A stretch of 64,000 nucleotides of DNA from Phyllobates terribilis (taxonomy: Eukaryota). This document shows positions 1-64,000 of the stretch, piece by piece. The notes beneath the pieces are model-generated. The model made no database searches and was not told the origin of the DNA. It worked only from the letters and a program-made list of their open reading frames with translations. Position 1 is the stretch's first letter; each line of letters begins with the position of its first letter. The position numbers and the translations under genes are program-made. Where the stretch lies: assembly GCF_046119375.1 (NCBI RefSeq), contig NW_027362772.1, positions 320,230,001-320,294,000 of the forward strand, in the 5' to 3' direction.

Positions 1-3000
1 GAACCCGGGGCCCAGGGACACTGCACCGCTGTAAGGTCAGACGCTGAATCCGAGGCCCAGGGACACTGCACCGCTGTAAGGTCAGACGCTGAACCCGGGG
101 CCCAGGGACACTGCACCGCTGTAAGGACAGACGCTGAACCCGGGGCCCAGGGACACTGCACCGCTGTAAGGTCAGACGCTGAACCCGGGACCCAGGGACA
201 CTGCACCGCTGTAAGGTCAGACGCTGGACCCGAGGCCCAGGGACACTGCACCGCTGTAAGGTCAGACGCTGAACCCGGGACCCAGGGACACTGCACCGCT
301 GTAAGGTCAGACGCTGGACCCGAGGCCCAGGGACACTGCACCGCTGTAAGGTCAGACGCTGAACCCGGGACCCAGGGTTACTGCACCGCTGTAAGGTCAG
401 ATGCTGAACCCGGGGCCCAGGGACACTGCACCGCTGTAAGGTCAGACGCTGAACCCGAGGCCCAGGGACACTGCACCACTGTAAGGTCAGACGCTGAACC
501 CGGGGCCCAGGGACACTGCACCGCTGTAAGGTCAGACGCTGAATCCGAGGCCCAGGGACACTGCACCGCTGTAAGGTCAGACACTGAACCCGGGGCCCAG
601 GGAGGCACACCGCACCGCTGTAAGGTCAGACGCTGAACCTAGGGCCCAGGGACACTGCACCGCTGTAAGGTCAGACGCTGAATCCGAGGCCCAGGGACAC
701 TGCACCGCTGTAAGGTCAGACACTGAACCCGGGGCCCAGGGAGGCACACCGCACCGCTGTAAGGTCAGACGCTGAACCTAGGGCCCAGGGACACTGCACC
801 GCTGTAAGGTCAGACGCTGAACCCAGGACCCAGGGACACTGCACCGCTGTAAGGTCAGACGCTGAACCCAGGACCCAGGGACACCGCACCGCTGTAAGGT
901 CAGACGCTGAACCCGGGGCCCAGGGACACTGCACCGCTGTAAGGTCAGACGCTGAACCCGGGGCCCAGGGACACTGCACCGCTATAAGGTCAGACGCTGA
1001 ACCCGGGGCCCAGGGACAGTGCACCGCTGTAAGGTCAGACGCTGAACCCGGGGCCCAGGGACACTGCACCGCTGTAAGGTCAGACGCTGAACTCGGGGCC
1101 CAGGGACACTGCACCGCTGTAAGGTCAGACGCTGAACCCGGGGCCCAGGGACACTGCACCGCTGTAAGGTCAGACGCTGAACCCGGGGCCCAGGGACACT
1201 GCACCGCTGTAAGGTCAGACGCTAAACCCAGGGCCTAGGGTCACTGCACCGCTGTAAGGTCAGACGCTGAACTCGAGGCCCAGGGACACCGCACCGCTGT
1301 AAGGTCAGACGCTGAACCCGGGGCCCAGGGACACTGCACCGCTGTAAGGTCAGACGCTGAACCCGGGGCCCAGGGACACTGCACCGCTGTAAGGACAGAC
1401 GCTGAACCCGGGGCCCAGGGACACTGCACCGCTGTAAGGTCAGACGCTGAACGCGGGACCCAGGGACACTGCACCGCTGTAAGGTCAGACGCTGAACCCG
1501 GGACCCAGGGTTACTGCACCGCTGTAAGGTCAGACGCTGAACCCGGGGCCCAGGGTTACTGCACCGCTGTAAGGTCAGACGCTGAACCCGGGACCCAGGG
1601 ACACTGCACCGCTGTAAGGTCAGACGCTGAACCCGGGGCCCAGGGATACTGCACCGCTGTAAGGTCAGACGCTGAACCCGGGACCCAGGGTTACTGCACC
1701 GCTGTAAGGTCAGATGCTGAACCCGGGGCCCAGGGACACTGCACCGCTGTAAGGTCAGACGCTGAACCCGAGGCCCAGGGACACTGCACCACTGTAAGGT
1801 CAGACGCTGAACCCGGGGCCCAGGGACACTGCACCGCTGTAAGGTCAGACGCTGAATCCGAGGCCCAGGGACACTGCACCGCTGTAAGGTCAGACACTGA
1901 ACCCGGGGCCCAGGGAGGCACACCGCACCGCTGTAAGGTCAGACGCTGAACCTAGGGCCCAGGGACACTGCACCGCTGTAAGGTCAGACGCTGAACCCAG
2001 GACCCAGGGACACCGCACCGCTGTAAGGTCAGACGCTGAACCCGGGGCCCAGGGACACTGCACCGCTGTAAGGTCAGACGCTGAACCCGGGGCCCAGGGA
2101 CACTGCACCGCTATAAGGTCAGACGCTGAACCCGGGGCCCAGGGACAGTGCACCGCTGTAAGGTCAGACACTGAACCCGGGGCCCAGGGACACTGCACCG
2201 CTGTAAGGTCAGACGCTGAACTCGGGGCCCAGGGACACTGCACCGCTGTAAGGTCAGACGCTGAACCCGGGGCCCAGGGACACTGCACCGCTGTAAGGTC
2301 AGACGCTAAACCCAGGGCCTAGGGTCACTGCACCGCTGTAAGGTCAGACGCTGAACTCGAGGCCCAGGGACACCGCACCGCTGTAAGGTCAGACGCTGAA
2401 CCCGGGGCCCAGGGACACTGCACCGCTGTAAGGTCAGACGCTGAACCCGGGACCCAGGGACACTGCACCGCTGTAAGGTCAGACGCTGAACCCGGGACCC
2501 AGGGACACTACATCGCTGTAATTTCAGACGCTGAACCCGGGACCCAGGGTTACTGCACCGCTGTAAGGTCAGATGCTGAACCCGGGGCCCAGGGACACTG
2601 CACCGCTGTAAGGTCAGACGCTGAACCCGAGGCCCAGGGACACTGCACCACTGTAAGGTCAGACGCTGAACTCGGGGCCCAGGGACACTGCACCGCTGTA
2701 AGGTCAGACGCTGAATCCGAGGCCCAGGGACACTGCACCGCTGTAAGGTCAGACGCTGAACCCGGGGCCCAGGGACACTGCACCGCTGTAAGGACAGACG
2801 CTGAACCCGGGGCCCAGGGACACTGCACCGCTGTAAGGTCAGACGCTGAACCCGGGACCCAGGGACACTGCACCGCTGTAAGGTCAGATGCTGAACCCGG
2901 GGCCCAGGGATACTGCACCGCTGTAAGGTCAGACGCTGAACCCGGGACCCAGGGTTACTGCACCGCTGTAAGGTCAGATGCTGAACCCGGGGCCCAGGGA

Positions 3001-6000
3001 CACTGCACCGCTGTAAGGTCAGACGCTGAACCCGGGGCCCAGGGACACTGCACCGCTGTAAGGTCAGACGCTGAACCCGGGACCCAGGGACACTGCACCG
3101 CTGTAAGGTCAGATGCTGAAACCGGGGCCCAGGGACACTGCACCACTGTAAGGTCAGACGCTGAACCCGGGGACCAGGGACACTGCACCGCTGTAAGGTC
3201 AGACGCTGAACCCGGGGCCCAGGGACACTGCACCGCTGTAAGGTCAGACGCTGAACCCAAGGCCCAGGGACACTGCACCGCTGTAAGGTCAGACGCTGAG
3301 CCCAAGGCCCAGGGACACTGCACCGCTGTAAGGTCAGACGCTGAACCCGGGACCCAGGGACACTGCACCACTGTAAGGTCAGACGCTGAACCCGGGGCCC
3401 AGGGACACTGCACCGCTGTAAGGTCAGACGCTAAACCCGGGGCCCAGGGACACTGCACCGCTGTAAGGTCAGACGCTGAACCCGGGGCCCAGGGACACTG
3501 CACCGCTGTAAGGTCAGACGCTAAACCCGGGGCCCAGGGACACTGCACCGCTGTTAGGTCAGACGCTGAACCCGGGGCCCAGGGACACTGCACCACTGTA
3601 AGGTCAGACGCTGAACCCGGGGCCCAGGGACACTGCACCGCTGTAAGGTCAGATGCTGAACCTGGGGCCCAGGGACACTGCACCGCTGTGAGGTCAGACG
3701 CTGAACCCGGGGCCCAGGGACACTGCACCGCTGTAAGGCCAGACGCTGAACCCGGGGCCCAGGGACACTGCACCGCTGTAAGGTCAGACGCTGAACCTAG
3801 GGCCCAGGGACACTGCACCGCTGTAAGGTCAGACGCTGAACCTAGGGCCCAGGGACACTGCACCGCTGTAAGGTCAGACGCTGAACCTAGGGCCCAGGGA
3901 CACTGCACCGCTGTAAGGTCAGACACTGAACCCAGGGCCCAGGGAGGCACACCGCACCGCTGTAAGGTCAGACGCTGAAAGTAGGGCCCAGGGACACTGC
4001 ACCGCTGTAAGGTCAGACACTGAACCCGGGGCCCAGGGACACTGCACCGCTGTAAGGTCAGGGCCTGAACCCGGGGCCCAGGGACACCGCACCGCTGTAA
4101 GGTCAGACGCTGAACTCGGGTCCCAGGGACACTGCACCGCTGTAAGGTCAGACACTGAACCCGGCGCCCAGGGACACAGCACCGCTGTAAGGTCAGACAC
4201 TGAACCAGACGCCCAGGGACACTGCACCGCTGTAAGGTCAGGCGCTGAACCCGGGGCCCAGGGACACCGCACCGCTGTAAGGTCAGACGCTGAACCCGGG
4301 GCCCAGGGACACTGCACCGCTGTAAGGTCAGACGCTGAACCCGGGACCCAGGGACACTGCACCGCTGTAAGGTCAGATGCTGAACCCGGGGCCCAGGGAT
4401 ACTGCACCGCTGTAAGGTCAGACGCTGAACCCGGGACCCAGGGTTACTGCACCGCTGTAAGGTCAGATGCTGAACCCGGGGCCCAGGGACACTGCACCGC
4501 TGTAAGGTCAGACGCTGAACCCGGGGCCCAGGGACACTGCACCGCTGTAAGGTCAGACGCTGAACCCGGGACCCAGGGACACTGCACCGCTGTAAGGTCA
4601 GATGCTGAAACCGGGGCCCAGGGACACTGCACCACTGTAAGGTCAGACGCTGAACCCGGGGACCAGGGACACTGCACCGCTGTAAGGTCAGACGCTGAAC
4701 CCGGGGCCCAGGGACACTGCACCGCTGTAAGGTCAGACGCTGAACCCAAGGCCCAGGGACACTGCACCGCTGTAAGGTCAGACGCTGAGCCCAAGGCCCA
4801 GGGACACTGCACCGCTGTAAGGTCAGACGCTGAACCCGGGACCCAGGGACACTGGACCACTGTAAGGTCAGACGCTGAACCCGGGACCCAGGGACACTGC
4901 ACCACTGTAAGGTCAGACGCTGAACCCGGGGCCCAGGGACACTGCACCGCTGTAAGGTCAGACGCTAAACCCGGGGCCCAGGGACACTGCACCGCTGTAA
5001 GGTCAGACGCTGAACCCGGGGCCCAGGGACACTGCACCGCTGTAAGGTCAGACGCTAAACCCGGGGCCCAGGGACACTGCACCGCTGTTAGGTCAGACGC
5101 TGAACCCGGGGCCCAGGGACACTGCACCACTGTAAGGTCAGACGCTGAACCCGGGGCCCAGGGACACTGCACCGCTGTAAGGTCAGATGCTGAACCTGGG
5201 GCCCAGGGACACTGCACCGCTGTGAGGTCAGACGCTGAACCCGGGGCCCAGGGACACTGCACCGCTGTAAGGCCAGACGCTGAACCCGGGGCCCAGGGAC
5301 ACTGCACCGCTGTAAGGTCAGACGCTGAACCTAGGGCCCAGGGACACTGCACCGCTGTAAGGTCAGACGCTGAACCTAGGGCCCAGGGACACTGCACCGC
5401 TGTAAGGTCAGACGCTGAACCTAGGGCCCAGGGACACTGCACCGCTGTAAGGTCAGACGCTGAACCCAGGACCCAGGGACACCGCACCGCTGTAAGGTCA
5501 GACGCTGAACCCGGGGCCCAGGGACACTGCACCGCTGTAAGGTCAGGGCCTGAACCCGGGGCCCAGGGACACCGCACCGCTGTAAGGTCAGACGCTGAAC
5601 TCGGGTCCCAGGGACACTGCACCGCTGTAAGGTCAGACACTGAACCCGGCGCCCAGGGACACCGCACCGCTGTAAGGTCAGACACTGAACCAGACGCCCA
5701 GGGACACTGCACCGCTGTAAGGTCAGGCGCTGAACCCGGGGCCCAGGGACACCGCACCGCTGTAAGGTCAGACGCTGAACCCGGGGCCCAGGGACACTGC
5801 ACCGCTGTAAGGTCAGGCGCTGAACCCGGGGCCCAGGGACACTGCACCGCTGTAAGGTCAGGCGCTGAACCCGGGGCCCAGGGACACCGCACCGCTGTAA
5901 GGTCAGACGCTTAACCCGGGGCCCAGGGACACTGCACCGTTGTAAGGTCAGGCGCTGAACCCAGGGCCCAGGGACACTGCACGGCTGTAAAGCCAGACGC

Positions 6001-9000
6001 TGAACCCGGGGCCAAGGGACACTGCACCGCTGTAAGGTCAGAAGCTGAACCCGGGGCCCAGGGACACTGCACCGCTGTAAGGTCAGAAGCTGAACCCGGG
6101 GCCCAGGGACACTGCACCGCTGTAAGGTCAGACGCTGAACCCGGGTCCCAGGGACACTGCACCACTGTAAGGTCAGACGCTAAACCCAGGACCCAGGGAC
6201 ACCGCACTGCTGTAAGGTCAGACGCTGAACCCGAGGCCCAGGGACACCGCACCGCTGTAAGGTCAGACGCTGAACCCGAGGCCCAGGGACACTGCACCGC
6301 TGTAAGGTCAGACGCTGAACCCGAGGCCCAGGGACACCGCACCGCTGTAAGGTCAGACGCTGAACCCGGGGCCCAGGGACACTGCACCGCTGTAAGGTCA
6401 GGCGCTGAACCCGGGGCCCAGGGACACCGCACCGCTGTAAGGTCAGACGCTGAACCCGGGGCCCAGGGACACTGCACCGCTGTAAGGTCAGATGCTGAAC
6501 CCGGGGCCCAGGGACACTGCACCGCTGTAAGGTCAGACGCTGAACCCGGGGCCCAGGGACACTGCACCGCTGTAAGGTCAGATGCTGAACCCGGGGCCCA
6601 GGGACACTGCACCGCTGTAAGGTCAGACGCTGAACCCGGGGCCCAGGGACACTGCACCGCTGTAAGGTCAGACGCTGAACCCGGGACCCAGGGACACTGC
6701 ACCGCTGTAAGGACAGACTCTGAACCCGGGACCCAGGGACACTGCACCACTGTCAGGTCAGACGCTGAACCCGGGGCCCAGGGACACTGCACCGCTGTAA
6801 GGTCAGATGCTGAACCCGGGGCCCAGGGACACTGCACCGCTGTAAGGTCAGACGCTGAACCCGGTGCCCAGGGACACTGCACCGCTGTAAGGTCAGATGC
6901 TGAACCCGGGGCCCAGGGACACTGCACCGCTGTAAGGTCAGACGCTGAACCCGGGGCCCAGGGACACTGCACCGCTGTAAGGTCAGATGCTGAACCCGGG
7001 GCCCAGGGACACCGCACCGCTGTAAGGTCAGACGCTGAACCCGGGGCCCAGGGACACCGCACCGCTGTAAGGTCAGACGCTGAACCCGGGACCCAGGGAC
7101 ACTGCACCGCTGTAAGGTCAGACGCTGAACCCGGGGCCCAAGGACACTGCACCGCTGTAAGGTCAGACGCTGAACCCGGGGACCAGGGACACTGCACCGC
7201 TGTAAGGTCAGACGCTGAACCCGGGGCCCAGGGACACTGCACCGCTGTAAGGACAGACGCTGAACCCGGGGCCCAAGGACACTGCACCGCTGTAAGGTCA
7301 GATGTTGAACCCGGGGACCAGGGACACTGCACCGCTGTAAGGTCAGACGCTGAACCCGGGGCCCAGGGACACTGCACCGCTGTAAGGTCAGACGCTGAAC
7401 CCGGGGCCCAGGGACACTGCACCGCTGTAAGGTCAGACGCTGAACCCGGGGCCCAGGGACACTGCACCGCTGTAAGGACAGACGCTGAACCCGGGGCCCA
7501 AGGACACTGCACCGCTGTAAGGTCAGACGCTGAACCCGGGGACCAGGGACACTGCACCGCTGTAAGGTCAGACGCTGAACCCGGGGCCCAAGGACACTGC
7601 ACCGCTGTAAGGTCAGACGCTGAACCCGGGGACCAGGGACACTGCACCGCTGTAAGGTCAGATGCTGAACCCGGGGCCCAGGGACACTGCACCGCTGTAA
7701 GGTCAGACTCTGAACCCGGGACCCAGGGACACTGCACCGCGGTAAGGTCAGACGCTGAACCCGGGGCCCAGGGAGGGACACTGCACCACTGTAAGGTCAG
7801 ACGCTGAACCCGGGACCCAGGGACACTGCACCACTGTAAGGTCAGACGCTGAACCCGAGGCCCAGGGACACTGCACCGCTGCAAGGTCAGACTCTGAACC
7901 CGGGGCCCGGGGACACTGCACCGCTGTAAGGTCAGATGCTGAACCCGGGGCCCAGGGACACTGCACCACTGTTAGGTCAGACGCTGAACCCGGGGCCCAG
8001 GGACACTGCACCACTGTAAGGTCAGACGCTGAACCCGGGGCCCAGGGACACTGCACCGCTGTTAGGTCAGACGCTGAACCCGGGGCCCAGGGACACTGCA
8101 CCGCTGTAAGGTCAGACGCTGAACCCGGGGCCCAGGGACACTGCACCGCTGTAAGGTCAGGCGCTGAACCCGGGGCCCAGGGACACTGCACCGCTGTAAG
8201 GTCAGACGCTTAACCCGGGGCGCAGGGACACTGCACCGTTGTAAGGTCAGACGCTGAACCCGGGGCCCAAGGACACTGCACCGCTGTGAGGTCAGGCGCT
8301 GAACCCAGGGCCCAGGGACACTGCACCGCTGTAAGGTCAGACGCTGAACCCGGGGCCAAATGACACTGCACCGCTGTAAGGTCAGAAGCTGAACCCGGGG
8401 CCCAGGGACACTGCACCGCTGTAAGGCCAGACGCTGAACCCGAGGCCCAGGGACACTGCACCGCTGTAAGGTCAGACGCTGAACCCGAGGCCCAGGGACA
8501 CCGCACCGCTGTAAGGTCAGACGCTGAACCCGGGGCCCAGGGACACTGCACCGCTGTAAGGTCAGGCGCTGAACCCGGGGCCCAGGGACACCGCACCGCT
8601 GTAAGGTCAGACGCTGAACCCGGGGCCCAGGGACACTGCACCGCTGTAAGGTCAGACGCTGAACCCGGGGCCCAGGGACACTGCACCGCTGTAAGGTCAG
8701 ACGCTGAACCCGGGGCCCAGGGACACTGCACCGCTGTAAGGTCAGACGCTGAACCCGGGGCCCAGGGACACTGCACCGCTGTAAGGTCAGATGCTGAACC
8801 CGGGGCCCAGGGACACTGCACCGCTGTAAGGTCAGACGCTGAACCCGGGGCCCAGGGACACTGCACCGCTGTAAGGTCAGACGCTGAACCCGGGGCCCAG
8901 GGACACTGCACCACTGTAAGGACAGACGCTGAACCCGGGTCCCAGGGACACTGCACCGCTGTAAGGTCAGATGCTGAACCCGGGGCCCGAGGACACTGCA

Positions 9001-12000
9001 CCGCTGTAAGGTCAGACGCTGAACCCGGGGCCCACGGACACTGCACCGCTGTAAGGTCAGACTCTGAACCCGGGGCCCAGGGACACTGCACCGCTGTGAG
9101 GTCAGACTCTGAACCCGGGGCCCAGGGACACTGCACCGCTGTAAGGTCAGACTCTGAACCCGGGACCCAGGGACACTGCACCGCTGTAAGTTCAGACTCT
9201 GAACCCGGGGCCCAGGGACACTGCACCGCTGTAAGGTCAGATGCTGAACCCGGGGCCCAGGGACACTGCACCACTGTTAGGTCAGACGCTGAACCCGGGG
9301 CCCAGGGACACTGCACCACTGTAAGGTCAGACGCTGAACCCGGGGCCCAGGGACACTGCACCGCTGTAAGGTCAGATGCTGAACCCGGGGCCCAGGGACA
9401 CTGCACCGCTGTAAGGTCAGATGCTGAACCCGGGGCCCAGGGACACTGCACCGCTGTAAGGTCAGACGCTGAACCCGGGGCCCAGGGACACTGCACCGCT
9501 GTAAGGTCAGACGCTGAACCCGGGGCCCAGGGACACTGCACCACTGTAAGGACAGACGCTGAACCCGGGGCCCAGGGACACTGCACCGCTGTTAGGTCAG
9601 ACGCTGAACCCGGGGCCCAGGGACACTGCACCGCTGTAAGGTCAGACGCTGAACCCGGGGCCCAGGGACACTGCACCGCTGTAAGGTCAGATGCTGAACC
9701 CGGGGCCCAGGGACACTGCACCGCTGTAAGGTCAGACGCTGAACCCGGGGCCCAGGGACACTGCACCGCTGTAAGGTCAGATGCTGAACCCGGGGCCCAG
9801 GGACACTGCACCGCTGTAAGGTCAGATGCTGAACCCGGGGCCCAGGGACACTGCACCACTGTAAGGACAGACGCTGAACCCGGGGCCCAGGGACACTGCA
9901 CCGCTGTAAGGTCAGATGCTGAACCCGGGGCCCAGGGACACTGCACCGCTGTAAGGTCAGATGCTGAACCCGGGGCCCAGGGACACTGCACCGCTGTAAG
10001 GTCAGATGCTGAACCCGGGGCCCAGGGACACTGCACCGCTGTAAGGTCAGACGCTGAATCCGAGGCCCAGGGACACTGCACCGCTGTAAGGTCAGACGCT
10101 GAACCCGGGGCCCAGGGACACTGCACCGCTGTAAGGTCAGACGCTGAACCCGGGGCCCAGGGACACTGCACCACTGTAAGGACAGACGCTGAACCCGGGG
10201 CCCAGGGACACAGCACCACTGTAAGGTCAGACGCTGAACCCGGGGCCCAGGGACACTGTACCGCTGTAAGGTCAGACGCTAAACCCGGGGCCCAGGGAGG
10301 GACACTGCACCACTGTAAGGACAGACGATGAACCCGGGTCCCAGGGACACTGCACCGCTGTAAGGTCAGACGCTGAACCCAGGACCCAGGGACACTGCAC
10401 CGCTGTAAGGTCAGACGCTGAACCCGGGGCCCAGGGACACTGCACCGCTGTAAGGTCAGACGCTGAACCCGGGGCCCAGGGACACTGCACCGCTGTAAGT
10501 TCAGACGCTGAACCCGGGGCCCAGGGACACTGCACCGCTGTAAGGTCAGACGCTGAACCCGGAACCCAGGTACACTGCACCGCTGTAAGGTCAGACGCTG
10601 AACCCGGGGCCCAGGGACACTGCACCGCTGTAAGGTCAGACGCTGAACCCGGGGCCCAGGGACACTGCACCGCTGTAAGGTCAGACGCTGAACCCGAGGC
10701 CCAGGGAGGGACACTGCACCGCTGTAAGGTCAGACGCTGAACCCGGGGCCCAGGGACACTGCACCACTGTAAGGACAGACGCTGAACCCGGGTCCCAGGG
10801 ACACTGCACCGCTGTAAGGTCAGACGCTGAACCCGGGGCCCAGGGACACTGCACCGCTGTAAGGTCAGACGCTGAACCCGGGGCCCAGGGACACTGCACC
10901 GCTGTAAGGTCAGACGCTGAACCCAGGGCCCAGGGACACTGCACCGCTGTAAGGACAGACGCTGAACCCGGGTCCCAGGGACACTGCACCGCTGTAAGTT
11001 CAGACGCTGAACCCGAGGCCCAGGGACACCGCACCGCTGTAAGGTCAGACGCTGAACCCGAGGCCCAGGGACACTGCACCGCTGTAAGGTCAGACGCTGA
11101 ACCCGGGGCCCAGAGACACTGCACCGCTGTAAGGTCAGACGCTGAACCCGGGGCCCAGGGACACTGCACCGCTGTAAGGTCAGACGCTGAACCCGAGGCC
11201 CAGGGACACCGCACCGCTGTAAGGTCAGACGCTGAACCCGAGGCCCAGGGACACTGCACCGCTGTAAGGTCAGACGATGAACCCGGGGCCCAGAGACACT
11301 GCACCGCTGTAAGGTCAGACGCTGAACCCGGGGCCCAGGGACACTGCACCGCTGTAAGGTCAGACGCTGAACCCGAGGCCCAGGGACACCGCACCGCTGT
11401 AAGGTCAGACGCTGAACCCGAGGCCCAGGGACACCGCACCGCTGTAAGGTCAGAAGCTGAACCCGGGGCCCAGGGACACTGCACCGCTGTAAGGTCAGGC
11501 ACTGAACCCGGGGCCCAGGGACACCGCACCGCTGTAAGGTCAGGCACTGAACCCGGGGCCCAGGGACACCGCACCGCTGTAAGGTCAGACGCTGAACCCG
11601 GGGCCCAGGGACACTGCACCGCTGTAAGGTCAGACGCTGAACCCGGGGCCCAGGGACACTGCACCGCTGTAAGGTCAGACGCTGAACAAAGGGGCCCAGG
11701 GACACTGCACCGCTGTAAGGTCAGACGCTGAACCCGGGGCTCAGGGACACTGCACCGCTGTAAGGTCAGACGCTGAACCCGGTGCCCAGGGACACTGCAC
11801 CGCTGTAAGGTCAGACGCTGAACCCGGGGCCCAGGGACACTGCACCGCTGTGAGGTCAGACGCTGAACCCGGGGCCCAGGGACACTGCACCGCTGTAAGG
11901 CCAGACGCTGAACCCAGGGCCCAGGGACACTGCACCGCTGTAAGGTCAGACGCTGAACCCAGGGCCCAGGGACACTGCACCGCTGTAAGGTCAGGGCCTG

Positions 12001-15000
12001 AACCCGGGGCCCAGGGACACCGCACCGCTGTAAGGTCAGACGCTGAACTCGGGTCCCAGGGACACCGCACCGCTGTAAGGTCAGACACTGAACCAGGCGC
12101 CCAGGGACACTGCACCGCTGTAAGGTCAGATGCTGAACCCGGGGCCCAGGGACACTGCACCGCTGTAAGGTCAGACGCTGAACCCGGGGCCCAGGGACAC
12201 TGCACCGCTGTAAGGTCAGACGCTGAACCCGGGGCCCAGGGACACTGCACCACTGTAAGGACAGACGCTGAACCCGGGGCCCAGGGACACTGCACCGCTG
12301 TTAGGTCAGACGCTGAACCCGGGGCCCAGGGACACTGCACCGCTGTAAGGTCAGACGCTGAACCCGGGGCCCAGGGACACTGCACCGCTGTAAGGTCAGA
12401 TGCTGAACCCGGGGCCCAGGGACACTGCACCGCTGTAAGGTCAGATGCTGAACCCGGGGCCCAGGGACACTGCACCGCTGTAAGGACAGACGCTGAACCC
12501 GGGGCCCAGGGACACTGCACCGCTGTAAGGTCAGATGCTGAACCCGGGGCCCAGGGACACTGCACCGCTGTAAGGTCAGATGCTGAACCCGGGGCCCAGG
12601 GACACTGCACCGCTGTAAGGTCAGATGCTGAACCCGGGGCCCAGGGACACTGCACCGCTGTAAGGTCAGACGCTGAATCCGAGGCCCAGGGACACTGCAC
12701 CGCTGTAAGGTCAGACGCTGAACCCGGGGCCCAGGGACACTGCACCACTGTAAGGACAGACGCTGAACCCGGGGCCCAGGGACACAGCACCACTGTAAGG
12801 TCAGACGCTGAACCCGGGGCCCAGGGACACTGTACCGCTGTAAGGTCAGACGCTAAACCCGGGGCCCAGGGAGGGACACTGCACCACTGTAAGGACAGAC
12901 GATGAACCCGGGTCCCAGGGACACTGCACCGCTGTAAGGTCAGACGCTGAACCCAGGACCCAGGGACACTGCACCGCTGTAAGGTCAGACGCTGAACCCG
13001 GGGCCCAGGGACACTGCACCGCTGTAAGTTCAGACGCTGAACCCGGGGCCCAGGGACACTGCACCGCTGTAAGGTCAGACGCTGAACCCGGAACCCAGGT
13101 ACACTGCACCGCTGTAAGGTCAGACGCTGAACCCGGGGCCCAGGGACACTGCACCGCTGTAAGGACAGACGCTGAACCCGGAACCCAGGGACACTGCACC
13201 GCTGTAAGGTCAGACGCTGAACCCGGGGCCCAGGGACACTGCACCGCTGTAAGGTCAGACGCTGAACCCGAGGCCCAGGGAGGGACACTGCACCGCTGTA
13301 AGGTCAGACGCTGAACCCGGGGCCCAGGGACACTGCACCACTGTAAGGACAGACGCTGAACCCGGGTCCCAGGGACACTGCACCGCTGTAAGGTCAGACG
13401 CTGAACCCGGGGCCCAGGGACACTGCACCGCTGTAAGGTCAGACGCTGAACCCGGGGCCCAGGGACACTGCACCGCTGTAAGGTCAGACGCTGAACCCAG
13501 GGCCCAGGGACACTGCACCGCTGTAAGGACAGACGCTGAACCCGGGTCCCAGGGACACTGCACCGCTGTAAGTTCAGACGCTGAACCCGAGGCCCAGGGA
13601 CACCGCACCGCTGTAAGGTCAGACGCTGAACCCGAGGCCCAGGGACACTGCACCGCTGTAAGGTCAGACGCTGAACCCGGGGCCCAGAGACACTGCACCG
13701 CTGTAAGGTCAGACGCTGAACCCGGGGCCCAGGGACACTGCACCGCTGTAAGGTCAGACGCTGAACCCGAGGCCCAGGGACACCGCACCGCTGTAAGGTC
13801 AGACGCTGAACCCGAGGCCCAGGGACACTGCACCGCTGTAAGGTCAGACGCTGAACCCGGGGCCCAGAGACACTGCACCGCTGTAAGGTCAGACGCTGAA
13901 CCCGGGGCCCAGGGACACTGCACCGCTGTAAGGTCAGACGCTGAACCCGAGGCCCAGGGACACCGCACCGCTGTAAGGTCAGAAGCTGAACCCGGGGCCC
14001 AGGGACACTGCACCGCTGTAAGGTCAGGCACTGAACCCGGGGCCCAGGGACACTGCACCGCTGTAAGGTCAGGCACTGAACCCGGGGCCCAGGGACACCG
14101 CACCGCTGTAAGGTCAGACGCTGAACCCGGGGCCCAGGGACACTGCACCGCTGTAAGGTCAGACGCTGAACCCGGGGCCCAGGGACACTGCACCGCTGTA
14201 AGGTCAGACGCTGAACAAAGGGGCCCAGGGACACTGCACCACTGTAAGGTCAGACGCTGAACAAAGGGGCCCAGGGACAATGCACCGCTGTAAGGTCAGA
14301 CGCTGAACAAAGGGGCCCAGGGACACTGCACCGCTGTAAGGTCAGACGCTGAACAAAGGGGCCCAGGGACAATGCACCGCTGTAAGGTCAGACGCTGAAC
14401 CCGGGGCCCAGGGACACTGCACCGCTGTAAGGTCAGACGCTGAACCCGGGGCCCAGGGACACTGCACCGCTGTAAGGTCAGATGCTGAACCCGGGGCCCA
14501 GGGACACTGTACCGCTGTAAGGTCAGACGCTGAACCCGGGGCCCAGGGACACTGCACCGCTGTAAGGACAGACGCTGAACCCGGGGCCCAGGGACACTGT
14601 ACCGCTGTAAGGTCAGACGCTGAACCCGGGGCCCAGGGACACTGTACCGCTGTAAGGTCAGATGCTGAACCCGGGACCCAGGGACACTGCACCACTGTAA
14701 GGACAGACGCTGAACCCGGGGCCCAGGGACACTGCACCGCTGTAAGGACAGACGCTGAACCCGGGGCCCAGGGAGGGACACTGCACCACTGTAAGGACAG
14801 ACGCTGAACCCGGGTCCCAGGGACACTGCACCGCTGTAAGGTCAGACGCTGAACCCGGGGCCCAGGGAGGGACACTGCACCACTGTAAGGACAGACGCTG
14901 AACCCGGGTCCCAGGGACACTGCACCACTGTAAGGACAGACGCTGAACCCGGGGCCCAGGGACACTGCACCGCTGTAAGGTCAGACGCTGAACCCGGGGC

Positions 15001-18000
15001 CCAGGGACACTGCACCGCTGTAAGGTCAGACGCTGAACCCGGGGCCCAGGGACACTGCACCGCTGTAAGGTCAGACGCTGAACCCGGGGCCCAGGGACAC
15101 TGCACCGCTGTAAGGTCAGATGCTGAACCCGGGGCCCAGGGACACTGTACCGCTGTAAGGTCAGACGCTGAACCCGGGGCCCAGGGACACTGCACCGCTG
15201 TAAGGACAGACGCTGAACCCGGGGCCCAGGGACACTGTACCGCTGTAAGGTCAGACGCTGAACCCGGGGCCCAGGGACACTGTACCGCTGTAAGGTCAGA
15301 TGCTGAACCCGGGACCCAGGGACACTGCACCACTGTAAGGACAGACGCTGAACCCGGGGCCCAGGGACACTGCACCGCTGTAAGGTCAGACGCTGTACCC
15401 GGGGCCCAGGGACACTGCACCGCTGTAAGGTCAGACGCTGAACCCGGGGCCCAGGGACACTGCACCGCTGTAAGGTCAGACGCTGTACCCGGGGCCCAGG
15501 GACACTGCACCGCTGTAAGGTCAGACGCTGAACCCGGGGCCCAGGGACACTGCACCGCTGTAAGGTCAGATGCTGAACCCGGGGCCCAGGGACACTGCAC
15601 CGCTGTAAGGTCAGACGCTGAACCCGGGGCCCAGGGACACTGCACCGCTGTAAGGTCAGATGCTGAACCCGGGGCCCAGGGACACTGCACCGCTGTAAGG
15701 ACAGACGCTGAACCCGGGGCCCAGGGACACTGTACCGCTGTAAGGTCAGACGCTGAACCCGGGGCCCAGGGAGGGACACTGCACCACTGTAAGGCCAGAC
15801 GCTGAACCCGGGGCCCAGGGACACTGCACCGCTGTAAGGTCAGATGCTGAACCCGGGACCCAGGGACACTGCACCACTGTAAGGACAGACGCTGAACCCG
15901 GGGCCCAGGGACACTGTACCGCTGTAAGGTCAGACGCTGAACCCGGGGCCCAGGGAGGGAAACTGCACCACTGTAAGGTCAGACGCTGAACCCAGGGCCC
16001 AGGGAGGGACACTGCACCACTGTAAGGACAGACGCTGAACCCGGGTCCCAGGGACACTGCACCGCTGTAAGGTCAGATGCTGAACCCGGGGCCCAGGGAC
16101 ACTGCACCGCTGTAAGGTCAGACGCTGAACCCAGGGCCCAGGGAGGGACACTGCACCACTGTAAGGACAGACGCTGAACCCGGGTCCCAGGGACACTGCA
16201 CCGCTGTAAGGTCAGACGCTGAACCCGAGGCCCAGGGACACTGCACCGCTGTAAGGTCAGATGCTGAACCCGAGGCCCAGGGACACCGCACCGCTGTAAG
16301 GTCAGACGCTGAACCCAGGGCCCAGGGAGGGACACTGCACCACTGTAAGGTCAGACGCTGAACCCGGGGCCCAGGGACACTGCACCGCTGTAAGGTCAGA
16401 CGCTGAACCCGAGGCCCAGGGACACTGCACCGCTGTAAGGTCAGACGCTGAACCCGAGGCCCAGGGACACCGCACCGCTGTAAGGTCAGACGCTGAACCC
16501 GGGGCCCAGGGACACTGCACCACTGTAAGGTCAGGCGCTGAACCCGGGGCCCAGGGACACCGCACCGCTGTAAGGTCAGACGCTGAACCCGGGGCCCAGG
16601 GACACTGCACCGCTGTAAGGTCAGACGCTGAACCCGGGGCCCAGGGACACTGCACCGCTGTAAGGTCAGACGCTGAACCCGGGGCCCAGGGACACTGCAC
16701 CGCTGTAAGGTCAGATGCTGAACCCGGGGCCCAGGGACACTGCACCGCTGTAAGGACAAACGCTGAACCCGGGACCCAGGGACACTGCACCGCTGTAAGG
16801 TCAGACGCTGAACCCGGGGCCCAGGGACACTGCACCGCTGTAAGGTCAGATGCTGAACCCGGGGCCCAGGGACACTGCACCGCTGTAAGGACAGACGCTG
16901 AACCCGGGGCCCAGGGAGGGACACTGCACCGCTGTAAGGTCAGACGCTGAACCCGGGACCCAGGGACACTGCACCACTGTAAGGTCAGACGCTGAACCCG
17001 GGTCCCAGGGACACTGCACCGCTGTAAGGTCAGATGCTGAACCTGGGGCCCAGGGACACTGCACCACTGTAAGGTCAGACGCTGAACCCGGGGCCCAGGG
17101 ACACTGCACCGCTGTAAGGTCAGACGCTGAACCTGGGTCCCAGGGACACTGCACCGCTGTAAGGTCAGATGCTGAACCCGGGGCCCAGGGACACTGCACC
17201 ACTGTAAGGTCAGACGCTGAACCCGGGGCCCAGGGACACTGCACCGCTGTAAGGTCAGACGCTGAACCCAGGACCCAGGGACACCGCACCGCTGTAAGGT
17301 CAGACGCTGAACCCGGTGCCCAGGGAAACTGCACCGCTGTAAGGTCAGACGCTGAACCCGAGGCCCAGGGACACTGCACCGCTGTAAGGTCAGACGCTGA
17401 ACCCGGGGCCCAGGGACACTGCACCGCTGGAAGGTCAGACGCTGAACCCGGGGCCCAGGGACACTGCACCGCTGTAAGGTCAGACGCTGAACAAAGGGGC
17501 CCAGGGACACTGCACCGCTGTAAGGTCAGACGCTGAACCCGGGGCTCAGGGACACTGCACCGCTGTAAGGTCAGACGCTGAACCCGGGGCCCAGGGACAC
17601 TGCACCGCTGGAAGGTCAGACGCTGAACCCGGGGCCCAGGGACACTGCACCGCTGTAAGGTCAGACGCTGAACAAAGGGGCCCAGGGACACTGCAACGCT
17701 GTAAGGTCAGACGCTGAACCCGGGGCTCAGGGACACTGCACCGCTGTAAGGTCAGACGCTGAACCCGGTGCCCAGGGACACTGCACCGCTGTAAGGTCAG
17801 ACGCTGAACCCGGGGCTCAGGGACACTGCACCGCTGTAAGGTCAGACGCTGAACCCGGTGCCCAGGGACACTGCACCACTGTAAGGTCAGACGCTGAACC
17901 CAGGACCCAGGGACACTGCACCGCTGTAAGGTCAGACGCTGAACCCGGGGCCCAGGGACACTGCACCGCTGTAAGGTCAGACGCTGAACCCGAGGCCCAG

Positions 18001-21000
18001 GGACACTGCACCGCTGTAAGGTCAGACGCTGAACCCGGGGCTCAGGGACACTGCACCGCTGTAAGGTCAGACGCTGAACCCGGTGCCCAGGGACACTGCA
18101 CCGCTGTAAGGTCAGACGCTGAACCCGGGGCCAAGGGACACTGCACCGCTGTAAGGTCAGACGCTGAACCCGGGACCCAGGGACACTGCACCGCTGTAAG
18201 GTCAGACGCTGAACTCGGGGCCCAGGGACACTGCACCGCTGTAAGGTCAGACGCTGAACCCGGGGCTCAGGGACACTGCACCGCTGTAAGGTCAGACGCT
18301 GAACCCGGGGCCCAGGGACACTGCACCGCTGGAAGGTCAGACGCTGAACCCGGGGCCCAGGGACACTGCACCGCTGTAAGGTCAGACGCTGAACAAAGGG
18401 GCCCAGGGACACTGCACCGCTGTAAGGTCAGACGCTGAACCCGGGGCTCAGGGACACTGCACCGCTGTAAGGTCAGACGCTGAACCCGGGGCCCAGGGAC
18501 ACTGCACCGCTGGAAGGTCAGACGCTGAACCCGGGGCCCAGGGACACTGCACCGCTGTAAGGTCAGACGCTGAACCCGGGGCTCAGGGACACTGCACCGC
18601 TGTAAGGTCAGACGCTGAACCCGGTGCCCAGGGACACTGCACCGCTGTAAGGTCAGACGCTGAACCCGGGGCTCAGGGACACTGCACCGCTGTAAGGTCA
18701 GACGCTGAACCCGGGGCTCAGGGACACTGCACCGCTGTAAGGTCAGACGCTGAACCCGGTGCCCAGGGACACTGCACCACTGTAAGGTCAGACGCTGAAC
18801 CCAGGACCCAGGGACACTGCACCGCTGTAAGGTCAGACGCTGAACCCGGGGCCCAGGGACACTGCACCGCTGTAAGGTCAGACGCTGAACCCGAGGCCCA
18901 GGGACACTGCACCGCTGTAAGGTCAGACGCTGAACCCGGGGCCCAGGGACACTGCACCGCTGTAAGGTCAGACGCTGAACCCGGGGCCCAGGGACACTGC
19001 ACCGCTGTAAGGTCAGACGCTGAACCCGGGGCTCAGGGACACTGCACCGCTGTAAGGTCAGACGCTGAACCCGGGGCCCAGGGACACTGCACCGCTGTAA
19101 GGTCAGACGCTGAACCCGAGGCCCAGGGACACTGCACCGCTGTTAGGTCAGACGCTGAACCCGGGGCCCAGGGACACTGCACCGCTGTAAGGACAGACGC
19201 TGAACCCAGGACCCAGGGACACTGCACCGCTGCAAGGTCAGACGCTGAACCCGGGGCCCAGGGACACTGCACCGCTGTAAGGTCAGACGCTGAACCCGGG
19301 GCCCAGGGACACTGCACCGCTGTAAGGTCAGACGCTGAACCCGGGGCCCAGGGACACTGCACCGCTGTAAGGTCAGACGCTGAACCCGGGGCCCAGGGAC
19401 ACTGCACCGCTGTAAGGTCAGACGCTGAACCCAGGGCCCAGGGACACTGCACCGCTGTAAGGTCAGACGCTGAACCCGGGGCCCAGGGACACTGCACCGC
19501 TGTAAGGTCAGACGCTGAACCCGGGGCTCAGGGACACTGCACCGCTGTAAGGTCAGACGCTGAACCCGGGGCCCAGGGACACTGCACCGCTGTAAGGTCA
19601 GACGCTGAACCCGGGACCCAGGGACACTGCACCGCTGTAAGGTCAGACGCTGAACCCGGGGCCCAGGGACACTGCACCGCTGTAAGGTCAGACGATGAAC
19701 CCGGGGCCCAGGGACACTGCACCGCTGTAAGGTCAGACGCTGAACCCGGGACCCAGGGACACTGCACCGCTGTAAGGTCAGACGCTGAACCCGGGGCCCA
19801 GGGACACTGCACCGCTGTAAGGTCAGACGCTGAACCCGGGGCCCAGGGACACTGCACCGCTGTAAGGTCAGACGCTGAACCCGGGGCCCAGGGACACTGC
19901 ACCGCTGTAAGGTCAGACGCTGAACCCGGGGCCCAGGGACACTGCACCGCTGTAAGGTCAGACGCTGAACCCGGGACCCAGGGACACTGCACCGCTGTAA
20001 GGTCAAACGCTGAACCCGGGGCCCAGGGACACTGCACCGCTGTAAGGTCAGACGCTGAACCCGGGGCCCAGGGACACTACACCGCTGTAAGGTCAGACGC
20101 TGAACCCGGGGCCCAGGGACACTGCACCGCTGTAAGGTCAGACGCTGAACCCGGGGCCCAGGGACACTGCACCGCTGGAAGGTCAGACGCTGAACCCGGG
20201 GCCCAGGGACACTGCACCGCTGTAAGGTCAGACGCTGAACCCGGGGCTCAGGGACACTGCACCGCTGTAAGGTCAGACGCTGAACCCGGGGCTCAGGGAC
20301 ACTGCACCGCTGTAAGGTCAGACGCTGAACCCGGGGCTCAGGGACACTGCACCGCTGTAAGGTCAGACGCTGAACCCGGTGCCCAGGGACACTGCACCAC
20401 TGTAAGGTCAGACGCTGAACCCAGGACCCAGGGACACTGCACCGCTGTAAGGTCAGACGCTGAACCCGGGGCCCAGGGACACTGCACCGCTGTAAGGTCA
20501 GACGCTGAACCCGAGGCCCAGGGACACTGCACCGCTGTAAGGTCAGACGCTGAACCCGGGGCCCAGGGACACTGCACCGCTGTAAGGTCAGACGCTGAAC
20601 CCGGGGCCCAGGGACACTGCACCGCTGTAAGGTCAGACGCTGAACCCGGGGCTCAGGGACACTGCACCGCTGTAAGGTCAGACGCTGAACCCGGGGCCCA
20701 GGAACACTGCACCGCTGTAAGGTCAGACGCTGAACCCGAGGCCCAGGGACACTGCACCGCTGTTAGGTCAGACGCTGAACCCGGGGCCCAGGGACACTGC
20801 ACCGCTGTAAGGACAGACGCTGAACCCAGGACCCAGGGACACTGCACCGCTGCAAGGTCAGACGCTGAACCCGGGGCCCAGGGACACTGCACCGCTGTAA
20901 GGTCAGACGCTGAACCCGGGGCCCAGGGACACTGCACCGCTGTAAGGTCAGACGCTGAACCCGGGGCCCAGGGACACTGCACCGCTGTAAGGTCAGACGC

Positions 21001-24000
21001 TGAACCCGGGGCCCAGGGACACTGCACCGCTGTAAGGTCAGACGCTGAACCCAGGGCCCAGGGACACTGCACCGCTGTAAGGTCAGACGCTGAACCCGGG
21101 GCCCAGGGACACTGCACCGCTGTAAGGTCAGACGCTGAACCCGGGGCTCAGGGACACTGCACCGCTGTAAGGTCAGACGCTGAACCCGGGGCCCAGGGAC
21201 ACTGCACCGCTGTAAGGTCAGACGCTGAACCCGGGACCCAGGGACACTGCACCGCTGTAAGGTCAGACGCTGAACCCGGGGCCCAGGGACACTGCACCGC
21301 TGTAAGGTCAGACGCTGAACCCAGGACCCAGGGACACTGCACCGCTGTAAGGTCAGACGCTGAACCCGGGGCCCAGGGACACTGCACCGCTGTAAGGTCA
21401 GACGATGAACCCGGGGCCCAGGGACACTGCACCGCTGTAAGGTCAGACGCTGAACCCGGGACCCAGGGACACTGCACCGCTGTAAGGTCAGACGCTGAAC
21501 CCGGGGCCCAGGGACACTGCACCGCTGTAAGGTCAGACGCTGAACCCGGGGCCCAGGGACACTGCACCGCTGTAAGGTCAGACGCTGAACCCGGGGCCCA
21601 GGGACACTGCACCGCTGTAAGGTCAGACGCTGAACCCGGGGCCCAGGGACACTGCACCGCTGTAAGGTCAGACGCTGAACCCGGGACCCAGGGACACTGC
21701 ACCGCTGTAAGGTCAAACGCTGAACCCGGGGCCCAGGGACACTGCACCGCTGTAAGGTCAGACGCTGAACCCGGGGCCCAGGGACACTACACCGCTGTAA
21801 GGTCAGACGCTGAACCCGGGGCCCAGGGACACTGCACCGCTGTAAGGTCAGACGCTGAACCCGGGGCCCAGGGACACTGCACCGCTGTAAGGTCAGACGC
21901 TGAACCCGGGGCCCAGGGACACTGCACCGCTGTAAGGTCAGACGCTGAACCCGGGGCCCAGGGACACTGCACCGCTGTAAGGTCAGACGCTGAACCCGGG
22001 GCCCAGGGACACTGCACCGCTGTAAGGTCAGACGCTGAACCCGGGGCCCAGGGACACTGCACCGCTGTAAGGTCAGACGCTGAACCCGGGACCCAGGGAC
22101 ACTGCACCGCTGTAAGGTCAGACGCTGAACCCGGGGCCCAGGGACACTGCACCGCTGTAAGGTCAGACGCTGAACCCGGGACCCAGGGACACTGCACCGC
22201 TGTAAGGTCAGATGCTGAACCCGGGGCTCAGGGACACTGCACCGCTGTAAGGTCAGACGCTGAACCCGGGGCCCAGGGACACTGCACCGCTGTAAGGTCA
22301 GACGCTGAACCCGGGGCCCAGGGACACTGCACCGCTGTAAGGTCAGACGCTGAACCCGGGGCCCAGGGACACTGCACCACTGTAAGGTCAGACTCTGAAC
22401 CCGGGACCCAGGGACACTGCACCGCTGTAAGGACAGACGCTGAACCCGGGGCCCAGGGACACTGCACCGCTGTAAGGTCAGACGCTGAACCCGGGGCCCA
22501 GGGACACTGCACCACTGTAAGGTCAGACTCTGAACCCGGGACCCAGGGACACTGCACCGCTGTAAGGTCAGACGCTGAACCCAGGACCCAGGGACACTGC
22601 ACCGCTGTAAGGTCAGACGCTGAACCCGGGACCCAGGGACACTGCACCGCTGTAAGGTCAGACGCTGAACCCAGGACCCAGGGACACTGCACCGCTGTAA
22701 GGTCAGACGCTGAACCCGGGACCCAGGGACACTGCACCGCTGTAAGGTCAGACGCTGAACCCGGGGCCCAGGGACACTGCACCGCTGTAAGGTCAGACGC
22801 TGAACCCGGGGCCCAGGGACACTGCACCGCTGTAAGGTCAGACGCTGAACCCGGGGCCCAGGGACACTGCACCGCTGTAAGGTCAGACGCTGAACCCGGG
22901 GCCCAGGGACACTGCACCGCTGTAAGGTCAGACGCTGAACCCGGGGCCCAGGGACACTGCACCACTGTAAGGTCAGACTCTGAACCCGGGACCCAGGGAC
23001 ACTGCACCGCTGTAAGGACAGACGCTGAACCCGGGGCCCAGGGACACTGCACCGCTGTAAGGTCAGACGCTGAACCCGGGGCCCAGGGACACTGCACCAC
23101 TGTAAGGTCAGACTCTGAACCCGGGACCCAGGGACACTGCACCGCTGTAAGGTCAGACGCTGAACCCAGGACCCAGGGACACTGCACCACTGTAAGGTCA
23201 GACGCTGAACCCGGGACCCAGGGACACTACACCACTGTAAGGTCAGACGCTGAACCCGGGGCCCAGGGACACCGCACCGCTGTAAGGTCAGACGCTGAAC
23301 CCGGGGCCCAGGGACACCGCACCGCTGTAAGGTCAGACGCTGAACCCGGGGCTCAGGGACACTGCACCGCTGTAAGGTCAGACGCTGAACCCGGGGCCCA
23401 GGGACACTGCACCACTGTAAGGTCAGACGCTGAACCCGGGACCCAGGGACACTGCACCGCTGTAAGGTCAGACGCTGAACCCGGGGCCCAGGGACACTGC
23501 ACCGCTGTAAAGTCAGACGCTGAACCCGGGGCTCAGGGACACTGCACCGCTGTAAGGACAGACGCTGAACCCGGGACCCAGGGACACTGCACCGCTGTAA
23601 GGTCAGACGCTGAACCCGGGGCCCAGGGACACTGCACCGCTGTAAGGTCAGACGCTGAACCCAGGGCCCAGGGACACCGCACCGCTGTAAGGTCAGGCGC
23701 TGAACCCAAGGCCCAGGGACACTGCACCGCTGTAAGGCCAGACGCTGAACCCGGGGCCCAGGGACACTGCACCGCTGTAAGGTCAGACGCTGAACCCGGG
23801 ACCCAGGGACACTGCACCGCTGTAAGGTCAGATGCTGAACCCGGGGCCCAGGGACACTGCACCGCTGTAAGGCCAGACGCTGAACCCAGGGCCCAGGGAC
23901 ACTGCACCGCTGTAAGGTCAGACGCTGAACCCGGGGCCCAGGGACACTGCACCGCTGTAAGGTCAGACGCTGAACCCGGGGCCCAGGGACACTGCACCGC

Positions 24001-27000
24001 TGTAAGGTCAGACGCTGAACCCGGGGCCCAGGGACACTGCACCGCTGTAAGGTCAGACGCTGAACCCGGGGCCCAGGGAAAGTCTGCACCGCTGTAAGGT
24101 CAGATGCTGAACCCGGGGCCCAGGGACACTGCACCGCTGTAAGGACAGACGCTGAACCCGGGGCCCAGGGACACTGTACCGCTGTAAGGTCAGACGCTGA
24201 ACCCGGGGCCCAGGGAGGGACACTGCACCACTGTAAGGTCAGACGCTGAACTCGGGTCCCAGGGACACTGCACCGCTGTAAGGTCAGATGCTGAACCCGG
24301 GACCCAGGGACACTGCACCACTGTAAGGACAGACGCTGAACCCGGGGCCCAGGGACACTGCACCGCTGTAAGGTCAGACGCTGAACCCGGGGCCCAGGGA
24401 CACTGCACCGCTGTAAGGTCAGACGCTGAACTCGGGTCCCAGGGACACTGCACCGCTGTAAGGTCAGATGCTGAACCCGGGACCCAGGGACACTGCACCA
24501 CTGTAAGGACAGACGCTGAACCCGGGGCCCAGGGACACTGCACCGCTGTAAGGTCAGACGCTGAACCCGGGGCCCAGGGACACTGCACCGCTGTAAGGTC
24601 AGACGCTGAACCCGGGGCCCAGGGACACTGCACCGCTGTAAGGTCAGACGCTGAACCCGGGGCCCAGGGACACTGCACCGCTGTAAGGTCAGACGCTGAA
24701 CCCGGGGCCCAGGGACACTGCACCGCTGTAAGGTCAGACGCTGAACCCAGGACCCAGGGACACTGCACCGCTGTAAGGTCAGACACTGAACCCGGGGCCC
24801 AGGGACACTGCACCGCTGTAAGGTCAGACGCTGAACCCGGGGCCCAGGGACACTGCACCGCTGTAAGGTCAGACTCTGAACCCGGGGCCCAGGGACACTG
24901 CACCGCTGTAAGGTCAGATGCTGAACCCGGGGCCCAGGGACACTGCACCGCTGTAAGGTCAGATGCTGAACCCGGGGCCCAGGGACACTGCACCACTGTA
25001 AGGACAGACGCTGAACCCGGGTCCCAGGGACACTGCACCGCTGTAAAGTCAGACGCTGAACCCAGGGCCCAGGGAGGGACACTGCACCACTGTAAGGACA
25101 GACGCTGAACCCGGGTCCCAGGGACACTGCACCGCTGTAAGGTCAGACGCTGAACCCGAGGCCCAGGGACAGTGCACCGCTGTAAGGTCAGACGCTGAAC
25201 CCGAGGCCCAGGGACACTGCACCGCTGTAAGGTCAGACGCTGAACCCGGGGCCCAGGGACACTGCACCGCTGTAAGGTCAGGCGCTGAACCCGGGGCCCA
25301 GGGACACCGCACCGCTGTAAGGTCAGACGCTGAACCCGGGGCCCAGGGACACTGCACCGCTGTAAGGTCAGACGCTGAACCCGGGGCCCAGGGACACTGC
25401 ACCGCTGTAAGGTCAGATGCTGAACCCGGGGCCCAGGGACACTGCACCGCTGTAAGGACAGACGCTGAACCCGGGACCCAGGGACACTGCACCGCTGTAA
25501 GGTCAGATGCTGAACCCGGGGCCCAGGGACACTGCACCGCTGTAAGGTCAGACGCTGAACCCGGGGCCCAGGGAGGGACACTGCACCACTGTAAGGACAG
25601 ACGCTGAACCCGGGTCCCAGGGACACAGCACCGCTGTAAGGTCAGATGCTGAACCCGGGGCCCAGGGACACTGCACCACTGTAAGGTCAGACGCTGAACC
25701 CGGGGCCCAGGGACAGTGCACCGCTGTAAGGTCATACGCTGAACCCGGGGCCCAGGGACACTGCACCGCTGTAAGGTCAGACGCTGAAGCCGGGGCCCAG
25801 GGACACTGCACCGCTGTAAGGACAGACGCTGAAGCCGGGTCCCAGGGACACTGCACCGCTGTAAGGTCAGATGCTGAACCCGGGGCCCAGGGACACTGCA
25901 CCACTGTAAGGACAGACGCTGAACCCGGGGCCCAGGGACACTGCACCACTGTAAGGACAGACGCTGAACCCGGGTCCCAGGGACACTGCACCGCTGTAAG
26001 GTCAGATGCTGAACCCGGGGCCCAGGGACACTGCACCGCTGTAAGGTCAGATGCTGAACCCGGGGCCCAGGGACACTGCACCACTGTAAGGACAGACGCT
26101 GAACCCGGGGCCCAGGGACACTGCACCACTGTAAGGACAGACGCTGAACCCGGGTCCCAGGGACACTGCACCGCTGTAAGGTCAGATGCTGAACCCGGGG
26201 CCCAGGGACACTGCACCGCTGTAAGGTCAGATGCTGAACCCAGGGCCCAGGGACACTGCACCGCTGTAAGGTCAGACGCTGAACCCAGGACCCAGGGACA
26301 CTGCACCGCTGTAAGGTCAGATGCTGAACCCGGGGCCCAGGGACACTGCACCGCTGTTAGGTCAGACGCTAAACCCGGGGCCCAGGGACACTGCACCGCT
26401 GTTAGGTCAGACGCTGAACCCGGGGCCCAGGGACACTGCACCGCTGTAAGGTCAGATGCTGAACCCGGGGCCCAGGGACACTGCACCGCTGTTAGGTCAG
26501 ACGCTGAACCCGGGGCCCAGGGACACTGCACCGCTGTTAGGTCAGACGCTGAACCCGGGGCCCAGGGACACTGCACCGCTGTAAGGTCAGATGCTGAACC
26601 CGGGGCCCAGGGACACTGCACCGCTGTAAGGTCAGACGCTGAACCCAGGACCCAGGGACACTGCACCGCTGTAAGGTCAGACGCTGAACCCGGGGCCCAG
26701 GGACACTGCACCGCTGTAAGTTCAGACGCTGAACCCGGGGCCCAGGGACACTGCACCGCTGTAAGGTCAGACGCTGAACCCGGGACCCAGGGACACTGCA
26801 CCGCTGTAAGGTCAGACGCTGAACCCAGGGCCCAGGGAGGGACACTGCACCACTGTAAGGACAGACGCTGAACCCGGGTCCCAGGGACACTGCACCGCTG
26901 TAAGTTCAGACGCTGAACCCGAGGCCCAGGAACACTGCACCGCTGTAAGGTCAGACGCTGAACCCGGGGCCCAGAGACACTGCACCGCTGTAAGGTCAGA

Positions 27001-30000
27001 CGCTGAACCCGGGGCCCAGGGACACTGCACCGCTGTAAGGTCAGACGCTGAACCCGGGGCCCAGGGACACTGCACCGCTGTAAGGTCAGACGCTGAACCC
27101 GGGGCCCAGGGACACTGCACCGCTGTAAGGTCAGACGCTGAACCCGGGGCCCAGGGACACCGCACCGCTGTAAGGTCAGACGCTGAACCCGAGGCCCAGG
27201 GACACTGCACCGCTGTAAGGTCAGACGCTGAACCCGGGGCCCAGAGACACTGCACCGCTGTAAGGTCAGACGCTGAACCCGGGGCCCAGGGACACTGCAC
27301 CGCTGTAAGGTCAGACGCTGAACCCGGGGCCCAGGGACACCGCACCGCTGTAAGGTCAGACGCTGAACCTGAGGCCCAGGGACACCGCACCGCTGTAAGG
27401 TCAGACGCTGAACCCGGGGCCCAGGGACACTGCACCGCTGTAAGGTCAGACGCTGAACCCGGGGCCCAGGGACACTGCACCGCTGTAAGGTCAGACGCTG
27501 AACCCGGGGCCCAGGGACACTGCACCGCTGTAAGGTCAGACGCTGAACCCGGGGCCCAGGGACACTGCACCGCTGTAAGGTCAGACGCTGAACCCGGTGC
27601 CCAGGGACACTGCACCGCTGTAAGGTCAGACGCTGAACCCGGGGCCCAGGGACACTGCACCGCTGGAAGGTCAGACGCTGAACCCGGGGTCCAGGTACAC
27701 TGCACCGCTGTAAGGTCAGACGCTGAACAAAGGGGCCCAGGGACACTGCACCGCTGTAAGGTCAGACGCTGAACCCGGGGCTCAGGGACACTGCACCGCT
27801 GTAAGGTCAGACGCTGAACCCGGGGCCCAGGGACACTGCACCGCTGGAAGGTCAGGCGCTGAACCCGGGGCCCAGGGACACTGCACCGCTGTAAGGTCAG
27901 ACGCTGAACAAAGGGGCCCAGGGACACTGCAACGCTGTAAGGTCAGACGCTGAACCCGGGGCTCAGGGACACTGCACCGCTGTAAGGTCAGACGCTGAAC
28001 CCGATGCCCAGGGACACTGCACCGCTGTAAGGTCAGACGCTGAACCCGGGGCTCAGGGACACTGCACCGCTGTAAGGTCAGACGCTGAACCCGGGGCTCA
28101 GGGACACTGCACCGCTGTAAGGTCAGACGCTGAACCCGGTGCCCAGGGACACTGCACCGCTGTAAGGTCAGACGCTGAACCCGGGGCCAAGGGACACTGC
28201 ACCGCTGTAAGGTCAGACGCTGAACCCAGGACCCAGGGACACTGCACCGCTGTAAGGTCAGACGCTGAACCCGGGGCCCAGGGACACTGCACCGCTGTAA
28301 GGTCAGACGCTGAACCCGAGGCCCAGGGACACTGCACCGCTGTAAGGTCAGACGCTGAACCTGAGGCCCAGGGACACCGCACCGCTGTAAGGTCAGACGC
28401 TGAACCCGGGGCCCAGGGACACTGCACCGCTGTAAGGTCAGACGCTGAACCCGGGGCCCAGGGACACTGCACCGCTGTAAGGTCAGACGCTGAACCCGGG
28501 GCCCAGGGACACTGCACCGCTGTAAGGTCAGACGCTGAACCCGGGGCCCAGGGACACTGCACCGCTGTAAGGTCAGACGCTGAACCCGGTGCCCAGGGAC
28601 ACTGCACCGCTGTAAGGTCAGACGCTGAACCCGGGGCCCAGGGACACTGCACCGCTGGAAGGTCAGACGCTGAACCCGGGGTCCAGGTACACTGCACCGC
28701 TGTAAGGTCAGACGCTGAACAAAGGGGCCCAGGGACACTGCACCGCTGTAAGGTCAGACGCTGAACCCGGGGCTCAGGGACACCGCACCGCTGTAAGGTC
28801 AGACTCTGAACCCGGGGCCCAGGGACACTGCACCGCTGGAAGGTCAGGCGCTGAACCCGGGGCCCAGGGACACTGCACCGCTGGAAGGTCAGGCGCTGAA
28901 CCCGGGGCCCAGGGACACTGCACCGCTGTAAGGTCAGACGCTGAACAAAGGGGCCCAGGGACACTGCAACGCTGTAAGGTCAGACGCTGAACCCGGGGCT
29001 CAGGGACACTGCACCGCTGTAAGGTCAGACGCTGAACCCGATGCCCAGGGACACTGCACCGCTGTAAGGTCAGACGCTGAACCCGGGGCTCAGGGACACT
29101 GCACCGCTGTAAGGTCAGACGCTGAACCCGGGGCTCAGGGACACTGCACCGCTGTAAGGTCAGACGCTGAACCCGGTGCCCAGGGACACTGCACCGCTGT
29201 AAGGTCAGACGCTGAACCCGGGGCCAAGGGACACTGCACCGCTGTAAGGTCAGACGCTGAACCCAGGACCCAGGGACACTGCACCGCTGTAAGGTCAGAC
29301 GCTGAACCCGGGGCCCAGGGACACTGCACCGCTGTAAGGTCAGACGCTGAACCCGAGGCCCAGGGACACTGCACCGCTGTAAGGTCAGACGCTGAACCCG
29401 GGGCCCAGGGACACTGCACCACTGTAAGGTCAGACGCTGAACCCGGGGCCCAGGGACACTGCACCGCTGTAAGGTCAGACGCTGAACCCGGGGCCCAGGG
29501 ACACTGCACCGCTGTAAGGTCAGACGCTGAACCCGGTGCCCAGGGACACTGCACCGCTGTAAGGTCAGACGCTGAACCCGGGGCCAAGGGACACTGCACC
29601 GATGTAAGGTCAGACGTTGAACCCGGGACCCAGGGACACTGCACCGCTGTAAGGTCAGACGCTGAACTCGGGGCCCAGGGACACTGCACCGCTGTAAGGT
29701 CAGACGCTGAACCCGGGACCCAGGGACACTGCACCGATGTAAGGTCAGACGCTGAACCCGGGACCCAGGGACACTGCACCGCTGTAAGGTCAGACGCTGA
29801 ACCCGGGACCCAGGGACACTGCACCGCTGTAAGGTCAGACGCTGAACTCGGGGCCCAGGGACACTGCACCGCTGTAAGGTCAGACGCTGAACCCGGGACC
29901 CAGGGACACTGCACCGATGTAAGGTCAGACGCTGAACCCGGGACCCAGGGACACTGCACCGCTGTAAGGTCAGACGCTGAACCCGGGACCCAGGGACACT

Positions 30001-33000
30001 GCACCGCTGTAAGGTCAGACGCTGAACTCGGGGCCCAGGGACACTGCACCGCTGTAAGGTCAGACGCTGAACCCGGGGCCCAGGGACACTGCACCGCTGT
30101 AAGGTCAGACGCTGAACCCGAGGCCCAGGGACACTGCACCGCTGTTAGGTCAGACGCTGAACCCGGGGCCCAGGGACACTGCACCGCTGTAAGGACAGAC
30201 GCTGAACCCAGGACCCAGGGACACTGCACCGCTGTAAGGTCAGACGCTGAACCCGGGGCCCAGGGACACTGCACCGCTGTAAGGTCAGACGCTGAACCCG
30301 GGGCCCAGGGACACTGCACCGCTGTAAGGTCAGACGCTGAACCCGGGGCCCAGGGACACTGCACCGCTGTAAGGTCAGACGCTGAACCCGGGGCCCAGGG
30401 ACACTGCACCGCTGTAAGGTCAGACGCTGAACCCGGGGCCCAGGGACACTGCAGCGCTGTAAGGTCAGACGCTGAACCCGGGGCCCAGGGACACTGCACC
30501 GCTGTAAGGTCAGACGCTGAACCCGGGGCCCAGGGACAACTGCACCACTGGAAGGTCAGACGCTGAACCCGGGGCCCAGGGACACTACACCGCTGTAAGG
30601 TCAGACGCTGAACCCGGGGCCCAGGGACACTGCACCGCTGTAAGGTCAGACGCTGAACCCGGGGCCCAGGGACACTGCACCGCTGTAAGGTCAGACGCTG
30701 AACCCGGGGCCCAGGGACACTGCACCGCTGTAAGGTCAGACGCTGAACCCGGGGCCCAGGGACACTGCACCGCTGTAAGGTCAGACGCTGAACCCGGGGC
30801 CCAGGGACACTGCACCGCTGTAAGGTCAGACGCTGAACCCGGGACCCAGGGACACTGCACCACTGTAAGGTCAGACGCTGAACCCGGGGCCCAGGGACAC
30901 TGCACCGCTGTAAGGTCAGACGCTGAACCCGGGGCCCAGGGACACTGCACCGCTGTAAGGTCAGACGCTGAACCCGAGGCCCAGGGACACTGCACCGCTG
31001 TAAGGTCAGACGCTGAACCCGGGACCCAGGGACACTGCACCGCTGTAAGGTCAGACGCTGAACCCGGGACCCAGGGACACTGCACCACTGTAAGGTCAGA
31101 CGCTGAACCCGGGGCCCAGGGACACTGCACCGCTGTAAGGTCAGACGCTGAACCTGGGGCCCAGGGACACTGCACCGCTGTAAGGTCAGACGCTGAACCC
31201 GGGGCCCAGGGACACTGCACCGCTGTAAGGTCAGACGCTGAACCCGAGGCCCAGGGACACTGCACCGCTGTAAGGTCAGACGCTGAACCCGGGACCCAGG
31301 GACACTGCACCGCTGTAAGGTCAGACGCTGAACCCGGGACCCAGGGACACTGCACCACTGTAAGGTCAGACGCTGAACCCGGGGCCCAGGGACACTGCAC
31401 CGCTGTAAGGTCAGACGCTGAACCTGGGGCCCAGGGACACTGCACCGCTGTAAGGTCAGACGCTGAACCCGGGGCCCAGGGACACTGCACCGCTGTAAGG
31501 TCAGACGCTGAACCCGGGGCCCAGGGACAACTGCACCACTGGAAGGTCAGACGCTGAACCCGGGGCCCAGGGACACTGCACCGCTGTAAGGTCAGACGCT
31601 GAACCCGGGGCCCAGGGACACTGCACCGCTGTAAGGTCAGACGCTGAACCCGGGGCCCAGGGACACTGCACCGCTGTAAGGTCAGACGCTGAACCCGGGG
31701 CCCAGGGACACTGCACCGCTGTAAGGTCAGACGCTGAACCCGGGGCCCAGGGACACTGCATCGCTGTAAGGTCAGACGCTGAACCCGGGGCCCAGGGACA
31801 CTGCACCGCTGTAAGGTCAGACGCTGAACCCGGGACCCAGGGACACTGCACCGCTGTAAGGTCAGACGCTGAACCCGGGGCCCAGGGACACTGCACCGCT
31901 GTAAGGTCAGACGCTGAACCCGGGGCCCAGGGACACTGCACCGCTGTAAGGTCAGACGCTGAACCCAGGACCCAGGGACACTGCACCACTGTAAGGTCAG
32001 ACGCTGAACCCGGGGCCCAGGGACACTGCACCGCTGTAAGGTCAGACGCTGAACCCGGGGCCCAGGGACACTGCACCGCTGTAAGGTCAGACGCTGAACC
32101 CAGGACCCAGGGACACTGCACCGCTGTAAGGTCAGACGCTGAACCCAGGGCCCAGGGAGGGACACTGCACCACTGTAAGGTCAGACGCTGAACCCGGGGC
32201 CCAGGGACACTGCACCGCTGTAAGGTCAGACGCTGAACCCGGGGCCCAGGGACACTGCACCGCTGTAAGGTCAGACGCTGAACCCGGGGCTCAGGGACAC
32301 TGCACCGCTGTAAGGTCAGACGCTGAACCCGGGGCCCAGGGACACTGCACCGCTGTAAGGTCAGACGCTGAACCCGGGGCCCAGGGACACTGCACCGCTG
32401 TAAGGTCAGACGCTGAACCCGGGGCCCAGGGACACTGCACCACTGTAAGGTCAGACTCTGAACCCGGGGCCCAGGGACACTGCACCGCTGTAAGGACAGA
32501 CGCTGAACCCGGGGCCCAGGGACACTGCACCGCTGTAAGGTCAGACGCTGAACCCGGGGCCCAGGGACACTGCACCGCTGTAAGGTCAGACGCTGAACCC
32601 GGGGCCCAGGGACACTGCACCACTGTAAGGTCAGACTCTGAACCCGGGACCCAGGGACACTGCACCGCTGTAAGGTCAGACGCTGAACCCAGGATCCAGG
32701 GACACTGCACCACTGTAAGGTCAGACGCTGAACCCGGGACCCAGGGACACTACACCACTGTAAGGTCAGACGCTGAACCCGGGGCCCAGGGACACTGCAC
32801 CGCTGTAAGGTCAGACGCTGAACCCGGGGCTCAGGGACACTGCACCGCTGTAAGGTCAGACGCTGAACCCGGGGCCCAGGGACACTGCACCACTGTAAGG
32901 TCAGACGCTGAACCCGGGACCCAGGGACACTGCACCGCTGTAAGGTCAGACGCTGAACCCGGGACCCAGGGACACTGCACCGCTGTAAGGTCAGACGCTG

Positions 33001-36000
33001 AACCCGGGGCTCAGGGACACTGCACCGCTGTAAGGTCAGACGCTGAACCCGGGGCTCAGGGACACTGCACCACTGTAAGGTCAGACACTGAACCCGGGGC
33101 CCAGGGACACTGCACCGCTGTAAGGTCAGACACTGAACCCGGGGCCCAGGGACACTGCACCGCTGTAAGGTCAGACGCTGAACCCGGGGCCCAGGGACAC
33201 CGCACCGCTGTAAGGTCAGACGCTGAACCCGGGGGCCCAGGGACACCGCACCGCTGTAAGGTCAGGCGCTGAACCCAAGGCCCAGGGACACTGCACCACT
33301 GTAAGGTCAGACGCTGAACCCGGGACCCAGGGACACTGCACCGCTGTAAGGTCAGACGCTGAACCCGGGGCCCAGGGACACTGCACCGCTGTAAGGTCAG
33401 ACTCTGAACCCGGGTCCCAGGGACACTGCACCGCTGTAAGGTCAGACGCTGAACCCGGGGCCCAGGGACACCGCACCGCTGTAAGGTCAGACGCTGAACC
33501 CGGGACCCAGGGACACCGCACCGCTGTAAGGTCAGACGCTGAACCCGGGGCCCAGGGACACTGCACCGCTGTAAGGTCAGACGCTGAACCCGGGGCCCAG
33601 GGACACTGCACCGCTGTAAGGTCAGACTCTGAACCCGGGTCCCAGGGACACTGCACCCCTGTAAGGTCAGACGCTGAACCCGGGACCCAGGGACACTGCA
33701 CCGCTGTAAGGTCAGACGCTGAACCCAGGGCCCAGGGACACTGCACCGCTGTAAGGTCAGACGCTGAACCCGGGACCCAGGGACACTGCACCGCTGTAAG
33801 GTCAGACGCTGAACCCGGGGCCCAGGGACACTGCACCGCTGTAAGGTCAGACGCTGAACCCGGGGCCCAGGGACACTGCACCGCTGTAAGGTCAGACGCT
33901 GAACCCGGGGCCCAGGGACACTGCACCGCTGTAAGGTCAGACGCTGAACCCGGGGCCCAGGGACACTGCATCGCTGTAAGGTCAGACGCTGAACCCGGGG
34001 CCCAGGGACACTGCACCGCTGTAAGGTCAGACGCTGAACCCGGGACCCAGGGACACTGCACCACTGTAAGGTCAGACGCTGAACCCGGGGCCCAGGGACA
34101 CTGCACCGCTGTAAGGTCAGACGCTGAACCCGGGGCCCAGGGACACTGCACCGCTGTAAGGTCAGACGCTGAACCCAGGACCCAGGGACACTGCACCACT
34201 GTAAAGTCAGACGCTGAACCCGGGGCCCAGGGACACTGCACCGCTGTAAGGTCAGACGCTGAACCCGGGGCCCAGGGACACTGCACCGCTGTAAGATCAG
34301 ACGCTGAACCCAGGACCCAGGGACACTGCACCGCTGTAAGGTCAGACGCTGAACCCAGGGCCCAGGGAGGGACACTGCACCACTGTAAGGACAGACGCTG
34401 AACCCGGGTCCCAGGGACACTGCACCACTGTAAGGTCAGACGCTGAACCCGGGGCCCAGGGACACTGCACCGCTGTAAGGTCAGACGCTGAACCCGGGGC
34501 TCAGGGACACTGCACCGCTGTAAGGTCAGACGCTGAACCCGGGGCCCAGGGACACTGCACCGCTGTAAGGTCAGACGCTGAACCCGGGGCCCAGGGACAC
34601 TGCACCGCTGTAAGGTCAGACGCTGAACCCGGGGCCCAGGGACACTGCACCGCTGTAAGGACAGACGCTGAACCCGGGGCCCAGGGACACTGCACCGCTG
34701 TAAGGTCAGACGCTGAACCCGGGGCCCAGGGACACTGCACCACTGTAAGGTCAGACTCTGAACCCGGGACCCAGGGACACTGCACCGCTGTAAGGTCAGA
34801 CGCTGAACCCAGGATCCAGGGACACTGCACCACTGTAAGGTCAGACGCTGAACCCGGGACCCAGGGACACTACACCACTGTAAGGTCAGACGCTGAACTC
34901 GGGGCTCAGGGACACTGCACCGCTGTAAGGTCAGACGCTGAACCCGGGGCCCAGGGACACTGCACCACTGTAAGGTCAGACGCTGAACCCGGGACCCAGG
35001 GACACTGCACCGCTGTAAGGTCAGACGCTGAACCCGGGGCTCAGGGACACTGCACCGCTGTAAGGTCAGACGCTGAACCCGGGGCTCAGGGACACTGCAC
35101 CGCTGTAAGGACAGACGCTGAACCCGGGACCCAGGGACACTGCACCGCTCTAAGGTCAGACGCTGAACCCGGGGGCCCAGGGACACCGCACCGCTGTAAG
35201 GTCAGGCGCTGAACCCAAGGCCCAGGGACACTGCACCGCTGTAAGGTCAGACGCTGAACCCGGGGCCCAGGGACACCGCACCGCTGTAAGGTCAGGCGCT
35301 GAACCCAAGGCCCAGGGACACTGCACCGCTGTAAGGTCAGACGCTGAACCCAAGGCCCAGGGACACTGCACAGCTGTAAGGTCAGACGCTGAACCCGGGG
35401 CCCAGGGACACTACACCACTGTAAGGTCAGACGCTGAACCCGGGACCCAGGGACACTGCACCGCTGTAAGGACAGACGCTGAACCCGGGACCCAGGGACA
35501 CTACACCGCTGTAAGGTCAGACGGTGAACCCGGGGCCCAGGGACTCTGCACCGCTGTAAGGTCAGACGCTGAACCCGGGGCCCAGGGACACTGCACCGCT
35601 GTAAGGTCAGACGCTGAACCTGGGGCCCAGGGACACTACACCGCTGTAAGGTCAGACGGTGAACCCGGGGCCCAGGGACTCTGCACCGCTGTAAGGTCAG
35701 ACGCTGAACCCGGGGCCCAGGGACACTGCACCGCTGTAAGGTCAGACTCTGAACCCGGGACCCAGGGACACTGCACCACTGTAAGGTCAGACGCTGAACC
35801 CGGGACCCAGGGACACTGCACAGCTGTAAGGTCAGACGCTGAACCCGGGGCCCAGGTACACTGCACCACTGTAAGGTCAGACGCTGAACCCGGGGCCCAG
35901 GGACACTGCACCACTGTAAGGTCAGACGCTGAACCCAGGGCCCAGGGACACTGCACCACTGTAAGGTCAGACGCTGAACCCGGGGCCCAGGGACACTGCA

Positions 36001-39000
36001 CCGCTGTAAGGTCAGACGCTGAACCCGGGGCCCAGGGACACTGCACCACTGTAAGGTCAGACTCTGAACCCGGGACCCAGGGACACAGCACCACTGTAAG
36101 GTCAGACGCTGAACCCGGGACCCAGGGACACAGCACCACTGTAAGGTCAGACTCTGAACCCGGGGCCCAGGGACACTGCACCACTGTAAGGTCAGACTCT
36201 GAACCCGGGACCCAGGGACACTGCACCGCTGTAAGGTCAGACGCTGAACCCGGGGCCCAGGGACACTGCACCGCTGTAAGGTCAGACGCTGAACCCAGGA
36301 CCCAGGGACACTGCACCGCTGTAAGGTCAGACGCTGAACCCGGGGCCCAGGGACACTGCACCGCTGTAAGGTCAGACGCTGAACCCGGGGCCCAGGGACA
36401 CTGCACCGCTGTAAGGTCAGACTCTGAACCCGGGTCCCAGGGACACTGCACCGCTGTAAGGTCAGACGCTGAACCCGGGGCCCAGGGACACCGCACCGCT
36501 GTAAGGTCAGACGCTGAACCCGGGGCCCAGGGACACTGCACCGCTGTAAGGTCAGACGCTGAACCCGGGGCCCAGGGACACTGCACCGCTGTAAGGTCAG
36601 ACGCTGAACCCGGTGCCCAGGGACACTGCACCGCTGTAAGGTCAGACGCTGAACCCGGGGCCAAGGGACACTGCACCGATGTAAGGTCAGACGTTGAACC
36701 CGGGACCCAGGGACACTGCACCGCTGTAAGGTCAGACGCTGAACTCGGGGCCCAGGGACACTGCACCGCTGTAAGGTCAGACGCTGAACCCGGGACCCAG
36801 GGACACTGCACCGATGTAAGGTCAGACGCTGAACCCGGGACCCAGGGACACTGCACCGCTGTAAGGTCAGACGCTGAACCCGGGACCCAGGGACACTGCA
36901 CCGCTGTAAGGTCAGACGCTGAACTCGGGGCCCAGGGACACTGCACCGCTGTAAGGTCAGACGCTGAACCCGGGACCCAGGGACACTGCACCGATGTAAG
37001 GTCAGACGCTGAACCCGGGACCCAGGGACACTGCACCGCTGTAAGGTCAGACGCTGAACCCGGGACCCAGGGACACTGCACCGCTGTAAGGTCAGACGCT
37101 GAACTCGGGGCCCAGGGACACTGCACCGCTGTAAGGTCAGACGCTGAACCCGGGGCCCAGGGACACTGCACCGCTGTAAGGTCAGACGCTGAACCCGAGG
37201 CCCAGGGACACTGCACCGCTGTTAGGTCAGACGCTGAACCCGGGGCCCAGGGACACTGCACCGCTGTAAGGACAGACGCTGAACCCAGGACCCAGGGACA
37301 CTGCACCGCTGTAAGGTCAGACGCTGAACCCGGGGCCCAGGGACACTGCACCGCTGTAAGGTCAGACGCTGAACCCGGGGCCCAGGGACACTGCACCGCT
37401 GTAAGGTCAGACGCTGAACCCGGGGCCCAGGGACACTGCACCGCTGTAAGGTCAGACGCTGAACCCGGGGCCCAGGGACACTGCACCGCTGTAAGGTCAG
37501 ACGCTGAACCCGGGGCCCAGGGACACTGCAGCGCTGTAAGGTCAGACGCTGAACCCGGGGCCCAGGGACACTGCACCGCTGTAAGGTCAGACGCTGAACC
37601 CGGGGCCCAGGGACAACTGCACCGCTGGAAGGTCAGACGCTGAACCCGGGGCCCAGGGACACTACACCGCTGTAAGGTCAGACGCTGAACCCGGGGCCCA
37701 GGGACACTGCACCGCTGTAAGGTCAGACGCTGAACCCGGGGCCCAGGGACACTGCACCGCTGTAAGGTCAGACGCTGAACCCGGGGCCCAGGGACACTGC
37801 ACCGCTGTAAGGTCAGACGCTGAACCCGGGGCCCAGGGACACTGCACCGCTGTAAGGTCAGACGCTGAACCCGGGGCCCAGGGACACTGCACCACTGTAA
37901 GGTCAGACGCTGAACCCGGGGCCCAGGGACACTGCACCGCTGTAAGGTCAGACGCTGAACCCGGGGCCCAGGGACACTGCACCGCTGTAAGGTCAGACGC
38001 TGAACCCGAGGCCCAGGGACACTGCACCGCTGTAAGGTCAGACGCTGAACCCGGGACCCAGGGACACTGCACCGCTGTAAGGTCAGACGCTGAACCCGGG
38101 ACCCAGGGACACTGCACCACTGTAAGGTCAGACGCTGAACCCGGGGCCCAGGGACACTGCACCGCTGTAAGGTCAGACGCTGAACCTGGGGCCCAGGGAC
38201 ACTGCACCGCTGTAAGGTCAGACGCTGAACCCGGGGCCCAGGGACACTGCACCGCTGTAAGGTCAGACGCTGAACCCGGGGCTCAGGGACACTGCACCGC
38301 TGTAAGGTCAGACGCTGAACCCGGGGCCCAGGGACACTGCACCGCTGTAAGGTCAGACGCTGAACCCGGGGCCCAGGGACACTGCACCGCTGTAAGGTCA
38401 GACGCTGAACCCGGGGCCCAGGGACACTGCACCGCTGTAAGGTCAGACGCTGAACCCGGGGCCCAGGGACACTGCACCGCTGTAAGGTCAGACGCTGAAC
38501 CCGGGGCCCAGGGACACTGCATCGCTGTAAGGTCAGACGCTGAACCCGGGGCCCAGGGACACTGCACCGCTGTAAGGTCAGACGCTGAACCCGGGACCCA
38601 GGGACACTGCACCGCTGTAAGGTCAGACGCTGAACCCGGGGCCCAGGGACACTGCACCGCTGTAAGGTCAGACGCTGAACCCGGGGCCCAGGGACACTGC
38701 ACCGCTGTAAGGTCAGACGCTGAACCCAGGACCCAGGGACACTGCACCACTGTAAGGTCAGACGCTGAACCCGGGGCCCAGGGACACTGCACCGCTGTAA
38801 GGTCAGACGCTGAACCCGGGGCCCAGGGACACTGCACCGCTGTAAGGTCAGACGCTGAACCCAGGGCCCAGGGAGGGACACTGCACCACTGTAAGGACAG
38901 ACGCTGAACCCGGGTCCCAGGGACACTGCACCACTGTAAGGTCAGACGCTGAACCCGGGGCCCAGGGACACTGCACCGCTGTAAGGTCAGACGCTGAACC

Positions 39001-42000
39001 CGGGGCCCAGGGACACTGCACCGCTGTAAGGTCAGACGCTGAACCCGGGGCTCAGGGACACTGCACCGCTGTAAGGTCAGACGCTGAACCCGGGGCCCAG
39101 GGACACTGCACCGCTGTAAGGTCAGACGCTGAACCCGGGGCCCAGGGACACTGCACCGCTGTAAGGTCAGACGCTGAACCCGGGGCCCAGGGACACTGCA
39201 CCACTGTAAGGTCAGACTCTGAACCCGGGACCCAGGGACACTGCACCGCTGTAAGGACAGACGCTGAACCCGGGGCCCAGGGACACTGCACCGCTGTAAG
39301 GTCAGACGCTGAACCCGGGGCCCAGGGACACTGCACCGCTGTAAGGTCAGACGCTGAACCCGGGGCCCAGGGACACTGCACCACTGTAAGGTCAGACTCT
39401 GAACCCGGGACCCAGGGACACTGCACCGCTGTAAGGTCAGACGCTGAACCCAGGATCCAGGGACACTGCACCACTGTAAGGTCAGACGCTGAACCCGGGA
39501 CCCAGGGACACTACACCACTGTAAGGTCAGACGCTGAACCCGGGGCCCAGGGACACTGCACCGCTGTAAGGTCAGACGCTGAACCCGGGGCTCAGGGACA
39601 CTGCACCGCTGTAAGGTCAGACGCTGAACCCGGGGCCCAGGGACACTGCACCACTGTAAGGTCAGACGCTGAACCCGGGACCCAGGGACACTGCACCGCT
39701 GTAAGGTCAGACGCTGAACCCGGGACCCAGGGACACTGCACCGCTGTAAGGTCAGACGCTGAACCCGGGGCTCAGGGACACTGCACCGCTGTAAGGTCAG
39801 ACGCTGAACCCGGGGCTCAGGGACACTGCACCACTGTAAGGTCAGACACTGAACCCGGGGCCCAGGGACACTGCACCGCTGTAAGGTCAGACACTGAACC
39901 CGGGGCCCAGGGACACTGCACCGCTGTAAGGTCAGACGCTGAACCCGGGGCCCAGGGACACCGCACCGCTGTAAGGTCAGACGCTGAACCCGGGGGCCCA
40001 GGGACACCGCACCGCTGTAAGGTCAGGCGCTGAACCCAAGGCCCAGGGACACTGCACCACTGTAAGGTCAGACGCTGAACCCGGGACCCAGGGACACTGC
40101 ACCGCTGTAAGGTCAGACGCTGAACCCGGGGCCCAGGGACACTGCACCGCTGTAAGGTCAGACTCTGAACCCGGGTCCCAGGGACACTGCACCGCTGTAA
40201 GGTCAGACGCTGAACCCGGGGCCCAGGGACACCGCACCGCTGTAAGGTCAGACGCTGAACCCGGGACCCAGGGACACCGCACCGCTGTAAGGTCAGACGC
40301 TGAACCCGGGGCCCAGGGACACTGCACCGCTGTAAGGTCAGACGCTGAACCCGGGGCCCAGGGACACTGCACCGCTGTAAGGTCAGACTCTGAACCCGGG
40401 TCCCAGGGACACTGCACCCCTGTAAGGTCAGATGCTGAACCCGGGGCCCAGGGACACTGCACCGCTGTAAGGTCAGACGCTGAACCCAGGGCCCAGGGAC
40501 ACTGCACCGCTGTAAGGTCAGACGCTGAACCCGGGACCCAGGGACACTGCACCGCTGTAAGGTCAGACGCTGAACCCGGGGCCCAGGGACACTGCACCGC
40601 TGTAAGGTCAGACGCTGAACCCGGGGCCCAGGGACACTGCACCGCTGTAAGGTCAGACGCTGAACCCGGGGCCCAGGGACACTGCACCGCTGTAAGGTCA
40701 GACGCTGAACCCGGGGCCCAGGGACACTGCATCGCTGTAAGGTCAGACGCTGAACCCGGGGCCCAGGGACACTGCACCGCTGTAAGGTCAGACGCTGAAC
40801 CCGGGACCCAGGGACACTGCACCACTGTAAGGTCAGACGCTGAACCCGGGGCCCAGGGACACTGCACCGCTGTAAGGTCAGACGCTGAACCCGGGGCCCA
40901 GGGACACTGCACCGCTGTAAGGTCAGACGCTGAACCCAGGACCCAGGGACACTGCACCACTGTAAAGTCAGACGCTGAACCCGGGGCCCAGGGACACTGC
41001 ACCGCTGTAAGGTCAGACGCTGAACCCGGGGCCCAGGGACACTGCACCGCTGTAAGGTCAGACGCTGAACCCAGGACCCAGGGACACTGCACCGCTGTAA
41101 GGTCAGACGCTGAACCCAGGGCCCAGGGAGGGACACTGCACCACTGTAAGGACAGACGCTGAACCCGGGTCCCAGGGACACTGCACCACTGTAAGGTCAG
41201 ACGCTGAACCCGGGGCCCAGGGACACTGCACCGCTGTAAGGTCAGATGCTGAACCCGGGGCTCAGGGACACTGCACCGCTGTAAGGTCAGACGCTGAACC
41301 CGGGGCCCAGGGACACTGCACCGCTGTAAGGTCAGACGCTGAACCCGGGGCCCAGGGACACTGCACCGCTGTAAGGTCAGACGCTGAACCCGGGGCCCAG
41401 GGACACTGCACCGCTGTAAGGACAGACGCTGAACCCGGGGCCCAGGGACACTGCACCGCTGTAAGGTCAGACGCTGAACCCGGGGCCCAGGGACACTGCA
41501 CCACTGTAAGGTCAGACTCTGAACCCGGGACCCAGGGACACTGCACCGCTGTAAGGTCAGACGCTGAACCCAGGATCCAGGGACACTGCACCACTGTAAG
41601 GTCAGACGCTGAACCCGGGACCCAGGGACACTACACCACTGTAAGGTCAGACGCTGAACTCGGGGCTCAGGGACACTGCACCGCTGTAAGGTCAGACGCT
41701 GAACCCGGGGCCCAGGGACACTGCACCACTGTAAGGTCAGACGCTGAACCCGGGACCCAGGGACACTGCACCGCTGTAAGGTCAGACGCTGAACCCGGGG
41801 CTCAGGGACACTGCACCGCTGTAAGGTCAGACGCTGAACCCGGGGCTCAGGGACACTGCACCGCTGTAAGGACAGACGCTGAACCCGGGACCCAGGGACA
41901 CTGCACCGCTCTAAGGTCAGACGCTGAACCCGGGGGCCCAGGGACACCGCACCGCTGTAAGGTCAGGCGCTGAACCCAAGGCCCAGGGACACTGCACCGC

Positions 42001-43755
42001 TGTAAGGTCAGACGCTGAACCCGGGGCCCAGGGACACCGCACCGCTGTAAGGTCAGGCGCTGAACCCAAGGCCCAGGGACACTGCACCGCTGTAAGGTCA
42101 GACGCTGAACCCAAGGCCCAGGGACACTGCACAGCTGTAAGGTCAGACGCTGAACCCGGGGCCCAGGGACACTACACCACTGTAAGGTCAGACGCTGAAC
42201 CCGGGACCCAGGGACACTGCACCGCTGTAAGGACAGACGCTGAACCCGGGACCCAGGGACACTACACCGCTGTAAGGTCAGACGGTGAACCCGGGGCCCA
42301 GGGACTCTGCACCGCTGTAAGGTCAGACGCTGAACCCGGGGCCCAGGGACACTGCACCGCTGTAAGGTCAGACGCTGAACCTGGGGCCCAGGGACACTAC
42401 ACCGCTGTAAGGTCAGACGGTGAACCCGGGGCCCAGGGACTCTGCACCGCTGTAAGGTCAGACGCTGAACCCGGGGCCCAGGGACACTGCACCGCTGTAA
42501 GGTCAGACTCTGAACCCGGGACCCAGGGACACTGCACCACTGTAAGGTCAGACGCTGAACCCGGGACCCAGGGACACTGCACAGCTGTAAGGTCAGACGC
42601 TGAACCCGGGGCCCAGGTACACTGCACCACTGTAAGGTCAGACGCTGAACCCGGGGCCCAGGGACACTGCACCACTGTAAGGTCAGACGCTGAACCCAGG
42701 GCCCAGGGACACTGCACCACTGTAAGGTCAGACGCTGAACCCGGGGCCCAGGGACACTGCACCGCTGTAAGGTCAGACGCTGAACCCGGGGCCCAGGGAC
42801 ACTGCACCACTGTAAGGTCAGACTCTGAACCCGGGACCCAGGGACACAGCACCACTGTAAGGTCAGACGCTGAACCCGGGACCCAGGGACACAGCACCAC
42901 TGTAAGGTCAGACTCTGAACCCGGGGCCCAGGGACACTGCACCACTGTAAGGTCAGACTCTGAACCCGGGACCCAGGGACACTGCACCGCTGTAAGGTCA
43001 GACGCTGAACCCGGGGCCCAGGGACACTGCACCGCTGTAAGGTCAGACGCTGAACCCAGGACCCAGGGACACTGCACCGCTGTAAGGTCAGACGCTGAAC
43101 CCGGGGCCCAGGGACACTGCACCGCTGTAAGGTCAGACGCTGAACCCGGGGCCCAGGGACACTGCACCGCTGTAAGGTCAGACTCTGAACCCGGGTCCCA
43201 GGGACACTGCACCGCTGTAAGGTCAGACGCTGAACCCGGGGCCCAGGGACACCGCACCGCTGTAAGGTCAGACGCTGAACCCGGGACCCAGGGACACTGC
43301 ACCGCTGTAAGGTCAGACGCTGAACCCGGGGCCCAGGGACACTGCACCGCTGTAAGGTCAGACGCTGAACCCGGGGCCCAGGGACACTGCACCGCTGTAA
43401 GGTCAGACTCTGAACCCGGGTCCCAGGGACACTGCACCCCTGTAAGGTCAGATGCTGAACCCGGGGCCCAGGGACACTGCACCGCTGTAAGGTCAGACGC
43501 TGAACCCAGGGCCCAGGGACACTGCACCGCTGTAAGGTCAGACGCTGAACCCGGGGCCTAGGGACACTGCACCACTGTAAGGTCAGATGCTGAACCCGGG
43601 GCCCAGGGACACCGCACCGCTGTAAGGCCAGACGCTGAACCCGGGGCCCAGGGACACCGCACCGCTGTAAGGTCAGACGCTGAACCCGGGGCCCAGGGAC
43701 ACCGCACCGCTGTAAGGTCAGACGCTGAACCCGGGGCCCAGGGACACTGCACCGC
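1..43755. repeat. 45-bp GC-rich tandem satellite, about 970 units; left end lies outside the window
   Basis: Consensus GAACCCGGGGCCCAGGGACACTGCACCGCTGTAAGGTCAGACGCT (15 G, 15 C, 10 A, 5 T) is repeated head-to-tail with point variants and occasional 46- and 49-bp units. The last intact partial unit ends at gggacactgcaccgc (43755). Confidence 0.99.
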
Positions 43756-45297
43756 GGGATCGAGGGACACCACCAGAATAATACATCTAATGGGCTCACT
43801 CCATGAATCTGGAGGTAATTACTACCAGTCCTACACCGACTGCTCCACTGGGAACGGCGGATCTCATGGCCACCACTGCACGAGGAGTGGAAAGCCGCTG
43901 GATAAACTGGGATGAGGTCAGAGCTGCCGGCCAAAATGTGGCGCTCTGCTGCTTCAGCCGTGTGGGAAATGGTGCTGGCAACTTACATAGTTTTTCAAAT
44001 TCCAAATTTAATCTAAAAATGTTAAAATTTGCACAGAATTTTAGGAAATTCGATTTGAACTTGAAAATGCAAAGTAATTTATATGTCCAGGAAATTTCCA
44101 AACAAAACTGAGAAGATCTGGTCACTCGGGCTGAGTCTCAGGCGACAGTCACTACTGCAGCCCTTAGATTATTAGATAATGGAGTTTACTTCAGTTGGCA
44201 TCGTACTCCTTCCACTGCCTCTCTCAACATTGGTAGTGGAGGACTGAGTGGGTATTACTTCTTGCACTACGTCTCTTGGGGTTGATAGCAGAGACATAGT
44301 GAGTGGGTGTGAGAGTATTATTTCTTGTGGTCATTAGCTGAGTAGTGAGTGGGAGTATTATTCCTTGTGGTCATTAGCTGAGTAGTGAGTGGGTGTATTA
44401 TTCCATGTGGTCATTAGCTGAGTAGTGAGTGGGTGTGAGTATTATTCCATGTGGTCATTAGCTGAGTAGTGAGTGGGTGTATTATTCCTTGTGGTCATTA
44501 GCTGAGTAGTGAGTGGGTGTGAGTATTATTCCTTGTGGTCATTAGCTGAGTAGTGAGTGGGTGTGAGTATTATTCCTTGTGGTCATCAGAAGAGTAGTGA
44601 GTGGATGTATTATTCTGTGTGTTCATTAGCTGATTAGTGAGTGGGTGTGAGTATTATTCCTTGTGGTCATTACCTGAGTAGTGAGTGGGTTTGAGTATTA
44701 TTCCTTGTGCTCATTAGCTGAGTAGTGAGTGGGTGTATTATTTCTTGTGGTCATTAGCTGAGTAATGAGTGGGTGTGAGTATTATTCCTTGTGGTCATTA
44801 GCTGAGTAGTGAGTATTATTGCTTGTGGTCATCAGCATAGTAGTGAGTATTATTTCCTGTGGTCATCAGCAGAATAGTGAGTGGGTGTGAGTATTATTTA
44901 TTGTGGTCATTAGCTGAGTAGTGAGTGTATTATTTGTTGTGGTCATTAGTTGAATAGTGAGTGGGAGTGAGTATTCCTTGTGAACAATAATAGATTTCTT
45001 AAAGGAGAAAAAATGTGCCGCTATCTAATCGTCGTAAGATTTGATCAATTAAATGGGTAAGTATCTCTAGGAAATTGCTCACCTGATGTGGTTGTGCAAA
45101 CAGAGGCACAACTCCCACTTGTAGTATGGATGAATTTGCAAAAGACTGCAAGCTACCTGGTGAGGTAGGATTGAACCCTGAGACAGGAGTATCCCACAAC
45201 GAAGATGCGAAAAGGGAGAACCAGGTGACGGCACTGTATTTGCCACCAAGTGAGATCAAGGTGCAGGAACTTCAGGTTGCTTGTAAGTAAAAAATAT

Positions 45298-45303
45298 TTT
45301 ATT
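45298..45303 (-). terminator. Polyadenylation signal AATAAA downstream of the hammerhead (repeated in each unit)
   Basis: Plus-strand tttatt, about 35 nt 3' of the predicted cleavage site. The context is AT-rich, so chance occurrence is possible. Confidence 0.45.
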
Positions 45304-45332
45304 CACACCAATATAAAACAAATAAAAAGTGT

Positions 45333-45376
45333 ATACACAACGCGTTTCGGCTGTTTGTAGCCTTCTTCAGATGTAT
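45333..45376 (-). ncRNA. Minimal type I hammerhead ribozyme, copy 1
   Basis: RNA AUACAU CUGAAGA A GGCU ACAAAC AGCC GAAA C GC G U U GUGUAU. It has core CUGANGA and GAAA, a 4-bp stem II, a 2-bp stem III within palindromic ACGCGU, and a 6-bp stem I (one G-U). The NUH site is GUU, with the predicted cut between 45339 and 45338. Confidence 0.88.
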
Positions 45377-45398
45377 GGAAAAAATGAATTTGACCCTT

Positions 45399-45406
45399 CT
45401 TTTATA
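45399..45406 (-). promoter_or_regulatory. TATA box TATAAAAG upstream of the hammerhead (repeated at +1465, +2930, +4395)
   Basis: Plus-strand cttttata; its first T lies 30 nt upstream of the 5' end of stem I. Confidence 0.55.
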
Positions 45407-46447
45407 GCCCATTGCCATAGTGAGAGAGGGAAGGGTTATATATTTTTTTATTATTCCTTGTGGTCATTAGCTGAGTAGTGAGTGGGTGAAAGTATTATTC
45501 CTTGTGGTCATTAGCTGAGTAGTGAGTGGGTGTGAGTATTATTCCTTGTGGTTATTAGCTGAGTAGTGAGTGGGTGTATTATCCCTTGTGGTCATTAGCA
45601 GAGTAGTGAGTGGGAGTATTATTTCTTGTGGTCATTAGCTGAGTAGTGAGTGGGTGTATTATTTCTTGTGGTCAGTAGCTGAGTAGTGAGTGGGAGTATT
45701 ATTTTTTGTGACCATTAGCTGAGTAGTGAGTGGGAGTATTATTTCTTGTGGTCATTTGCTGAGTAGTGAGTGGGTGTATTATTTCTTGTGGTTATTAGCT
45801 GAGTAGTGAGTGGGTGTATTATTCCTTGTGGTCATTAGCTGAGTAGTGAGTGGGAGTATTATTTCTTGTGGTCATTAGCTGAGTAGTGAGTGGGAGTATT
45901 ATTCCTTGTGGTCATTAGCTGAGTAGTGAGTGGGTGTGAGTATTATTCCTTGTGGTCATTAGCTGAGTAGTGAGTGGGTGTGAGTATTATTCCTTGTGGT
46001 CATTAGTTGAGTTGTGAGTGGGTGTGAGTATTATTCCTTGTGGTCATTACCTGAGTAGTGAGTGGGTTTGAGTATTATTCCTTGTGGTCATTAGCTGAGT
46101 AGTGAGTGGGTGTGAGTATTATTCCTTGTGGTCATTACCTGAGTAGTGAGTGGGTTTGAGTATTATTCCTTGTGGTCATTAGCTGAGTAGTGAGTGGGTG
46201 TATTATTTCTTGTGGTCATTAGCTGAGTAATGAGTGGGTGTGAGTATTATTCCTTGTGGTCATTAGCTGAGTAGTGAGTATTATTGCTTGTGGTCATCAG
46301 CATAGTAGTGAGTATTATTTCCTGTGGTCATCAGCAGAATAGTGAGTGGGTGTGAGTATTATTTATTGTGGTCATTAGCTGAGTAGTGAGTGTATTATTT
46401 GTTGTGGTCATTAGTTGAATAGTGAGTGGGAGTGAGTATTCCTTGTG

Positions 46448-46913
46448 AACAATAATAGATTTCTTAAAGGAGAAAAAATGTGCCGCTATCTAATCGTCGT
46501 AAGATTTGATCAATTAAATGGGTAAGTATCTCTAGGAAATTGCTCACCTGATGTGGTTGTGCAAACAGAGGCACAACTCCCACTTGTAGTATGGATGAAT
46601 TTGCAAAAGACTGCAAGCTACCTGGTGAGGTAGGATTGAACCCTGAGACAGGAGTATCCCACAACGAAGATGCGAAAAGGGAGAACCAGGTGACGGCACT
46701 GTATTTGCCACCAAGTGAGATCAAGGTGCAGGAACTTCAGGTTGCTTGTAAGTAAAAAATATTTTATTCACACCAATATAAAACAAATAAAAAGTGTATA
46801 CACAACGCGTTTCGGCTGTTTGTAGCCTTCTTCAGATGTATGGAAAAAATGAATTTGACCCTTCTTTTATAGCCCATTGCCATAGTGAGAGAGGGAAGGG
46901 TTATATATTTTTT
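46448..46913 (-). mobile_element. Penelope-like pseudo-LTR fragment, copy 2
   Basis: Appears identical to copy 1 at +1,465. Confidence 0.75.
46798..46841 (-). ncRNA. Minimal type I hammerhead ribozyme, copy 2
   Basis: Same 44 nt as copy 1; predicted cut 46804/46803. Confidence 0.88.
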
Positions 46914-47912
46914 TATTATTCCTTGTGGTCATTAGCTGAGTAGTGAGTGGGTGAAAGTATTATTCCTTGTGGTCATTAGCTGAGTAGTGAGTGGGTGTGA
47001 GTATTATTCCTTGTGGTTATTAGCTGAGTAGTGAGTGGGTGTATTATCCCTTGTGGTCATTAGCAGAGTAGTGAGTGGGAGTATTATTTCTTGTGGTCAT
47101 TAGCTGAGTAGTGAGTGTGTGTATTATTTCTTGTGGTCAGTAGCTGAGTAGTGAGTGGGAGTATTATTTTTTGTGACCATTAGCTGAGTAGTGAGTGGGA
47201 GTATTATTTCTTGTGGTCATTAGCTGAGTAGTGAGTGGGTGTATTATTTCTTGTGGTTATTAGCTGAGTAGTGAGTGGGTGTATTATTCCTTGTGGTCAT
47301 TAGCTGAGTAGTGAGTGGGAGTATTATTTCTTGTGGTCATTAGCTGAGTAGTGAGTGGGAGTATTATTCCTTGTGGTCATTAGCTGAGTAGTGAGTGGGT
47401 GTGAGTATTATTCCTTGTGGTCATTAGCTGAGTAGTGAGTGGGTGTGAGTATTATTCCTTGTGGTCATTAGTTGAGTAGTGAGTGGGTGTGAGTATTATT
47501 CCTTGTGGTCATTACTTGAGTAGTGAGTGGGTTTGAGTATTATTCCTTGTGGTCATTAGCTGAGTAGTGAGTGGGTGTGAGTATTATTCCTTGTGGTCAT
47601 TACCTGAGTAGTGAGTGGGTTTGAGTATTATTCCTTGTGGTCATTAGCTGAGTAGTGAGTGGGTGTATTATTTCTTGTGGTCATTAGCTGAGTAATGAGT
47701 GGGTGTGAGTATTATTCCTTGTGGTCATTAGCTGAGTAGTGAGTATTATTGCTTGTGGTCATCAGCATAGTAGTGAGTATTATTTCCTGTGGTCATCAGC
47801 AGAATAGTGAGTGGGTGTGAGTATTATTTATTGTGGTCATTAGCTGAGTAGTGAGTGTATTATTTGTTGTGGTCATTAGTTGAATAGTGAGTGGGAGTGA
47901 GTATTCCTTGTG

Positions 47913-48378
47913 AACAATAATAGATTTCTTAAAGGAGAAAAAATGTGCCGCTATCTAATCGTCGTAAGATTTGATCAATTAAATGGGTAAGTATCTCTAG
48001 GAAATTGCTCACCTGATGTGGTTGTGCAAACAGAGGCACAACTCCCACTTGTAGTATGGATGAATTTGCAAAAGACTGCAAGCTACCTGGTGAGGTAGGA
48101 TTGAACCCTGAGACAGGAGTATCCCACAACGAAGATGCGAAAAGGGAGAACCAGGTGACGGCACTGTATTTGCCACCAAGTGAGATCAAGGTGCAGGAAC
48201 TTCAGGTTGCTTGTAAGTAAAAAATATTTTATTCACACCAATATAAAACAAATAAAAAGTGTATACACAACGCGTTTCGGCTGTTTGTAGCCTTCTTCAG
48301 ATGTATGGAAAAAATGAATTTGACCCTTCTTTTATAGCCCATTGCCATAGTGAGAGAGGGAAGGGTTATATATTTTTT
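47913..48378 (-). mobile_element. Penelope-like pseudo-LTR fragment, copy 3
   Basis: Appears identical to copy 1 at +2,930. Confidence 0.75.
48263..48306 (-). ncRNA. Minimal type I hammerhead ribozyme, copy 3
   Basis: Same 44 nt as copy 1; predicted cut 48269/48268. Confidence 0.88.
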
Positions 48379-49377
48379 TATTATTCCTTGTGGTCATTAG
48401 CTGAGTAGTGAGTGGGTGAAAGTATTATTCCTTGTGGTCATTAGCTGAGTAGTGAGTGGGTGTGAGTATTATTCCTTGTGGTTATTAGCTGAGTAGTGAG
48501 TGGGTGTATTATCCCTTGTGGTCATTAGCAGAGTAGTGAGTGGGAGTATTATTTCTTGTGGTCATTAGCTGAGTAGTGAGTGTGTGTATTATTTCTTGTG
48601 GTCAGTAGCTGAGTAGTGAGTGGGAGTATTATTTTTTGTGACCATTAGCTGAGTAGTGAGTGGGAGTATTATTTCTTGTGGTCATTAGCTGAGTAGTGAG
48701 TGGGTGTATTATTTCTTGTGGTTATTAGCTGAGTAGTGAGTGGGTGTATTATTCCTTGTGGTCATTAGCTGAGTAGTGAGTGGGAGTATTATTTCTTGTG
48801 GTCATTAGCTGAGTAGTGAGTGGGAGTATTATTCCTTGTGGTCATTAGCTGAGTAGTGAGTGGGTGTGAGTATTATTCCTTGTGGTCATTAGCTGAGTAG
48901 TGAGTGGGTGTGAGTATTATTCCTTGTGGTCATTAGTTGAGTAGTGAGTGGGTGTGAGTATTATTCCTTGTGGTCATTACTTGAGTAGTGAGTGGGTTTG
49001 AGTATTATTCCTTGTGGTCATTAGCTGAGTAGTGAGTGGGTGTGAGTATTATTCCTTGTGGTCATTACCTGAGTAGTGAGTGGGTTTGAGTATTATTCCT
49101 TGTGGTCATTAGCTGAGTAGTGAGTGGGTGTATTATTTCTTGTGGTCATTAGCTGAGTAATGAGTGGGTGTGAGTATTATTCCTTGTGGTCATTAGCTGA
49201 GTAGTGAGTATTATTGCTTGTGGTCATCAGCATAGTAGTGAGTATTATTTCCTGTGGTCATCAGCAGAATAGTGAGTGGGTGTGAGTATTATTTATTGTG
49301 GTCATTAGCTGAGTAGTGAGTGTATTATTTGTTGTGGTCATTAGTTGAATAGTGAGTGGGAGTGAGTATTCCTTGTG

Positions 49378-49843
49378 AACAATAATAGATTTCTTAAAGG
49401 AGAAAAAATGTGCCGCTATCTAAGCGTCGTAAGATTTGATCAATTAAATGGGTAAGTATCTCTAGGAAATTGCTCACCTGATGTGGTTGTGCAAACAGAG
49501 GCACAACTCCCACTTGTAGTATGGATGAATTTGCAAAAGACTGCAAGCTACCTGGTGAGGTAGGATTGAACCCTGAGACAGGAGTATTCCACAACGAAGA
49601 TGCGAAAAGGGAGAACCAGGTGACGGCACTGTATTTGCCACCAAGTGAGATCAAGGTGCAGGAACTTCAGGTTGCTTGTAAGTAAAAAATATTTTATTCA
49701 CACCAATATAAAACAAATAAAAAGTGTATACACAACGCGTTTCGGCTGTTTGTAGCCTTCTTCAGATGTATGGAAAAAATGAATTTGACCCTTCTTTTAT
49801 AGCCCATTGACATAGTGAGAGAGGGAAGGGTTATATATTTTTT
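49378..49843 (-). mobile_element. Penelope-like pseudo-LTR fragment, copy 4
   Basis: Matches copy 1 at +4,395 with three substitutions seen (ctaatc>ctaagc, gtatccc>gtattcc, attgcc>attgac), none inside the ribozyme. Confidence 0.75.
49728..49771 (-). ncRNA. Minimal type I hammerhead ribozyme, copy 4
   Basis: Same 44 nt as copy 1; predicted cut 49734/49733. Confidence 0.88.
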
Positions 49844-51634
49844 TATTATTCCTTGTGGTCATTAGCTGAGTAGTGAGTGGGTGAAAGTATTATTCCTTGT
49901 GGTCATTAGCTGAGTAGTGAGTGGGTGTGAGTATTATTCCTTGTGGTTATTAGCTGAGTAGTGAGTGGGTGTATTATCCCTTGTGGTCATTAGCAGAGTA
50001 GTGAGTGGGAGTATTATTTCTTGTGGTCATTAGCTGAGTAGTGAGTGGGTGTATTATTTCTTGTGGTCAGAAGCTGAGTAGTGAGTGGGAGTATTATTTC
50101 TTGTGGTCATTAGCTGAGTAGTGAGTGGGAGTATTATTTCTTGTGGTCATTAGCTGAGTAGTGAGTGGGTGTATTATTTCTTGTGGTTATTAGCTGAGTA
50201 GTGAGTGGGTGTATTATTCCTTGTGGTCATTAGCTGAGTAGTGAGTGGGAGTATTATTTCTTGTGGTCATTAGCTGAGTAGTGAGTGGGAGTATTATTCC
50301 TTGTGGTCATTAGCTGAGTAGTGAGTGGGTGTGAGTATTATTCCTTGTGGTCATTAGCTGAGTAGTGAGTGGGTGTGAGTACTATTCCTTGTGGTCATTA
50401 GTTGAGTAGTGAGTGGGTGTGAGTATTATTCCTTGTGGTCATTAGCTGAGTAGTGGGTGGGTGTGAGTATTATTTCTTGTGGTTATTAGCTGAGTAGTGA
50501 GTGGGTGTGAGTATTATTCCTTGTGGTCATTAGTTGAGTAGTGAGTGGGTGTGAGTATTATTCCTTGTGGTCATTAGCTGCGTAGTGAGTGGGTGTATTA
50601 TTTCTTGTGGTTATTAGCTGAGTAGTGGGTGTATTATTCCTTGTGGTCATTAGCTGAGTAGTGAGTGGGAGTATTATTTCTTGTGGTCATTAGCTGAGTA
50701 GTGAGTGGGAGTATTATTCCTTGTGGTCATTAGCTGAGTAGTGAGTGGGTGTGAGTATTATTCCTTGTGGTCATTAGCTGAGTAGTGAGTGAGTGGGTGT
50801 ATTATTTCTTGTGGTCATTAGCTGAGTAGTGAGTGGGTGTGAGTATTATTTCTTGTGGTCATTAGCTGAGTAGTGAGTGGGAGTATTATTCCTTGTGGTC
50901 ATTAGCTGAGTAGTGAGTGAGTGGGAGTATTATTTCTTGTGGTCATTAGCTGAGTAGTGAGTGGGTGTGAGTATTATTTCTTGTGGTCATTAGCTGAGTA
51001 GTGAGTGGGTGTGAGTATTATTTCTTGTGGTCATTAGCTGAGTAGTGGGTGGGTGTGATACACAGTTTGTGAGGATGTTCTTGAATTTCCCTGATGCCTT
51101 TAGAAGATTCTGGTCTTGAATTTCCACACTTGTGTATCCTACTTTATTCCTGGATTACTTTCTCATCCCCAGGGCGCGGCCTACACATCTTTGGGACGTA
51201 TAATTTATTCCATTCTCTTGCGTTGAAGGTTGGGTTCCTACTTCCATAGTGTCAGAAAGACAAATGTGCCTTTTATAGGTTGCTCGTCAATGTTTCACTT
51301 TTTTTCCACGTTTTGTTTTTATTTATAATAGAAATGAAATAAGGAAAAATGTGTTCAGATAAAAAAGTGGAGCACATGGTGCCGAACAGAGGCTGGATCA
51401 GCAGCAGGAAGGGGAGGCGAGCTGTGATTTCAGTTTCATGGGAGTAGAAGACCTGATAAAAATCAGGCCACATTTTTCTGTACACTGAAGCTCCCTGAGC
51501 TGATGCTCTCTGGTGTCAGCTCCCACTAATCCTCTAATAAGTCATTAGACACTGAATGTCTGAAGTCTCTTGATCCCACAATGTTTGTAAAGGACAAAAG
51601 TGAAATGTGACTCAGAAAAGAGATGGTAGAAGCA

Positions 51635-52231
51635 GAGCCAGGGGGAGGCAGGCACCTAGGGCGCTACCCCTTGCCTACCCGAAGGGGGCGCACACTGGGG
51701 AAAAAATAACCATTGTGGAATGCCTGCGGCCTCCGGCACCTACCCTCCGCCGGCATTCTGTACACTTACGCCAGCACCACATTACTGATTGGCATAAGTG
51801 CAGAGGCTGCGCCTGTCGGCATCCTGAGGGGTCGTAGCAGCGGGCATGGCTCCCCTTCAGCCCCACTCCGCTCGGATGCAGCACTCTCTATGGGCGCGGA
51901 TCGGGACGGTTACTGGCAGCTCTGCCCCGGGTCACACAACCCTGAGAAGCAGCTCGGCTGCCGTCAGCCTAACACTGATTGGTCACATTGCTGCCAATCA
52001 GGGTTAGTTTTGTTTGTGTGACCTTGGGAAAGGAGCTGTGCTGTGATTGTCGCTGCCCCTGCACAGTCATCTGGCTGGTGGAGGAGGAGTGATGGCTCCC
52101 TGCTGGTGGCTGCCGTATTCACTGGAGTCACCTGGGAGAAAATGTGCCAAACTAATCACCCCGAACTGACTGCCCCACCCCGAGCAAATTAGGGGTGACA
52201 GTGGGGGAGAGGGCTGCATAGGGGGCATACT
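51635..52231. mobile_element. Degenerate GC-rich non-autonomous DNA transposon (MITE-like) segment
   Basis: GC-rich stretch starting near gcacctagggcgc with a nested internal inverted repeat (51930-52023) that leads into the G-run minisatellite. No paired TIR or TSD was found and the boundaries are uncertain. Confidence 0.35.
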
Positions 52232-55200
52232 GGGGGCTGCGGTGACCATAGAGTATGGGGGGGGACTGCGGTGACCATAGAGTATGGGGGGGACTGCGGT
52301 GACCATAGAGTATGGGGAGGGGACTGCGGTGACCATAGAGTATGGGGGGGACTGCGGTGACCATAGAGTATGGGGGGCCGCGGTGACCATAGTGCATGGG
52401 GGGGACTGCGGTGATCATAGTGCATGGGGGGGACTGCGGTGCCCATAGTGCATGGGGGGGACTGCAGTGACCATAGTGCATGGGGAGGACTGCGGTGACC
52501 ATAGTGCATGGGGAGACTGCAGTGACCATAGTGCATGGGGGGGACTGCAGTGACCATAGTGCATGGGGAGGACTGCAGTGACCATAGTGCATGGGGGGGA
52601 CTGCAGTGACCATAGTGCATGGGGGGGACCGCAGTGACCATAGTGCATGGGGGGACCGCAGTGACCATAGTGCATGGGGAGGACTGCGGTGACCATAGTG
52701 CATGGGGAGGACTGCAGTGACCATAGTGCATGGGGGGGACTGCAGTGACCATAGTGCATGGGGGGGACTGCGGTGACCATAGTGCATGGGGGGGACTGCG
52801 GTGACCATAGTGCATGGGGGGGACTGCGGTGACCATAGTGCATGGGGAGGACTGCGGTGACCATAGTGCATGGGGGGACTGCGGTGACCATAGTGCATGG
52901 GGGGACTGCGGTGACCATAGTGCATGGGGGGACTGCGGTGACCATAGTGCATGGGGGGGACTGCAGTGACCATAGTGCATGGGGGGGACTGCAGTGACCA
53001 TAGTGCATGGGGGGACTGCGGTGACCATAGTGCATGGGGGGGACTGCAGTGACATAGTGCATGGGGGGACTGCGGTGACCATAGTGCATGGGGGGGACTG
53101 CGGTGACCATAGTGCATGGGGGGGACTGCGGTGACCATAGTGCATGGGGGGGACTGCGGTGACCATAGTGCATGGGGGGGACTGCGGTGACAATAGTGCA
53201 TGGGGGGGACTGCGGTGACCATAGTGCATGGGGGGACTGCGGTGACCATAGTGCATGGGGAGGACTGCGGTGACCATAGTGCATGGGGAGGACTGCGGTG
53301 ACCATAGTGCATGGGGAGGACTGCGGTGACCATAGTGCATGGGGAGGACTGCGGTGACCATAGTGCATGGGGAGGACTGCGGTGACCATAGTGCATGGGG
53401 AGGACTGCGGTGACCATAGTGCATGGGGAGGACTGCGGGACCATAGTGCATGGGGAGGACTGCGGTGACCATAGTGCATGGGGGGGACTGCGGTGACCAT
53501 AGTGCATGGGGGGACTGCGGTGACCATAGTGCATGGGGGGGACTGCGGTGACCATAGTGCATGGGGAGGACTGCAGTGACCATAGTGCATGGGGGGACTG
53601 CAGTGGACCATAGTGCATGGGGGGGACTGCGGTGACCATAGTGCATGGGGGGGACTGCGGTGACCATAGTGCATGGGGGGGACTGCGGTGACCATAGTGC
53701 ATGGGGGGACTGCGGTGACCATAGTGCATGGGGGGGACTGCGGTGACCATAGTGCATGGGGGAGGACTGCGGTGACCATAGTGCATGGGGGGACTGCGGT
53801 GACCATAGTGCATGGGGGGACTGCAGTGACCATAGTGCATGGGGGGGACTGCGGTGACCATAGTGCATGGGGGGGACTGCAGTGACCATAGTGCATGGGG
53901 GGGACTGCGGTGACCATAGTGCATGGGGGGGACTGCAGTGACCATAGTGCATGGGGGGACTGCGGTGACCATAGTGCATGGGGGGGACTGCGGTGACCAT
54001 AGTGCATGGGGGGGACTGCGGTGACCATAGTGCATGGGGGGGACTGCGGTGACCATAGTGCATGGGGGGGACTGCGGTGACCATAGTGCATGGGGGGACT
54101 GCGGTGACCATAGTGCATGGGGGGGACTGCGGTAACAATAGTGCATGGGGGGACCTGCGGTGACAATAGTGCATGGGGGGGACTGCGGTGACCATAGTGC
54201 ATGGGGGGACTGCGGTGACCATAGTGCATGGGGGGGACTGCGGTGACCATAGTGCATGGGGGGGACTGCGGTGACCATAGGGCATGGGGAGGACTGCGGT
54301 GACCATAGTGCATGGGGAGGACTGCGGTGACCATAGTGCATGGGGAGGACTGCGGTGACCATAGTGCATGGGGAGGACTGCGGTGACCATAGTGCATGGG
54401 GAGGACTGCGGTGACCATAGTGCATGGGGAGGACTGCGGTGACCATAGTGCATGGGAGGACTGCGGTGACCATAGTGCATGGGGGGGACTGCGGTGACCA
54501 TAGTGCATGGGGGGACTGCGGTGACCATAGTGCATGGGGGGGACTGCGGTGACCATAGTGCATGGGGGGACTGCGGTGACCATAGTGCATGGGGGGGACT
54601 GCGGTGACCATAGTGCATGGGGGGGACTGCGGTGACCATAGTGCATGGGGGGACTGCGGTGACCATAGTGCATGGGGGGGACTGCGGTGACCATAGTGCA
54701 TGGGGGGACTGCGGTGACATAGTGCATGGGGGGACTGCGGTGACCATAGTGCATGGGGGGGACTGCGGTGACCATAGTGCATGGGGGGGACTGCGGTGAC
54801 CATAGTGCATGGGGGGGACTGCGGTGACCATAGTGCATGGGGGGACTGCGGTGACCATAGTGCATGGGGGGGCTGCGGTGACCATAGTGCATGGGGGGGC
54901 TGCGGTGACCATAGTGCATGGGGGGGCTGCGGTGACCATAGTGCATGGGGGGGCTGCGGTGACCATAGTGCATGGGGGGGCTGCGGTGACCATAGTGCAT
55001 GGGGGGGGGACTGCAGTGACCATAGTGCATGGGGGGGGACTGCAGTGACCATAGTGCATGGGGGGGGGACTGCAGTGACCATAGTGCATGGGGGGGTGCT
55101 GCAGTGACCATAGTGCATGGGGGGGGGACTGCAGTGACCATAGTGCATGGGGAGGACTGCGGTGACCATAGTGCATGGGGGGGGACTGCAGTGACCATAG

Positions 55201-55884
55201 TGCATGGGGGGGGGACTGCAGTGACCATAGTGCATGGGGGGGGACTGCAGTGACCATAGTGCATGGGGGGGACTGCAGTGACCATAGTGCATGGGAGGAC
55301 TGCGGTGACCATAGTGCATGGGGAGGACTGCGGTGACCATAGTGCATGGGGGGGGGACTGCGGTGACCATAGTGCATGGGGGGGGGACTGCGGTGACCAT
55401 AGTGCATGGGGGGGGACTGCGGTGACCATAGTGCATGGGGGGGACTGCGGTGACCATAGTGCATGGGGAGGACTGCGGTGACCATAGTGCATGGGGAGGA
55501 CTGCGGTGACCATAGTGCATGGGGAGGACTGCAGTGACCATAGTGCATGGGGGGACTGCGGTGATCATAGTGGCATGGGGGGACTGCGGTGATCATAGTG
55601 CATGGGGGGACTGCGGTGACCATAGTGCATGGGGAGACTGCGGTGACCATAGTGCATGGGGAGGACTGCGGTGACCATAGTGCATGGGGGGGGACTGCGG
55701 TGACCATAGTGCATGGGGGGGGACTGCGGTGACCATAGTGCATGGGGGGGACTGCGGTGACCATAGTGCATGGGGGGGACTGCGGTGACCATAGTGCATG
55801 GGGGGGTGCTGCGGTGACCATAGTGCATGGGGGGGGGGGCGGCGCGGGTGACCATAGTGCTTGGGGGGGCCGCGGTGACCATAG
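52232..55884. repeat. 27-31-bp G-run minisatellite, about 130 units
   Basis: Core ACTGCGGTGACCATAGTGCAT followed by a G6-G10 run or GGGGAGG. The first few units carry GAGTAT instead of GTGCAT. Confidence 0.98.
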
Positions 55885-55885
55885 A

Positions 55886-55950
55886 CAGTGGTCCCCAACC
55901 TTTTTTGCACCAGGGACCGGCTTGAAGCAAGATCATTTTTCCATGGCCCA
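55886..55950 (+). mobile_element. hAT (Charlie/MER1-like) transposon left end
   Basis: CAGTGGTCCCCAACCTTTTTTGCACCAGGGACCGG...ATTTTTCCATGG resembles, from recall, the MER1/Charlie3 terminus. No matching right end occurs before the gap. Confidence 0.6.
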
Positions 55951-56174
55951 GCAAGGAGGGGGTGGGGTGGGCGGGGCTTTGGTCATATGGGGGCGGGGTA
56001 ATGGAGGGATTTGGAGTTTAGTGCATACTTATCATATAGTGTAGACCAGGTCCCCGCCAGGAGCTATGCCAGGAGCCCCACATAATGTGCTGTGCCAGGA
56101 GCCGCATCACTGAGGCCCCATCACGCCCTGCAGCAGGACAGGGCAGCTGCTGTTCAGCTGCATTTACTTCATCC

Positions 56175-56347
56175 CAGGGGCGGACACAGACTGTAGTGGG
56201 CCCCTGTGCAAGAAATTTTTGGGGGCCCCTCCCGCCCTTCATAAGGCAACAAAGTTATGTAAACATAAACCCCCCCCCCATGTGCAGCTCACCCCCCGTG
56301 CATCTCTCATCCCCCCCGTGCAATCTCTCATCCACCCCCGTGCATCT
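56175..56347 (+). mobile_element. Probable hAT-type MITE left end running into a short C-run repeat and the gap
   Basis: Begins CAGGGGCGGACACAGACTGTAGTGGGCCCCTGTGCAAG; ccccccgtgcatctctcat repeats at about 56290-56347. Confidence 0.4.
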
Positions 56348-56447
56348 NNNNNNNNNNNNNNNNNNNNNNNNNNNNNNNNNNNNNNNNNNNNNNNNNNNNN
56401 NNNNNNNNNNNNNNNNNNNNNNNNNNNNNNNNNNNNNNNNNNNNNNN
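56348..56447. other. Assembly gap (100 N)
   Basis: A run of exactly 100 N, a typical scaffolding placeholder. The true distance and contiguity across it are unknown. Confidence 0.99.
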
Positions 56448-56751
56448 GTTATCACTCAGTCAATGATAGATTCTGTATTTTAGGAACTGACCTGGATTGG
56501 AGTAGTGTTATTGCAGCCACTAGGGGCAGCACCAGTCGGCAGCGTGGTCAGGGGAGCCAGGAATCGGTAGACAGGAAAGAAGTATAATCTTTGTATGAAG
56601 CAGCAGGAGAAGGAAGAGCTTGACTAGAGACTGGCAGCTCAATAATCTCACAAGGAGGAGGTGCCAGGCCAGGTTTAAATAGGGTGTGCAATCAGGAACT
56701 CACAGGGTTAAGTCAATCAGGAGCAACACAGGGTGGAGCTGCTCAGGAACA
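56448..56751 (-). mobile_element. Possible short solo LTR
   Basis: The minus strand starts TGTTCC (56751) and has two CTGATTG (CAAT-type) motifs followed by TATTTAAA (56674-56681). The left edge gtt at the gap would complete TGTT...AACA if the hidden base is T. Confidence 0.3.
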
Positions 56752-56753
56752 AT

Positions 56754-56827
56754 GCAGGTATGTTACCCGCACGCAGGTATGTTACACGCACGCAGGTATG
56801 TTACACGCACGCAGGTATATTACACGC
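56754..56827. repeat. 19-bp tandem repeat, about 3.9 copies
   Basis: GCAGGTATGTTACACGCAC and variants. Confidence 0.9.
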
Positions 56828-57750
56828 TCGCCGCTAGGTTCAGATAGGGCGAGACGGGCTTCATGAATTCTTTGGAATCCTGGGGGAACCGTTACTCAGG
56901 GCGACCATAGGGAGCAGCTTCTCTCAGGCACACGATAGATTCAGTTGCTGACCAGACACATCTGACAAGAGTCTTTTTCATCAGTTTAACAGTGGAATTA
57001 ATCTGAAGCACGGCCAGTGCAATTCAGGGATATTACAGCCACAATCTTCATTACAGTACAGTCTGACTTTTTTGAGCAACCGGCTCCAGTAATAATACAG
57101 TAGTTTTTTCACAAGACACAGTATTACAGTCTCTTCAGTAGCATAATTCAGCATAGATTAGATCTCTTAGCAGCACACTTCTATGAATACACAACCACAG
57201 GCTTTTCCTTCACAAGGACACATTCATACACAGCATTCTTTATCCTGCATGGAGATGGAGGAGGGGAGGGTTTGAGGGAGATGATCCCTATGGCGGGATT
57301 CCTTCCAGTCTTTATCTTCCTGCCTGATAGACTCCCTGAGCTAACAGTGCAGAGTATTATCTGACCTGTGTTTTGCTTCCCTCCTGACCTGAATTCTATT
57401 CACTTGCATTCTGTGAGATACAGAACACACACACCACCTTTCTCTTCGACTCCAGCCAGACAGTAAACTACTTCCCCACAATCCCCCTGGGGCTCAGCTA
57501 AAACACTCCCCTTCTCCTGTGATTGTGTTAACCCCTCTAGTTGTTGGATGCTTCCGGAGCACAACACTTCCTGTCTCCTGTGCTTGTGTTACTTCTAATA
57601 GTTGCTGGATGCTTTTAAAGCAACAGCACTTCTTCTGCATGTCACAAGTACTAGAATCTAGTTTAGCCAGGAACTGTCCAGCGAGCAGAATAGCTCAGTG
57701 GGAAGAGCTGCAGCCTGGTGCACAAAAGCTGCTGGGTTTGAGTCCTCACA
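56818..57750 (-). mobile_element. 3' LTR of a degraded Gypsy chromovirus; right edge firm, left edge tentative
   Basis: The minus strand reads PPT GGAAGGAGGGGA (57766-57755), then CTAC, then TGTGAGG at 57750, directly after the chromodomain. The left end is guessed at the T(G/A)TTACAC junction. Confidence 0.55.
57684..57750 (+). other. tRNA-derived Pol III type 2 promoter module at the LTR terminus (not a functional tRNA)
   Basis: A box TAGCTCAGTGG (57691-57701), D-arm GCTC/GAGC and B box GGTTTGAGTCC (57735-57745), with the tRNA-like 44-nt A-to-B offset. The anticodon arm and acceptor stem do not fold. Confidence 0.65.
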
Positions 57751-58452
57751 GTAGTCCCCTCCTTCCAGAATGGCCTCTGGACATCTTAGGCACTGGTTTC
57801 TCTGGATGTCTCTGATGAAAGTCTCTTGTAAGCCTGGGTGCATGGACATTGTACTTCGGTTCGTATGAATTATCTTCTGGTCCGTAACCCTTCCATTGCA
57901 CCAAATGTTGCAATCTTCCTCTAAATCTTCTGGAGTCCAGAATTTTATCCACGATGTACTGTTCTCCATCATGGACTATTTCTGGTGGAGGAGGTGGCTG
58001 AGTTTGTCCTGGAAACGGGTTTTACTGAGTGGTTTGAGCGAGGATACTTGGACACAGGGTGAATTTTCAGGCTGTTAGGAAATTTTAATTTGTGCAGAAA
58101 TATGAAAAGGTCCTATGAATTTTTGACCCAATTTTGATGACGGTTCGTTTGTTTTCAGGTCCTACCTGAAGGGTAGGAGCGGCTTTGCGATGTTTATCTG
58201 CTACTTCTTTATAATCTTCTTGGACCTTCTGTAGCAGCTCAATTAGTTCTTTCTGAGTTTCCTGCAACTTTGTCAGTAACAGCTGGAACCGAAGTATTAC
58301 ATGGAAGATTAGGAATAAATACTGGGTGCAAGCCATAATGAGCAAAAAATGCACTTTGGGATGTAGAACTGTGTTTGGAGTTATTGTAGGGAAACCCCCA
58401 GTAAGAGATAAAACAGCGCAGGTATTGTTGGAGAGTTTGGTTAGTTCTTTCT
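57751..58452 (-). pseudogene. pol: Degraded Gypsy (chromovirus) pol 3' end: integrase C-terminus and chromodomain
   Basis: Frameshifted pieces ERTNQTLQQYLRCF...PYNNSKHSST...[44 protein letters not shown] and [31 protein letters not shown]; internal deletions are present. Confidence 0.9.
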
Positions 58453-58948
58453 CTATGTTCACACATGTTGTGTTTTTTTACGTCAGAAATCTACAGCAAA
58501 ACTGATCTCTAGCAGGAAATCAGCTGCGTCAAAAATGCAGGTTTTGCTGCTTTTTTTATGTGTTTTTGATGCGTTTTTTCAGCATTTTTTTCACTGTCCT
58601 TCTGTCTCTATTTATGCATGTACATAAAGTTCTGTGAAAAAAAAAAGACTCCAATTCTATTTATAAAAAAATGCTGAAAAAATGTACCTGTGTTTCTTGC
58701 TGCGCTTTTGCAGCATTTTTTTCACCACCCATTACTTCCTGAAAAAAACACTGAATAAACGCTGAAAGAAGTGATTTGCTCCATTTTCCAAAAAACCAAC
58801 CAAGGCACAAAATACACAACAACAACAAAAAAAACATGATGTGTGAACAGAGAATTCTGTTGTCTCATAGAATTTGCTGGTAACGCAGCTGAAAATTTGC
58901 ATAAAAATCTGCAGCAAAATATACGCTGAAAAACCCAACGTGTTTCAG
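58453..58948. mobile_element. AT-rich palindromic MITE remnant
   Basis: Starts ctatgttcacac and has internal inverted blocks (ttttttcagcatttttt / aaaaaaatgctgaaaaaa). It separates the Gypsy and CR1 remnants. Confidence 0.45.
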
Positions 58949-58949
58949 T

Positions 58950-59278
58950 CTGGCCACTGTACTAATGACAAAGTTATAAGGAGCTGGAAGGTCCTTAAAA
59001 ATGATTACAGGGAACTAGGAGAGAAGCTGAAAGCCAGGACCTCCAAGGTGGTGTTTTCAGAAATACTGATGGTGCCACGAGCGTCACTAGATAGACAGCG
59101 GGAGATTAGGGACATAAATAAGTGGTGCAGGAAGGAAGGGTTTGGGTTCATGGAGAACTGGGCCGACTTCTCTGTCGGCAACAGGCTCTACGGGATGTAT
59201 GGGCTGCACCTCAATGGGGAGGGTGCAGCTGTGCTGGGGGAAAAAATGGTCAGACGGATGGAGGAGCTTTTAAACTAG
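58950..59278 (+). pseudogene. CR1 LINE ORF1 remnant (SGNH/GDSL esterase domain)
   Basis: TNDKV...LKNDYRELGEKLKARTSKVVFSEIL...REIRDINKW...EGFGFMENWADF...GLHLNGEGAAVLGEKM, matching the CR1 ORF1 esterase blocks (GxND and DGLHL, degenerate here). Confidence 0.85.
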
Positions 59279-59429
59279 GATCTGGGGGGAGGGAGGGTAT
59301 TCATGCTAATAAGGGGATAGATAGAGTAGACAGAGAGAGTGGGACAGCAGGGGTTATATAGTATCTAGGGGGACTGGGATATGCAAGGAAAGTAGGAAGC
59401 TGAGTAGTAGTAACAAATGTGCTAATAGT

Positions 59430-60695
59430 ATTAAATATCTGCTGGTGAATGCAAGAAGTCTCGCAAACAAAATGGCTGAACTGGAGACTCTTATGTCGGT
59501 CACAGAATACGATGTGGTGGGTATTACGGAAACTTGGCTGGATGAAAGCCAAGACTGGGTGATAAACATGGAGGGACACACTACATTTAGAAAGGACAGG
59601 GAAGACCAAAAATGTGGAGGGGTGTGTATTCTCGTAAGATGCATCTTAAAACCTGTGCTCAATGACAACATTGGGGGGCGCTGCGACAATGTAGAGTCAG
59701 TCTGGTAAATGTACATGGGGATGGCCATAATGGAAAGCTGCTAATTGGAGTTTGTTACAAGACTCCTAATATAGAGGAACAGGTAGAGGACGAAATGCTG
59801 CAACAAATAAAAAAGGCAGCAAATAATAATAATAATAGGGTCCTTATATGGGGGATGGTAACTATCCAGATATTCAATGGGACATAGAAGCTTCCAATTG
59901 TGCTAAAAGCTGCAAGTTCTTATCCACAGTTCAGGACAATGACCTCTTTCAGCTGTAGATGAACCGATGAGGGGAGGCAATCGGCAACAGCATCGGGCAA
60001 TCTGCAACAGCATCGGGCAATCGGCAACAGCATCGGGCAATCGGCAACAGCATCGGGCAATCTGCAACAGCATCGGGCAATCGGCAACAGCATCGGGCAA
60101 TCTGCTGGATCTGGCGCTGTCACATAGACCAGATACAATCTCCGATCTACAGGTCCAGGAGCGTCTGGGAACCCGTGACCATAATATGGGAAGTTTCAAT
60201 GTAATATTCAATAAAATATTTCAAAAAGGAAATGCAAAAACCTGGAACTTTAGGAAAACTGATCTCAACAAATTATGGGAAGAACTTAATGGTGTAGACT
60301 GGGACCAGGTCATGGTAACTGGGCATAACTAACATTAATGGGGCAATGTTCAAGGAAATACTACTAGAATCCTATAGAAAATGTATACCCTTTGGTAATA
60401 AAATGTCCAGGAATAAAAATAAACCACTATGGATAAATAAGACAAAAACAACGGGCCGAGAATACAGAAATAACACTTCAGGAGTATAAAAATCTAAATG
60501 GGAAACGTAAAAAAGAAATCATACTACAAAGTTATCTATAGAGCAACAAATCGCCAGCAACATTAAAATAAATCCCAAAAAATGTTATAAATACATCAAT
60601 GTCAAAAAAACAAAAAAAAACAGATGGCATCGGCCCCTTAAAAAAGGATAACAACAAGATAATTATAGAGGACAAAGAAAAGGCTGAGATATTAA
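59430..60695 (+). pseudogene. CR1 LINE ORF2 remnant: APE endonuclease and linker, interrupted before RT
   Basis: NARSLANKM, YDVVGITETWLDES, FRKDR...GGV, VESVW, IGVCYK, GNYPDI, NLLDL, GTRDHNM, NFRKTD, KPLWINK and KEKAEIL(N). Contains stops and frameshifts and ends at TTAA 60692-60695. Confidence 0.9.
59976..60105. repeat. 20-bp tandem repeat (6.5 copies) inside the CR1 endonuclease
   Basis: GGCAATC(G/T)GCAACAGCATCG x6, followed by the native GGCAATCTGC. Confidence 0.95.
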
Positions 60696-62060
60696 CCCCT
60701 TTACCCCCGAGGGTGGTTTGCACGTTAATGACCGGGTCAATTTTTACAATTCTGACCAATGTCACTTTATGAGGTAATTACTCTGGAACGCTTCAACGGA
60801 TCCCGCTGATTCTGAGATTGTTTTTTCGTGACAGATTGTACTTCATGATTGTGGTAAAATTTCTTCGATATCACTTGCGTTTATTTGTGAAAAAAATGGA
60901 AATTTGGCGAAAATTTTGCAATTTTCAAAATTTGAATTTTTATGCCCTTAAGAGATATGTCACACAAAAGAGTTAATAAATCACATTTCCCACATGTCTA
61001 CTTTACATCAGCACAATTTTGGAACCAAATTTTTTTTTTGTTAGGGAGCTATAAGGGTTAAAAGTTGACCAGCGATTTCTCATTTTTCCAACAAAATTTA
61101 CAAAACCATTTTTTTAGGGACCACATCACATTTGAAGTCACTTTGAGGGGTCTTTATGACAGAAAATACCCAAAAGTGACACCATTCTAAAAACTGCACC
61201 CCTCAAGGTGCTCAAAACCACATTCAAGAACTTTATTAATGCTTCAGGTGCTTCACAGGAATTTTTGGAATGTGGAAGAAAAAAATGAACATTTAACTTT
61301 TTTCACAAAAATGTTACTTTAGACTCAATTTTTTTTATTTTCGCAGGGGTAACAATAAAAAATGGACCCCAAAATTTGTTGTGCAATTTCCCCTGGGCAC
61401 GCAGATACACCATATGTGAGGAAAAACACTGTTTGGGCGCACGGCAGGGCTCGGAAGGGAAGGAGCCATTTGACTTTTTGATTGTAAAATTTGCTTGAAT
61501 AATTAGCGGACGCCATGTTGCGTTTGGAGAGCCCCTGTGTGCCCAAACATTGGAGCTCCCCCACAATTGACCCCATTTTGGAAACTAGACCCCCCCAAGG
61601 CACCTATCTAGATGCATAGTGAGCACTTGGAACCCCCAGGTGCTTCACAAATTGATTCGTAAAAATGAAAAAGTGAAAAAAAAAAAACACTTTTTCATTT
61701 TTATGAATCAATTTGTGAAGCACCTGGGGGTTCCAAGTGCTCACTATGCATCTAGATAGGTGCCTTGGGGGGTCTAGTTTCCAAAATAGGGTCACTTGTG
61801 GGGGAGCTCCAATGTTTGGGCACACAGGGACTCTTCAAATGCAACATGGTATCCGCTAACAAATTGTCGGCTCAAATTGTTAGCGGACACCATGTTGCGT
61901 TTGGAGAGCCCCTGTGTGCCCAAACAGTGGAGCTCCCCCACAAGTGACCCCATTTTGGAAACTATACCCCTGAAGGATTTTATTAAGGTGTATAGTGAAC
62001 ATTTTGAACCCAGAGGTACGACACAGAATTTGATAACATTAGGTCATCATATTGAATAAG
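60696..62060 (+). mobile_element. Non-autonomous piggyBac-like element inserted at TTAA; right end not in view
   Basis: The TTAA|CCCCTT terminus interrupts the CR1 KAEILN codon, followed by an AT-rich body with internal sub-repeats (gtgaccccattttggaaact, aaaagtgacaccattctaaaaact). No transposase ORF. Confidence 0.7.
61503..61964. repeat. Overlapping inverted repeats (forward, inverted, forward)
   Basis: Arms 61503-61675 and 61688-61859 (about 172 bp, few mismatches) flank an A12 spacer. A second pair lies at about 61775-61862 and 61877-61964. Confidence 0.92.
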
Positions 62061-62067
62061 TTGTCAT

Positions 62068-62230
62068 TAGTCTTGAGCGCAAGTGCTAGCTACTTGAGTT
62101 TGCATCGGGTACTCAGGTATGCACCATGTACAGCGTGTGCTCGAGTGACATGCTCGAGTCCCCGCCCGCATGTTTCACGGTTATTAGACACCCAAAAAAA
62201 AACATGCGGGGATCGCTCGTGCATGGCAGG
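62068..62230. mobile_element. MITE fragment cut by the Gypsy LTR
   Basis: tagtcttgagcgcaagtgctagctacttgagtttgcatcgggtactc resembles TAGTGATGAGCG-type termini recalled from frog genomes. Internal hairpin cgcatgttt/aaacatgcg. Confidence 0.4.
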
Positions 62231-63308
62231 TGTAACGGGTCTGGGAGGCGGAACCTCTGAGCAACTATACAAGGGGGCGGTCCTTGTAAGGAAGCGGGTG
62301 GCTCCCAGGGAAGACAGGCAAGTAATCACGGCAAGTGACAGGGACAGTCTCTGGGTAGAAGGGCAGGTAGTCACGGCAAGTGACAGGGACAGTCTCTGGG
62401 TAGAAGGGCAGGTAGTCACGGCAAGTGACAGGGACAGTCTCTGGGTAGAAGGGCAGGTAGTCACGGCAAGTGACAGGGACAGTCTCTGGGTAGAAGGACG
62501 GGTACTCACGGCAAGTGACAGGGACAGTCTCTGGACAGGCAGGTGGTCACGGCTAGTGACGGCAGAGCCTCCAGGTAGGCTAGCAGGCAGGTAGCAGGTG
62601 AGCGCTCCTAGGCGAGCAGGCGAGAGTCTCTGGACAGGCAGGTGGTCACAGCAAGTGACGGCGGAGCCTCCAGGTAGGCTAGCAGGCAGGTAGCAGATGA
62701 GCGCTCCCAGGTGAGCAGACAGGAGTCTCTGGACAGGCAGGTGGTCACTGCAAGTGACGGTGGAGCCTCCAGGTAGGCTAGCAGGCAGGTAGCAGACGAG
62801 CGCTCCCAGGTGAGCGGGCAGGCTGGTCCATAGACAGACTGACAGGTGTCGGAAGGCAGACCGTCGGACCGCAGGCTTGCATGCAGGTAAACGGATATCT
62901 GGCAGGTATCCAGCAGGAATCTGGCAGGTGACTGGCAGGTAACAGGCAGGAATCTGGCAGGTGAATGGCAGGTAACAGGCATGAATCTGTCAGGTGACTG
63001 GCAGGTAACTGGAAACAGGACCTGAGGGCTGAAGCAGAGTGAAGGCTTTGCAACAACATTGCTCGGGCACCTCCATTTTGGAGGAGGTGCCTTATATATG
63101 GTGAAGTCCTCCGGCCATTGGCCGGGGACTCCTTAGGACGGCGCGCGCGGCCCCTTTAAGAGAGGGGGAGCGCGCGCGCGCCCTAAGCACCGTGGCTGGG
63201 AAGCAGCGCGCGCTGACAGCAGAGCGGGAGGAAGATGCCGGGCACAGAGCGGAGAGGTCAGGGGAACAGCGTCCCTGCCTAGCAGGAGGCAGGGACGCCG
63301 ACGCTACA
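62231..63308 (-). mobile_element. 3' LTR (1,078 bp) of a Gypsy chromovirus
   Basis: The minus strand starts TGTAGCG (63308) right after PPT-TAC and ends CGTTACA (62231), an inverted terminal match of 6/7. TATATAAG at 63091-63098 is followed by a 9-bp hairpin GGCACCTCC/GGAGGTGCC (63066-63091). Confidence 0.88.
62327..63010. repeat. LTR-internal tandem repeats: 45 bp x ~4.5, 99 bp x ~3, 33 bp x ~3
   Basis: CACGGCAAGTGACAGGGACAGTCTCTGGGTAGAAGGGCAGGTAGT from 62327; GGACAGGCAGGTGGTCAC recurs at 62533, 62632 and 62731; GCAGGAATCTGGCAGGTGACTGGCAGGTAACAG from about 62913. Confidence 0.92.
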
Positions 63309-64000
63309 GTACCCCCCCCCTTTAGGCCCCCCCTTTTTTAGGCCAGAGAGAAATTTATCAAGGATGAGAGGGGCATGGATGTTCTCCCGGGGCTCCCACG
63401 TTCTCTCCTCAGGACCAAACCCCTTCCAATCTACCAGAAAAAAGGTTTTTCCTCTTACCCTTTTGGTGGCCAGAATGTTCTCTACCTCAAACTCGTTCTC
63501 AGCGGAAACCGGAGCAGGAGGCGTACCTGTAGACTTGGAAAAAGAGTTAAGTACCACGGGTTTGAGGAGAGATACATGGAAGGAGTTAGGGATCCGTAAG
63601 TTGGCCGGGAGTTTTAATTTATAGGCCACCGGGTTGATCTGTTTGATAACTTCCAGTGGGCCGATGAACCGAGGCCCTAACTTGTAGGAGGGAATCTTGA
63701 GCCAGACTTTATCTCCAGGACGGAATTGTGGAGGATCCAGGCTTTTCTTGTCAGCGTGTTTTTTCATCCGTTCGGACGACTGAAGGAGTGCGGATCGGGT
63801 ACTCTCCCAAATGGAGGAGAATTCGCGAACGAGAGATTCCGCAGCCGGATTGTCCACCGAGGTGGAGACGGGAAATGGGATCCGAGGATGCTGACCGAAG
63901 ACTACAAAAAACGGGGATTTGGAGGAAGATTCGCTCTCGTGATTATTGTAAGAGAACTCGGCCCATGGTAGGAGATCCACCCAGTCCGAATGGTGGGCAT
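63279..64000 (-). CDS. pol: Gypsy chromovirus pol, partial: integrase C-terminus, GPY/F motif and chromodomain; frame open to the window edge
   Basis: AHHSDWVDLLPWAEFSYNN...SPFFVVFGQHP...FRPGDKVWL...KLGPRFIGP...INPVAYKLKLP...FHVSLLKP...EFEVENIL...FLVDWKGFGPEERTWEPRENIHAP. No stops; the frame ends inside the LTR. Confidence 0.92.
   Translation of the reverse strand, partial: AHHSDWVDLLPWAEFSYNNHESESSSKSPFFVVFGQHPRIPFPVSTSVDNPAAESLVREFSSIWESTRSALLQSSERMKKHADKKSLDPPQFRPGDKVWLKIPSYKLGPRFIGPLEVIKQINPVAYKLKLPANLRIPNSFHVSLLKPVVLNSFSKSTGTPPAPVSAENEFEVENILATKRVRGKTFFLVDWKGFGPEERTWEPRENIHAPLILDKFLSGLKKGGPKGGGYCSVGVPASC
63312..63323 (-). other. Polypurine tract of the Gypsy element
   Basis: Minus-strand AAAGGGGGGGGG, 3 nt before the LTR TG. 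Confidence 0.85.

Follow-up and report, generated by a model that had tools for sequence, protein, structure and literature searches.

Hammerhead ribozymes of the minimal kind carried by Penelope-like elements (PLEs) are recognised by 13 core nucleotides, an extra base between positions 9 and 10.1, a G10.1-C11.1 pair and a palindromic 15.2-16.2 (PMC4209133), and their cleavage stays weak even in dimeric or trimeric form (PMC4209133). Of nine Xenopus dimers, only one cleaved in vitro (bioRxiv 10.64898/2026.07.22.740005). Units of metazoan non-LTR retrozymes measure 150-450 bp in the available text of PMC7229834 and 51-972 bp in the study of Li et al. (bioRxiv 10.64898/2026.07.22.740005), where the search limited the period to 1,000. 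Satellite 2 of newts and axolotl, compared here by description only, has, in the available text of PMC7229834, units of about 330-350 bp, 126,247 motifs in axolotl, abundant transcription and loop 1-loop 2 contacts. In the window, meaning the whole 64,000-nt stretch of Phyllobates terribilis DNA analysed here, four hammerheads recur with a period of exactly 1,465 bp. We are confident, though not certain, that one old 5'-truncated PLE end in a minisatellite found only at this locus was multiplied to four, likely by unequal crossing-over, and that the array is probably a passive repeat, not a mobile or efficiently self-processing RNA.

The whole array runs from 44297 to 51056, wider than the coordinates given in an earlier note on this DNA, and consists of minisatellite arms alternating with copies of a 456-bp segment, U. 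The left, original arm M0 (44297-44982), a 40/44-bp minisatellite delimited by TRF, has the unit code ABCDEEFGHIJKLMN. It is followed by U1 (44983-45438, minus strand), a 5'-truncated PLE end comprising a partial pLTR and a tail of about 225 nt, defined by dispersed relatives with a common 3' end. U1 shares a 4-nt microhomology with the minisatellite at 44979-44982, and 10 nt of A/T filler (45439-45448) mark the 5' truncation junction, with minisatellite sequence again from 45449. U is flanked on either side by an 11-bp word, a possible target-site duplication, the target itself being repeated. The next arm, M1 (45449-46447), is a chimera of the start of M4 and the end of M0, as seen from its unit code (OEPQRSTUVWAEEXHEHRJKLMN) and from in-register mismatch lists, with a probable crossover zone at about 46050-46100. 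U2 (46448-46903) and U3 (47913-48368) are identical to U1, while U4 (49378-49833) has three private substitutions (49424, 49588 and 49810); all lie on the minus strand. Between them, the chimeric arms M2 (46914-47912), with four substitutions relative to M1, and M3 (48379-49377) are identical to each other, and the right, original arm M4 (49844-51056; TRF, unit code OEPQbWRVWAEcZdeZfgWAEhiAjii) completes the array. Between the three full units there are 4, 6 and 2 substitutions (0.14-0.41%). Minisatellite makes up 995 of the 1,465 nt of each (68%; A 40% and C 32% on the minus strand), in agreement with the earlier estimate of about two-thirds C/A-rich minisatellite; the non-minisatellite part is the 456 bp of U. 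The contig measures 324 Mb, and its end is 3.85 Mb from the array. Its surroundings are rich in tandem repeats and include an assembly gap at 56348-56447. Profile scans of 62 of the 101 open frames and of four PLE frames, in which short exons would be missed, found no host gene or read-through source, the matches being LTR-retrotransposon domains and two spurious ones.

On the minus strand all four copies of the minimal type I motif read ATACAT-CTGAAGA-A-GGCTACAAACAGCC-GAAA-CGCG-TT-GTGTAT. By motif reading, hammerheads 1 to 4 occupy 45333-45376, 46798-46841, 48263-48306 and 49728-49771, with C3 at 45370, 46835, 48300 and 49765, respectively, and the cut after GUU is predicted between 45339 and 45338 (+1465n). 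All 13 core nucleotides are present (CUGANGA, GAAA and UH), together with the unpaired A between 9 and 10.1, the G10.1-C11.1 pair and the palindromic 15.2-16.2 (ACGCGU). These features of the PLE minimal hammerhead and the position in the pLTR of a PLE family mark the motif, as judged from sequence, as more than a chance occurrence. The earlier note was therefore right about four identical minus-strand hammerheads 1,465 nt apart, about their PLE-type identity and about the complete core, and the three 1,465-nt monomers that it expected have coordinates matching the predicted GUU cuts. Its 'foldable stems', in contrast, were overstated: pair 1.1-2.1, which adjoins the cut, is a G-U wobble (45371) and stem II has an A-C mismatch as its fifth pair (45358), both private to the array copy, and the locus-private variants also include 45054 and 45029. 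The Rfam check proposed at the same time returned no hammerhead, the covariance models giving no match at gathering score over the whole window and only three unrelated weak matches at E<=10 on 44900-45500; since we read these models as not covering minimal PLE hammerheads, this was not counted against the motif. A TATA-like box (TATAAAA; 45400-45406, minus strand) lies 30 nt upstream of hammerhead stem I in every unit (+1465n) and is present in most family copies in the alignment. An AATAAA at 45298-45303 falls within a variable A/T tract and was not treated as a conserved signal.

The family from which U derives, as its pLTR and tail, is dispersed and encodes RT and GIY-YIG domains. Its other members are mostly 86-91% identical to U, with 91% for the best outside the array among the 40 scored of 476 candidates, and they share their 3' end, the 5' side being variably truncated or inverted. 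At one locus (L084) the U sequence lies upstream of the ORF and runs directly into it, and it also occurs in long copies, at the 3' end and, inverted, at the 5' end, which places it in the pLTR. In the parent ORF the RT precedes a C-terminal GIY-YIG endonuclease; the GIY-YIG match (E=1.8e-5) is above the Pfam cut-off and those to RVT_1 (E=2.9e-4 and 3.7e-6) are below it. An inverted pLTR piece occurs in eight of ten long loci, these having been chosen for long upstream homology, and of the 26 dispersed copies 24 could be anchored, none of them with a convincing target-site duplication. In natural frames, a linker CFLKKCCCC (CX4CxxC, fitting the CX2-5CxxC pattern) separates RT and EN and there is a CCHH motif (C-x-C with H...H). 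The parent element thus appears Neptune-type by linker and CCHH motif, features that Nematis has too. Precedent for the genomic setting is provided by two loci (L027 and L085), where unamplified family copies lie within other minisatellites.

Genome-wide searches place the unit at the array alone. All 47 exact genome matches to a 29-nt minisatellite word fall inside the array, the minisatellite-PLE junction matches four times, always at this locus, and so does the variant hammerhead (4/4). There is accordingly no sign of the unit having moved. The dispersed single monomers that the earlier note suggested looking for were not found in the assembly by these exact-pattern searches with junction, minisatellite word and variant hammerhead, which would miss a monomer with several changes; the DNA search scored 40 of 476 candidates. 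U differs from the commonest letter of its family at 33 of 453 positions (7.3%), as against 2-6 differences in 1,465 between units, which leaves an age gap. The hammerhead, with four changes in 50 nt, has changed at the same rate as the rest of U, and conservation across the family is 0.945 in the hammerhead and 0.93-0.97 in adjoining sequence. A hammerhead as good as or better than that of the array is present in 8 of the 26 dispersed copies, and nine unmutated copies exist elsewhere in the genome. On these grounds the ribozyme appears to be under no selection. Speaking against a merely passive repeat, core and CpG-rich palindrome are both intact in the array and kept in only 9 of the 26 dispersed copies, though neutral decay at 7.3% would leave both intact with a probability of about 0.28.

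Folding with ViennaRNA gave a mixed picture. With natural flanks the active stem I has a probability of only 0.003-0.005 (active fold about 0.5%), because the upstream U-tract pairs with the core. Adjacent palindromes are predicted to pair across the 1.4-kb spacer with a probability of about 0.62-0.66; forming one active hammerhead takes just 3.6-4.4 kcal/mol more than the minimum-energy fold, so cleavage would be physically possible. When two isolated motifs are co-folded, the minimum-energy structure has the double-hammerhead helices and lies 8.3 kcal/mol lower than two monomers. The active dimer, however, reaches -18.9 kcal/mol where unmutated family copies reach -28.0, a loss of 9 kcal/mol, and with the upstream tract included the active fold costs 14.4 kcal/mol compared with 5.0-7.4 in four perfect copies. 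The predicted 1,465-nt circle is 37% paired, and its -176 kcal/mol lies within the -162 to -186 of eight mononucleotide shuffles. Two values were discarded: an outer stem I probability of about 0.15 in the first dimer fold, which 200-nt flanks showed to be an edge effect, and an active fold below the minimum for L024, which came from forced non-canonical pairs.

The structure of the arms is what unequal crossover predicts. M1-M3 each combine an M4 prefix with an M0 suffix, and each unit boundary lies within a minisatellite arm; both outer arms reach beyond the period, and the minisatellite continues past both array ends. A PLE end would first have inserted into the minisatellite and decayed neutrally to 7.3% from its family, acquiring the two stem-weakening hammerhead changes. 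The unit maps suggest that the left arm then mispaired with the right arm, a crossover some 370 bp before U yielding the 1,465-bp unit, and that more unequal exchanges produced copies 3 and 4. Any read-through RNA would be predicted to cleave poorly or not at all. The earlier note had kept passive tandem amplification of a PLE remnant as its fallback, and this is the reading that the chimeric arms and the single-locus confinement favour; its headline of a retrozyme-like or satellite-2-like self-processing unit is mostly unsupported, given the lack of a dispersed monomer in the searches above, the boundaries within arms and the poorly paired circle. Insertion of a ready-made concatemer, by a mobile 1,465-nt retrozyme reverse-transcribed from circular RNA, could account for head-to-tail units with one hammerhead each, the operational definition used by Li et al., and the available text of PMC3846280 has PLE machinery able to move unrelated cargo between pLTRs. 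Yet no source or sister copy came to light, junction, minisatellite and variant hammerhead being confined to the array; the minisatellite extends beyond both ends, the inner arms are chimeras of the flanks and the unit variants are nested instead of star-like, with three private changes in U4 and changes shared by M2 and M3 that are absent from M1. We regard this scenario as largely refuted and scarcely credible.

Could the four copies in reality be one or two, over-expanded in assembly? U1-U3 are identical, as are M2 and M3, the region is repeat-rich with a gap nearby, and in run X1 two contigs over 45029 (with 0 and 1 difference) have depths of 6.68 and 6.64 where the assembly predicts 3:1, although depth does not equate to copy number. 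Against this, the three full units can be told apart and share nested variants, and some unit variants of the chimeric inner arms are absent from both outer arms. In two studies, DNA contigs contain the junction without differences, which shows the insertion, though not the copy number, to be real. We therefore think over-expansion very improbable. The sequencing-run evidence covers 4 of 22 listed runs, all as unstranded contigs, and no run containing the sequence is recorded as RNA. A joint in X2 skipping 477 (44971 to 45449) was rejected as an empty-site allele: it is explained by minisatellite self-similarity, and its depth of 10.6 equals that of the junction contig. One 183-nt contig in X3, a run of unknown kind, is identical to 45017-45192 (depth 4, strand not given), and X12, which is RNA only by conjecture, contributes four short PLE pieces and one minisatellite piece with two differences, unstranded; as neither gives strand or shows transcription, both were set aside as transcription evidence. 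A further possibility accepts the same DNA origin and supposes an accidental proto-retrozyme, in which the pLTR promoter drives minus-strand RNA, palindromes of adjacent hammerheads pair across the unstructured C/A-rich spacer and linear or circular 1,465-nt monomers result. The intact core and palindrome, the TATA-like box in every unit, the modelled palindrome pairing and the co-fold minimum are all compatible with it, and Li et al. (bioRxiv 10.64898/2026.07.22.740005) have proposed a route from pLTR to retrozyme. The improbable active stem I, with the U-tract pairing to the core, the weakened dimer, the high cost of the active fold, the shuffle-like circle and the eight of nine Xenopus dimers inactive in vitro (bioRxiv 10.64898/2026.07.22.740005) make it unlikely. 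It is likewise unlikely that we see a retrozyme at birth, in which crossover in the host minisatellite would have made a once silent pLTR hammerhead part of a tandem able to dimerize, with its own TATA box and an unstructured spacer, so that it releases 1,465-nt RNAs that each consist to two-thirds of host minisatellite; such a unit would be larger than the animal retrozyme units given in the available text of PMC7229834 and bioRxiv 10.64898/2026.07.22.740005.

If, as is most likely, unequal crossing-over multiplied it, this locus shows cleanly how one pLTR hammerhead can grow into a tandem array without an RNA step, and it cautions surveys against scoring every series of complete hammerheads in tandem as an 'active retrozyme'. 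Were the array transcribed and cleaved, the step from PLE end to retrozyme that has been proposed could be tested at one dated locus, as could minimal-hammerhead dimerization across 1.4 kb.

Among known systems, the pLTR hammerheads of EN+ PLEs (Cervera and de la Pena 2014, PMC4209133; for Neptune, Craig et al. 2021, PMC8557442) are alike in core, 9/10.1 base, G10.1-C11.1 pair and palindromic helix III, in a pLTR upstream of an ORF with RT and C-terminal GIY-YIG, and in 5' truncation, inverted upstream pLTR, CX4CxxC linker and CCHH motif. The array copy differs in that it is a solo end, decayed and amplified together with host minisatellite, and in this family about 225 nt follow the pLTR on its 3' side, as against the 30-40 bp described. 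Metazoan non-LTR retrozymes (Cervera and de la Pena 2020, PMC7229834; Li, Clavereau and Pollet 2026, bioRxiv 10.64898/2026.07.22.740005) likewise have head-to-tail, non-coding, pLTR-derived units with a complete type I hammerhead near a chromosome end, and the four units here, each with one hammerhead (-8.5 kcal/mol), fit the definition of Li et al. The 1,465-bp unit nevertheless exceeds both published size ranges, occupies one locus with neither dispersed monomers nor further arrays of the same unit found by the exact-pattern searches, carries a minimal instead of a canonical hammerhead and gives a poorly paired predicted circle; its probable DNA-level crossover origin is directly legible in the arms. 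In satellite 2 of newt and axolotl, as PMC7229834 describes it, type I hammerheads likewise stand in tandem and have a palindromic helix III so weak that they would have to dimerize, but its unit is about 330 bp, its copy number very high and its hammerhead canonical, as against 1,465 bp, a single locus and a minimal motif. Also comparable is the general satellite-birth model cited in the discussion of Li et al., a transposon fragment amplified in a VNTR by unequal crossover, which has the same homologous flanking arms, chimeric inner arms and nested variants; here the passenger happens to carry a ribozyme motif and a TATA-like box.

The array spans 44297-51056 and reads M0-U1-M1-U2-M2-U3-M3-U4-M4, where U1-U4 are 456-bp minus-strand copies of the end of a Penelope-like element (PLE) and M0-M4 are arms of a 40/44-bp minisatellite. 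Comparing the full units, of which there are three, gives 4, 6 and 2 substitutions. A two-strand scan from 43700 to the end of the window bears out the four identical minus-strand hammerheads described in the earlier note: one motif occurs four times, with C3 at 45370, 46835, 48300 and 49765, a spacing of 1,465 nt. In order, its parts are stem I ATACAT, the core CTGAAGA, one additional A, stem II GGCT/AGCC, GAAA, CGCG, U16.1, U17 and stem I GTGTAT, with a predicted cut after GUU, between 45339 and 45338. These elements agree with the features listed for PLE minimal hammerheads in the available text of PMC4209133. The Rfam comparison that the note had proposed returned no hammerhead, either across the window at gathering score or on 44900-45500, where three weak matches were all unrelated. 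By sequence and position, the motif is a PLE minimal hammerhead, a putative ribozyme. Two substitutions weaken its stems: that at 45371 turns the pair adjoining the cut into a G-U wobble and that at 45358 produces an A-C mismatch in stem II.

The array lies at 320.27 Mb on a 324.12-Mb contig of the 10.57-Gb genome, among other long tandem repeats. No nearby host gene was found in a Pfam scan of 62 of the 101 listed open frames, which yielded only LTR-retrotransposon domains and two spurious matches. Upstream, a 45-bp GC-rich repeat (unit identity 94%) covers 1-43755 and positions 1-10000 of the adjoining stretch L055, at least 53.7 kb altogether; its unit has stop-free frames, and the resulting open stretches of up to 1,905 codons (18380-24094, plus strand) are probably mechanical. 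Downstream lie 131 copies of a 28-bp G-rich repeat (52232-55884), a 100-N assembly gap (56348-56447) and remains of chromodomain-bearing Ty3/gypsy LTR-retrotransposon sequence (57749-58021; 63282-63998, minus strand; 1-3572 of the adjoining L056) with chromo, SH3, integrase, RNase H, RT and gag domains. A degraded plus-strand stretch at ~58970-60690, which we take to be akin to a CR1-type LINE in its endonuclease region, gave no Pfam match; a 20-bp tandem repeat breaks into it at 59976-60102. Further repeats (L056 4570-4713 and 6707-8347; 4534-10000 of L057, also downstream) comprise a 17-bp repeat whose unit includes CCCTAA and 31-bp repeats of two kinds, as would suit repeat-rich surroundings close to the end of the contig.

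A genome search with U gave 476 candidates; among the 40 that were scored, the four array copies ranked first and the remainder showed 86-92% identity. At 26 dispersed loci the shared sequence ends within ~12 nt of one 3' point, except in L010, where it carries on into the PLE, and the 5' sides vary through truncation or inversion. Ten loci picked for long upstream homology have a broken ORF in common, and eight of them carry an inverted piece of the pseudo-LTR (pLTR) ending at U position 212-246; at locus L084 the ORF follows on directly from a complete U. Given these ends, the inverted pLTRs and the continuity in L084, U is a partial pLTR plus ~225 nt of the PLE 5' region. Five of the 26 copies (L005, L007, L010, L017, L025) start directly after one transposon-like terminal sequence plus TA, which could reflect TA targeting or a composite element; an upstream frame in L084 presumably resembles a Tc1/mariner transposase. 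The family's frames match Pfam GIY-YIG above its cut-off (E=1.8e-5) and RVT_1 below it (E=2.9e-4 and 3.7e-6). A CX4CxxC linker ahead of the endonuclease and a CCHH motif point, according to the available text of PMC8557442, to the Neptune or Nematis type; judged from motifs, the parent is likely of Neptune type.

Measured against the commonest letter at each site in the 26 copies, U carries 33 changes over 453 positions (7.3%; range among the copies 2.4-7.5%), and array units differ from one another by 0.14-0.41%, so that the PLE insertion is much older than the array. Four of the 33 changes fall within the 50 nt of the hammerhead, a rate equal to that in the rest of U, and conservation in the family is not in excess there (0.945, against 0.968, 0.929 and 0.956 in flanks). 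The core is kept in 21 of the 26 copies and core plus palindrome in nine; the hammerhead is as good as the array's or better in eight and perfect in four. Since neutral decay would leave the array copy intact with a chance of ~0.28, selection is not needed to explain its core.

With each minisatellite unit coded as one letter (b being two units), M0 reads ABCDEEFGHIJKLMN, M1 OEPQRSTUVWAEEXHEHRJKLMN, both M2 and M3 OEPQYSTRVWAEEZaEHRJKLMN, and M4 OEPQbWRVWAEcZdeZfgWAEhiAjii. The inner arms thus begin like M4 and end like M0, the product expected if a single U had inserted inside a minisatellite and its two flanking arms had mispaired and exchanged. In-register identity holds with M0 from ~44635 on and fades with M4 past 50445, limits that would place the exchange in M1 at ~46050-46100. 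U4 has three private changes, and M2 and M3 have changes in common that M1 lacks; we infer from such nesting that the array more likely grew by successive exchanges than by insertion of a single concatemer. Two other loci display the starting arrangement, with an unamplified copy of this PLE family flanked on both sides by an unrelated minisatellite, of 29 bp in L027 (oriented 1124-3453) and 52 bp in L085. Chimeric arms and nested variants therefore favour the simpler alternative of the earlier note, tandem amplification of a PLE remnant, and we regard the array as genuine but of ordinary descent.

The dispersed single monomers that the note had suggested seeking were not encountered: a 28-nt word across the minisatellite-U junction (up to one mismatch), a 29-nt minisatellite word and the variant hammerhead have 4, 47 and 4 genome matches, all in the array. 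The unmutated family hammerhead has nine, on six other contigs. The composite unit appears not to have moved, as judged by exact or near-exact searches that a heavily altered monomer may escape. Of 22 sequencing runs listed, none recorded as RNA, four were compared as contigs. Contigs of X1 and X2, DNA runs that come from two studies, contain the junction without differences, and one of these runs may be the assembly's own sample. X1 gave two contigs centred on 45029, with 0 and 1 difference; the pair fits the T/G variant that sets copy 4 apart from copies 1-3, the letter itself not being printed. Their equal depth disagrees with the 3:1 of the assembled copies, so the count of four is provisional. 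Pieces from X3 and X12 were too weak and were rejected as signs of expression.

Might the array nonetheless encode an accidental self-processing RNA? When two isolated motifs are folded together, the double-hammerhead helices form at 8.3 kcal/mol below a pair of monomers and, in a modelled 1,901-nt transcript with natural flanks, a scale at which long-range folding is rough, adjacent palindromes pair with P ~0.62-0.64, which speaks for such an RNA. However, stem I of the active hammerhead reaches only 0.003-0.005 in that model, since the core is drawn into pairing with a U-tract upstream; the active fold would cost 3.6-4.4 kcal/mol at one site and 7.7 at both, and the active dimer lies at -18.9 kcal/mol against -28.0 in unmutated copies. 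A transcript beginning 30 nt past a TATA-like box would be free of the U-tract, as modelled on short stretches only. Cleavage of PLE minimal hammerheads is weak even as dimers or trimers in the portions available of PMC4209133 and the review PMC6765202, and one of nine Xenopus dimers cleaved in those of bioRxiv 10.64898/2026.07.22.740005. We consider self-processing very improbable.

The preferred reading remains amplification by exchange between minisatellite arms. Literature searches on subjects other than the amplification of transposon fragments within minisatellites returned no description of the locus, and for that reason we do not claim the arrangement as unreported; the retrozyme tables of bioRxiv 10.64898/2026.07.22.740005, a source available in part, could list related elements. 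Compared with known PLE systems, the family's extension past the pLTR at loci L005-L040 is long, ~225 nt (inverted 5' copies stopping as above, 3' ends clustering at U 464-475, with a query biased toward long-tailed copies) against 30-40 bp in the available text of PMC8557442. As for the retrozyme-like character proposed earlier, the array falls under the operational rule of Li et al. as far as their accessible text gives it, but differs from retrozymes in unit size, mobility and circle structure: its predicted circle is 37% paired, within the range of eight shuffles, whereas the accessible part of PMC7229834 describes retrozyme circles as highly self-paired. Because of these three differences we do not file the array as a retrozyme.
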